A stretch of 64,000 nt of DNA. Origin: Podarcis vaucheri. Lineage: Eukaryota. Shown here piece after piece: positions 1 through 64,000 of this stretch. Location: NCBI GenBank assembly GCA_965113315.1, contig OZ220363.1; one strand, written 5' to 3'. Each line of letters starts with the position of its first letter. The stretch's first letter is position 1. Under the pieces are notes generated by a model. The model made no database searches and was not told the DNA's origin. It was given only the letters and a program-made list of their open reading frames with translations. A program made the translations under genes and the position numbers.

Positions 1-70
1 GAAATGAGCGCCACATCCCATAGTCACCTTTGACTGGACTTAACCGTCCAGGAGTACTTTACCTTTACTT
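1..70 (+). mobile_element. 3' end of a Sauria SINE
   Basis: ATGAGCGCC...GACTGGACTTAA...CAGG followed by the (CTTTAC)n tail, as in the copies at 16.5 and 45.3 kb. Confidence 0.7.
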
Positions 71-753
71 AATTATACTCTAATAGCAAAACTGCATTGA
101 GAAGTGAGATGATCGCAAGAGAACAGAGAAGATTTGAAACTTCCTTCCAACACAATTTCTGCTCACAGAAATTCTTTTCTGTGGGAGAGGCTTATCCTGT
201 CTACTTTAGAGTCAGCCACAGATGTGCGAAGAACCTTCCCTTGTCAAGTTGAGAAACAGGTGTTAGTGCAACGTTAAAATTTGCATAATCAGTTTTTACT
301 TAAAAGTGCGAGCATCACAGTCAGACACGTTAGACCTGAAACTCCATGCAATAATGAATATTGTGTCACTTGGATAAGTAGATTAATTTGCTTATTGTGA
401 AGGAAAGCTTGGGAGTTTACAAAATGAAGGCTACCGGAGGCTGTTAGGAAAGCACAGTTCCTTCCTCTGCATCCCAACCCTTATGCACACCAAAGATTTG
501 AAAGCAAAGTATTTTGTCTTCATGAATTCTGATCATAATGACTGTTGAGTTTTGATCCAAACAGCATTGCTTTACAAATGCATCTGTGGTCCTGGGTTGA
601 GGCATTTAAGTTCAGAGGGCAAAAATTTGCCTTAGACCATAGGGCAAGCTCATTCCGGACCAGCTGCCATAACTCGGGGGGGGGGGCTTTCATTTTTGTT
701 TGCCTAGTTTGTGTCTCTGAGTGGCCTCTCTATCTCTTGCAACATCTTTCCAG

Positions 754-886
754 AAAACACACAAAAAACATCTTCCCGATTGGGTAACTCTCAATGTGAT
801 GACTCAGCTGAAGCAGCTGAAAGATTTCAGCTTTGAATTCCTCTTTGGGATCCACAAACGGGTGGAAAAAGCTCGTTTGCAGGGTG
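754..886 (+). CDS. ACP2: ACP2 coding exon (133 bp)
   Basis: ttccag|AAAACA...GGTG|gtaagt; [44 protein letters not shown]. Confidence 0.93.
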
Positions 887-2660
887 GTAAGTGAAAGAAT
901 ATGGAAGGCAGGTTGGGGAGGAGTGGAGGAGCATTCACTCACTGGTCAAGAACTAGGTTCTGATAGTTTGTTCTGTTTCTGCAGGGGTCCTTCTGTCTCA
1001 AATAAGGAAAAACCTTACTCTTGCTGCAAATGCCTCCACACCTCGCCACTTCAAAATGCTAATGTACTCAGCAGTAAGTTTGTTTCTGGGAGCTGTGCTT
1101 GCCTTCTCATTATTACCATCTTGTGAACTAAACAAAAAAAAAAAAACAGCTGCAGCTTCCAGCAGTTTCTCCTGCTCTGTGAAAGGAATAAGCAAATTAG
1201 TACTTCCGTCTCTTTGCAGCAACTACGGATGCTACAAAAAAAACCCAGATGCTCTCACAAGCAACAGAGAACTTTGTCACTTAGCCTCTCCTTGTAGCGC
1301 AGTTCCCAATGTTCCGCTTAGTTTATTTATTTACTTACTAAATGTGTTAGTCACTTTATCTTGTCCAGGGCAACCCAAAGCAACTTACAACCAAACAGGG
1401 TGTTGAAATAGGTGCCAGCCTTTTTTCCACGGCCCTGGAGCCCCTTTCTTAGTCTTCCTACCAGCCCCTTGGGAATCTCTGCCAATCTGCCTTCTTCTGA
1501 AATGTGGTTTTAAGTCCCCTTCCATATGCACAAAGGAGATGTTCACATTTTTCTTCCTCTTTCTCAGCATGACACCACCCTTGTGGCACTGCAGATGGCT
1601 CTGGATGTTTACAGCGGGAGGCAACCACCATATGCCTCGTGTCATATATTTGAGCTGTATCAGGAGGATGATGGGTGAGGGCTTCATGAAGCATATCAAT
1701 CAAAGGAAATGGTATTCAGAGGCAATAATCTATCAGCCTGCTGTACCTTAACTTTTGTCCACATATTCACGGGAGATGAAATGAAGTAAAAGTAAGACTT
1801 GCAATCTTAAGATGAAGAAGGGTTTATACTTCTCTCCCCTGTGGTGATGGAGTTACCAGTGAATATATTAGTAAAGCCTTACGTCTGATATGACTGTGAT
1901 AGAATTACAAGAAGGAATATCAACAGTACTTTTATGCATCTCTGAATTTGAGAACACCTGACAAAGCACATATAGTATATTCCTGTTAACAGTCCTGTTT
2001 GTAACCCAAGGTACCACTGTACTTTTATGAGTTATTTGTAACTAACATCCAGTTTAATTTTTAGTTTTTGCCCCTTGCTCAAAAACAAGGAGGGACAACC
2101 CAGCATTTGTTAATTTCTAGCATTCCTCATGCATCTTAGGGTGGAAGGGGGTTGTACGATGATTCAGGGCTTGATTCCAGTAGAAAACATGATATGAAGA
2201 TGGACGGCAAATAATCAGAATCTCAGTTCCTCTCTTCCCTGTTTTGCTCCTAGTAACTTTTCAGTGGAGATGTTCTTTCGGAATGAGAGTGGGAAGGAGC
2301 CTTACCCAGTGCAGCTGCCTGGCTGTGCACAGCGTTGTCCCCTGCTGAATTTCCTGCAACTCACTGAGCCTGTTACTCCACAGGACTGGAAACAAGAATG
2401 TCAGATAGCAAGCACCATGAAAGACACAGGTGAGTGGAGGCTGTTCCAGTAGATAAGCCAAAGAAGGACTGAAGTGATTTCAAGTGCCATAAGCATATTT
2501 TTTTCCCACTTCACCCTCTGCAGAACTTATTGTGGTTTTGGCTGTCTGTGGATCCATCCTCTTCCTGCTTATTATCCTGCTCCTGACAGTACTCTTCCGT
2601 TCCAAGTCCCAGCCTCCTGGCTACCGGCACGTTTCCAATGAAGGAGAGGAACAGCCTTGA
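754..2660 (+). CDS. ACP2: Lysosomal acid phosphatase, 3' part; exons 754-886, 985-1073, 1568-1674, 2254-2429, 2524-2660; 5' exons lie upstream of the window
   Basis: Spliced translation [10 protein letters not shown]...[19 protein letters not shown]...[20 protein letters not shown]...[20 protein letters not shown]...[19 protein letters not shown]...[15 protein letters not shown]. All introns GT-AG with matching phases. Catalytic HD motif, TM helix and GYRHV lysosomal signal present. Confidence 0.96.
985..1073 (+). CDS. ACP2: ACP2 coding exon (89 bp)
   Basis: ctgcag|GGGTCC...TCAGCA|gtaagt; (G)[29 protein letters not shown]. Confidence 0.93.
1568..1674 (+). CDS. ACP2: ACP2 coding exon with catalytic HD motif (107 bp)
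   Basis: tctcag|CATGAC...GATGG|gtgagg; [35 protein letters not shown](G). Confidence 0.95.
2254..2429 (+). CDS. ACP2: ACP2 penultimate coding exon (176 bp)
   Basis: tcctag|TAACTT...ACAG|gtgagt; [58 protein letters not shown]. Confidence 0.95.
2524..2660 (+). CDS. ACP2: ACP2 last coding exon: TM helix and cytoplasmic tail
   Basis: ctgcag|AACTT...; [47 protein letters not shown] at 2658-2660. Confidence 0.95.
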
Positions 2661-4271
2661 CATTTGCTCCAGCCCCTCCTGAGGCAGCAGGAGAGCACGG
2701 TGCTGACTCTAGAGACAAGAGGGGCTTCTTTCAGTGACTAAGGGTCTTCTTCCTTTGTCCTGATTGCTGCTTCTAAGCCAAAAGGCCCAGACTCTGTAGT
2801 GGAGCTGTTGTGACTATCGATGCAGTCGAGCTGCCAAGCGAATAATACCGTCATGAACTAGGAGTGAAATGCAAGCATGATTTGGGGTTGCTGTTTGCCA
2901 GTACGCGATTGGTTCTATCAAGGACCCCGGTCTTGCTTCTTTTGAACCCAATATGCTGAAGTCTCTGCTACTGGTGCAGAATGGGCAGCCTTCCCAACTG
3001 AAACCTGCTGCTCCTCAGAAAGCCTTGCTTCCACCTGGCGGTTGTTACTTGAACCTCCCTGAACTGTGGGAAAGGGGCCTGGTGCTATAACTGCCTTCTC
3101 CAGCTGAGTTATTACCTGGGAATCAAACCACTGCCTCTCTGTCTTACGTACTTGGCTCTTAGCCACAGGGTCCATACAGAAGGATAAGGTTGGGGCTGGA
3201 CCCAATCTTATATAACAGAGGAAAAAACGACTTTCTCAAAAGCAGCCTTCTTCCCATTTGTCACTGACTACAGAAATTCAGTAAGTGGAACGCAGTACAC
3301 TTCCTCTGTCTCCCCACTATTTTCAGCCTCAACGTATTCTTACAAAGCAGTGCAGCCTTGTGTTTAGTGGGAAGTGAACTAGTGGAATTTAGAAGTGCTT
3401 ATTAGCAAAGGCCTGGCTACAATCATTCTTTAAATGCCCTATATTCTGGACCAGCAGAGATTCAAAGAAAATCTGCTGTTTTAAAAACAAAGGTAAGTCT
3501 CTGAGGCAGAAAAAGTAGCTAAGTATGTTGCCCTATAGAAAGAATCTTTGTGTATCAAGTGTAGCATGAGAATTTCACAGTAAGGATCTGCACTTTTGTG
3601 GAAAATCCTCCTATCATGCCACACTTTATATACATATTCTTTCTAATACATCTTCAAGCACTTTCTCATCATGCATGTTATATCTGACATGCAAAGAACA
3701 CAAAAATAAGCATCTCTGCTGTTCTAAAAACACAAAGAAATTAAGAACACTCACAGCTGCACACAAATGTCTTGGGTACAAACAAGAAGAGAAAAAGTGA
3801 GCCTAGACCCAGTCTTGAACAGAAGTGCTTCTGAGCATATACAGAATGTGTTTCCTTCATGCTTGAAAAACTACAGCTTACCTGCTCTCTAAATACACTA
3901 AGGAATAAGAGTCCAGGCATGATTGCAAACACAGGCATGAGTTCCCCAGCATACTTTGCAATCAAATAACACAGTCCTCCTCTCCAAAAAACTGAACACA
4001 CTCTTTGCTTTTCTCTCCTCCCTGCTGCTTCCCATCTCCTTTCAGACATAGCTCCTCAAAACAAGAAACCAGTGTTCTCTCTGCACATTTCTCTGTCCTG
4101 CTCCCATAGGCAAGAAAGCCTCATTCCTTCGTCTTCACCCAGGGCTCAGTCCAGGAAATCTGAGGCCAAATCCAGAAAACAGAGTCTGTCCTTTCCCTCC
4201 TTAAAAGTAGCCCATGCTGGTTTTTCTCCCCACCTTTCCCAAGTGCAGCAACTGAATTCTTTAGAAAAGAA

Positions 4272-4757
4272 GTATAGTGCCCAGATCAAGGGAAATAATA
4301 TTCTGCCTTAGTCATACCACACCTGGAGTGCTGTGTCCAGTTCTGGGCACTACAATTTAAGAAGGATATTGACAAGCAGCAACATATGCAGAGGAAGGTG
4401 ACCAAGATGATCAAGGGATGAGAGGAGATACGGTAGCCATCTTCAAATATCTAAAGGGCTGTCCCATGGAAGATGGAACAGTCTTGTTCTCTCCTGCTCC
4501 AGAGTGTAGGACCAGAACCAATGGATTCAAGTGACATGAAAGAAGATTCCAGCTAAACAACCAGAACTTTCTGACAGCAAGAGCTGTTCAACAGTGGAAC
4601 AAACTTGCTCAGAAGGTGCACCTTCCTTGGAGGTTGTTAAGCAGATGTTGAATGGTCATCTGTTATGGATGCTTTGGTTGAGATTCCTGCATTGCAGGGG
4701 GTTGGACTAGATGACCCTCAGAGTCCCTTCCAACTCTACAATTTTATGATTCTATGA
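4272..4757 (+). mobile_element. CR1 LINE 3' fragment
   Basis: CACCTGGAG..TGTGTCCAGTTCTGGGCAC remnant; ends GGTTGGACTAGATGACC...CCCTTCCAACTCTACAATTTTATGATTCTATGA, the CR1 (ATTCTATG)n tail. Confidence 0.85.
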
Positions 4758-5237
4758 ACCTGCATATATTGCATACGTCTGGCAACACGTCATGCAATAT
4801 AATTCTGCAAAAAAGGGGGGGGGGAATGGCCAACTCGGTTTGCAGCTGTCAGCATCTATAGTTTCCCCATTGCTGATCACCCAACTGCATGGCACGGTTC
4901 CTGCAGGGCAGGATGCAAACACAGAGGCAAATGAAGTCCAGCACAATTGGTTGATTACTATTACATGTATTTCCTGCAAGCCAGGTAAAAAATCAAGAGG
5001 GGCAAGATTTAAAGTTGTCTGCTTTGGTACAAATTGAGGGCATAAAAGGTTTCTGTGATTTATTGTTTGAGTACCTGATTGTTGTCTTTGTAATTCACTT
5101 GGATAATTTTCTTAGCCTCCCCCTCCCCCCCCCCCAATTAAAAACCAAGTGGAGAAAATCAAGACTGGACTCTTGTTCTTTCTTCCTCTGAGCAGGTTTT
5201 AGAGCTGGACCAAAAGGGGGGGAGGGTGCAATTGCAA

Positions 5238-5243
5238 AATAAA
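5238..5243 (+). terminator. Candidate ACP2 polyadenylation signal AATAAA
   Basis: First canonical hexamer noticed downstream of the ACP2 stop; would imply a 3'UTR of about 2.6 kb; unverified. Confidence 0.3.
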
Positions 5244-5864
5244 TCTTTTTGCATCATGGATCCTAGTGAGAAAACATTTCACCCCAAGGGAAAACCTGCC
5301 TTTATGAAAGTTGTCTGTATATACTACACTTTATTTTACTGTTTCTTTATGTAAATTGATGTATTTATAGGAGTGAGTTTATAGGGTTCCACCTACTCTG
5401 CGCATTTATATCTGGTGTGCAGTTGGAACATCTTGAAACTGCTTCTTTTTAAGGAATCAAACTTGAGCATATAGAAGTAGAAGCAGGGGAGGAGATTATG
5501 AGGTGAGTTGAGCAGATTTTCAACCAAGTTTGCAAAGATGGGGCTCCTGAACCTTTTTCTTCCTACTATGGTTATTATTCTTTGATTCCTGCCCAATAAC
5601 ACTTCTTTTGTTCCATAGCTCTTACCAGAGGATGGGGGAGGAGGGAGTCAAGATCTAAAAGGCCTGGTTCTTGAAAGCAAAATTATGCAAAGTTACTGAA
5701 ACTTGCATAATTCATTCTATGCACAGAACTTTAGTTTATTTGGGATAAAGTTTGTAAAGCTCCTCGTATCTGGTCTTTGGATATGCCTACTTCCTAGTTC
5801 TTTTTCTTCTTAGGGAGCAGTTCAGCTTCTCAGGCATTACCAAAAAAAATGTTCCATACAAAAC

Positions 5865-5870
5865 TTTATT
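5865..5870 (-). terminator. Probable DDB2 polyadenylation signal AATAAA
   Basis: TTTATT on + strand about 630 nt past the DDB2 stop, followed on the minus strand by T/GT-rich sequence. Confidence 0.55.
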
Positions 5871-6495
5871 GAATATATCTCAATTTTGTAAATGAGGTGA
5901 ACAAAACAAAATCCCAATAGCAACTGCTGCAATATGAAACCCAAGCCACCTGCCTTAGTCTCAAACAGCCTCTCCACGAAGTCTGTACTTCTATACCTAG
6001 GCCACAAGCAGTTTATCAATCAAATAAGTGCTTCTAGCTTAACAGTTGCCTCACAACATACCTGTTTTGAGGAAGCAGTGCTGGGAAAGAACCCTTGAGA
6101 AAGGAAATTCTCACATTTTGAACTGGCATGGGAAGACAAACCCAGGTTGCTCAATACACTGGAAGGGGAAATAGTGTGTTCTGAAAATGCAAACTGAACT
6201 GTCAGCATAGCCCCGTTCTCTGCATTGTGCCATGTCCCAGACAGTTAAAAATCTGCAAGTGTGCACAAATATGGTGCTCCTTTAATTGGGTCAAATGCAT
6301 GTGAGTATTGAGCGTGGACCCACTCTTTGCTCTTAATAAAGGATTTTGAAACATACCACCCGTGATCCAGCAACATAACATCCATGATCCAGAGAAGCTG
6401 GGTTAGGGTAAGGGCTTGCTTCTCTCTGAAGCCACCATTGCCTACCATGCCTGCACAGGCTTTGCTCTAAATGAACACCACATATGCTTGCCTGA

Positions 6496-6752
6496 TCAGT
6501 CCTCTGAATATTTTCCTCTCTTCTTCTTCTCTTGTAATTTATGCTCTTTGCCCTTTGTTTTGGTGCTCTCTAATTCAAGACTAAATAGTTTAGTTTTAAG
6601 TTTGCTTGCTCCTGTGGTTGATTGTCTTTGGTTCTGTGTCCCCAGTCGAGATAAGCGTCTGCATCTCATTCCCTGCTCTGTCATGGACTGCATGAGACAC
6701 TCCTGATTCTGGGTTACCATTTCCTCCCGACTCCAGACCAGAATATTAAAAC
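6496..6752 (-). CDS. DDB2: DDB2 last coding exon with basic C-terminal extension
   Basis: tggcag|GTTTTA...; [19 protein letters not shown]...SKLKTKL...[11 protein letters not shown], stop ending at 6496. Confidence 0.93.
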
Positions 6753-9700
6753 CTGCCAGAAAAAAAAGTGACAATTTTAGGAATTCTGCTTTGGAAAGCA
6801 AAATAAAAAGTACATTCTAAGAGCTCTGACCATCACCAGCGAAAATAAAGGAATTGTTCACATGATGCTGATACAAATGCTTTGCTCATATACTATGCAA
6901 AAGAATGAAACTTTACTATCTCTCCTCTTACCCCCATCTCTCTTCCCACTTTCTTTCCCGCCAAACCCCTATTGCCTGTAACAGTAATGTCTCACTCTGA
7001 ATGTGACTGGCCTGTATGAAGAAATATCTGACTTGAAAACAGAGACTCTCTATGTACTATTGTTACCCAAGTACATATTTTAAATGATGATGATAATAAT
7101 ACACCCAAGAGCTCAGACATTGTCTGCCAGACCTGTTTACTTCCCAGCTACTAAGGTTTAATGGAGTGATTGGCTTTTGATGTTAGATCTACAAAGTCTC
7201 ATTACAGGAACAGAATCCAAAGTAGTAGCTAATAATCGGGTATATCAGTAATTCATCTTTCCCAACACTTAACAGTACCTGTAAGTGAGACAGGTATGCC
7301 TGAGTATTTTTTTTATTTCATATTTTCAAACACCTCTTAACACTTTATAAACCTCTTTAACACTTAAGACAGTTTCTTAGTGGTTTATAAAATTGTGTGT
7401 GTGTATGTGCCCCTGCAATTATGTGTAGTATTTATATGGAGAGCGAGAGAGAGCAGACAAGGAAACTGAGAAACAACATTAAAATACAATACAATAAAAT
7501 CCCCCAAAACAAACACACAAAGTGGCAAATTATAAAAGCATCTTAAGAATCAATTATCCCTTCCCCCTTCCTTGACTCACAATATACAGCATTCATCTCA
7601 ATGACACACACACATTACATCCGAATTCTGTCTTACATCCACTCAAATCATACATCTGCTGCTCATTCAGTATCACTCATTCCATTCTATTCTCACACAT
7701 CCACCCGCTCACACACACAATCCACACACTAACTCCCACAGTATCTCCCACTCAGTCACTAGTCATCATCACCAATCACACTGTGCACTCAGCTAAAAAC
7801 GTACTGCAAAAACACCAGAAGACAATGAAGCTATAGCCTGACTGAATCGTAGAAAATAACAAAACTAACTGCAACCCATTAATCACACAGATTTACTGCT
7901 CCTAACAGCAATCTGCCTGTCACTCAGGTTGCTGCCTCCCACCCAAGATTCCCCCCACGCCTCCTTTCTTCTCGCCAAGGAATCCTGATACGCCATTTAC
8001 TTATCACCTGGTGTTTCTCCCCTGTCCCTTGCTCTCTTGCATGCCTTTATGATGTTGCCAAATTAACTCCAAGCAAGGAAGGGTCCACTTAAGATATGAA
8101 GCAGACTGCTGGAAACTAGCAAAAGTGTACAGGTTCAGTCCACAATCCTTGGTACAGACAAAGGCACTGGTATACTGGTACTGCTAAAAGGTTTATTTGT
8201 CCCAGGTGCTAGGTAAATTTACTTAAAGAATCCATATAACTGCCAAGGCTAATTTATTATGGGCCTTCTGTCTTTTGCATTACTGCCTAAAAGGCCACTA
8301 GATGGCAGCAGTACTCTCCTTTCAATAGACTGTTCCACCCTATCATTTCTAAGCTAAAGAACAAAGTAGTCAAGGGTCAAAATACCGTATTTTTCCGTGT
8401 ATAAGACGATGCTTTTTGTTGTTTTTTAAAAAAGGCAAAAATTGGGTGTCAGCTTATACATAGATAATGAATGCAGAGGGGGGACATGTGATTAATGGCA
8501 GCAGCAAGCAGGAGATTGGCAGCGGTGATTGGTGGTTGTGGCAAGGCCTGCTGGCGATTAGCTGCAGCAATTGGGCAGGCAATCAGTGGCTGTGGCGAGG
8601 CGGGTAGGCAATTGGCGGCTACAGCAAGTGGGCGGGTGGGCTGTTGGCGGCTGCGAGCAGGCAGACAATTGGCGGCTGCAGTGAGGTGTGTGATCGGCAG
8701 TGACTGTGGCAAGCGATCGGCAGTGGCGGGCAGGCGGGCGAACGATTGGCAGGAGTGACCTCCCCCACCCCCCAAAAAAGCTAAATAACTTAATTTCTTA
8801 ATTAAGTGTGTATCTGAAGAAGTGTGCATGCACACGAAAGCTCATACCAAGAACTAACTTAGTTGGTCTTTAAGGTGCTACTGGAAGGGATTTTTTTATT
8901 TTAATTGCTTAATTTTGGGTTAAAAAAAAATAGGGGTCGTCTTATACATGGGGGGCATCTTATACATGGAAAAATACGGTAGGTGTGACTGTGACAGCAA
9001 GAGATTGCATGTGGAAAGACACAAAACTGGCCCGTTCACATGCTAAGCAGGGACTGGTATCTTTAGCAGCAAAAGGATCCCACAGGAATGGGGTGATGAA
9101 CTCTCCTCAACCTCATATTTTCTCTGTTTCTGGCTTGCTTCTGGTAACAAAGCCAAGAAGGTGGCTGGAAGGTAAGGCATGGGAAAGGTTCTGCACCACT
9201 CGCTCTTGTGCTTTTATTGTTAAAGCACCACTCATTCTTCTGTGTATGTAAACAGTCTTAAAATACAACTTTTGTAGTTGTTGAGGAAAGGTAGGATAAA
9301 AATGTCCCAAATGAACATCTAGAAAGTGTTATAGGTATAGCCACAAAATCCCACCCCATTGTCAGCATGCTTTTATCTGGAGAGTGCCTGATTGCTTTTA
9401 TCTGGTGAGAACAGTGGTCCATTATCAAATGTGTAAGATTAAACCAACCACTCACCCATTCCAGAAGCCAGGGTGTCTCCCATAGGGTTAAACTTATTGA
9501 GCTGCAAATGTAAACACAATAATGCATTGTAACCACGTCGGTTGTTCACTTAACATCATCAATCAAATAAAAAACACCAGAACATTCTGGACAGAGAAAT
9601 GCCCAGCACTGGATGTGGAAAGAGTTTTGCACAAATCAGCAGAGCTTTGAATAGAAGGTCTCTCCATCTCCCACCTATCAGTCTATCACGAGATGCGTAT

Positions 9701-12700
9701 GGTGACAAGAAGCAAAGGATTAAAAAGATTTTTTAAAGCCTCCTGCAGAAAATTAACTGACAGATCTAACCAGGAGCCTCAGTAAGTGGCTCTCATGAAA
9801 TCTGGCTTAGGAAGAGGCAGCTCTGGCAACAGGAGATAAAACGTTTCTTCCACCACAAGAATGGAAATGAATCTCTGCCTCAGAAACTGCATGGGCGCAC
9901 AATTAAGATGGATTTTTTAAAAAAAAATCAGGGCTCTGATTTCAATTCTGAACATCTGGTGTGGAAATAAACAACTCAGGTATTCTTTCCCACAGCCCAC
10001 ACACCAAATGAATTGACATGAACTTTGTTTATTGAAGTTTGGAGACAGCTGTGCATCTCCTCATTTCTAGAGTTTAAGAAACGAAAGGCATGCCTCTGGA
10101 GGAAAGGGTGGGGCTATTACAGTAGTCTGTCCAGGCATTCAGTGGAAAGGCTGGAATTTGCAACATTGCAAATGGCTAGTTCAGCAGCTCTTTAAAAAAA
10201 GAACAGCTAAGAAAACCTAAAAAATACAAATGTCTCTGCTACAGTTCACAAACACATTCATCAGTGGCAACGACAAAAAACTGATTCTGATGATCTTGAC
10301 CCTGCAGAAAGTGGAAGGTGCCTCTTCCTCCCTGAGGTCTCCACACAATGTAGAAACTCTGACAGCTCTCACACTTCTTGCTGGTCAAGAGAGACACATC
10401 AAATGCATAGACACACAATCATAGAATTGTAGAGTTGGAAGGGACCACCAAGGTCATCTGTTCCAAGCCCCTGCAATGCAGGAATCTTTTGCCAAACATA
10501 GGGCTTGAACCCACCACCCTGAGATTAAGATTCTCCACCGACTGACCATACCTAAGTCATCCCACATGTACAGAAAACTCTGGGGTGGGGAAGGGGTCTC
10601 ATCTCTGACCTTACACCATGCTTTGGATGATTCAGTAGCAGCAAGAAGTCTTGTTGCTGCCAAAGATCTCCCAGGTGCAACATGGGGTCAGAAGTGAGAC
10701 ACAGAGGAAGGTCAGAGTAATGGAAACCACAGGTGCTGGCTACCAAGACAAGCTAAAATGTGTGAAGCCATGGCCACATCCAGTACAACAGAGCAGTCCA
10801 GGTTTCAGAGGATATCTCTCCATTAGGCACTAGTGGTCCTACCAAAAAGTGGTAACACAGGGCCTCCCCACCCAAGTGAACTCCTGCTGTGAATATGTCT
10901 GTCCTTAAAAAAGAGCTGTGTGAGCTATTCTTAAGGAGAAGCGCTGTATTGGAGGCAAACATTTGTCACAAGCAAACCCATCAATCAGTTGCACCATATA
11001 AGAAAAGAAATTATTATTTCCCTAACCCTCTCACTTTTGGGGGGCTGGGGCACAGTAGCTCTTTGGACATGCTATCTACACTTACCGAGATAATTCCAGA
11101 TGCATTTGGATCGTGCAGTTGGCACACCATCTCCCCACTGTTTCCATCAAATATGTCAATGGTTCTCAACTCGCCCACTGTGTAGCTTGGGAACCTAGGG
11201 TCTGGGTAACGACCCACCACAATGAGGTCATAGCGAGGATGCCATGTTGCCTAAAATAAAGAAGAGATGGTTAAGCTAGGTCAGTGCTAAACTGATATGT
11301 GTTACAGAGGACTAGGATGACGATGACGATGACAACAACAGTCTTATCAAGTGCTTATCAAGTGCTGGCGTTCTGTGGGTCATCCAGATTCAGCTCGTAC
11401 CCCTCACATGGGAGTAAACAAACTGCAGACCTTTCAAGGTATCATAATGTAGCAACATAATTTCCATAGGTTCTTACTAACCCTACCACTTGGAACTTGT
11501 GTACAAATCTAGGGAGATGTTCTGATTACAACTAAGTGCCACTGCCCTAGGATTCCTTCTGCCCAACCCTGCCACCAATAATGGTTGCTGTCACTGTAGA
11601 TTCCAGTCTAAGGTTGTATACTGGAATGCTTATTTATATAGATTCATAATCAGAAGCAGAATGAACCACTCTCCTCAATATCCTATACTTGAATCTATAC
11701 ATATAGAAAGAGCCTGTCCATAAGGCTCCCAGCAATTTTCCATACAGGAGTTGTAGGATGCTTTTCTTCTTAACTCTCTGCTCTCTGCATCAAATGGGTC
11801 ACGCTTCCAAGTCAACACTCCTATTTCTTCACCTTGATGGGTGTAAGGTGCTGGAACTGCCGATGGGGGTGTGAAATCAGATGCTGGGGTTTGGACCAAT
11901 CAGAAGAGGAATAGACCCGGATTTCATTGTACTGGTCAGTACTCAGTAGCTTAGCCCCATCCGTTGGGCTGAAATATGCTGGGGAGGAGGGGGAGAAAAC
12001 AGGAATATGTATAAATGTATGTAAATTTATAACAATAACAAAATAAATTATCAATGAAATATTATATTTATATATTATATTTGCAGCTATGATTACTATC
12101 TCACTATGCATATTATTACTATTATTAGTCCTGTAGAAGAATTATAATAAATGTGTAATTGTTGAGTGATGTCTCTTCTAAAACAAATAAGAGCAACATT
12201 TGAATATGTCCTAAACAGCACCAGTTAGAGACATAACTAGAATGTAATACGCAATCTTATCAGAGAACAAAATGCTGAATTTCCACCAAAATCAACCAAA
12301 CTATCTGCATAAATCCTTAAGTACCACTGATTTCAGTAGGTTATCGGTCTCTAAATTCAGTTTCCTTGGACTTAATTAAATAAATTCACACTGACTTCAC
12401 TTTTAGCTTTACCACACACTTTTTAAACAAGACTGAAAATGTGAAATGACAATTGCAGAATTTGGGGAGGCAGGGACTGGTTTAGAATTCAGTGATTTTG
12501 AAGTAACATTTAATATAAATCTTGAATATTGCACTTGGATATTTGAAATACATAGTGTGGCCTAAACATCTCAAGTTTTATTTGGAATCTTTTTCAGATG
12601 CCCAAATACTGATTGCAAGTAAATGGCCTAATCAAAGACCTCCTATGTTGAAGGATAGGGAAATTATTACTATGATTTGGAATTTGGCTGAAAGATGTGC

Positions 12701-15700
12701 ATTAAAGAGATGGTAAACAATTCTTGTTACACTTTATTTATGAACACAATTCAGACATTAAGAATAAGATTAAGAATAAGATTAAGATTAAGAATAAGTG
12801 TTGCATAATATATATTTTTAACATGGAAAATAATAACTAAGCCACCACCTCTATTCTTCTCTGTCGTTGTTTTTATCCTGTAGGGCTAACATTACTATTA
12901 AAACTTTGATTTAAATTTTAGCAAGTCTATAGACACACTCAGTATAGACACACTTCATCTTTTTGACAAGACATGTGAAACTATGACAGGAATAGGACTA
13001 GTGTTTGTTTTTTTCCACATATCTTCCAATTTCCTTCACAACTTAGGCCAAGGTTTGAAGGCACCTTATAATGTGCTTGTACAGTAGTACCTCGGGTTAC
13101 AGACGCTTCAGGTTACAGACTCCACTAACCCAGAAATACTACCTTGAGTTAAGAACTTTGCTTCAGGATGAGAACAGAAATCGTGTGGCAGCAGCAGGAG
13201 GCCCCATTAGCTAAAGGGGTACCTCAGGTTAAGAACAGTTTCAAGTTAAGAACGAATTAAGTTCTTAACCTGAGGTACCACTGTATCTCATTTTATCCAA
13301 ACAATCCTGTGAGGCAGCAGGACTGGCATTGACCTTTACAAGGCCAACAGCTGGTACAATGAATGCAAGGTTGAAAGACAAAGGCATGTGGCACTGACCT
13401 GAAGCACGCACAAGCCAAGAATGGTTAGGTGGCAGAGTATAAGCCATGAGCCACTTTGCTTTCTTACCTGCATTAACGGGTTTATCATGTGGAAGTACAT
13501 GAAGAGAACTTGACTTGTCCTTAATGTTTCTCAGATCCCATATCTTTACTGTCTGATCCACAGAGGCTGTAGCTAAGAGCCAATCACAGTGAGAATTGAA
13601 TTCCACGTGAGTTACTTTCTTTTTGTGCAGTTTCAGGTTCCATACCTGCAGTGGATAAAACAAAAGCCGAAATGCATTACAACTACAGAGCAAGAGATTT
13701 AGACATCAAACATACTTTTCTAGGAGATGGTAAAACCTCTTTAAAAAAAATAATGATATGGAAGACAGGAGAATATATGCTTGTATTTCTAAATCAGCCT
13801 AATAAAGACAATTCCAAAACTCTACCAGAGATCAAAGATTAATCTAAATAAGGAACTTCCAGGTTCTCCTCCTGGGGAATATGATCTCTGTAGTAAAGGG
13901 AACTTTTGGTTCTCCAGATGTTGTAATACTACAACTCCCGTAATCCTTGATCAGTGGCCTTGCTGGCTGGGACTGATAGGAGTCCAAAATCATCCATGAT
14001 ATATATTCTAAGTCAGGGCAACATTAGGCAGATGTTAAAAATACCAAAAACCTATGTATGTCTGATCAAAGCAGGCTGTAAGGCAAAGAGGAGGGGCACA
14101 CTAACCTTTTCGCCCTCAGTACTGAGCAGAACTACGTTGCCCACATTATCACCTGTCGCCACAGTCCGGCAAGTTGCAGATACATCAACACTGCAGTACC
14201 AGAAACTAAAAAAGAAAGAAGTACAAATTCAGAATGTTCACCCCCTAGATGTACAACTAAGGTGGTTCTCTGTTCTTAGCAGAATGCAAAAACAGTATTT
14301 ATATAAATAATGGAATCACAGCTGCGCTGAACTGAACCCTAGTGGCATTCTGATGTGGGATCAGTGTTGGATTATTTATCAAGTAGTGTAACAAACCCAA
14401 CAGGCATCACTTGGAAAAACCAAGCACACTCTTTAAAACATTCACAATGTGTATCGCATCAGTTCTAAGTATTTGAAATGAACACTAATTTTAAGTGTTG
14501 GAAAAGGGGTAGATAAGTTTGGACGTCATGAAACACAGGAACCCAAAGCTAGCCCAAGACACTTCACTGCCTAATGTATAGGTCAAGATGGCTCACTACC
14601 ATCACACACACACTCCCATTCCATGGATACAGAAGCTGAGCAGACTGGCAGATGACTCTTATTTTCAGCACTGGGGGTGCGACAGCATCCACCACACTTC
14701 AGAGCAACAGGCTAGCTTAGGGGGCAGGAAATAGGGGCAGAAGGCAGACCTTGTGGCACACACTGCTCTTATAGGGAAATAGTTTAGGAGCTCAGAAAGT
14801 AGAGCAACGGCCTTCTACTACTGCCCTAAAACATCTGCCAACATATTCTGCCCAATGGTAGGGTTCGCCCTGCAAGTGTGAGAGCCAAGTCACACTTTCT
14901 GTGGCAGATGAGATTGCTTCTTATCTTTCACATGCCTTCCAGTGAACCTCCAGAATGCTTGAAAAAGAAACCCAGATCTAAACAAGCATTAGAATTCTAT
15001 ACATTCCTCTTTCTTTGAGCATATTGCATGCTACCTCCCAATACTAACTCCCAAACATGAGGTGCAATTTATATCTTCAAAAAGTTTCCCTTCCTGTATT
15101 ACTTTGTTTTAATGGGAGACAAGCAGCTGATAAATGTTCCTGCTATATGAAAGCAGACCTTATTGGCTCTGATGCACAGTCACACTTGCTCAGTTCGGGA
15201 CAATTAGGCAGTGTAAAAATAAAACCCCAGAACCTGTCTTGTTCACTCTTCTTTGAGCATGCGTGACATGGTTAGAGTGCTGCAGTTTGTAGAATTCCTA
15301 CTGAAAAAGTTGTTTGCCTTCTCTATGTGTCAGGTGTGCTATACAGGGTATGCTATGCACCCAAGGAAAGAGGGATTTCCAGCATCTCAACACTCCATCA
15401 AGCAAAACACTACTCAAGTGCTCATGCCCACGAAAAAGCCAAACTACTTCCATTTGCTATTATGCACAACAGTAATCGTATTCCAATCCACATGATCAGA
15501 AACGTATTGCCTCCAATAGGCCCAGGGAAACAGCCCAAGCAAATGCTAATAATCTGTCCTGGCACATTCAAAGGAAGGGTAAAGGAAATTTATGAGCTGA
15601 ACAACGACACTGCCGTTCTGACTCCTCACCAAACATCATGGAATTCATGATCACAGACTGGGGTGCGGGAGATCACTTGCGCTGGTCGGCCCTCAAGGTG

Positions 15701-18700
15701 CTGTAGACTAAGGGTGCCATCCCCTGAAGCCACATAAAGATTTGCCGACTCAAATGGGCTGAATTTCATGCCTCCAAGAGAGTCTCCTGGGCCTTTCTGG
15801 AACACAGATGGGAAGAGGAGAGGAATATGCCTAAGTTACTGAGGAAGGGTGGGAATAGGCAGTCAGCACAACCTGGCAGAAATGCACTGAGTTCAGGCTC
15901 TAGGTGAATTCACACCTACCTACTTAATGCTGAACATTGCACCTTGTACAGTACTAGCTCTGAACTAGTTAACTTCTCAGATGTTGCATGCAAATTTCTT
16001 TCAGAAGTTCCACTTCAAAAATGTTGAGAAGCTATACAATATCCTCTTCAAAAGCACCAAGCAATTTAAAAAAAACACTAAGAGAGAAACATTAAGCCAT
16101 CTGTGTGCTAGTAGACTGGTTTATCAAGCTCCTTCTTGCGGAACTATTAGTATTGACTTTCTACTCTTACATTCTTTAACACTTCCAGTACCTATTTAAA
16201 CATAGAGCAAACAAAGAATTTTGCAGAGCTAGGATAATTCTGAGGACAACATATAACATTATGTCTCAAGTCACGACACACAACCTCTGTCTTTAAACAA
16301 GTATAGTACTAAATATTCCCAACTGTGTATAGAAAACGCAAATAAGTTCTGCACCTTTATGATAAAGCCAGGCAACTTCCCACATATTAAAAAGTTCTCT
16401 TCAGCTACATTAAGGTTCCTCTTGTTCCAACTAAAGGATGTGAATGTGGCAACTGCAACTTGATATCCCTCCACACAATTGAAAAACCAAGAATAAATTG
16501 AACACTAGGGCTTGCTGATCAGAAGGTTGGCAGTTCGAATCCCCATGACGGGGTGAACTCCCGTTGGTTGGTCCCTGCTCCTGCCAACCTAGCAGTTCGA
16601 AAGCGTGTCAAAGTGCAAGTAGATAAATAGGTACCACTCTGGTGGGAAGGTAAATGGCGTTTCCGTGCGCTGCTCTGGTTCGCCAGAAGCAGCTTAGTCA
16701 TGCTGGCCACATGACCCGGAAGCTGTACGCCGGCTCCCTCGGCCAGTAAAGTGAGATGAGCGCCATAACCCCAGAGTCGGCCATGACTGGATCTAATGGT
16801 CAGGGGTCCCTTTACCTTTACTATTCCATCCTATTGAACCTCAGCACTGAAATTGTCCATTATATATTTCTAGGAAGGTATTCGTTCACAACCTCTCTGC
16901 AGCTGCATCCAGTGCATTGTTTATTTTACTTCTCAACAACCATTGGATCTTCTGGAGATTCCATAGCGTAGAGGAAAACTAATCTAACTCCATCAATCTT
17001 CGCTTTGCTGCATCAAAATGTGAAGACTTCACACAAAAACTTATGTCACATTTATTCCTTTACACAAGGACCTCCATCTGTGGAGGAGTATAAAAATATT
17101 ACATGAGGATATCCAAGCATGTGTCTGTTTTGCTTCTGATATATGCTTCAGATAACTACTGTGAGAATCAGATTCCTGATGCCTGAATTAGGAGGAAAAT
17201 AAAACACTCATGCAACCAAACCTACATTCAGGTCGACACAGATAAAAGTTTATTCACACATTCTTCCCAAAGCTGGTGTTAATATCAGTATCAGGACAAA
17301 GTAACATCAAATAAAGTGCTCAATGAAGTTTCAAAAGATCCTAAGATAGCTTAAGAACAAAAAATGTGAAACTGGTAAGCATTCAAAATGAACCCAAAAA
17401 CAAGGGATATGGTATCACAAGATGCTGACAAAATAAGGATGAAAAAGAAGAAGAAAATAAATCCTAATGTATCTCAGTCTATTGTCATTGAAGGCTTTCC
17501 TCAAGTGTCAAAATAAAAAGCAGCCTAGAGATCTCTGTTAACAGCATCGCTTATTCACAGCTGGCAACACAGGTGGATGCCACAATATTCAACAGACCTA
17601 TTGCGGCAAGAAAGTTTGTGAAGAGCCCACTTCATCAGATGCACTTCTTAAAGGTGCTACAAGGCTCTTTTTTGTGTTTGCTCATAGTCCGAAACACTGG
17701 TGGCCCAGAATAAATGTAAATTGTAATATTGAATGTGTATGTTTCATTTGTAAATATAATTCAAACAAGCTTAGGAACACAATAAAATAATTTCCACTCC
17801 TTTGTCACGTGCACAGGGGAGTTCCCAAACTACCAATCCCCTACCACATTTCCAACACAAATTTGTTCTGTTATGGCTCTTTATCTATCTATTCATTACA
17901 GTATGTTTGTTATTGCGCAGGTATATGTCACATTTACAGACAGATCATGTACACTTAAGGCCATAAATTCAATCTGATGCATATTTGGGAAATATATCTC
18001 TGCCAAATGAGAAAGAACCCTTTAGGCAAAGAGATAGGCTTCTGCAAAATGATTCACTATGTTTTCCATAGCGATATCAAATTGTACACTGTTTTGCTCC
18101 ACATTGTTTTTTTACTTATGTAACCTGCCTTAAGGCCCAGTTTCAGGGGGCTAGAAGATAAAGTACATGATTAAAGCAAATAGTAGCGATTCAAGAAGAG
18201 CAAATCATTCACACTCTGAGTGAATAACTCTGGTAAGACCAGGGTGAGGGCCGACCCATGCCGAAATTGCACCACTTCCTCTGTTTTGTTGCCTTCTAAT
18301 ACTAGAAGCAGTGAGAGGTGGGAAAAACTTTTATCACATCTTACTCCCAGTTGTCGGTACTGGTGAAGACTCGAATTGTATTTCCATTAAAATCCCGCAG
18401 GGCAGTAGTTCCAGCAACTGATGAAGTGTACAGCTCACTAGGGTTAAAAGGGTTAAACTTCATTCCTGTGATGGCCCCTCCAGTTCTCATCTATAATGAA
18501 CGGGATGAATAAAAACAGAAAGCCACTCAGAGATGAGGAAGAAGGAAAGTCCCTCTTGTTATCTCATCTAACACCAGTACAAGGCAGCATTCATCTTTAT
18601 GTGGCATTAGCCAAGCTGAACAAATATCCTCATAGAGGAGAAGTTTCCTCTGGCCAATACCATTTCTGTTAAATAACTGCCATGTTGAAGAGCAAGCCTG

Positions 18701-19939
18701 CAGAACTCCTGGCACCGTCTACATCTTGAGTGGCTTGGCTCAGCTTCTTCTCAAGGTTGCCACCATGAACTAAACTGTTGAAAGTCACCTACTCAACCTC
18801 TTTACAAGAATGGGTTGTTCTGTGAACAGTTGCTAAAGGACTGAACCTAAGGGTACCAGAGGTGGGAGCAGGGAAAGGGATAAAGGATAAGACTGCAGAC
18901 AAGTAATGTCCCAATGGCGGGAGGGTACTATATATGAAGAGTTTCAGGAGCTCAATTTCAGGGCTGAATTATTACCTTCTTGTGAGGATTTGGGAGGATA
19001 AAATGCAACATGGAGGTGATGCCAGGAAAGCTGTTCTGGATGATAAACAACAGCTTGGGAACTCTGAAACTTCCATATTCATTGTTGCCATAATACTCGC
19101 CCTTATTTTTGTTTGATAAAGGTGCAAAGGAAAGTCCAATGTCATGTTTCTGCCCAGAGTATTCGTCTTAGGCTTTTGTGAGCTTTTCTTTGGAATGCCT
19201 AAGACGATATTATTTTAAAAAATATTTGCTTGAATACAGACAGATATACAAATTATAGCAGCTCAGTATCCTTGGAGAAGACTTGGAATTCTCAAGGAAG
19301 CTATTTTCTGCCTCTGGGTTTGCTCACCCTTTAGAAAAGATGAAGTTCACTCCACAGATAAACACAAGTGTATTTTGCCAAGGAATTATTAACAATTCAA
19401 AGCAAGGCCGATGGAAAATATTATTTCATTTGCGGGGACCTCATTCCTTCAACTCAATGAAGTACTTTCACATCTAACAAAGCATGAAGCTGAAGTAAAG
19501 AGTTAAGACAAATAAAAAACCTCTCCAAATATGTATGTATTTTCTATTTCAGAGTAAAAATTATCTAACTCAAATATATAGCCAGATCATTCCCTTGCAT
19601 AGAAAGCTGGGAAATTACAACACAGATTTATCCAGTGCAATGGAGTTCTAACTAGAAGCCTTCATCATTAATCTACATACCGCTCTAACACAGAGCTTGC
19701 ATAGACACTGCATTCGATCTTCACAATGACTTACCCCTTTTATGAAGCAGCTTTTATTAAGCATTTCATAGTCCCAAAGGATGATGTCTCCACCTTTGGA
19801 GCCCACAGCAACTGTGCTGGGGTGTGTTGGGTGCCATTCCAAGCATGTAACCCTCCTGTCAAAGGGACTTGCTGTGCGGAACAGGCGGTACGAATAGAGG
19901 GAACGTACAAAGGGCACCTGAAGACACTGTTACAAAGAC

Positions 19940-19979
<40 letters not shown>

Positions 19980-22900
19980 GCCCTGCAATTCCCATAAACT
20001 CAAGTCTGTGCTACTCTTCCAACTACTGTATACTGCTAACAGGTTCAACTGTGGACCATACTACACTACATGCATCCATATGTATCTTCCCTCTAATTTT
20101 CTTTTTTAACAAAAAACAACCTGTAGATCAGGTGTGGATCAGGAAGCTTTTTGGCCAGATCTTCATCTCCCCACACCCTGCAGGCTAACTTTGATAGGTG
20201 AGTCAATGAGCTGTCAATCAGCTGATGTCATAATGATGTCATAATGTTGTCAACATGCATTTCTGCATCTAGATGATGCAAGCTTCACCAGAGGTACAAC
20301 AAGAGGAGCTGTGGAACTCTTTATCTACTCGTTTTTTCTACTTTAAATTGTTCCCCTCCCCAGCTGGGTTTTCTCCAGAAATGATAAGGGGAAAAGGAAT
20401 ATGGTGAGAAGATAAGCAACACGACAATGAGAAATTATTATCCTGTCCATACAGGGGCAAGAGTGAAAAGAAATGGTACTATGCATTTCCAGAATTAAAG
20501 GCTTACATTTGATGTGGTGGAGCAAAGGAAAAGTTTGTAGATAGCCATGGTTTAGCGTTGCATCTCATCATAGCCTTAATGCTATGAGCCTGAGCAAAGC
20601 ACTACAGTCACAAACTCCCCCCTTCTCCTCACCGCCTCCTGCATGGCTAAATCAGCAGGATTTACTTTAGCTTTTAAAGAATCCCAGCTTAGTTACAATT
20701 GGACCAAGGATGTTGTTTTTATAGAAACTCCAGTTAGCCTATCAAAACAGGCCAGCTTCATAATCCATGGTTTCGAGTTGACTTGTTATGAAACTTACTA
20801 GAGTTTTGTTTTAAACCAGGATTCCTGGTTCAAAAATAATGCTAAGCCAATATACTTTAAAAGTGGAACTATACTCTGCCAGTATCCCTCTCCCAATTGC
20901 ACAGGAGGAGGTGGATGGAGAGTCAGTCTTTCTCAAGCTCATTCTAGCTAAACCATCATTTAGCATTATGTGCAAATGCAACCAGAGTGTCATGCAGTCA
21001 GGTGGATTTTTAAAAAGGAAAGATCTACACATGGCTGCATTATGCATACTATAGAGGAGGGAACATAAACATGGGTCAAACAGCCAATAATAAAAGAACT
21101 GTAACTCTTTTCTCCTCCACACTACTATGCAGAGTATGCATTTAGATAGAAATAGAAACTGCAGGAACCTCAGGTGTTCGGCCAGTTTGTAAGGAAAAAC
21201 ACCTACCTTTCTGAGCTGTGTCCCAATAGCACCACCCAGCATATTCTGATGTAGATAATGGACAATGTTCTTCTGTGTCTCTCGCTGATGGAAGAACACT
21301 CCTGTTTTTCTGACCATGGATCCATGGAAAGCTTCTCCTGCCAGACAAAAGCAAAAGTTATATTACTACCTACTTACATGCTCACTTAGGACAGATTTCA
21401 GGTTTTTTTTATAAAAAAAAATGGACACATACCCCAAACTGGAGCCAGGTGCAATGAAACAAAAAAAAATACTTTAAAACAAATTCTAATCAGTTTTCAA
21501 AACAAGCCACTTCAAATCATGAGTGATAAGGCTGGCTTGTTAAATTAACCAGAGCCTATTTTAAACTGCAGTCTCTGGTTTAATTGTAATAACAAGCCAG
21601 GATTCTGTGAAAGCAAAATAAAACACTGCTGAAGTCTCTTGCTGAACATGTTGAAGGAGGTAGGGCGTATACAAGCCCAAGTTTGGGTTGGACTGATTCC
21701 AGCTTCTTACACATTTAATGCTAAACTACTACATGCAAAGTACTCCACTGGGCTCAATGAGGCTTACTCTCTGGTTAAGTATGAATAGCATTGCAGGTTA
21801 ACTCTCACTACACTAGACTAGGAGCAGCAAACTTTGGCAACCACTGGTTAGGTGGGCGTATAATGTTGAGTGGTTTAAGTTTCTGAGCTACTCCAACTCT
21901 TCAGTTGGCTGGGTGTTAAGCAAAAAAAAACACCAAAATAGCAGAGGGCAATGAGAAGACTATGCAAGGAAATAACAATGGCTGCAACAGGCCTGAAAAA
22001 AACAGAGGCTGTATTTTGCCCCCTTTCTGAACTGAAATAGGTTAGCAGTCAGTATAGCTCTACCAGGTTAAAAATGAGCTAAAAACTAAGGTAGCTGGAG
22101 ACATCATTCTTAAAGCACAGTGGAAGAAAATAAATATCGGCCCAGTTTAGGATAAAAGCACAATATTCCAGATACTTCCAAAAGAATGAGTACATAAACC
22201 CCAGCCAAGCCCCCCGGAGTTCCTGCAGAAACAGAATATTCCAGGTTTGTTCTGTAGCCTACAGAAAATGTGCAGAGCTATTGGCAGGCTGTTCTCAACA
22301 AACAAACCTGCTGACTCTTCATGGAAAAGTCTAAAAACACTGTTGTCCAGGGAGAATTTTGCTGAGCAACTCAGCTTGGGATTTGTTTTCGAACATTGGT
22401 TCTGTGTTTTGTGTTTAATTACCAGAGGCATCTACAGCAACACAGAATCTGACTGCAACATATCTAATCACCCCCAAAGCAAAGGAATACGGCATATTGC
22501 AATTTCTTAGGAGTCAGACGACAACAGTCCTCATCATGAGGTAGAAGCAGATCAAATGAAACTCTTGAAACATGTATTTTTGCAAGGAAGGGTCCATAAT
22601 AAAACAAAAGTGTTTCCTTAGTCAACCAAAAGGTGAGAATATTAAGGATGCAACCCCCATTCAAATAACAGCAAAACTCCCCACTGATTTTAACTGGCCT
22701 GGTAATAGTAGCATGACATAAAATGTCATAGTAGCATACATAAAAGGGGGCACAAACAGAGGTGTTGAGTGCTCCCCCATCCCTGGCAAGTACTTTTCTT
22801 ATAGTCAGTCTTACTTTAAACCAGAGATTTCCAAACTGTGTGCTGTGACACCGTAGTGTGCACTTTGTAGGTGTGTCGCGTGAACACTTCCTGCACTCTT

Positions 22901-24965
22901 CCCGGAAAGGGTTTAACCTCTGGTTTCCTAGTAAAGCTGAATTACTGTGTTGCAAGTTGATGCATGCCTAAAAAGTGTGTCACCAACATGGAAAGTGGAA
23001 AGCTCTGCTTTAAACAGTGGAGCATGAGAGTGCCTGAAAAGGGTTTAAACATTCCACACTCTACTGGCCCTTTCCACCGCATGAATGGGGCAGACTCAGA
23101 TTTCAAAAGATGCAGTCTCATTATTGCCACATACAATATTGGGTCTCTGTCATTCCTCAGCTGGGAGACTCCTCATCAGAGGACAACCTGTAGACCCCAG
23201 CACTACTACAAGCCTGGGATCAGACTCATGCTGAGGTGAGGCCATCCACACCACAAGTGAGTTCAGCTTCTGGGGTTGTGTGTGCAAAGTCCTGAGTCTG
23301 GAGAAGAGATGGCACCTAAATGCTAGACAAGATCCACCTCAATAGAAGGGCCTGTCTGCAGACAAGCACTCCACAGGGGCCGATGAGACTTCTGGATGAA
23401 GGCAGCTGATAGGAGTCATCTGGATTTAGGGTGTGAGTCCAGCACTTCCAGCTCAAAAAAAAACCCCATACTTGGCTGGAAGAACTGCTGGAACAATGCT
23501 TTTGTGCCAGAACTGTGACAGATTTGGCTGACTGACTAGCCTAAGCCTGACCTCAGACCTGTCACCTGCCATGCCTTTGTTTGCCCATGGATTAAATTTG
23601 AAGATGACCTCAGACTATCCCGAGCTTGCCTCTCGCTAGGCTTCTTGTTTTAGGCCCTGATTACTTGGACCATAACCTTGGATACCACTTCTGCTTGTGC
23701 TCCTGTCAGTATTGCCTTAACCCTAATCCTGTTTCCTAAAGAATCTAGTGAGAGCAGTACAGCCCAATTTTGAACATGCATGTGTCCAATGCTTTTACAC
23801 TTCTAGCCTTATCTGCACTATTGAGAGACTTCTAATGTCAAAAGACTTTTAACACAGAGAGTTATATTTGGACCTGCTTATATCATGAAGATTATTTCTT
23901 TAAGAGGCTTTATTTTCTAACATTTTTCGGGTTGTACAAAGCTTCATCTTCTTTTTAAAGCCAGTGCAGTTTTTTGAACAACACTCGTAAAATAACATTC
24001 AAACAAAAACTAAGTGAAGTGTTAAAATAAGTCCATAAAGGGAGATATGGAAAAGATAGATTAAAGTGCTTTTACCAGATAAATTGGAAAGGCAAAATAT
24101 ACTGGACTGCTGAATGGGATAAATAAGTCTCAAGGAAAGTTGACCAAATGTTCCTGTACTTGTCTTTGTGTTCACATCAATGCATTACTAGTTCAAATAA
24201 GGAAAGGGAGTGTAAATCATTCATTCACTGTTGTATGGAAAGGAACAGCTTCTCCTTCCAGCACTGAAGCACCATTCATTTCTCTGACCCTGGAGCACAC
24301 ATGACTCAGGGCCCAGTGGTAAATTCCAAATAGCAGGAATGCAATTGTAAAACATGCATATATCTGAAATATAATGAAGTTTGCAGGACCAAATTAAATA
24401 ATTACCAGAACTCAAAAAGTGTTACAACTGAGCAGCCCCACATGAAGCGACAAAGAATTTGATTTCTGCTTCACATTGCTGTACAAAGCAAACTTTTAAA
24501 ACTCTCCCAATTTTACTATGTGGGGATTAAATTACCTTTGTTAGTTAAGTGGCAAACCACCAAAACAAACTGCATTTAGAGCTGATTTCATTATTACTAT
24601 TTTGGCCTAGAGAGAAGCAAAAGGCTTGCAGGAAAAATGACAGGGGAAAAGATTAAATATGAAGAGATCAAATTACATGTACCCATGGTCTGTTAGCAAT
24701 AGCAACTATCAGAACAAACAATACCAACAGAATCAAATTGCATTAGCATTACATTGACACATATGAGAAATGTATGTTTTAAGGCCTTACCCATTTTCTC
24801 CAGAATCTTGGGGGCTTTTTTCACAAGTAATTTATTTGCATATGGCTCATTTTCCAGCTCTCTGGTGTCTCGCTTCCTTTTCCCAGTTGTTTTTGCCTCT
24901 TTTTCTGATGGACACTCAGGAGACTTTTGTAGTTTCTTGTCCCTTGACTGCTTCCCAGGGGCCAT
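6496..24965 (-). CDS. DDB2: DNA damage-binding protein 2 (XPE; WD40 substrate receptor of CRL4-DDB1); 10 coding exons with two alternative exon 4s; 511 aa (4A) or 518 aa (4B)
   Basis: Exons 24965-24791, 21337-21207, 19926-19735, [18490-18345 or 15796-15630], 14205-14106, 13645-13468, 11978-11833, 11250-11086, 9501-9456, 6752-6496. All GT-AG with consistent phases. Hallmarks [38 protein letters not shown] (FQH hairpin), [15 protein letters not shown]. Confidence 0.97.
8293..8311 (+). promoter_or_regulatory. CTCF core motif
   Basis: GGCCACTAGATGGCAGCAG matches CCASYAGRKGGCRS; lies in the last DDB2 intron. Confidence 0.55.
8385..8979. mobile_element. Non-autonomous Tc1/mariner-superfamily element with internal GC-rich tandem repeats and a nested Penelope-like fragment
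   Basis: TA|CCGTATTTTTCCGTGTATAAGA...TCTTATACATGGAAAAATACGG|TA terminal inverted repeats; internal degenerate GCAATTGGCGGCTGC units about 8490-8755. Confidence 0.8.
8805..8886 (+). mobile_element. Penelope-like terminal fragment containing a minimal type I hammerhead motif
   Basis: GTAT-CTGAAGA-A-GTGTG-CATG-CACAC-GAAA-GC-TC-ATAC then TAGTTGGTCTTTAAGGTGCTAC, similar to the terminus of the Penelope remnant at 32.2 kb (GTCTTTAAGGTGCCA on the minus strand). Confidence 0.65.
9456..9501 (-). CDS. DDB2: DDB2 coding exon 9 (46 bp)
   Basis: ttgcag|CTCAAT...ATGG|gtgagt; [15 protein letters not shown](G). Confidence 0.94.
10417..10550 (-). mobile_element. tRNA-Lys-derived SINE with CR1-derived 3' tail
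   Basis: Minus strand reads TCAGTCGGTGGAG..TCTTAATCTCAGGGTGGTGGGTTCAAGCCC (tRNA-Lys-CTT-like), then GATTCCTGCATTGCAGGGG...CCCTTCCAACTCTACAATTCTATGATT, matching the CR1 tail at 4682-4757. Confidence 0.75.
11086..11250 (-). CDS. DDB2: DDB2 coding exon 8 (165 bp)
   Basis: ttttag|GCAACA...ATCTCG|gtaagt; [55 protein letters not shown]. Confidence 0.96.
11833..11978 (-). CDS. DDB2: DDB2 coding exon 7 (146 bp; FQH lesion-probing hairpin)
   Basis: ccccag|CATATT...ATCAAG|gtgaag; [48 protein letters not shown]. Confidence 0.96.
12480..12730 (+). mobile_element. Degenerate L1-like ORF2 C-terminal fragment
   Basis: Peptide AQILIASKW....PP......IWNLAE resembles the end of non-mammalian L1 ORF2 and the fragment at 62 kb. 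Confidence 0.4.
12758..12798. repeat. (TAAGAA/TAAGAT)n hexamer microsatellite
   Basis: Direct reading. Confidence 0.85.
13082..13283. mobile_element. Tigger/pogo-like MITE, family A copy 1
   Basis: TA|CAGTAGTACCTCGGGTTA...TAACCTGAGGTACCACTG|TA; closely similar to 48790-49016. Confidence 0.85.
13468..13645 (-). CDS. DDB2: DDB2 coding exon 6 (178 bp)
   Basis: ctgcag|GTATGG...GCAG|gtaaga; [59 protein letters not shown]. Confidence 0.96.
14106..14205 (-). CDS. DDB2: DDB2 coding exon 5 (100 bp)
   Basis: ttttag|TTTCTG...GAAAAG|gttagt; [33 protein letters not shown]. Confidence 0.95.
15630..15796 (-). CDS. DDB2: DDB2 alternative coding exon 4B (167 bp, phase 0->2)
   Basis: ttccag|AAAGGC...GTTTG|gtgagg; open frame [55 protein letters not shown](C); resembles the recalled chicken DDB2 peptide. 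Confidence 0.88.
16505..16821 (+). mobile_element. Sauria SINE, 5'-truncated, in the intron between DDB2 exons 4A and 4B
   Basis: B-box AGTTCGAATCC, body GCAAGTAGATAAATAGGTACC, tail CCCTTTACCTTTAC; homologous to 45252-45615. Confidence 0.88.
18345..18490 (-). CDS. DDB2: DDB2 alternative coding exon 4A (146 bp, phase 0->2)
   Basis: ttatag|ATGAGA...TGGGA|gtaaga; open frame [48 protein letters not shown](D); resembles the recalled human/zebrafish exon-4 peptide. Confidence 0.88.
19735..19926 (-). CDS. DDB2: DDB2 coding exon 3 (192 bp)
   Basis: taacag|TGTCTT...AAAGGG|gtaagt; [64 protein letters not shown]. Confidence 0.96.
19943..19976. repeat. (GA)17 microsatellite; reads (TC)n just upstream of the DDB2 exon 3 acceptor
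   Basis: Direct reading. Confidence 0.9.
21207..21337 (-). CDS. DDB2: DDB2 coding exon 2 (131 bp; start of DDB1-binding helix-loop-helix)
   Basis: tggcag|GAGAAG...AGAAAG|gtaggt; [43 protein letters not shown]. Confidence 0.9.
24791..24965 (-). CDS. DDB2: DDB2 first coding exon (exon starts at 24977 with 12 nt of 5'UTR)
   Basis: ctttctcag|TGATTTACCAGA ATG GCC...; [11 protein letters not shown]...GKRKR...APKILEKM(G)|gtaagg; basic N-terminal tail. Confidence 0.88.
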
Positions 24966-25159
24966 TCTGGTAAATCACTGAGAAAGACCAACAGAGTGGG
25001 GGATATAGTCATAGAAGAACTCTTTAGATTCTTAAGAAAAGTAGCATACATTTTTAAAGTAGCTTAAAATGGAAGTAAACAGCAAATGTAACATGAGATT
25101 TCAAGCCCCACCATTTCATAAATCCTCACCAATACTTTCTTATTATGCATTCTCTTTTT

Positions 25160-25340
25160 ACATTTATATCCTAGTTTTCTTCCATCATGGAACTCCAGAT
25201 AGCATGCAAAAGTTCTGAGGTGGTTCTGAGGAAGTGTGACTAGCCCAAGGTCACCCAGCAGCTGAATGTGGAGGAGCAGGAAGAGATAATCTGGTTCACC
25301 AGATTATGAGTCCACCGCTCTTAACCACTATACCACACTG
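25160..25340 (-). mobile_element. Old tRNA-derived (MIR/CORE-like) SINE fragment
   Basis: GTGTGACTAGCCCAAGGTCACCCAGC...GCTCTTAACCACTATACCACACTG; reverse reads CAGTGTGGTATAGTGGTTAAGAGC (A-box head). Confidence 0.6.
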
Positions 25341-27099
25341 ACTTTCCTTTCTGCAGGATCCAACAACCCCCTCAGTCAATTTCATTTTTCCCCAGAAACT
25401 AAGGATTGCTCGCTTAGTACTGTATAGGTATTATTCTCCCTTCCCTTGATCTTAAGAGGATAAGAGCAAGGAATATCAGAAAACAATGAATTGCCATGAA
25501 ATTGCCATAATTGAAGTTGTTCAATCTCTGAAACATCAGACGTTAGTAATTGACTGGATGAGGGCAAAACAGACTGAAGCTTAATCCAGACAAGACAGAG
25601 ATTCGGAACAGATAAAGTACGTCATTATGCAGCGCAGTTAAACCATGCAATCAACCTCCATAAAATAATATTCTTGTGTACAGTCTATAGATATTTTAAC
25701 TTGAAGCAGTCAAAAGCTGTTTAATTATTCTACAGTTGCATTTCACAATTATTATTTTTTTGAATTATTATTAAATTTATTACCTGCCCTTCATCAACAG
25801 CTCCCAGAGTGGGTTACAACAATTTAAAATTCAGTGTTAAAAACAGGTCAAACAAATAGTCACAGGAAAAGGTTGGTAACTTGAAACACACACACATCTC
25901 AGATGCCAAATGCTAGGGTAAATAAACAACAGCCCAGTAATGAGAAGCAGACCGGTAGTGGTTGTAAGCAGGGGGAGATGAAAAATCAGAGTGGGGTGGG
26001 ACTGCGTTCATATCAATTATTCTCAGCAGGAATAAAACCTCATTTAATTTTGAATAAAGCATACTAAAACGAACTGACTATATATTATTCTGTAAAGGCA
26101 ACATGCCTGGGGGGTGAAATAATGTGAAATAGCAAAAACACTTTGACAAACATACTCCAGTATCCTCAATCCAGCTTCTCCTGTTTTTCCCCCCTGCTGC
26201 TCTGAGGGGCTTCTCCCAAGTCCCAAGTGGGGAGGAGGAGGTCATCATTCATTCGTCTGATTGCTTAGGGACAGTCCTTAACAATGGTACTGCCTGCGGA
26301 GTGCCAAAGCATTGAAGCTACCTCCATGTTTTGTGCCCTAACTTTCTTCAGGAATGGTCAAGTGGTTTACTTTTTTATAAAAAATGAAAGTGAAAAATTG
26401 GGAGCGGGTTTCCTGCTGGTCTTGGGTCCCCCAAATCCTACTCCTTTTACCCATCTGTTAGCGGTCCTGGGTCAACCTGTATTCAAAAGGCACTGGAAGC
26501 AAATGTAGCCAATGGTTTCTAGACAAATTATGCCACTTCCTGCTCTTTCCAAATACATTTATAATAGTTTCCTAATGGCCATATGATATTTAATGACAAA
26601 GCAACTTATGTTACCACATGTTTATTATCAAGATAGATAAGTAGAAGGAGTTGTGGCATAGCTAGTGTGTGGCAGTGTGTATTTGAATATGAGACCCTCA
26701 GAACAAAATCCCTGTTTAACACCTTGTGCTGTCAGTGTCCTTAATAATAATAACAATGATGATACTTTGGGGCATTATTCAGTGGCTAAAAAGCTCCCCT
26801 TTCATGCTGACGGGGCAGCTGTAGGACGCTGGAGACAGGGACCTTCCTGCATGCAAAAAAAATTAACGGGTCTTCGACCCCTGCAACCCTGAAATACTAC
26901 ACCACTGATCTTAACACATAAAATATTTTCACCAGTCTGGAGCAATAGCTAAGTGCAATGATCAGAAAAGAAAGGAATAAATTCAAGAAACCATCGTAGA
27001 AGGAAATACTGCAGGGGGGCTACTCCTCCTCTCTCTCCCTCAAATACAGCACGTGAAACAACTTTCCGTTTTATGTAAGTTGAATATTATTAGCATACC

Positions 27100-27780
27100 A
27101 GAGGCGGGCCAAATAGTACAAGGCTGCCTAAATAGACCCGCCCGCCCTCCCCGCCCTGGACCAAAACGGAAAAAGCCCACCGCCTTTCAGGCGTGAGGGA
27201 ACTTTGAAATAAGGTTGGGGGCAGCAAGGCGGAGCCTGAAGCAAAGAAGGAGGTCCTTGGCGTCAGATAGCGAGAAGCAGGGAATGCAAGCGAAGGGGAG
27301 GGCTGTGTATCCTCCGAGGGGGGAAAAGCGCCTCCCGAGCGCGGGAGCTTCCGCCACAAGTTGCAAGGGGTGCAAAGGGAAAGCGGTAGCCAAGGGCGCC
27401 CCCTCACCTGAACTCCCTTGACCGCACGCTCCTTGCTAACGAGGCGGCTGAGGAGTGGGTGGACAAAAGGCGCGGGAAGAAGGAGCCGCCTCCTCGCCGG
27501 TTTCATAACCTGAGGGGGGGGGTAAAGGAAGGAAGGAAGGAGGGAACCGAGAAGAGCTTTACGCGGGAAATTAGTCGGGTTCCGGCGTGGCTTCGGAGTG
27601 GGAACCGTGTGGCTGGCAAGCGAGCAGGCAGCCTCCCTCGGCTGGGCGCTTTCTCTTTCCTCTCGCCGGAAGGAGGCGCCACGAAATGGTCTGCAGCTGC
27701 ACCGAGAAAGAGCTCTCCCCGCGGCCTTATGTTTACGTATAACCTAAACAAAGCTATAGCTTAGGGCCGCACTCTCTTAG
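27100..27780 (-). promoter_or_regulatory. CpG-island promoter of DDB2 with GC boxes, E2F-like and ETS-like sites
   Basis: High GC/CpG relative to the AT-rich flanks. CCCGCCC boxes near 27137-27156, TTTCCCGC on the minus strand at 27563-27570, CCGGAAG near 27666. Confidence 0.75.
27408..27510 (-). other. DDB2: Putative non-coding first exon of DDB2 (TSS approximate)
   Basis: Strong minus-strand donor CAG|GTGAG at 27408/27407 inside the CpG island. The ATG exon has an acceptor 12 nt upstream of the ATG, implying an upstream exon. Confidence 0.55.
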
Positions 27781-28068
27781 AGCCCCCCCCAAAAAAAAAA
27801 TTAAAGGGGAAAAAACGATGTACATTTCCGAAATATAAGATAGAAAACAAATAAAACCTATTTACAGCAACAGTGTTTTGTGTTGTGTAGGCTCCTTTTT
27901 GTTATGTGCAAATGGCTTTAGATACCTATTAGGTCCATAAATCACCATATAGCATATATTCAACACAAAAAACAGCGGCAATTTGTTGTTGACAAAGGAC
28001 AGCTGTACATATAAAGGGGCCCATTACCTTCAGTAGCTTTGGGCCTAATTAAACCTTAATCTGGCCCT
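27745..28068. mobile_element. Probable hAT-like MITE abutting the DDB2 promoter
   Basis: Ends GGGCCCATTACCTTCAGTAGC...TAATCTGGCCCTG (CAGGGCC-type TIR); left end unclear. Confidence 0.4.
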
Positions 28069-29798
28069 GATTGCACCAGAATTTGGCCCTGGCGCCCGAT
28101 TTATTTGTTCTTTAAATCGTAGGAAGAGAGATGCAGTATAGGAGGGTGATTGCTTCTTTAAGTGCCGCCGGGAAGCATCCTCAGGGGGAAAAGAAAATAC
28201 GTAGTTTATCTGAGCGTGTGCAGAGTGCCACGGCCATAACCACTGGCAGCTCAAGTGCACAAACAAGTTTGGCCTAAACTATACTCGAGCCCCGGTAGAA
28301 GTTAGCATAGGAGCCAACTCCTAAGGGCCGAGGGGGTCTTCGCCCTCTCCCCCCCAAAAAAATTGATCGGCATTGCCATTCAAATGGTGTGAGTGCACTG
28401 TGTCATGTGATTGATTATGCTGGTGGGGTTTACCTAGGGACACCCCCCCCAATATTTTATTCAGGTTGGCACCCCTGGCACTTGGAAACAGCTAATGGGA
28501 AAGTAGAGGTTGGGAGATAAATCCCCAAAAGGGAAAGAAATCCATGAATGTAGTGTGCTACATTTGTGACATTGTTTATTCTCCTGCTGGACGACACTCG
28601 TGGACATGGTTCAGTAGTGCATAAAAAGCTGGGAATCATGGAAAGTTCCAAGCTAGCATGGATTCATATATGAATGTTTCCCCATTTAAGAAATCCCATG
28701 CATGGGGGGGGGCATGTTAGGAAGGTGTGACAAGAATGGTATCTCAAATACAACATTTGCTACTTATTGTTTTTGCAATGTTTTAAATAGCTATTTTTAA
28801 CTTTTTCACTGGTAATTCCATTGTTTTATTCTTTTTATAAACAATTTTGAAGGTGTATTTTCTTACAATCGAGGTATAATGTTCTTTATTAAATAAATAA
28901 CATTACAGATTTTAGGCAGGAACCACTCGAATGTGATTCCTCATCCTACAGTCTGAAGCTATATGGTCAAGTTAAGAATTGCATCAAATGTTTCTGATTA
29001 TGTAGCTCAGTACTCTGGTTCTCATGAAGATGGAAGCTTTTCTATGCTTCTCTTAGGTGGCTGTTGTACTGTGAGATTGTGTTGCTGGCAGCCCCTTCCT
29101 ATACTTCAGGTTATTGACCACTAACTAAATCATGTGCCCATTAGGCAGGGATATCAGCCTGAAACCCTCTTTCTGGCTTGTATACATTCACCAAACCATC
29201 TGTACACTCCCTGCATATGTATGCAAATTTTTTATGTGTGGCCAGGGATCCTAAGCACACATAGTTTGGTAGCTCATTAAAATTAAGTTTCATTTCATTC
29301 TGTACCTTAAAACATGCAGAAGTCACCTAGGATTATTTTTTTACATGTATAATAATTTTAAATTAGCAGCAATCTTTCATGCATTTTGTCAATGTCAAAA
29401 GGAAAAGGACTTCCAGCACAGATTCATTATTAGGAAAGCAAAATGATGGACAAATGGCAGTACTCTGCCAGGAAGGAAAGAGCAATCAAGAGCTGCCAAA
29501 TGAGAGAGGGAAAGAACAATCAAATGCAAATTGCATCAGGCATATTTTAATCTATTATTGATGCTGCAATTGATTAAAAAGCCAAATTAATCAATTCATT
29601 ATTTCAGCTCTAATTGTATTCACAGTCAAACCTCATTTGAGTAAATTAAAAGGCACACATTGGATGCAGTTTACAAGCTACTTTTTCTGGAATAGTCTAT
29701 GCTGCTGTTCCGGATTATTCATTGCTCTCATTGTCTTCTTTTCAGAGACCTATGGATTCCCATCCATTGTCAATGGTCATTCAGTAACAGCAAATTGT

Positions 29799-29802
<4 letters not shown>

Positions 29803-29852
<50 letters not shown>
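29803..29852. repeat. (TA)n microsatellite, about 25 units
   Basis: Direct reading. Confidence 0.95.
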
Positions 29853-29854
<2 letters not shown>

Positions 29855-31726
29855 TGTTTCCTTTTACATCCTATTCATAAACCCTGAGACATCAGTTACT
29901 TCACCAGCTTGAGAAGGATATATAAATCAACAGCTAAAGGGAATGCTTTGCCATGGACTAATTGGGATTTTTGTCATACTAATTTGCCTTTGCTTCATAT
30001 TTGAAAGCATAAAACATACTGTATGTTCCTTCAAACTTAAGCTGATGCACACCCAGAAGTCTCATTGATTTTATTTTCTTTAGACAGCAGTATTTTTTCA
30101 TACTTTCTAATATTTGTATTGTTCCTTTTTTTATATTAAAAAATACAACAAAGATCATATTGAAAAAGAAGTCTCACTTTGTTCAATGAGATTTACTTCC
30201 AAGTAAATGCGCACAGAACTGCAGTCTTATAATTATGTTAAAAATAATGCCACAAGTGGATGTAGCATTAGAATAGGGGTCTGGATCTGGCCAACAGGCC
30301 ATCTCCCCTTGCCCACCCCCACCCACCCCCAGGCCAAGTTTGACAAGTGGATCTACCCACCTAATAATCACTAGATGTCACTTTGCCTGTGAAGTGTGCA
30401 CAACACTTGTCTGCTGCCAACAATCAGCTGGTGGGTGAGAGTGGGGAAGCCCTGTGCACAGGTCTATTTCATTCATTCTATTTCATTTATCCATCTATTT
30501 ATTTATTTTAATAATTGATATACCACTTAACTGCAATAGCCTCTAAGCAGTTTACAGAAATACAAGAGAAGCAATACAAATAATTTGAAACTATAATAAA
30601 TTTAAAATGCATGCTGGGATAAAAAAAAGGCTTGAGTAGGCACAGAGGTTCAGCAGCCTGTGTGATATTCAGTGCTGTGCAAGGAAGCGATTTCCCCTGT
30701 GCCAACAATTAGCTGATCATCGGTGTCTGCAACACACTTTAGTTGGATCAGGGCCACTGCCTCCCTTGCTGCCACCCTTCCTTGTAATTCAACACAACCA
30801 TTGCCTCAGTTTTGCATACCAGAAGACCAGGAACTAACCTTTCTGAGCAAGCACACTTGGCTCATTTCTGCTAACTCCCAAGGTGATTGTGGGTTTGTTT
30901 GTTTTTAAGATGGATTTTAATCTAGACAATTGTTTGTAGACAGAATATTACAGCTGAGCCGCTGTACTGAAGGGGGAAGGATCTTGCCCTGAGCAGTGCT
31001 TTGATGGGAAACCACCTGGGAATCATGTGTAAGCCACTCTGAGATTCTTGGAGGAAAAGCGGAGTATAATAAAGTGCAAACATATAATGAAAGACCTGGT
31101 GCGCTGAACCTGGGTGGCCCTGTTTTTATTGGTTTTGAAGCAAATGGATGCCACCCACAGAGAAGATAGCGGATCCTACATCCAAAGCAGACTCACCCAG
31201 CTATGTGGAAGTATAACAGTGTGTAAATAAATAAATAACCAAAGCAGGCTGATAAGGACCCGTGCTAATCTGTTTCTACAAAATACTGAGGACAACTGTT
31301 GGGGGTGTCAGTTTGGTACGGGGGAGAAGGGAAATTGAGCAAGAAGACTTATTTGGCCTGAGATCTTAAAGCAGGGACAGAGAACCTGTGACCTTCCATA
31401 CGTTGTTGGAACTCCTATCAGTCCCAGCTAGCAGGACCAATTGTTAGGGATTATTATTAAGTTGGAGTCCAGCATCTGTAGAGCTGCATGTTCCCTGGTC
31501 CTGATGCACAGTATCCTGGAGAGAGGAATTAGGAAGCTGAGGCTGTGTTCCATGGAGTTCAAAGCTGCCCACCCACACTCTGTATGGGAAGTTTCAGGAA
31601 GGAAGAAATATTTTCTTTTCACACTCTTCGGAAGCTTTACCTTTATGCATCAATAATGTGTTTAGGTTCAGAGCTGGATGTCAGTGCTGAACCTGAGACC
31701 TTTGAACATTATAAATAGCATGGGAA

Positions 31727-31825
31727 AAGGTTTCAGGCAGGTAGGTTTTGGGGGGGAATAGCGCCTTAAGACTTAAGGTTTCAGGCAGGTAGGCTGGGGG
31801 GGGGGGAAATAGCGTCTTAAGACTT
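31727..31825. repeat. Two-copy tandem duplication of about 50 bp
   Basis: AAGGTTTCAGGCAGGTAGG-(poly-G)-AATAGCGYCTTAAGACTT repeated at 31727 and 31775. Confidence 0.85.
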
Positions 31826-31948
31826 TTCTCTTTTTTCTGTCCCTTCCTGCAAACTCTGAACAGCATTACACGTCTTCTCTTCCAGCAGTGGCTGGAAGGA
31901 TGGAAGCATTCCTGTCAGTCTGCAGATACAAGGCAACATTTTGTTGTA

Positions 31949-32028
31949 CAGGGTGAGTCCTTTAAAAGAGGCCCCGTGGATACAGAGTACACATGTTCCA
32001 TGGGGCCTCTTTTAAAAGACTCGCCCTC
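31949..32028. mobile_element. 80-bp mariner-type hairpin MITE (MADE-like)
   Basis: TA|CAGGGTGAGTCCTTTAAAAGAGGCCCCGTGGA - 16 nt - TCCATGGGGCCTCTTTTAAAAGACTCGCCCTC|TA; 32-bp arms with 4 mismatches. Confidence 0.8.
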
Positions 32029-32214
32029 TATGTTCCATTTCAAGTGTCCTTATTTCAACTTTAGGATGCAGTGTAAATATTTATGAAAGATGAAAAATTG
32101 AACTGACTCATTAAATATTAAGAGAGTTATGTGTTTAGAAAAGAACAACAACAACAACAACAACACCCAGATACCTGGCCATGTTACCTGTCTTTTGTGG
32201 AAAAACCAGTGAAA

Positions 32215-33060
32215 TGTCTTCTGGCACCTTAAAGACAAACACATTTCTTATGAGGCAAGCCTTTGGGCACTACAGTCCATTTTCATAATATAATAATAAT
32301 AATAAATTTTATTTATATCCCACCCTCCCCAGCCGAAGCCGGGCTCAGGGCGGCTAACAACAATCAAATAATCAAATAATACAACATTCTAAAAACATTC
32401 CATTATAAAAATTAATTAAAATCAAATTGATGGCAACCGTTAAGCAAAATTCTGTGCAGATTGCCAGAGGAGGGAGTCAACCCTGACCAAAGGCCTGGTG
32501 GAACAGCTCTGTCTTGCAGGCCCTGCGGAAAGATGTCAGGTCCCGCAGGGCCCTAGTCTCTTGTGACAGAGCGTTCATCATATGCATGAAGTTTTATTCT
32601 GAGTTGTAAGTATATATACACTTTTTTTGGGGGGGGGGAAAGGATATTGTAAAAAGTGAGGTCAGAGGAAATGAAATGCAGAAAAGTACAATTACATACT
32701 TAACAGCAATAATTCACAAAACAATTCTTGATGGCACAGACATCCTAGCATTGGTAAGCCAATTAATACATATAATGTGCTAAAAATCCTTTGGCTTGGT
32801 TCAATCCACAAGTGATAGCATTGAAATTCTTATCTATTGTAATTCAGCAAGTCTCCCTTTGAACTTCATTTGTTCCATGGCTACATAGAGACTGGCCTGT
32901 TTGTCCTATGTTGAATGCCCAAGGGCATCACTGGCTGGTGATGCAGTAAATCACATTGGAAGATGAGCATGTGAATGAACCCTGCATGTTGTGGGTGGCA
33001 TTATTAGGTCCTGTAATAGTGTTATCAAAGTAATTATAAGACAAAGTTTGCATATAAGTC
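32215..33060 (-). mobile_element. Decayed Penelope-like retroelement 3' part (GIY-YIG endonuclease and terminus), interrupted by an L2-like insertion
   Basis: Minus strand translates CKLC...DNTITGPNN...GSFTCSSSNVIYCITSQ*CPWAFNIGQTGQSL (VIY...YIGQT-type GIY-YIG motif with a stop); terminus with TGATGAA...GTCTTTAAGGTGCCA. Confidence 0.75.
32287..32573 (-). mobile_element. L2-clade LINE 3' fragment with short-repeat tail
   Basis: (AAT)n-TTTATTTATATCCCACCCTCCCC...GGGCGGCTAACA...AAGGCCTGGTGGAACAGCTCTGTCTT; bounded by TTCAT direct repeats. Confidence 0.65.
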
Positions 33061-33374
33061 TGTCACAGCAGAATCTCTTTCCAAGGAAATGAGGGAGAAA
33101 AATCCACTACTGTCAGCATACTGCACAGACTATTGTGAGAGATCAACAGAATTTACCGGTAGTTTTAGAGGGTTTAAAAGACAAAGGATTTTTATCAATT
33201 TCCATCATCCCTGGCTATGCTTTCTAGGGCCAATGAGAGTTCTAGTTCGGCAACAGCTGGAGGGTCAAAGGTTACCCCTCCTGCTCCAGAGCAAGGCTGA
33301 AATTAATGTTTTTAAATATGTGGTTTACTCAAGAATATGGACTACAAGTCTGAGACCTAATCTGGATCAGGTTC

Positions 33375-33625
33375 CAGCCGTACCTCGGAAGTCGAACGGA
33401 ATCTGTTCCCAAAGTCCGTTCAACTTCTGAAACATTCAACTTCCAAAGCGTGGCTTCTGATTGGCTGCAGGAAGCTCCTTCAGCCAATCGGAAGCTGCAG
33501 AAGCCCTGTTGGATGTTCAGCTTCTGAAAGAACATTAGAAAACCGGAACACTCACTTCCAGTTTTCGATTGTTTGGGAGCCAAAACGTTCGGCTCCCAAG
33601 GCGTTCGGGAGCTGAGGTATGACTG
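33375..33625. mobile_element. Tigger/pogo-like MITE
   Basis: CAGCCGTACCTCGG...CTGAGGTATGACTG|TA imperfect TIRs; internal GATTGGCTG...CAGCCAATC palindrome. Confidence 0.7.
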
Positions 33626-34549
33626 TAATGAGGTATTTTAATGAGATCTAAACAGAGAGATACCTTAATGGGGGCCACTAGCCTTTGTCTGAGTCAGTTA
33701 TCTGGAGTCTGAGTTATTATCTGTTGTTTTTCTGAAACAGATGGAGCAACATAAACTAAGTGTGGTGACTTTAAAGGCTGTTGCACAAGTTACGTTTTAG
33801 GTGACAGTGATATGCATTTAGGATTACATCCTACTGAGTTTAATAGAACATGTTTCAGAGTAATCATTTTTAGGACTGGGATACATGACTGAAGTTGTAT
33901 TTTTTCCATTCTGAAAACTTAGCATCTATGTTCCAAAATGTGTAATACCTATAACATACTGCAGGGAAGTTCCAGTTGCCATCGATGTTCAGCAACTTGT
34001 TTTCCTGATGCAATGTGTGTGCAGTCTTTTCACTTATCACCATGTAACCAACCAATGGTTCTCACCCATATGTGATTAGGAAAAAAATGTCCAGGGTGTA
34101 AGCTCCAGATAGAAAGTAGTTCTGGCAAGTTTTATTTTAGAAACTGAGACTCTATGTGGGCAGTAGCCTTCTTCCACCTAACAAAACAATAGTAATAAAT
34201 CCAAACCTATACCCTTTGCAATAACAGAAGTTCTAGATTGTTAAGGCTAGCATAAACAGAAAGTAGACTGGAAAAGGAAAATGTTCCCATGCATGTAATG
34301 CAAAACCTTGTCTCAAATGTTGAGTCATAGCTAAACTGGTTTAAGGAAGGTGGAGAATGCAGCTCCACTTTTCAAAGATCCCAAAGGCTGTAAAAGGTAG
34401 GAACTGAAAACTGGAGGTGGTGTTAAAAAGAGAGAAGGGGAAGAGAAAATGGGTTGTTAAAAACAAAACAAAAAACCCTGAACCAAATTAGGGGATGAGG
34501 GAAAGGAGAAACTTGGCAATAAGAACATGTCTTTTACTGCATCAATAAG

Positions 34550-34685
34550 CAGTGGTTTTTTTTCTGGGGCGCCGCAGGGGTACACACACCCCTAAACACT
34601 TTGTGAATCTAGGTTTGGCCTCATTGAGGGGCAGTATTTCAATATGAGTAGGAAAATGAGAGTACCCCTAAAGAAAAAAGCACTG
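34550..34685. mobile_element. hAT-type MITE with perfect 8-bp TSD
   Basis: TCAATAAG|CAGTGGTTTTTTT...AAAAAAGCACTG|TCAATAAG. Confidence 0.85.
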
Positions 34686-34742
34686 TCAATAAGGCATCTT
34701 TTTAAGCATAGTAAGACACCATGGCCTTCAGAAAGGGTGAGT

Positions 34743-34878
34743 GGGGAAGGGCTGTAGCCCAGTGATAGAGCACATGAAAAAGATGAAGGCAAGGGAAGAT
34801 CCCAGCTGGAAACCCGAGAGCTGCTGGCAGTCTGTGTAAACAGCACTGGGGTAGAAAGGCTAATGGCAGCTTCCTATT
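34743..34878 (+). mobile_element. Degenerate short tRNA-derived squamate SINE (Squam3-like)
   Basis: GGGCTGTAGCCCAGTGATAGAGCAC head; GAAACCCGAGAGCTGCTGGCAGTCTGTGTA body; GGCAGCTTCCTAT end. Confidence 0.5.
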
Positions 34879-34999
34879 TAAGACTTCTGGTTTCTCTTCA
34901 GACAAACATCTCAGTGCTCTGTTCCTGGAAGCCAACAAACTGGCTGTTTGTGCCCAAGGGAGAAGTGGGGCAGCAGAAAAGGTGAGTTGGCTGTTCTAA

Positions 35000-36950
35000 G
35001 AGCGCAGCGCCAGCAGCCTCGTCAAGGAGTTTCCTCACTGCAGTGCCGAGCCCAGCAAACCACTAAAAAGCAATCTGGGAAGGAGGACGCCCGGGTGAAT
35101 CACTGCTTTCTCCTCTTTTGGCAGAGCCCTACAGCCCTTCGACAGGCTTTGCGAGTGCAGCTGTCTGTTCCCTTTTTGCCCCATGGCAGAAAACCCTCCG
35201 CCTCGATATCCCCGGAGCCTCCTCGGTGCCTGCTTGTTGCTTCACCCTGAGCTGTGCTCAGCGGCTTAAAAGGAAAGAGGAGCGACAGGGCCTGCAAACC
35301 GCACCGGTTGGAATCCCTGCTCGCGTGAGGGCTGCGCCAGAGTCACGCACTCTCCACATGTGCAGAGGCGCTCCCACTTTCCCTCGCCTGTCCCGACTGA
35401 AACCCGGCTCCTTCGGAAGCTGAGCCCCGGCTGCGGTTATGCGAATATCACCACCCCATTCCCCCACCCCGCCGCTTTAAATGTGGCCAGCTCAGCCTCT
35501 CCTGTTGCTGCTGGGCAGGGCCTCCCTTCATCCCCACGACGACAGCGGGATAATTGGATCAGAAGCTCCCTCCCTCTCGGCCCGAGGCAGGAGGGTGGAG
35601 GGAGCCTTCTTTTTCTTGCCCAGCGAGCTCGCGCTCCTCGCTCGCCCGCCCGCAGCCCAGGCCTCTTTGCGCGGGAGTCGCGCCGCGCTCCCCTTCGGAG
35701 GTCTCCGGGGGGCTGCGTGGGTCCGCCTACCGCCCGGGAGGCGGGCCGGCCTCCCCCCTCCCCAAACGCTTCGCTGTCCGTCCGGCCGCTTGAAATAGGG
35801 GGAGGGGCGACGGAGCGAACGAGAGCGAGAGTTTGCGCCGCGGGAGAGGAGCGAGAGGCGGATTGATCCGGGCAGGGTGGGCTTGACGAGGAACGTGTCC
35901 AGCCTTTCCCCCCTCGGACGTTTCGCTGGTTGATCCCGGCGAGCCTCAGGACTCCTCTGCGAGCGGGAGTCTCCGGAGCAGCCACTTGGAGAGGTAAGTC
36001 TCCTAGTAACCTCCTCTCCCTGCGGGCTCTGCTCGGGGGCTGGACTACTCGCAGCGTCTCCAACAAGAGCCCATTCTTCTAGCAGGGAAAAGAAAGGGAG
36101 ATTCTTTTTGGGTCCGTCCCCCCCGTTTTGGGAGGGTGGGACCGAGGTGGTAAGTTCCTTTCTTGGAGCTGCTCCCGAGCAAGGAGCCACAGGATCCCTG
36201 TTCCCTTTTTGCTGCGCTCGACCTCCTGCTCTGCGTCGTGGAAAAGGCGCTCCGAGCCCTTTCGCCTCGCCAGACAGAGAGCGATTGTCCTCCTCGAGGC
36301 AGCAGCTGCGGCAGCTTCGAGAAGGTAACGCAGCAGCGACTCTCGAGGGAGGGGGGGGGGAGGATAACTGAGTCGTCTTTATTTTCCTCTCAGGACGGCT
36401 GGCGGGCGCCCGGGGCTGCTCTCGCCCTCTTTCCACTGCCGTCGTCCTCGCTCCCCTCCTCCTCTCCCCTAGTCAGGGCTGCTGCGCGTACGGAGGCGGC
36501 GGGGCGCGAGTGCGCTCCGGGTCTCCCACGTTGCTCTCTGCGGACATTCTTTCCGCTGGATTGCGCGGGGGCAGGTAGGTCGTGGCCCTTGTCCGGGGCA
36601 AAACTGCCGCCGCCGCACCCACTTCCAAGATCTCTCCGGTGAAGGAGAGGGGGAGTGGGGGGCGGGGAGACATGGGTTTCTTATAACGGGTGGGAGGGGG
36701 ACAGACGCGCTCGCCAACTTCTTCAGTTTTAAACATTAGGAACTAAGGATTTGGCAGCGTTCTGGACAGGTTTGTTTCATACTTGTGGTCCTCTCCCTCC
36801 TCCTCCCCCCCTTTCCTGTCATCGCTAAGGCCGATAACTTTCGGGTGGGAACCCCTCTGCTAGGGAGCACCCTCGTCTGATTGGTGCGGAACTGGGCTCG
36901 GGCGCGGGAGATAAGATGACAGAGCTCCTTTGTGAAGGAGGATCTGGTGC
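35000..36950 (+). promoter_or_regulatory. CpG-island promoter and non-coding first exon(s) of PACSIN3
   Basis: About 2 kb GC/CpG-rich island with GC boxes. Plus-strand donors GAG|GTAAGT (35994), GTG|GTAAGT (36150), AAG|GTAACG (36325) and CAG|GTAGGT (36575). The ATG exon at 55207 has an acceptor. Confidence 0.75.
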
Positions 36951-39900
36951 GAGCTGCTTCCCACAATGAAACTGGAAGCCACAGGCCGTGCAGGGGAGTT
37001 TAGCAAGAGGGGCTGCCAAAGAGAGTAAAAGCCACTAGGATCCTTCCCTCCACACTTATAATTCCCCCCTCCGCCATCTACAACTTGATGTTTGAAGGGC
37101 TGGGTAAAAACGCTTCTGCTTAGCCATCAAAATGAAATTTCCTCCTGCAGGAGATGACTGAATATTACAGTTCTGGGCCGATCGGAATTTGATTTGTTTA
37201 AAAAGTGGGGTGCCAAATAAGAGTATACTACACAATTGGTGATATCAAACTAAGTCATACTCTGAGTAGAGCCATTTATATTATATTATTGGCTAGCTTA
37301 TATTGTAGTTTAAAATTTAGTTGTTTGTAATATATAGATTGGATTTTTAAACTAATTTAGTATTTAAAGCTTTGGGAATTCGGACTGGAAAGAAGGGGTG
37401 GGACAGTTTCAAGCTGTATAGCTTGTACACTACAGAATTAAAATGGAAGTAGCAAGCCTTGCCAGCAGAAGGTGAGATGCAAACAGCTGCAGTATTACTG
37501 CAGTTTTGTGCTGGGAGGAAAAAGTGGAAGGGAAGGTCCCCTTATAGATGCTGAGGATATTATCTCTGTACGGTTGAGTGGCATTTTGTTGGCGACTGAG
37601 GAATGGACATGCAGACACCAGGGGTTGCTCTCTGAACCTGTGTGATCTTGTTACCTGGCTCCACAGATATTTTTATTTTTATTTTGGGTAACTCTGTCCA
37701 TGAAGGAAAGAAGTTAATATGCTGTGCTGATATTCTTGTACAGGGAACTTAATACTGGATTTCTGTTGTAGCAAGAGAGAAAAGACCATCTGTGGTTTGT
37801 CCTTTCTTGGTCATGGAAGAGGTCAGAAGCTCCTCAAAGGAAATGTCAGAGGAGCTTGCAAGCTGTACAAACTGTGAACCAGTATAACAGCTTTCTGTGC
37901 CAGCTAAATTTCCCTACTTGTTGCACTTAACACGATCTATTTATTTGAAGGGCTGGTCAAAAGGAGGAGGGGGAAAGCCACATGCAGCTTCAAATTTGCC
38001 CTTCTGGATTTCTCATACAGCAGGTGGCTTCCAAAAATCACAAATACCTGGGATAGTAAAGTCAGCCATGAACCTATTTGCATGGAAATGTGTGAGGTTT
38101 TTACCGATGGTTAATAATATAACTCTCAAATGCCTCCCATAGTATTAAAGAGTTAAAACCTTGCTTTAAAAGGCGTATGTTCATTCCACTAAACTTTACC
38201 TTGAATAACATTAAGAGGATTTGCAATTATGAAGCAGAGCGTTAAACAAATGCTGGATAGAACTGTTTCTAGGTGTGAGCCGATTGCTAGGTGGAGCAAG
38301 AATGGAATTTCTGCTACTGCATTACAGAGTTAGATGCATTGTGGCTCAGGGGAGGTTTGTTTTGCCTCTGGGTCTTCTGACAGTTCTGGCTGTTGAAGAA
38401 ACTTAAGGGCTGCTTAAGTTGACACACATAGTCACCAGTTAGGAAGTAGAAATGTGTGAAATGTACTATAACTGTCAGTCTGCCATCAGTTTTGGCTATT
38501 TTATTTTTTGAAATAGTCTTCTTCATACAAAATAATCCCTTCAGCATGCCAAACACATGAGCCTTGCTTCTTCTCAAACCAGACCCCAGGTACTGTGTAG
38601 GACCCCAGGTACTGTGAGGTATAAGATTGCTCCTCTGTTTCCACCAGCCTGACTTTTACTCTCTGCAGAACCTTGTTGCTGCTTGCCCTAAACCCGGTGT
38701 ATGGGGGAAACTAGAATAGGCACAAAAACTTTGTGGATTGTAGGATGCTGCAAAGTTAACTAGTAGTTTGTCTCTGTTCCCTACACCTTAACTGCAATAC
38801 TTGTTCGATATAAATTGATGTAATAAACTCATCCTGGAAACAGCTGGAATAAGGGAAAATGAGACAACTATACTAGGCCATTTCCAGAGGTACAAGGTAG
38901 CTTTTGGCATGATAAACTGTGCTACTCAGTTCTAGGTCAGTCTTTGGTGCTTCTTTGCACTGTTAGCATATGTAATCAAGTAACTGATATCTTAAAACTT
39001 TGCATGTTTGGGGCCTCGTGCTCAAACAGACGCCAACCACTGGTTTTATCACTTAGCATCACCCCAGCAGATCTGTAAATCTTTAAAGCAGGCTGAATAC
39101 ACCATCCTAAAGCAGATCTCTCCTCTTGCCCTCCTGTCAGGGGACCTAACATTTTAGGCCCATTTACCAGGTTTAATTGAAATAAGGGTTGAATTCCTTT
39201 ATCTTCATATGCCAGCTTGAAACATAGTTTGATTAGCTGAAGAAAAACATCCTGGCGGAGGGCACGTTTCACTGCCTTGTATAGCAAATGGGTCAGTTCC
39301 TGACCTGGGAGACCATGGAAGCCCTAGAAGCTCAAAAAGAAGTCATAACATGTATAGCGGCATTTAGGAATGGAGCATATATGTGTAGAGATGAGTTCAC
39401 AAGGTTTAAGATAAAGAGGCATTATTTTTTGCTAGTTACTATGCATGTATTTGTTTATTATTTGTGCCCTGCTCTTCACTGAATGGTCCCAGGGTGAGTT
39501 ACAAAAATAACACAATTAAAACAGGGACAAATATATATTAAAACCAGAATATAAAACAACAAACTAGCCAATGACAAAGTGAACAAAACAACAGCACAGA
39601 ATAGTAATGTAGGAGGAGGAAAAGCACCTACCCCCAAAACACCCTATGTAAAGAGAGGTGACCCCCAACAAGGAGCTTCCTGATGCTGTAATATGCCCCT
39701 TGTGGGGGGTTGTCATCCCACAACCGGGACATCTTCTAGACCAAAATGCCATATTGTGTATTTGTGTGCATTTCATAGCTTATGCTGTGCACATACTTTG
39801 TGCACTGAGTATCCAAGTACGAAAGTAATCAACTGCTTGATCTGTGTGTCAATAGTGAGAAACGTACGTGTGGCCTGTACTGATTAATATGTTTGAAGGA

Positions 39901-40478
39901 AACTGTGACTAAACTATCCTGTTGAAGTACAATATTGTAAATCTGTTCTGCTTTAGCATTGTAAACGTGTATCCTTATGGCATTCCTCCTCTCGCTACTG
40001 AACTCCTTTCCTAAAAGACTTTTTCTCGCTGGAGAAGATAAGCTTACCTTATCCATTCCTGCTGAATGGAATGCTCTATTGCCCATTTGGAATGGTGGCT
40101 TTTGGCTTCAGTGAGTGAGGAGGGAAAATGGGCAAGGGAAGCTGCCCAGGGAAGCTGTTGGAATGCTAGTGACAGGAGGGTGGTTCTCGGCCTTACTGCC
40201 ACCCAATTATTTTATATGATTTGTGCTGTATTTGTGATGCTCTATTGTTTTATTTTGTTAGTGTTATTTATCATTTGTAAGCCCCTTTGCAATTCATTTG
40301 AATGAAATGTGGCATAGAAAAATAATAAATGAAATCAATCAAATCCTGGCCACTACTGCCTACAAAAAAAATCCCACACATTCAGTATGGTAGGGTGATG
40401 ACACTGGACTATTCTACAGGGACACATTTGGCAAGCTAGCGTAGCCCATGCTCTCTCAGCCATATTTCCACATTATTA

Positions 40479-40804
40479 CAGTGGTGCCCCACAAGACGAA
40501 TGCCTCGCAAGACGGAAAACCTGCTAGATGAAAGGGTTTTCCGTTTTGGAGGTGCTTCGCAAAACAAATTTCCTATGGGCTTGCTTCGCAAGACGACAAT
40601 GTCTTGCGAGTTCCTGCTGGTTTTTTTTCCTTCCCCCCCCTTTTTCTAAGCCGCTAAGCCGCTTATCAGCTGATCCAATCAGCAGATAAGCCGCTAATAG
40701 CGCTAATCCGCTAATCCGTCAATGGGCTTGCTTCGCAAGACGAAAAAACCGCTAGACGAAGAGAATCACAGAACGGATTCTTTTCGTCTTGCGAGGCACC
40801 ACTG
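40479..40804. mobile_element. Tigger/pogo-like MITE
   Basis: TA|CAGTGGTGCCCCACAAGACGAA...TTCGTCTTGCGAGGCACCACTG|TA; internal CGCAAGACG repeats. Confidence 0.85.
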
Positions 40805-42691
40805 TATATAGGTATAATAATGATACTCTTCCCACAACACATTGCAAACTTGTGGGATCACTTTTCTTTGGTATGAGGTAAGAGTTGAAAGATCATGAAC
40901 TCTATTGCTACATTTTTGTTTTTAGTAGACATATTAGTGCCTGTTCACAGCCACACAAAAATCCTGAATGATAATAATGTGGGACAGCAGTCACTTCTCC
41001 ACCAGGAAAGACCAAAAAAGGAAGTTCCTTCTCCAGACTTCTCTTTGTTGAACTGAGTAGCTCTGCTTCTTTGAATATCAGTCATTGTTATTTCATTCAT
41101 TGCTTGCAAACACTGAAATATGGGAGCAAACCTGACTAAACAAGTGCTTTATTTTTTAACAGGATAGCTGGGGATTATGGTCCATTTGTGGGGTGCTGCT
41201 TCGCTTGTGAATTGTACCTCAGATGCTCCAGGCTAAACATGTAGTGTTAGATGAACCAAGGCGCTAGCCTCATTCTGCAAATCTGCTGTGACTTTTTTTC
41301 CCATTAAAAAAAACTTTTGGGTGCTTTAAATAAAACTGAACTGATTGGTGCTGCCTGTCATTAAAGCAACATTCTTCTAGACTTGAACTAAACATGCCCA
41401 AGGCACTAATTGCATTACTTCCAACTTCCTGATGAACTCTAGAGGTAGCCTGCCTAGTATTCTCCATGCTGAGTTTGTTCATACAACACAGAATATTCTT
41501 CCTGCATAACAAAAACATTTCTGCATTTAGACAGAGATGGATGTTGGAAGGCAAGAAAACTCAAGCTCTTTCTGACCAGGATCTGGCATTAATATGTTAG
41601 CAACATAATATGATAGTACAGTATTAGTCTATGTCTTCTGTTGAGATGGATATGTATCAGTTGGGTAAAAGCTGAAGTACAAAGTCAGCTATTGGGAACC
41701 ATACAGAACAGCAAAGATGTCTTAGGGCAGCAGCTACTACTTTGTTTACAAAGCTTTATAGAGGCTTCAGTAAAATCCACCTTAAAGGTGAAGGCCTTGC
41801 TATAACTATATGGGAAAGCTAAAAACAGTGGTCTGTCCTATGGAACTCAGTTGAATTGCTCATACTGATGTTCTTATTGCCTGCTGCTAACGTTTAATGT
41901 TTGAAAATCCGTAACAACTTTCTGTAGGTATATTTACAATGGTATAAATAACTAGACATGGTAGCTGCTTCATTCAAGAGCAAAATGTTGAGTTGAATGA
42001 GTATAGTGAAGCTATACAGGATTTTCATTCTTCTGTTTGATTCTTAAACTGCATTCTCAGTTATACGTTGTATGGGTTGAGCTTCGTAGATTATCAGTTA
42101 AAAAACCTATTCTGTTTTCCAAAGAAAGGTATTATTGAGATGCTGTATTGCAGGATTCCAGATCCTGAGACTGGATATTCTGTGAAATACTTTTAATTTC
42201 TTTTTTGGGGACAGAAAATAAAGAATTTCAAATTTAGACTGAACTGGAACAGATATGCTTGTTGCTTATACGGTTGAGAAGTTTGCTTCTCAAGTGGCTG
42301 TGCTTCCTTTAAAACCAAGATGAGCACTCTGTGGTCCTCCTGATGATATTGGACTCCATCCCCCAACATGCCTGACCATGGGCCATGCTGGCTGGTGGGA
42401 GCTGTGGGCCACAGGTTCCCCATCGCTGCTGTAAAACAAGGATGGCCAGCTGGTGACCTGTGAGTGACCTCCAGTCCTGAAATTAACTTTTTTCCAGGCC
42501 CCTATTAAATTTCAATCATGATAATAGTAACATATTTTCTAAAGTTTTCCTTTTGAAAAGGAAACAGTTTTCAAAAGTTGCAAGATGTCATACTGCTATA
42601 AATACAAAAGCTAAAGAGAGATGCAGTTTTCGGCCATGTGCGCTATGACTTTGGAGCCCTTACTGTTAGATGATGCCGCAGGACCTGAATG

Positions 42692-42931
42692 CAGTGGTAC
42701 CTCTGGATGCGAGCAGGATCCGTTCCGGAGCCCTGTTCGCATCCAGAAGCGAATGCAACCTGCGCGGGTCGCGATTTGCTGCTTGTGCGCATGCGCGTGA
42801 TGTCATTTTGACCGTCTGCGCATTCGCGAGCTGCGAAACCTGGAAGTAACACGCTCCGTTACTTCCGGGTTGCCGCAGCGTGCAACCCGAAAATACTTAT
42901 CCCGAAGCTGCTTCAACCCGAGGTATGACTG
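42692..42931. mobile_element. CpG-rich Tigger/pogo-like MITE
   Basis: CAGTGGTACCTC...GAGGTATGACTG|TA; internal GGAAGTAAC...GTTACTTCC palindrome. Confidence 0.75.
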
Positions 42932-43651
42932 TACTGATAAAATGTCCAGGCTAACCTGCCAAATAAATTTCGGGCCCCAGCCCACCATCTGGAGAGTATA
43001 GTGACTTCTGAGACTATAGAAGTTGGCCTTCCCTTCTCTAACCTTTACACTGACGTTACATGGGTATGGATTGCTATATGTGGTGTAAAGAAGGGAGAGG
43101 TCAGAATACTGGCAAGCTGCCCACATCTCTCTCTAGTCATCTGTGTCAGCACTTGCCTCGCATAATCCACAGCCTTCAAAAGAGGTAGCTGAACACAGTA
43201 TTGACCACACAATGCCTCCTACACAGTAGTTTCTAGTCAATTACAGGGCCAGTTTCTGCTTGCTAGTACTGAGCTGTCATATCAGTAGACTAGCATAGGG
43301 TAGGTTTAAATCACTGACATCAGAACTATACTAGAAAATATATGGGATTGACTTAAAAAGTGTTTTTCTTTTTATTTACAATGTTGTAGTGTTCACTGTT
43401 GCTTCTGTAACGTGCCTTGATGATGCAAATGAACTGCTCTGATCGGTTGGTAACCTTTTACGTAACTAACTTTATCACAAGTTAAGACAAGTTCTGTCTG
43501 AAGAAGGTCTGAAAAAGCCATTCTGGGAATAGGCTTGGTAAATATCTTAAGGTCACACAAAAATGAGAATGTAAGAAAGGTTGTCTATCATCTATCTATC
43601 TATATCTATCTTCTGTTTTCAGATGCCCTCTAGCAGATAATAAGCCTAGGG

Positions 43652-43860
43652 CAGGGGTCAGCAAACTTTTTCAGCAGGGGGCTGGACTATATTTTGGAGG
43701 GGGGAAAATGAATGAATTTCTATGCCCCACAAATAACCCAGAGATGCATTTTAAATAAAAGCACACAGTCTACTCATGTAAAAACACGCTGATCCGCGGA
43801 CCAGATTTAGAAGGCGATTGGGCCGGATCCGGACCCTGGGCCTTAGTTTGCCTACCCATG
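43652..43860. mobile_element. hAT (Charlie-like) MITE with perfect 8-bp TSD
   Basis: GCCTAGGG|CAGGGGTCAGCAAAC...GTTTGCCTACCCATG|GCCTAGGG. Confidence 0.88.
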
Positions 43861-45251
43861 GCCTAGGGTTAAACTCCTTAACTGATTTGTTGTGTATCAC
43901 CTAGGGCTGTAGAGATTGATGGGATTTGCTACTTTTCAGGCCACTTAGTGTTTGTCCCATCCAGCAGTTTACCTTGGTAATCCTCAAAATAAACCTGGCA
44001 GGCCAGTATTACTCTGCTCCCATTATTAGAAACGGGTGAGAAAGATGAAGCTGAGAGAGAAGCTCTTACTAAGGCCAAGCAGTGAATTAATAGTGGGGCT
44101 GAGCATTGGACTAGAGATCAAGCTCATTGCGTATGCTCTTAACCTTGCACAGTGTAAAAGTGTGTGCCTCAGCATGTCTGATACTGGTTCTAAGGCATGT
44201 CTGCACACTCATTGGTTCTCTGGTTTCAGAGCATCTCTTCCTTAGTTCCTGATGTGTTTGGATTTTCCCTAAGCTTGACTTGAATAATCAATTATATGGT
44301 TAATGTTAGATTTTTAAGAAGGTCCACTGTCATAACAAGTCACTTATATAGCTGTTTATAGCAGAAGAGCCTGACATATCAGACCCCCAATATTGTATAT
44401 CTGAAGTCCATAGTGGAAAATGTTTTGTTTAATCACAAGTGTTTATAGCCCAATGGTAGCTGCTTTTTCTTTAACCATTGCATCAAACAGCCTTTTGCCA
44501 ATGCCCATTCCTTCCTCGCTCCACTCCCCGGTAAGATTGAATAAAAACCGAGGGACATAAAGATGGTGTTTTGAAGTGGTTTCGTCAGCTTTGATGTGCG
44601 TTGTAGCCACCATGACCTATTTCAAAATTAAACATTGATTGATCCTGGTTTAAACAGGTTTTGCTTCAGGTTTAAGTGTACTTGTTTGGCTACAATTGGA
44701 ATCCTACAAAAAATAAAGTTTTATTGGTGAATCTTAACAGCTGAATTACCAGCTCTAGAGGAATGCATAGTATGCAGTTTGTCTAGTCTCCTCTCATCCT
44801 GATCAACTTTTTAAAGTGGTTAACTATCAAGTGGACTTTGCTCAAAGTCTAAACTAATTTCTTCTATGATGCTCCTGCCCATTTTGTTGCACACACTTCT
44901 TGTGAGCTTGTCTTTTTACTGCCTGTGCTTGGGAGTAGGGACTGCGAAACAACAGTGCAACCCAACATTGGCATTGTTGAGCTTAGAGGAGGAGTTCTTT
45001 CTATGTACCTTGATAAAGAGTAGGAAGTAATCCGCAGTACAAGGTGGCATGGCAAACATCTAAGGGAAAGCATACACCTGTGTTTTCAAGTTGTTTCTGT
45101 TTTTGTCCCCAGCCTTTTCCCCTTTATCAGTGTGTGTTCTCTTCTTTGCTGCTCAGGATTTCTTCAAATGACTAGTTTTTCTAGGCTGAAGTCCTTGGCA
45201 GATGTCTACACCTGGATAAGGCAATTGCTGAAGACTATGGCTGGTTCATCA

Positions 45252-45615
45252 GGGACGCGGGTGGCGCTGTGGGCTAAAGCCTCAGCGCCTAGGGCTTGCC
45301 GATCGAAAGGTCGGCGGTTCGAATCCCCGCGGCGGGGTGCGCTCCCGCTGCTCGGTCCCAGCGCCTGCCAACCTAGCAGTTCGAAAGCACCCCCGGGGGC
45401 AAGTAGATAAATAGGTACCGCTTACCAGCGGGAAGGTAAACGGCGTTCCGTGTGCGGCTCTGGCTCGCCAGAGCAGCGTTGTCACGCTGGCCACGTGACC
45501 CGGAAGTGTCTCCGGACAGCGCTGGCCCCCGGCCAATAGATGTGAGATGGGCGCACAAACCCCAGAGTCTGGCAAGACTGGCCCGTTCGGGCAGGGGTAC
45601 CTTTACCTTTACCTT
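45252..45615 (+). mobile_element. Full-length young Sauria SINE with 12-bp TSD
   Basis: GGGACGCGGGTGGCGCTGTGGG (A box), GGTTCGAATCCC (B box), (ACCTTT)n tail; TATGGCTGGTTC at 45236-45247 and 45616-45627; CpGs retained. Confidence 0.93.
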
Positions 45616-47120
45616 TATGGCTGGTTCTACTAAATCACATGACCTGCTATGTATAACTTTATACAGAAATTGCTCTCTGTATATTTGCTGTGTGCTTTTG
45701 CCAACATCTAAATGGAGTTAGTTGTGGTGGAGAACAGACTTAGTGACCCCAAACTGGAAGCATCTTGATAAGTCTCGCCTGTGCTTATAATATGTCTGAC
45801 AGAGGGCTGCAGAGATAGTATCTGAAACAGAAAACCTGGGATTAAAAGACTCTAATTTTACAGAATGCAGACTAGGGCTCTTCTTCTGGAGTGAGATCAT
45901 GATTCTCCATGTAGAAATGGGCAGGGTGTGCGAGGGTGTATGGAGAGAAACAATTTGCCAGCAATACTAACTGGGTGAAGAAACATTCTGAGGAATGTGC
46001 CTATAGGGTGGTAATTACATTCTCAGAAACCAGCTATCAGTCTAAAGGGTTTGGGTTGTAAACCCGGCTAATGCTAGCAACATCCTTCCACTTGAGCCCA
46101 TGAGCTCAGCGCTTTTCAGAAAATGTCAATACAGTGATGACAATTTAATGCATATAGTGCAAACTTTGTTTTGCAGCTCTAGAATATTGTGACAGAAGCT
46201 GCATGGCCAAGAAGGGAGTATACATCCCACACCAAGATTCTTTTTTTCGTATAACACTATCTTCTGTTAAAAAATAATGTAAATATTTGTAATAAAACAA
46301 AGTAATGAGGAGGAAGCATTATTTTGCACAGTATTGTGTGCATTACGCAGGCACAATTACTACTGGAACCAAGTGGAAATCAGCAGTGGACCAGTTTTAA
46401 GAATTGCCAGCTAACTTCCTTTTTTCCAACAGGGATGTACCACAGTTAGTTCCTCATGCCCATTGTTTTGAAAGGGACATTGGAACAGTGTCTTGTTGGG
46501 GGGAAATAACACAGTTGCATCCTGCATTCCTAAACATTAAAGCTTTGGCAATGTGGCGAGGAACATAATTGTGCTATAATGTCATCTTGTTTCTGTGAGC
46601 TGTTGTATGGCTTCAAACAGTCTTTTTTCAATATGTGAAAAAAATAAATTGGCACGTCTGGAAAAACTGTCTAGCTTAACTTTCTCAGATGGTCACTTTT
46701 AAGTTGGTTTTGTTTTTGTTTTAAATGGGGGAAGAGTCAGGCAAGCACATCCCACATGCAGCTTGAAGTGGTCCAGAACCCCTTGGTTCTGCTGATCGGC
46801 ATGAGAGGGTAAATAGATAACGTTATTAGATCAGACTCTGGTTTTATGATGTGCCAAACCTTTAAAGCAGCTGTGGTTGGTGGGAGCTGGAGAGCACGAA
46901 ACATTTGGAAGTCAGCAAAGGCTTTTCTAAAGCAAAATTCCCATATGAAGCATGGGCTAAGCAGATCTGGTTGGTGGCATCTCACTCTAGCCCAGGACAG
47001 ATCATAAGGAAGAAAGTGGCATCATACGTGGTTAGAGGCATAGACTGCGGAAGAGTGAAAAGGTGTTACTGGCAACTTCTCATCAATCAGTAGGAAGATC
47101 CAGATATAAAACATACAGAG

Positions 47121-47159
<39 letters not shown>

Positions 47160-47250
47160 TATACCCCGCCCATCTGGCTGAGTTTCCCCAGCCACTCTGG
47201 GCGGCTTCCAATCGAGTGTTAAAAACAATACAGCATTAAATATTAAAAAC
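47121..47250 (-). mobile_element. L2-like LINE 3' end with (ATT)n tail
   Basis: (ATT)12-TTTATACCCCGCCCATCTGGCTG...CACTCTGGGCGGCTT. Confidence 0.6.
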
Positions 47251-48789
47251 TTCCCTAAATAGGGCTGCCATCAGATGTCTTTTAAAGATGTCCATGTTGC
47301 ACAGCTGGAAAGTTAAAAGCTTTAGGACCTAATTGGGGGAAAGTACAGTGAGTTGGAAGGGCACCTCCAGAGGCTTACAGAGGCTACGCTTTGAAAGAGA
47401 GCCATAATTATACTTTTTAGAATGTAGCTCTAAGTACTGTACTTGGGATTTTCAGAGTAGTTACTTCCATTCCATTGGCACTAACCATCCTTCGAATGTT
47501 GTTTCTATTTGAGGACTAAATGGTACATTTTGTTCAATGTTGAGAGAGCTGATAAATCAGTTAAATCTTGTCTCCTTTCCATGCTGAGGAAAATGTCGTC
47601 ATCAAGGTTGTTGTTTTCCATAATTTACTATTTATTAAGGAAAATAATAAAACACAGCAAATTCGTAACTATTTGTTATGAATCATGCCAATTTTTGTAA
47701 ATCAACGCTCATAAAAACGTTCTGGTAACATGTCTGAGCGCATCTAAATTCATAGGTTTTAAACTCCATTCTGTACTTTCACTTTCAACAAATTTGAATC
47801 AATATCATAATATCTATTCTTTCTTCTTTTTAAAAAAAAGTTATTAAAGTTTTCTTGGTTTACAAAGGTATGCGCAATGTCTCTTTTTTCAAGTTACATT
47901 TTCCATAGGTCAGTTTCATCTGTTGAGACATTAGGGTTACATTAGGAAGAAGGGGGGGGGAATGGAGGGGGGAAAGGCGAGTGGGGGTGGGGTTGGGAGG
48001 CAGTGTTTCTATTTTTCTTAATGTATGTGTGATGGGTTTTGTGTCAGAGTCGCTTGTGCGGGTTTTCTTTACTGTTCGCTTTTGTTTCTTTGCTGGTGAG
48101 AGAGGTTGGGGTTGGCCTAGGGTGTGGTTCCTTGTTTGTGATTGGCTGTGTTGAACTTTGTTTTCATGTGTGAGTGGGGTGGGTAGGTGTTTTTTTGAAT
48201 CAGGTTGCTGTTGGTGGATTCTTGTCGTTGTCTTGTTGGGCTGTGTATGTGATAAAGGGGAGCCATACTGGGGTGAAAGTATCTTCTATTTGTCCCCTTG
48301 TCGGTTTCAGGTTTTTCATGGATGGTGGGCCCTCCCGACTCAACTCTTCCATCTGCTGTTCCTAGGCATATCTATCCCTGCACTCCTTTTCCCCTCCCCA
48401 ACCAAAGAGGCCTCTAAATTCTGCAGAATAGGCTGGTGTACAGCTGTTGGTCTCTAGGGTTCTACCTCTGGATGGCTCTGAACTTTGCCTTTCATGTTGT
48501 TTTGGATTTTCTTCTTGGAGGAAGTAATTGAGTAAACTAGTTGATACCAGCAGAAGTGTGAACAATGAATCTCTCCATCATCAAAGCAGAGGAACTGATT
48601 ACAGTGAGTAACAGAAAAATGGAGTTGGAGTAAATACCCCCCCTTTCCTATCCTTTTGCTCCATTTTGTAATAGCTACACAGCCCTTCATATTAATGAAT
48701 CCCAATAAATGTATCTTTGTCTTCACAAAGTTTTTTTTAAAAGAGTTTTGTTCTGATATAATAGCTTAGAAGTCCCCCCCTCCAAAATA

Positions 48790-49016
48790 CAGTGGTACCT
48801 CGAGTTACATAACACTTCAGGTTACAGACTCCGCTAACCCAGAAATATTACCTTGGGTTAAGAACTTTGCTTCAAGATGAGAACAGAAATTGTGCTCCGA
48901 TGGCGCAGCGGCAGCAGGAGGCTCCATTAGCTGAAGTGGTGCTTCAGATTAAGAACAGTTTCAGGTTAAGAACGGACCTCCGGAATGAATTAAGTACTTA
49001 ACCCCAGGTACCACTG
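48790..49016. mobile_element. Tigger/pogo-like MITE, family A copy 2
   Basis: TA|CAGTGGTACCTCGAGTTAC...TAACCCCAGGTACCACTG|TA; homologous to 13082-13283. Confidence 0.85.
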
Positions 49017-52000
49017 TATAGGGATTATTATATCAGGCAGTGTTCACCTGGCTGGTGCTTTGAAGTGCTGGAACACATTCAGTTGTTCCCCGAGTACATC
49101 GGGCACAACTAAAGGGTAAAAATGTATGTTCTGTATGTTAATAATAATAAACAGAGTTGTCTGGTAGTCTGACTGGGAAACTTGCTTGGGTACATGCCTG
49201 AAGCAAATATTGAGTGCTACTAAACCTAGAGCAATTTCTACATTACGGAAATAGGTAAAAAAATAATAATCCTCTGCACTGAAAAGAACCACGAATCTTC
49301 ACAGTGAAACAAGTCATCAAACTCTCCAAACTGTAAATAGGACTTGGTGGCCAATATTTTCTTTTCTTTTTTCTTTCTTTTTTTTGCAGTGATTCCTAGT
49401 GTAAATAAAACACATTAAATATAGTTCCACAAACTATTTTAAGTCTGTAAATATGTTAAAAATGAAATATCCATGTGCAATGGGTTGAAAATTATAAATT
49501 TTGCCCCATGGTTTGGTGTTTTGTTTTTTGGTTAATGCACAATTTTTCTGCTCTACTTGGCTCCTCTTGTTCCTTGGCTAGGGCACAGTACACAGATTGT
49601 GTCATCATTGTTCATAAAAGCACTTGTAATCAATGAGAATGCCATGGCAAATAACAGGAATTCTAAGGGAAACATGAGGAATACATGCAGCTTTTGCTAT
49701 TTATCCAGTTATGTCTTTGGTTCAGTTGTTTTAGGAAGAGGTTGAAGAATGTATGAATCATTTGCAATTTATCAATTAGAGAAAAGCCTCACTGTGTTTG
49801 TTGTGCTACAGTAGCTTTTCCCCAACCCAGTGCCCAGTAGTCAAAAATATCTGGAAGGCACCAGATTGGGGGAGGCTGCATTATAACAAGAAAGGTTTAA
49901 ATATTGGGGAAACTATCTGACTCTGATGTAAGCTGCCAAATAGGAAAGCAGGACAGCCAAGCTCTTCGAGGCTTGTCTAGAAATGAATGGATCCTGTCCT
50001 CGGCGGGATGGTTTAGGAATGAACTCACTCCTTCAACATAGAGACGGGAGGGAGCAGATTGGTTAAATTTATTGAGCTGGAAGTGATCTGGTTTTCATAA
50101 GTAAGTTGACATTGAGGTTAGAAATGTACATGACACAAATGGCAAAATGCTTTGAAAGTACTGCAGTACTGTAATACAGCTGATTCATCTGGAGATGAGT
50201 CAGGAGAAGTGATACCATTACATATTAAAGTTAAAAATACCCCACCTTCAGCTGATGAGGGTGGTAACAAGCAAATATTTAGCTGTGAGCACATATGCTA
50301 TAAAATGGTACTATTTAGGTGCTTAGAGAAAGCTGAGGATTTATTCTCTCACCTATTTCTGCATTAATGAATTAATGGTGTCTTTTCCGTTAGATGTGGC
50401 ACATTTGTTCACTTTCAGAGATAATGAAAGAAAGGCGGAAGCTGGAGAGCTCTAATTTCTCAATTGAGCAACATCTATCTTGTTCCCCCCTTGGATTGAA
50501 GGCAAAATAAAATGTATGGTTGTCTGTAGAACTGCTGTGGACTGCATTCTGAATAAATTGGTATCTGTTGGCAATACGAATTACAGTATCCTGAAACTAA
50601 GAAAATTATATGCTTAATGTTAGAGAAACATCTACGAAGTCATAGCTTTGGAGACAGGCTGGCTAAGCATATAAAGTCTAGTACAGATTTTTGAGGTACA
50701 GAAATATATTGGGCCCATATTACCGACTATCAGGAGCACAGAGGAGTGTTGAGTCTTTGATCTGGCAAACTGGTCTGTTTACATTGGAGGCATCCAATAT
50801 GGTTCCATATGCAGTTATTAACTGCTGGGAGATTTAAGAAGCTGAGTGTCCTGAAATCCCTTAGGTTGACTCTTCTCTGCCTCGCTGTTTTGCCAAGGTT
50901 TCTGGTGTGGAAATAAATGTCATCTCCTGCTTGGAAGATGTGTCACTTGTGGGACTGGAACACTTGGCTAAATCTTCTCTGAAACTGGATCAGGCATTTG
51001 AAATAGGCATAGATTCCAAGGGAGAGGCCGGGAAATGCTTGTTCCTGGCTGCTTTCTCAACCAGGTGACTCTTCCTTAGGGAGTGCCCCCTGGACAAGGA
51101 AAAACACCCATTGCACAAGTGTGCATGCATAGGATTTACTTGCTGCTGTTCAGCACAAGAGCAACAGCTCCTTTGTTGAATACTAGCTTATCAAGCTCCT
51201 CTTCAAAAAGCATACTGTGTTTAAAAGCTTTACTGTGCCATAGCTGCAGCCCACAAAGTGAACTTTGGGTCACTCCAAAAATGTGAGTACTAGTGTTTCT
51301 TTATGTGTCATTTTAAAGGCCCAATGGATTAACTGCAGGTGGCGGCAATGCAAATCTTAAAATTTAATCTAAGCAGTACAGGTATTTCCTGTTGCTTTGC
51401 TTTTTTCTTTACTGAATGATGATATGTTTCTTGCTTTTTGTTTTCTTTGTTATTGGTGTCTGATTTGTATTGCGTGCAATGTACCTTTGTTGGTTTGATT
51501 ATATTATATTAAGTCTCAATAATACGTTGTAAAATTTAAACTAAGATTATTACTAATTGAAGTTGATACAGAACAGTCTCTGCTCCTCACCACCAAGTTT
51601 GTCATTAGCTCTTGGTGGCTGTTGCTCAGTCACTTGTGCTCACATCCTGGCTAGTATTGTAAGCAGGTCTTCTTGTGACACAAGGTGGCAGGGAAGATAG
51701 AGAACACAGCGGGGACCTGGAAAGGTTTCTTGTCTTGGAATCCGCTTTCCCAGAGGTCTACTGAAAGCTGGCTTTATTCTTGTTTATTTGCAGAATAATT
51801 AATATTAATAGTATAATAATGACTGTGGGTAATGTGGTTTCAATGGAGTGAATGAGAAAATATTCCTGAAGTATGAAAAGAAAGTAAGTAATGAGTAGGT
51901 AGAGGGTCCTGCAGGTCCCAAGTAGAACCATGTCAGGCTGGACCCCTTACTCCAGTTTGGAAACACTGGAACATGAGATTATCCCAGCTGACAAACCTCA

Positions 52001-55000
52001 TTGGACTTTGAGCCCCAAGTCCCGTAAAGATTACCTCTACTTGCTGATGTGCTGCGTGTTTGGATGTAACATAGGGTAATAAAATACATTAGCTTTTATC
52101 TGGTCACAATAGGTTGGATACCCCGTGGGCAGCTTGTCTGTTGGTGTGTGCTGCTGCCAACCACAGAGGCACCGAGTGGTCCTGTTGGTGGAAAAGCTTC
52201 AGATGGTTGCACTTTTCTTAAACTTCCACTCAAGTGCTCAGGCACCACCTGGGTGAAGGGTGGTGCACAGGGAGAGGTTCTGTTTTCAGTAAACCTATAC
52301 AGGTGGATAATTTATAGCCAGGCTTCTTGGAATGTGTGGGCATGTGATGACAACAGTCCATATGTTTCAAAGCTATAGGTCAAATAATTCAAGTAATGAG
52401 GAATTCCCCCCCCTTAAATTCTGGCTTGTTCTGTGTTTGCCTCCCAACACAAACATTCTCAGCTTTCACTCTAGAAACTGAAGAACTAGATGCTTTAATT
52501 TGTTTGATTTGGCATCTTAAAGTCATTTAAATAACCCCTGAGCTGCAGATTCTGGACTATGTTTCTTGTGACTTTGGTGTTACAGAATGGTAGCCTTGGA
52601 CCTAGAGTTTGTATGTTCAAAAAACAAAAGAAACTCACAGACAGAGAGAAAGTGCTTATAATTTGAGAGGGAGGAGGGTTTTGGAGGGGCATAATTACTA
52701 TAGTTAGAGAAACTCAATCCACTGTAGAGGAGTTAACCTTTCCCAAACAAGTTCTTAAAGTAAAAACAAAATGACCCCCATAGGTCACTCCTACAGTAAC
52801 TTGACTTCTTAAATATTACACTCTGGGCTCTCCCTAGTTTAGCTCGCAAGGAATCAGCAGTTGTGTTGATGCGTTTAATAACTTAAGTGGTCCCTGTATG
52901 AGCATCCCCACATGGTGCTGTGCATAAGTCAATATACATTCTGCCTGCAGAAGTTTGCAGCATTGCTTGGGGCCCAGTCGGAGCAAATCCAGCTGGGTAA
53001 ACTTCATTTCCTAGCCTTTCAGATAGAAGAAATCACTTGTTGACTCAAATTATGTGGAAGCTGAATTTTGATTGTCCAAAGGCTATTTATTGTTCAATGA
53101 GTGTTGTTTTTATTTAAAAATGAGATGCATCTTTGAAAACCATAAATAAGCATCATTTTTATCTTGGCTGTAGGATGCCCAGAGGAGGAAGTCAGGCAGA
53201 TTAATTGGGGCAGGTGGGAGAGCTGGGCTGTGGGCCAGTGCTGCCTGGACAGGAGATCCATGTTTGTGTTGGCTCCTTCCGGTTGGTGAGGAGCTGTTGC
53301 TTTGTACAGCTGTCCTGACTGGGCCTTTTCATACCACCCTGGTACTTCTAAACTCTGGGGTAATATCTTTTTACAGTAGGACTTGGCATATTTCCAGTAT
53401 ATTTGCTAGAGAGTGACACCTTGGATTGCAGGGGGTAGCTGCTCCTGTTGCTATATTTGAGGGTGCCCCTCCCTAGATTCTGCTGAAACTGAGAAGTACA
53501 CTCTGGGTGAGAGGGTTTTCTTAGTTGTCAGATGCAGTAGCTGTATTTGAGTCAGGCCAGTGAGAATTGGCTACAAAGCTGCGTTGACTCCACTTTTTCC
53601 AGTGTACTAAGCAAGCACTTTAAGAACCTAGAGACGTCCCTTCCATCCCTTGGTGTATCTGGCAGCCTTCTGTTTGGGTATGTAAATCTGTAACGAAACT
53701 GGGACTCTTAAAACGTGTGTGAGGGAAAGTGAGCCTAGTTTGTTGGGACGGAGTCTTTGGGCTTGCTTGGTAGCTGATTTAACTTGGTGGTCAGGTGAGC
53801 TAGGGCTGTTAGAGTTTTCAGTACCTAAACCAGGAGCATGCATTTTAAAAACACTTTCCCACGTAACAGGAGAGGGCCAATGTGGCAACATAGCAGTGGC
53901 TTAATCTCCTTCTGTTTGGGTGCCAGTTTTTCTCTTAAGGATCTCTCGGAGCATTCAGTATCATGGAAACTATTGCCACAAGCGTTTGAAGGGAGGATGA
54001 AACCCAGTCCTTTGTGCCATGGGAGCTCTGCCTTGCCATGGGAGCAAGTTGGATACCTTTCCAGGGTGTGGGGGAGCTTTTTATAGCAAGGAATGTGCAA
54101 GAGGCAATGAGCAACAGTCAAATATGTCCATCAGTCATTAACCATGAGCTAACCTTTATAGTGAGCTATGATAATGGAATCCTCCTGTCACCAAAACAGG
54201 CTGTCAGGCTGGGAACCTCTATTTTTGCTGTATACATTACATGCATGCCAGCTGAGACCACTGACACAGTCTTACTAGAATTGTAGTGACTAGATAAGCA
54301 TGTGTATATTGCCGAGTGAATATCTAGGAAAGTGAGACCGAGGAAGTGGTTTTAGGGTAGCGTGACCAGTGCACCAGAACAATGCTATAGGACAGAGCAC
54401 AAGAGGTGGGGGTGCCAGGTGCCACTAAAATTTGAGAGCCCAAGGTCTGCCACTGGAGGCTGCTAGGGTGAAAAGTGAGCAAATGCACTACAGTGTTGCC
54501 ACTCTTGTGGTGGTAAGATATAACTATGGTCTGCTTAAACCCAAGAGCTCAAGCACTGACAATATTATTTTGTTCTGTTAAACAGCTTGGTAAGTTCTTT
54601 TCCTTCCAGAAAGGGAACAAACAAAAGTCCTTTGATAATACCGTAAGAATCAAGGCAGTCTGCAGAACCTTGGAGATTGACTGATGACATTAGCTTTTTG
54701 TAGGCAATGTAGTAATTCTGAATATTACATAGGGGCTTGGGTGTACTGAAATGACACATCTAGTCCCTTAAAAATCTATATACAGTCTTCCTCTGGATTC
54801 AGCTGTTGCAGGAGCAGCTTCCAGATTTCTCCCCTGGGAGAGAGATCCCTTACCAGAGATGCCTCCTGCACTCCTGAGTGTGAACTGAATTGGAAAAGTA
54901 GGCAGCTGGGGTGAATGTGCCTTTGTACACTTGGGCATGTCCCAGTCTGGCCCTAACCCAACTCCTCCCAGCATTACGGAAAAGACTTGTCCTGTAAGTA

Positions 55001-55253
55001 CTTTGTGCTACTAGTGGTACTTGTATGTGAAGATTCCCCCACAAGGAACCAGAAGGCCTACCTCATTCTTGTCCCTGTAGATAGTGACCAACATCCCTAT
55101 ATAATGGGGCTAGCCTGTTTGGGTTTGGATGACACTCTACTTTTCAGTGTCTCATTGGAATTGCCATGTTCTGCTACATATACAGTTATTTTGCTTTTCT
55201 TCCCAGCTGCTCCAAAATCTGCAAAAATTCTCTGCTGCAAGGAAACCAGAGTG

Positions 55254-61559
<6,306 letters not shown>

Positions 61560-61904
61560 TAACTTGCTTGCTAGTGTGCTTTTGCGGTATGGGTGGAAAC
61601 TTTCCAGTGGGACCTGGATGGCCCCAGGACGCCATTTGCCAAACAAACACTTGAGTTTTCTGAGAGAATCCTATAATAAACCAAGCCATTTATGAAAGGG
61701 GTCAGCAGCATGCTAAGAAATTGCAGAGAGAGAAAGAACCAGTGGGGCACTTTTTAACTACTGGGAAAGACGGAGGATAGATAAATTACTTCAAAGTTCT
61801 TCCAAAGGGACAGGAAAAGGCATGGACTTGCTCCCAATGTGGGCTCTGTGGTATGAGACTCTGCAGGAAGATGGCAATTGCTTCAAGTTGCTATTCTTTC
61901 TTTA

Positions 61905-62340
61905 AAAATGCTTTTATTAAGTTTTGTAGATACAGGAATATAGTGGCAGAAGATAGGGAAGAGAAGAGTCCTACCCTCCCTAGATTCCCCTAATCTGATG
62001 TGAGCAATTCTCATCCCAAATTGTCTTTCCATAGAAGTCTTTGCGTTCCAGGTGGACAGAAATCTTGTTCTTTTGTCTCAATATCTGAAATAAAACATGA
62101 CCAGATAATCATAAAACTTGTTGGTTGGTGGTTCATTTCTTCTGGCATGTAACTCGTGAGTCAATTTTTCCATTAGCGCCAAGTTCCACGCTTGAATATT
62201 CCGCTGCTGAGTTAGCATCCAGGGATCTCCAATGCTTGGCAATAAGAGATGCTGCTATTCCCGAGACTTCCTGTATGTAGCTGGGCCTGGCCATTTGTGT
62301 TCCATTTATTTTCCATGCCAAATACGCTTCAATATACCAG
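61905..62340 (-). mobile_element. Degenerate L1-like ORF2 C-terminus and 3' tail
   Basis: Minus strand gives AASLIAKHWRS and, after a frameshift, QAWNLALMEKLT; followed by AATAAAA and an A-rich tail near 61905-61920. Confidence 0.5.
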
Positions 62341-64000
62341 GACTGTGTTCCCTTGCTCAGTGGCGGTGAAAGCAGAGCTGCATATTGAGAAATAACACAT
62401 GAAGGGGAACTTGGGAGCAGGAGTCTTTCACGAGAAGCTGGCAAATGCTGGAACTGAGCAGTGATTTAACATAAACTTTCAGCACTATCTGCCAGCCCAG
62501 ATGGAGAGGCAGTCATCTCTTGTCACCAGTGACGTAAAATGAACATTATCACACACCTGTTTCTCCAGATGGTTGTGTGCATGGTAATGCTAGCCGTGCT
62601 CTGGGGCTAGTGGCTTGCCACATGGCCAGAGCCACAACACAATAAACTTAAATAGATGCTTTATGGTTAGTGATCATCCGATTCCACACTAAAATAGTTT
62701 TTATATCCACCAGCCTGATCTACTGGGAAGCACATAGGAATAGGGGCCATCTGCATCTTGGGGATTTCATTCATGCTTTAAAAATGTATTTGTAGAAATG
62801 TGATTATTTTTCTTTTTTACAGGTACTAAAATCTTTCAAAACCCAGCACTTGGGTTTGCATGAAACATGCATTGCTGAGTTATCATTATTAAATATTCTA
62901 GTACCAACTTACTTTGCTTGATCTGCCTGTAGTAACTAATCAAAACAGGAGTACTACAAGAATATCTGTAGCATGAAATAAGTATAAGAAGTAGATCCAA
63001 ACTGCTTTTTGGTTTATCATTTGTGAAAAATCCTTCCAGGCACCATCCTGGTTTGCTTCTGCCTGTCATGTTGTCTTATTTATTTATAAAATAGTTGTAT
63101 ACCACTCTATCAAAGCAGTTTACAGCAGTAAAAACGTAAAAAGTTTAAAAAATATGTCTATGAAGATAGGGACGCTGAGCTTTCTATACTTGGTTTGCTG
63201 TGGTTTGTCTAGCTTACTGCATGTGAGCTGAATTTATTGATCTCTGTCAAAGAACAATTCATCAGTTTTTCTTTTTGCTTTGCCAGGGTCGTAGTGTATA
63301 CCCAAGGGCTTATGGGAACTGGGTCACTCCTCTTTTTAAAACCTATTGGTGCATCTTCCCCATCTAAATACTTCAATAACATGCAATTGTATAGTTAATG
63401 CAGACAATTTGTTATTTCACCGAGTCAGTTGAACTGATGCACTATTTTCCTTTTGTTTCTGGAAATGATATTTTAAATTGTTCTCCTTAAATAGAAAGTT
63501 GGAGCAAGTGCCGATGCGTTTTTTAAAAAGGCATTCTCTGGATGGTTACACCCCTTTCAGGTGGTCTTTAACTTCACAAATGTGTGAATTTTGCATGGTA
63601 GTTGACCATTCAGCATGAGTCAATTGAGATGACATGGGCAGCTGGAGAGGGTATCACTGTCTAGGAAGCATCTTCTGGCTGCTAATGCCCAAGAGCTTTT
63701 AAGGTGCTTCTCTGTACAATAATGGCTTTGTTCCAGTAGGCCACTATAATATAGTTGTATGGAGAATGAAGGCTAACACTGACCCTAAACTCGTTTGGAA
63801 ATGAGACACACAGATTTCAGTGGAATTGTTATTAAATAAGTGTGCATGGTATCTCAACCTTAGTTTCACTTCCATATGTGTGCATTGCCAGCATCTCTGG
63901 AAACCAGAAGGGAAAAGAAAGCAAGTCTCATATCATTTTAGTGAATATCTAAACCAATGAAACCTTGCCTTGTTATTCATTCTGAGATTTTTCTTCCTCT

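What the first reader, a model, noticed from the sequence alone, without database searches (positions are those of the whole stretch)
15630..15796. Exon 4B rewrites predicted lesion-pocket residues and adds a C-x-H-x2-H-x2-C loop
Seen: relative to 4A, 4B changes SSVAG to ASGDG, replaces TDNW(D) with [10 protein letters not shown](C), and is 7 aa longer. This places Cys/His/His/Cys directly before FWYC of exon 5. Recalled from DDB2-DNA crystal structures (zebrafish numbering, from memory): the pocket for flipped-out photolesion bases involves G192, I213/R214, W236 and W239; the first four map to exon 4. 4A keeps the W236 equivalent and 4B does not. Inference: the isoforms may differ in preference for 6-4PP, CPD or abasic sites, and the 4B loop may bind Zn or act as a redox sensor.
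Basis: partly seen in the sequence, partly recalled or inferred. Interest (0 to 1): 0.7.

Follow-up and report, generated by a model that had tools for sequence, protein, structure and literature searches.

The report
Ancient swappable zinc-loop exon in DDB2
The UV-damage sensor gene DDB2 of this lizard carries two either-or versions of exon 4, both spliced in RNA of close relatives and both shared with fishes, and the version not seen in mammals replaces part of the damage-binding pocket with a conserved Cys-His-His-Cys loop that likely binds zinc and would change how the sensor grips UV lesions.

Summary
15796-15630 (minus strand) is exon 4B of a lacertid DDB2, a tandem duplicate of exon 4A (18490-18345). 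Only one fits the frame. RNA of related lacertids shows all four either-or junctions; 4B leads, 37 against 5 reads into exon 5. The duplication predates the ray-fin/lobe-fin split. Zebrafish has 4B too, but the solved structures are 4A-type. C-x-H-x2-H-x2-C is kept in 115 of 123 distinct 4B segments while its spacers vary. It replaces zebrafish W236-D237, human I200-N201, which touch CPD but not 6-4PP or abasic sites (PMC12606344). One-zinc closure is geometrically possible; zinc binding and lesion preference are untested. Corrections: W236 is also absent from human and cichlid 4A; R214 is not conserved; the Asp of ASGDG is ancestral and the Gly is the novelty. No 4B model was seen in mammals, frogs, caecilians or crocodilians. 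Both isoforms are already database gene models; my searches found no paper on them. The scan noted a separate either-or DDB2 exon in an annelid (e1-9713064), not this one.

The parts
15630..15796 (-). DDB2 exon 4B, 167 nt, alternative to 4A; residues 167-221 of isoform X1 plus two bases of Cys222
   Evidence: spliced on both sides
15630..15655 (-). C-x-H-x2-H-x2-C loop: Cys214 15655-15653, His216 15649-15647, His219 15640-15638, Cys222 = 15631-15630 plus 14205
   Evidence: codons; conservation; geometry
15716..15730 (-). ASGDG turn (residues 189-193); Gly191 stands at zebrafish Ile213, Asp192 at Arg214
   Evidence: Gly191 in 120 of 123 distinct 4B segments
15785..15793 (-). Gly168-Pro169-Gly170, equal to human G154-A155-G156 and zebrafish G190-P191-G192; kept in 4B
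18345..18490 (-). DDB2 exon 4A, 146 nt, the type found in all solved structures and in the mammalian proteins seen; carries Trp214 (zebrafish W236)
   Evidence: spliced
19735..19926 (-). exon 3; its phase-0 donor joins either 4A or 4B
   Evidence: acceptor read from the sequence printed
14106..14205 (-). exon 5, 100 nt; first base completes Asp (4A) or Cys (4B); encodes Trp224 (zebrafish W239, human W203)
13468..13645 (-). exon 6, 178 nt
6499..24965 (-). coding span of DDB2: ten coding exons plus the alternative exon 4; limits of exons 1, 2 and 7-10 are approximate
   Evidence: tblastn of P0002 and P0021 on the window

Best explanation
DDB2 here has two mutually exclusive tandem copies of exon 4 that arose before ray-finned and lobe-finned fishes split, and the 4B copy, the commoner one in the lacertid RNA read, builds a DDB2 whose nine-residue Cys-His-His-Cys loop likely closes on one zinc ion at the wall of the lesion pocket and would retune, not abolish, damage binding. 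Shown: exon structure, frame constraint, splicing of both exons, age, conservation, and the position of the loop by alignment to solved structures. Inferred: the loop is a small zinc knuckle that buds out in place of Trp214-Asp215 of 4A (zebrafish W236-D237, human I200-N201); Gly191 replaces Ile213 to make room for it; transcripts with both or neither exon are removed by nonsense-mediated decay. Predicted and untested: the isoforms differ mainly on CPD, because the replaced residues touch CPD but lie away from 6-4PP and abasic sites in human structures. My odds: either-or exons 0.97, metal binding 0.7, a measurable change in lesion preference 0.45.
For: Frames: 3-4A-5 and 3-4B-5 open; both exons give a stop at codon 58, neither at codon 6. 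Raw reads of a related lacertid, 4 runs of 2 studies, 6-12% of each read: 4B-5 junction 37 reads, 4A-5 5 reads, 3-4B 20 reads. Contigs of 4 runs: 3-4A in 4 of 4, 3-4B in 3 of 4, 4B-5 in 4 of 4, 4A-5 in 1 of 4. No 4A-4B joint among the rows shown (3 and 7 rows were not shown). Tree without the loop columns, 11 species with both exons: A|B split 100/100; separate duplications in lobe-fins and ray-fins rejected, p-AU 1.2e-9. Motif in 115 of 123 distinct 4B segments chosen blind to the loop; C214 96%, H216 98%, H219 95%, C222 98%, against 56-80% for the spacers. Gly191 is changed in only 3 segments, and all 3 have a damaged loop (P0115, P0116, P0242). AlphaFold model of 4B: same propeller as 4A08_B (Z 52.7, 1.2 A over 339 residues), loop pLDDT 78, helical turn at 219-222. 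All four ligands can close on one tetrahedral zinc with allowed angles and no clashes, ends about 6.5 A apart. The FQH wedge, HKKKV and Trp224 lie in shared exons. PMC12606344 (passage): I200 and N201 contact CPD methyls and lie away from 6-4PP and abasic lesions.
Against: No measurement of zinc or DNA binding was made or found. The geometry test shows only that closure is possible: it used a 9-residue stand-in peptide, its 278 solutions descend from at most 72 parents, and it has no control motif. The same spacing is the core of RING-H2 domains, where the ligands serve two cross-braced zinc ions (PMC6969932, passage). W236 varies among working 4A proteins, so the pocket tolerates change there. 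PMC4264169 (passage) says the 6-4PP bases point outward with no hydrogen bonds, so a changed wall may matter little. Joint loss of Gly191 and ligands is 2 independent events and may be decay of the whole exon. Conservation counts are inflated by many related teleosts and birds. The RNA comes from relatives, tissues unknown, with few reads, and 21 of the 37 and all 5 of the 4A reads come from one run.
Confidence: 0.5

Rival explanations
1. The loop binds zinc but faces outward: 4A and 4B grip lesions alike, and the knuckle is a docking surface for a partner (XPC hand-over, histones or a remodeller).
For: The pocket is shallow and W236 is replaceable; G168-x-G170 and W224 are kept. Small zinc motifs often bind proteins (established knowledge).
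Against: The loop replaces the residues that touch CPD in 9J8W, and the neighbouring pocket residue Ile213 becomes a near-invariant Gly. Spacer residues, which would form a docking face, are variable.
Confidence: 0.2
2. The four residues are two half-sites, as in the RING-H2 core (C-x-H and H-x2-C), completed by ligands from another DDB2, a partner or DNA phosphate.
For: The spacing fits the RING consensus Cys-X(1-3)-His-X(2-3)-Cys/His-X2-Cys with two cross-braced zinc ions (PMC6969932, passage). A UV-DDB dimer is named in the titles of 4E54 and 4E5Z.
Against: P0002 has no C-x2-C pair to complete either site; no Pfam family matched 4B; single-site closure is feasible; no constitutive Cys/His tracks the presence of 4B, apart from C226 to Thr in three marsupials.
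Confidence: 0.12
3. The loop is a redox switch: oxidation of Cys214/Cys222 ejects the metal or forms a disulfide and changes DDB2 activity under oxidative stress.
For: Two conserved Cys on a surface loop. Zebrafish ddb2 expression rises under oxidative stress (review PMC10014602, passage; isoform not stated). Zinc-thiolate switches are known in Hsp33 and ZAS anti-sigma factors (recalled).
Against: Nothing here tests it. The two His are as conserved as the Cys, which a plain disulfide would not need. The expression data concern transcription, not the protein. It can be true together with the best explanation.
Confidence: 0.12
4. 4B makes a binding-dead or decoy DDB2 that only dampens the 4A form.
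For: It loses two hydrophobic pocket residues (I213, W236). Inhibitory human DDB2 splice forms are recalled, not checked.
Against: 4B is the commoner form in the reads; all 7 full or near-full sturgeon and paddlefish proteins seen, and the chicken Swiss-Prot entry Q5ZJL7, are 4B; the fold and the other DNA contacts are kept.
Confidence: 0.06

Closest known systems
Zebrafish and human DDB2 of UV-DDB (PDB 3EI1, 4A08, 4A09, 3EI4, 6R8Y, 9J8W)
   Same: Same gene and seven-bladed propeller (Z 52.7, 1.2 A); wedge FQH, W239 and G190-x-G192 kept.
   Different: All solved chains found are 4A-type. 4B has Gly at I213 and a 9-residue Cys/His loop in place of W236-D237. Zebrafish itself has a 4B model (P0387, isoform X1, 503 aa).
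Tandem duplicated exon substitutions (PMC9741552, abstract and supplement search; PMC8373072, supplement search)
   Same: Two homologous, ancient, either-or exons giving near-equal-length isoforms.
   Different: DDB2 is absent from both human tables (0 hits; TPM1 control found). The abstract says most such changes are conservative and keep functional residues; here pocket residues change and a motif is added.
RING-H2 core C-x-H-x2-H-x2-C (PMC6969932, passage)
   Same: Identical ligand order and spacing.
   Different: No flanking C-x2-C pairs, no Pfam RING match; it sits in a WD40 loop; resemblance is probably convergent (inference).
Owenia DDB2 either-or exons at the FQH wedge (scan note e1-9713064, unchecked)
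   Same: DDB2 lesion-contact surface varied by tandem exon choice.
   Different: A different exon, an independent event, no Cys/His loop reported.

Membership tests
DDB2 (XPE) orthologue | Sequence and fold closest to DDB2 among solved structures | tested here: met
   the top 11 fold matches are DDB2
DDB2 (XPE) orthologue | FQH wedge and basic DNA-binding residues present | tested here: met
   (FQH at 356, HKKKV at 262, SKGGD at 145)
DDB2 (XPE) orthologue | 4B isoform binds UV lesions | not testable with these tools
   needs a binding assay
Mutually exclusive tandem duplicated exons | Two adjacent homologous exons with the same splice phases | tested here: met
   146 and 167 nt, both 2 mod 3; 16 of the first 45 residues identical without gaps
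Mutually exclusive tandem duplicated exons | Each exon spliced to both flanking exons in RNA | tested here: met
   (related lacertids)
Mutually exclusive tandem duplicated exons | No joint inclusion | tested here: inconclusive
   no 4A-4B joint among rows shown, but 3 and 7 rows were hidden and depth is low; joint inclusion gives a stop
Mutually exclusive tandem duplicated exons | A dedicated exclusion device (short intron or RNA pairing) | tested here: inconclusive
   intron is 2548 nt with an ordinary acceptor; inverted repeats not above chance
RING-H2 domain | Central C-x(1-3)-H-x(2-3)-H-x2-C | tested here: met
RING-H2 domain | Two flanking C-x2-C pairs completing a cross-brace | tested here: not met
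   no C-x2-C in P0002
Mononuclear structural zinc site | Four conserved Cys/His ligands with variable spacers | tested here: met
Mononuclear structural zinc site | Ligands converge in tetrahedral geometry in the protein | tested here: inconclusive
   feasible for a stand-in peptide; not measured on the model
Mononuclear structural zinc site | One zinc per chain | not testable with these tools
   needs ICP-MS or EXAFS

The most novel reading that the evidence does not exclude
The main DDB2 of many fishes, salamanders, lizards, turtles and birds is a zinc-knuckle form never crystallised, whose metal loop is the wall of the CPD pocket; splicing switches lesion specificity, and mammals kept only the zinc-free form on which all current models of UV-damage recognition rest.
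Probability: 0.3. Interest if true: 0.85.

Novelty: new variant of a known kind. Interest (0 to 1): 0.68.

Why it matters
DDB2 is the first sensor of UV lesions in chromatin, and poor CPD recognition is the defect of XP-E cells. Its mechanism is known from 4A-type proteins only. A second pocket, kept from fishes to birds and the commoner form in the lizard RNA read here, is a natural experiment on what sets CPD against 6-4PP preference. It also means that zebrafish and chicken work on DDB2 may concern a different isoform from the crystallised one. Zebrafish has both exons, so exon-specific knockouts and side-by-side binding assays can be done at once.

Tried and rejected
RNA pairing as the exclusion device: 30 inverted pairs, one with 13 perfect bases between 4B and the intron before 4A, but 95 of 200 shuffles give such a match; rejected. 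Steric exclusion: intron 2548 nt, ordinary acceptor; not supported. The His residues as WD40 tetrad His: by the recalled WD40 consensus that place is Val221 and blade 3 lacks the partner Asp and Trp; rejected by inference. Recent or lizard-specific duplication: rejected. 4B loop as the ancestral state: 1 of 96 alignable distant representatives has the motif and it is a goby; amphioxus, starfish, nemertean and abalone have short loops. Pfam gave nothing for 4B; ESM Atlas best 0.80, a lead at chance level. The first zinc-geometry script made only 8 starts and was uninformative. Partner residues co-varying with 4B: none convincing. Sharks and lampreys: none among the rows listed; those word-based searches miss known 4B proteins (one search missed amniotes), so this is no evidence. 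No indexed holder was on record as RNA. Literature searches (listings only) showed no paper on these exons; subscription papers are not covered. Scrima 2008 and Yeh 2012 were not held. One supplement of PMC4494069 could not be searched.
Full report
Observation. The window holds a DDB2 gene on the minus strand, coding span about 24965-6499. Between exon 3 (donor at 19735) and exon 5 (14205-14106) lie two homologous exons: 4A at 18490-18345 (146 nt) and 4B at 15796-15630 (167 nt), each with AG and GT ends. 4B is 7 residues longer, SSVAG becomes ASGDG, and DNWD becomes [11 protein letters not shown] after a shared Thr; the last Cys codon is split by the intron. 4B is identical to the same stretch of Podarcis muralis isoform X1 (P0002); isoform X2 (P0021) carries 4A. 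4B has one match in the window's genome.

Splicing. Both exons are 2 mod 3. With both, a stop comes at codon 58; with neither, at codon 6. Decay of such transcripts is inferred. Raw RNA reads of a related lacertid (4 runs, 2 studies, 6-12% of each run read) gave 37 reads across 4B-5 (10, 21, 6, 0), 5 across 4A-5 (one run) and 20 across 3-4B. Contigs of 4 further runs, guessed to be RNA, showed 3-4A in 4, 3-4B in 3, 4B-5 in 4 and 4A-5 in 1. No 4A-4B joint was among the rows shown; 3 and 7 rows were hidden. So both exons are used, and 4B leads in these samples of unknown tissue. I found no exclusion device.

Age and spread. Gene models with 4B were returned for lizards, tuatara, turtles, birds, salamanders, lungfish, sturgeons, gar and many teleosts, zebrafish included. 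For 11 species with both exons, a tree built without the loop splits A from B at 100/100 and rejects separate duplications in lobe-fins and ray-fins (p-AU 1.2e-9). A larger tree with four invertebrate rows keeps B together at 94/93 but cannot place the root. The split is about 430 million years old (recalled). Among 150 distant representatives, 96 aligned over the region and 1, a goby, has the motif, so the loop is a vertebrate gain. Only 4A was seen in 20 frog proteins (one, P0164, broken at the exon end), 7 caecilian, 10 crocodilian and 5 monotreme or marsupial proteins, and DDB2 is missing from two tables of human tandem-exon events. These are gene models reached mostly with a 4A query, so the losses are likely but not shown. 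Sharks and lampreys are open.

Conservation. Of 323 proteins examined, 172 have a 4B core, chosen on the first 42 residues and so blind to the loop; they give 123 distinct segments, of which 115 keep C-x-H-x2-H-x2-C. The ligand columns are 95-98% constant and the spacers 56-80%. Five of the 8 exceptions look like truncated or mis-spliced models (my reading). Three are substitutions: a hornbill, an anchovy 'DDB2-like' copy and a Sinocyclocheilus copy. A second hornbill (P0116) passes only in a shifted register. Alignment A1 (32 of 32 invariant) was hand-picked and left these out. Gly191 is kept in 120 of 123, and its three changes all fall in damaged loops. Related teleosts and birds inflate all counts.

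Position. One offset maps the 3EI1 chain to P191 and W236. PMC4264169 (passages) names P191, I213, W236 and W239 as the shallow pocket. PMC12606344 (passages) names human G154, A155, G156, I200, N201 and W203 as CPD contacts, and says I200 and N201 lie away from 6-4PP and abasic lesions. By alignment 4B keeps G154-x-G156 and W203, turns I213 into Gly, and puts Cys214-Cys222 in place of W236-D237 (human I200-N201). Asp at that place is the common state in distant DDB2 (62 of 96), while 213 is mostly I, V, L or M (70 of 96).

Structure. The AlphaFold model of 4B has pTM 0.69, pLDDT 78 over 211-220 and a helical turn at 219-222; the 4A model has 88 over the same block. The 4B model matches 4A08_B at Z 52.7 and 1.2 A. 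I could not read coordinates, so loop direction and ligand geometry were not measured. A torsion sampling of a 9-residue stand-in found clash-free closure of all four ligands on one zinc, with ends about 6.5 A apart; this shows possibility only. The spacing is that of the RING-H2 core, which serves two zinc ions (PMC6969932, passage), but DDB2 has no C-x2-C pair to complete such sites and Pfam finds nothing on 4B.

Mechanism. Most likely 4B is a working lesion sensor with a one-zinc knuckle as the pocket wall, Gly191 making room for it, and differing from 4A mainly on CPD. The exon switch is shown; the metal site is inferred from conservation; the change of preference is a prediction. Rivals are a docking surface, split half-sites, a redox switch and a decoy.

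Novelty. Both isoforms stand in RefSeq and UniProt, and the chicken Swiss-Prot entry is 4B. Searches (listings read, plus passages of PMC4713717, PMC12606344, PMC4264169, PMC3166285, PMC6969932, PMC10014602 and PMC7502198, the abstract of PMC9741552, and supplement searches of PMC4494069, PMC9741552 and PMC8373072) showed no description of the exon pair or the motif; subscription papers were not covered. The scan has no note on this exon and one on a different either-or DDB2 exon in an annelid. Verdict: a real, ancient and apparently undescribed variant of a known kind; interest 0.68.

Noticed in passing
window 18487-18482 (-), exon 4A: Lacertid 4A begins MRTGG: Arg at human G154, a CPD contact; only 2 of 47 4A proteins have it (Podarcis, Lacerta). 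The minor 4A form may be drifting or altered in this family.
   Followed up: partly
window 16505-16821: High-copy element in the intron between 4A and 4B; thousands of unrelated reads pile on it. Probably a squamate SINE (recalled); a similar-looking stretch lies near 45282-45721.
   Followed up: no
P0115, P0116, P0242, P0442: 4B decays in two hornbills and an anchovy 'DDB2-like' copy (Gly191 lost with the loop); Sinocyclocheilus anshuiensis, a cave fish (recalled), has His219 to Gln.
   Followed up: partly
P0321, P0331, P0336, P0347, P0368, P0378: These distant DDB2-like proteins (P0321 is from the plant Mikania; the others are unnamed) carry their own long NPxGW-type insert in the same loop, several with a small residue at 213: a possible parallel to 4B without Cys/His.
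   Followed up: no
P0113, P0114, P0118, P0120, P0121: Turtle, Pogona and bird models skip exons 4 and 5 together, which keeps the frame (146+100 or 167+100 nt) and removes the pocket.
   Followed up: no
P0001, P0100, P0148, P0170: Several automatic gene models include both 4A and 4B through false splice sites; they confirm the order 4A then 4B in turtle, bird, bonefish and eel.
   Followed up: partly
window 57521-59444 (+): Exons with a weak F-BAR match (PF00611, E 0.003); likely PACSIN3, the neighbour of DDB2 in human (recalled).
   Followed up: no
window 34000-38000 and 27090-27764: GC-rich stretches (0.51-0.54 at 34-38 kb) upstream of DDB2, probably promoter islands.
   Followed up: no

Follow-up and report, generated by a model that had tools for sequence, protein, structure and literature searches.

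The DDB2 gene of the lizard Podarcis vaucheri contains two tandem, homologous versions of exon 4, designated 4A and 4B, and each coding DDB2 mRNA carries exactly one of them. The gene lies on the minus strand of the 64,000-nucleotide stretch of DNA that was analysed, referred to here as the window. DDB2 is the first UV photolesion sensor of global-genome nucleotide excision repair, and its loss leads to xeroderma pigmentosum group E. It is highly probable that 4A and 4B form an ancient, mutually exclusive pair whose products are likely two UV-DDB sensors with different lesion pockets.

Both copies of exon 4 are intact and have an open reading frame. Each is bounded by AG/GT signals (...cattatag/ATGAGA...CTGGGA/gtaagat for 4A and ...tgttccag/AAAGGC...GTTTG/gtgagga for 4B), and the codon split at the end of exon 4 is closed by the first T of exon 5, which makes it Asp in 4A transcripts and Cys in 4B transcripts. 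Either copy by itself preserves the frame. Both are 3n+2 nucleotides long, so the inclusion of two copies or of none causes a frameshift and an early stop codon: 10 residues precede the stop when both are included, and FLVLQC-stop results when both are skipped. The initial annotation had described two intact tandem exons and both of these frameshifts, and its coordinates, peptides, splice signals and frame arithmetic were all reproduced. The two peptides are 38% identical over 42 aligned residues, and both match residues 115-164 of the solved zebrafish DDB2 chains, with E values of 1e-16 for 4A and 3.9e-5 for 4B. The SINE in the intron between the two copies is missing from related transcript contigs and has no part in the mechanism.

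Features of the DDB2 exon 4 region. Coordinates are window positions, joints are given as pairs of window positions, and X1, X5, X10 and X11 are RNA-like runs.
Feature	Coordinates	Strand	Details
DDB2 exon 3	19926-19735	-	192 nt, phase 0 to 0; last residues encoded CFIKG; spliced joints leave from 19735
Exon 4A, "classical" version (as in human and zebrafish structures)	18490-18345	-	146 nt, phase 0 to 2; joints 18490>19735 and 14205>18345 (X5, X10)
Exon 4B, alternative version	15796-15630	-	167 nt, phase 0 to 2; joints 15796>19735 (X1, X5, X10) and 14205>15630 (X1, X5, X10, X11)
Exon 5	14205-14106	-	100 nt; begins T/TTC TGG TAC TGC (FWYC); every joint enters at 14205
Conserved intronic flank 5' of exon 4A	18491-18550	-	about 60 nt, with pyrimidine tract and AG; lizard-bird blastn block 18550-18339
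Conserved intronic flank 5' of exon 4B	15797-15847	-	about 51 nt; lizard-bird blastn block 15847-15611
SINE within 4A-4B intron	16505-16820	-	very high repeat depth; 16500>16820 joint, GAAC between, in X1 and X10
C-x-H-x2-H-x2-C loop codons	15655-15630	-	C-D-H-E-F-H-D-V plus 2 bases of the last Cys codon, completed by exon 5 base 14205

Use of the two exons was assessed in spliced assembled contigs from four RNA-like public runs (X1, X5, X10 and X11), which come from four studies and carry three organism labels. On the plus strand the skipped segments are bounded by CT..AC, corresponding to GT..AG on the strand of the gene. The joint of exon 3 with 4B was found at contig depths of 66.5 (X1), 9.2 (X5) and 9.8 (X10), and the joint of 4B with exon 5 at 106.5 (X1), 4.4 (X5), 9.8 (X10) and 10.2 (X11, where the joint has one extra letter). 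Both joints of 4A, with exon 3 and with exon 5, were present at depths of 9.4 (X5) and 19 (X10). Each contig has a single depth value and assembly discards rare forms, so that isoform ratios in these coded samples are rough: X1 and X11 gave 4B only, X5 a mix of about 1:1, and X10 about 2:1 in favor of 4A. No 4A-4B joint is among the joints listed, with nine more joints falling outside the list, and in assembled contigs of this kind that is weak evidence of absence. These joints agree with the mutually exclusive use proposed in the initial annotation. The term splice switch, also used there, is borne out in part: the mix varies among runs, whose tissue and condition labels are coded, and the choice between 4A and 4B may be regulated.

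Proteins of the 4B type are found in teleosts, sturgeon, arapaima, tarpon, salamanders, turtles, tuatara, squamates and birds. Those of the 4A type are found in mammals, frogs, gecko, birds, turtle, the anchovy Coilia and a zebrafish PDB chain, in a set into which the automatic 4A/4B classification took primate proteins and two transcript-derived proteins with a primate or human exon 4 peptide (P0130 and P0160). Many transcript-derived and RefSeq proteins carry the 4A type and many carry the 4B type; fishes, salamanders, reptiles and birds encode and express this second, 4B form of DDB2. Every recovered mammalian protein is of the 4A type, none of the 4B type being among the proteins recovered, and mammals appear to have retained one copy only. 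Human and zebrafish PDB chains carry 4A and a Gallus gallus UniProt entry (P0217) carries 4B, in agreement with the initial annotation. The expectation that automated annotation lists both isoforms was borne out in part: "DNA damage-binding protein 2 isoform X1 [Podarcis muralis]" (P0213) is the 4B form, and the exon 3-4B-5-6 stretch that was compared is identical to the window's exons. Two further open reading frames are Logan-derived: P0013 resembles a decaying 4B (SGDG changed to SEDN), and P0007 is loach-like.

Phylogenetic reconstruction of the exons separates 4A from 4B with 97/91 support, with fishes and tetrapods on both sides of the split and molluscs on the 4A side. The bird-like contig L001 has exon 3 at 4854-5045, 4A at 5906-6051, 4B at 7794-7960 and exon 5 at about 9058-9156, and the teleost-like contig L004 has 4A at 423-568 and 4B at 734-900. 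The order of 4A then 4B, the lengths of 146 and 167 nt, and the AG/GT sites are kept in both, and the tandem pair with identical exon lengths is also present in the bird-like L002. Occurrence of a same-length pair in bird-like and teleost-like contigs is far beyond chance. These comparisons date the duplication to at least the common ancestor of bony fishes and land vertebrates, in line with the ancient, retained duplication that the initial annotation had put forward.

The 4B form matches the 4A form in age and in degree of conservation. Amino acid identity of exon 4A is 85% both between lizard and gecko and between lizard and crane; that of exon 4B is 85% between lizard and turtle, 74% between lizard and chicken, and 54-61% to ray-finned fishes. 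Conservation of the two exons is similar to that of the constitutive exon 5 (81-90%). Exon 3 of the lizard is 85.6% identical to that of L001 at the nucleotide level. Substitutions between close relatives, in tiny counts, are 1 non-synonymous and 2 synonymous in 4A, and 1 of each in 4B. The upstream intron flanks conserved between lizard and bird extend for about 50-60 nt at 4A and 4B, against 18 and 27 nt at the constitutive exons 3 and 5; in the remainder of the introns between the exons, blastn detected no lizard-bird similarity. Long conserved flanks upstream of both copies fit a regulated choice.

For the 6-4PP pocket of zebrafish DDB2, which makes no base-specific hydrogen bonds, four residues are listed in a review: Pro191, Ile213, Trp236 and Trp239 (PMC4264169). 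Residue numbers were transferred to chain 3ei1_B as chain index plus 74, which was verified on Gln372/His373. Of the four, Pro191, Ile213 and Trp236 fall in exon 4, and the equivalent of Trp239 is the third residue of exon 5 (the Trp of FWYC). The choice of exon 4 re-encodes most of the damaged-base pocket. In 4B, Ile213 is replaced by Gly and Trp236 by Cys, and seven residues are inserted just ahead of the Trp239 equivalent. Human DDB2, which is of the 4A type, has Ala, Met and Ile at the positions of Pro191, Ile213 and Trp236, so the pocket tolerates variation. Residue mapping suggests that the 4A and 4B isoforms may differ in lesion binding.

The seven inserted residues form a C-x-H-x2-H-x2-C motif, whose four Cys/His positions, C214, H216, H219 and C222 (P0213 numbering), are the same in all 40 of the 40 4B-type proteins compared, a set that spans teleosts to birds. 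The full-length 4B form, represented by the P. muralis protein P0213, was modelled with AlphaFold2. The model is a DDB2 propeller (TM 0.93 relative to the target 4a08_B), its best Foldseek matches are DDB2 chains (E=2.5e-49), and it matches the seven-bladed WD40 propeller of solved DDB2. The FQH insertion hairpin is present as an 11-residue peptide encoded in the window's exon 7. The motif is predicted to lie in a loop (residues 211-224, mean pLDDT about 82), and the seven-residue insertion to form a surface loop on the DNA-facing side. With four Cys/His positions at fixed spacing, this loop is a putative metal-binding site of the zinc-knuckle-like kind or a putative redox-sensitive site.

In the explanation favored here, 4A and 4B arose from an exon duplication that predates the divergence of ray-finned fishes and tetrapods, and their order, lengths and phases have not changed since. 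Every mature coding mRNA takes one of the two; transcripts with both or neither are frameshifted to a stop and presumably cleared by nonsense-mediated decay. Exon 4 encodes one blade of the WD40 propeller, and three of the four residues listed for the shallow pocket into which the photodimer is flipped belong to this blade. 4A forms the pocket of the crystal structures. 4B has Gly for Ile213, Cys for Trp236 and the Cys/His loop before the Trp239 equivalent, and the likely outcome is two UV-DDB sensors whose lesion pockets differ. More tentatively, most non-mammalian jawed vertebrates might make a second UV-DDB in which a metal-binding or redox Cys/His loop replaces half of the hydrophobic pocket, giving another lesion spectrum or a regulated on/off state, and which was lost in mammals.

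Alternatively, the effect of 4B might lie outside lesion recognition: the loop might affect how DDB2 touches histones or nucleosomal DNA, how UV-DDB dimerises or how a partner protein binds, or it might do no more than brace the structure as a disulfide or metal clip, the pocket being functionally the same in both forms. Its predicted position on the DNA-facing surface would suit such a role, as would a pocket that lacks base-specific hydrogen bonds and accommodates the zebrafish-human 4A substitutions. However, the changes at Ile213 and Trp236 take away two of the four named hydrophobic walls, after which unchanged lesion accommodation is hard to see, and we regard this alternative as unlikely.

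Less likely still is that 4A and 4B are functionally equivalent, and that the level of DDB2 is set, through nonsense-mediated decay, by how much of the splicing is productive (one copy) or unproductive (none or both). X10 contains an exon 3-5 contig that lacks both copies, at a depth of 25.1, greater than that of either productive form, so unproductive splicing is not negligible. The frameshifted product of skipping both (FIKG-LLVLQC-stop) is represented by P0167, a cluster of 12 transcript-derived bird proteins, and the 3n+2 length of both exons would serve the same control. Yet equivalent exons are unlikely to have stayed distinct and separately conserved since before the ray-finned fish/tetrapod split, an invariant C-x-H-x2-H-x2-C in one exon only is unexpected of equivalents, and the differences hit the listed pocket residues and not neutral surface positions. 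Skipping could control dosage alongside the two-pocket explanation, and it does not supplant that explanation.

That one exon is a relic or splicing noise, rarely spliced in and functionless beside a single working exon 4, is largely refuted and very improbable: X1 and X11 gave only 4B-containing spliced contigs, mammals do with 4A alone and P0013 looks like a decaying 4B, but the depths are alike in X5 (9.4 for 4A, 9.2 for 4B) and favor 4A in X10 (19 against 9.8), each type occurs in many transcript-derived and RefSeq proteins, and both exons retain open frames, splice sites, exact lengths, unusually long conserved upstream flanks and 74-85% amino acid identity between lizard and birds or turtles, with 4B still 54-61% identical to ray-finned fishes.

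Candidate mechanisms for the exclusion of one exon by the other were considered and rejected. A perfect 12-nt complementarity between positions 18245-18256, in the intron after 4A, and 15684-15695, in the body of 4B, could in principle pair in the RNA. It is treated as chance because 6 kb holds 15 inverted matches of at least 11 nt, this one included, and because its intronic arm lies outside all lizard-bird conserved blocks. At 2548 nt in the lizard and 165 nt in the teleost-like L004, the 4A-4B intron exceeds the length at which steric exclusion could operate. Incompatibility between the major and minor (U12-type) spliceosomes does not apply, all splice sites being ordinary GT-AG.

Among vertebrates, macroH2A1.1/1.2, PKM1/PKM2 (exons 9/10) and FGFR2 IIIb/IIIc are examples of mutually exclusive exons whose alternation changes a ligand pocket. 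Like these, the DDB2 pair consists of tandem, homologous, ancient exons of similar length and equal phase, one per transcript, and the swapped segment lines the binding site, so that splicing would alter specificity and not the presence of the protein. The DDB2 exons differ from those pairs in being 21 nt apart in length and in that mammals appear to keep one copy only. Exon-skipping variants of human DDB2, D1-D4, have been reported to be dominant-negative. They likewise arise by alternative splicing around exons 4 and 5, but they delete propeller blades, whereas the choice between 4A and 4B swaps in a homologous blade and retains the full propeller. Isoforms that skip exons 4 and 5, with FIKG joined to a 10-residue peptide, are annotated in Pogona, Carettochelys, Haemorhous and Monodelphis.

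Canonical DDB2 (zebrafish 3EI1 and 4A08; human 3EI4 and 6R8Y) is the same gene and fold and shares the FQH hairpin and the exon 5 Trp with the lizard. All solved DDB2 chains returned by PDB searches, human or zebrafish, are of the 4A type, from which the lizard 4B differs by the Gly, the Cys and the added Cys/His loop; no structure or assay of a 4B isoform was found in the PDB and literature searches. The isoforms are already in automated annotation, and no description of an alternative DDB2 exon 4 was found in the limited set of literature searched. Deposited gene models of pigeon, green turtle and great kiskadee wrongly join both exons in one protein, which is a practical warning for annotation.

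The zebrafish protein that serves as a model of lesion recognition is the 4A form. If the second-sensor reading is true, all that is known of DDB2 structure and biochemistry derives from only one of the two ancestral sensors. If 4A and 4B differ in lesion preference, metal dependence or regulation, a control layer of UV repair would have been missed in sun-exposed ectotherms and birds, and why mammals dispensed with 4B would become a testable question.

The exons of DDB2, which lies on the minus strand, were placed from ORF fragments and by direct reading of the sequence, and were then searched individually (table). The two versions of exon 4, 4A and 4B, both belong to length class 3n+2, and each leaves a split codon that is finished by the first base of exon 5, giving Asp (GA+T) after 4A and Cys (TG+T) after 4B. 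If both are included, 4B is read in the outgoing frame of 4A as KAQETLLEA-stop; if exon 3 is spliced straight to exon 5, the product reads FLVLQC-stop. The initial annotation had described this pair with its splice signals and frame arithmetic, and it was right in every detail, including the coordinates, the split codons, the stop reached with both exons and the frameshift with neither; its peptides for 4A and 4B match the window translation exactly. The acceptor region of exon 3 is immediately preceded by a (CT)n microsatellite (about 19943-19990).

Positions of DDB2 features. Exons are in window coordinates and splice joints in plus-strand window coordinates, with depths in four public RNA-like runs (X1, X5, X10, X11) given as one value per assembled contig rather than from raw reads, so that ratios are rough; pocket residues are zebrafish residue numbers with the index in PDB chain 3ei1_B, and loci are in contig coordinates.
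Feature	Position	Strand	Length	Description
Exon 3	19926-19735	minus	192 nt	ends ...CFIKG, phase 0
Exon 4A	18490-18345	minus	146 nt	cattatag/ATGAGA ... CTGGGA/gtaagat
Exon 4B	15796-15630	minus	167 nt	tgttccag/AAAGGC ... GTTTG/gtgagga
Exon 5	14205-14106	minus	100 nt	ttttag/TTTCTGG ... GAAAAG/gttagt
Joint 3-4B	15796>19735			X1 66.5, X5 9.2, X10 9.8
Joint 4B-5	14205>15630			X1 106.5, X5 4.4, X10 9.8, X11 10.2
Joint 3-4A	18490>19735			X5 9.4, X10 19
Joint 4A-5	14205>18345			X5 9.4, X10 19
Joint 3-5	14205>19735			omits both exon 4 copies; X10 25.1
Pro191	index 117			exon 4; lizard 4A Thr, 4B Pro
Ile213	index 139			exon 4; lizard 4A Val, 4B Gly
Trp236	index 162			last full codon of exon 4A; lizard 4A Trp, 4B Cys
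Trp239	index 165			third residue of exon 5; lizard 4A Trp, 4B Trp
Bird-like locus L001 (L002 same)	exon 3 4854-5045; 4A 5906-6051; 4B 7794-7960; exon 5 about 9058-9156
Teleost-like locus L004	4A 423-568; 4B 734-900			165 nt between

When compared with all PDB chains, the 4A peptide recovers DDB2 of zebrafish (E=1e-16) and human (E=2.5e-14), and the 4B peptide, 38% identical to 4A, falls on the same residues in both proteins (E=3.9e-5 for zebrafish, E=0.009 for human). By sequence homology both are DDB2 exon 4.

Logan contigs from the four runs (four studies, three organism labels) were mapped to window positions 14040-19930. The stretches omitted at the joints are bounded by CT..AC on the plus strand and so by GT..AG when read along the gene; the joints are therefore of spliced-RNA origin. 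Five junctions had been proposed for counting; those joining exons 3 and 5 to 4A and to 4B are all present, and no 4A-4B joint is among those listed for the assembled contigs of the four runs. Both exons are used, one per transcript. For X1, coverage of the 4A region comes only from a long unspliced contig (depth 7.6), compared with a depth of 87 for the 4B contig, and 4B therefore predominates in that run. By the same rough contig depths, 4A is about equal to 4B in X5 and ahead by about 2:1 in X10, the samples being coded. The frameshifted 3-5 joint in X10 is deeper than either productive form, and the same product recurs in birds as a cluster of 12 transcript-derived proteins (P0167). This transcript may reflect unproductive splicing that controls dosage. 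Isoforms in which exons 4 and 5 are jointly skipped in frame, FIKG being joined to a stretch of ten residues, are annotated in Carettochelys, Haemorhous, Pogona, Monodelphis and Conger (P0168, P0169, P0170, P0171, P0177); they would be without about one propeller blade.

Steric exclusion of 4A and 4B is ruled out, as the intron between them is too long, and the splice sites are all GT-AG. A 12-nt intron-exon complementarity that might serve as an exclusion device is present, but it is at chance level and is not conserved. Exclusivity is probably enforced through frame incompatibility, which gives stop codons both for the two exons together and for neither; the out-of-frame forms would presumably be cleared by nonsense-mediated decay. 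Over the 6 kb, nucleotide similarity between lizard and bird is confined to the four exons with their adjoining flanks. The conserved blocks reach about 60 nt upstream of 4A (18491-18550) and 51 nt upstream of 4B (15797-15847), roughly two- to threefold the reach of those at exon 3 (only 18 nt) and exon 5 (27 nt). Regulated alternative exons usually have longer conserved flanks, and the stretches upstream of 4A and 4B are candidate splicing-regulatory elements. The 4A-4B intron also contains a squamate-type SINE (16505-16820) with very high depth from all four transcriptomes. It is missing at this site in contigs of the coded organisms A and B (joint 16500>16820, with GAAC between), and the insertion is therefore lineage-specific or polymorphic.

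Tandem pairs are present in other genomes. A scan of JGI metagenome contigs, with aligned 4B peptides as the query, brought up vertebrate DNA that presumably comes from the sampled animals and in which bird-like and teleost-like loci carry exons of 146 and 167 nt with AG/GT sites, exactly like those of the lizard. Deposited gene models from Columba (pigeon; P0190, P0191), Chelonia mydas (green turtle; P0209) and Pitangus (great kiskadee; P0212) contain both exons in one protein with invented linker residues. The exon pair has led to misannotation in these models, which likewise give the order 4A then 4B. The suspicion that automated annotation might already list the isoforms was borne out by P0213, "DNA damage-binding protein 2 isoform X1 [Podarcis muralis]", a RefSeq entry of the 4B form that is identical to the window over the exon 3-4B-5-6 stretch compared. 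This identity assigns the window to Podarcis or a very close relative, in keeping with the squamate-type SINE.

The 4B peptide was compared by phmmer with 1.84 billion representative proteins. This and word-index searches found 4B-type DDB2 in teleosts (dozens of them, frequently under the label isoform X1), tarpon, arapaima, sturgeons and three salamanders, and among sauropsids in turtles, tuatara, Anolis, Pogona, Podarcis and many birds, chicken among them; a single cluster headed by a falcon sequence contains 298 members. All recovered mammals have the 4A type, which is also seen in frogs, a gecko, birds, a turtle, the anchovy Coilia and the zebrafish PDB chain. No mammalian 4B-type protein was found in any protein search, while a turtle query still reached salamanders and fishes at about 60-68% identity, which suggests that 4B was lost in mammals. 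When 45 exon 4 peptides are placed in a maximum-likelihood tree, 4A separates from 4B with support of 97/91, and each side holds both fishes and tetrapods. Within 4B the branching matches that of the species, sturgeon splitting off first and teleosts next, ahead of salamanders and amniotes together. The 4A side also takes in DDB2 from two molluscs, so 4A looks ancestral and 4B looks like a derived copy.

Two proteins encoded on Logan contigs stand out. P0007 (loach-like, contig of 3110 nt) is a single ORF in which exon 3 is followed, after about 90 nt and without an intervening 4A, by an exon of 4B type; either 4A was lost in that cypriniform lineage or the contig is unusual. P0013 (contig of 5194 nt) is a 4B-like ORF with radical changes, VASGDGT to VVSEDNT and LEG to KEG, at otherwise conserved positions. 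It retains C-G-H-E-Y-H-D-I and may represent the decay of 4B in some lineage.

Both lizard peptides are conserved. The 4A peptide is 85% identical to those of gecko and crane; for the 4B peptide, identity is 85% with turtle and tuatara, 74% with chicken and 54-61% with ray-finned fishes. Identity of the constitutive exon 5 within sauropsids is 81-90%.

In the zebrafish DDB1-DDB2/6-4PP structure, Pro191, Ile213, Trp236 and Trp239 form a shallow hydrophobic pocket beside the flipped-out dimer, and Gln372 and His373 form the inserted hairpin (PMC4264169, review). When window exon 7 is aligned to zebrafish chain 3ei1_B, the Gln and His of FQH take indices 298 and 299; the residue number is therefore the chain index plus 74, and this offset, applied to the alignments of the 4A and 4B peptides, gives the pocket positions in the table. 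Between the Cys that replaces Trp236 and the common FWYC, 4B has seven extra residues, which with the split-codon Cys make C-D-H-E-F-H-D-V-C. Across an alignment of 40 full-length 4B-type proteins that spans teleosts to birds, the two Cys and two His of this motif are invariant. AlphaFold2, run on this alignment with the Podarcis X1 protein (P0213) as target, gave a confident propeller (residues 100-460 mostly pLDDT >85) with the motif in a loop between two strands (residues 211-224, mean pLDDT about 82). In Foldseek the model matches zebrafish and human DDB2 (E=2.5e-49, TM 0.93 relative to the zebrafish chain 4a08_B). By the residue positions in the table, 4B rewrites the lesion pocket, and it carries an invariant Cys/His motif; a functional consequence is predicted.

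Full-text literature searches found no paper on an alternative exon 4 of DDB2; the nearest match describes how pangolin and armadillo lack the entire gene through loss (PMC5865188). The isoforms are already listed by annotation pipelines. The tree, the tandem loci and the spliced joints uphold the proposal of an ancient, retained, mutually exclusive pair and extend it more widely than could be seen from the window. The 4A and 4B exons of DDB2 are a genuine and very old mutually exclusive exon pair in the UV-damage sensor.
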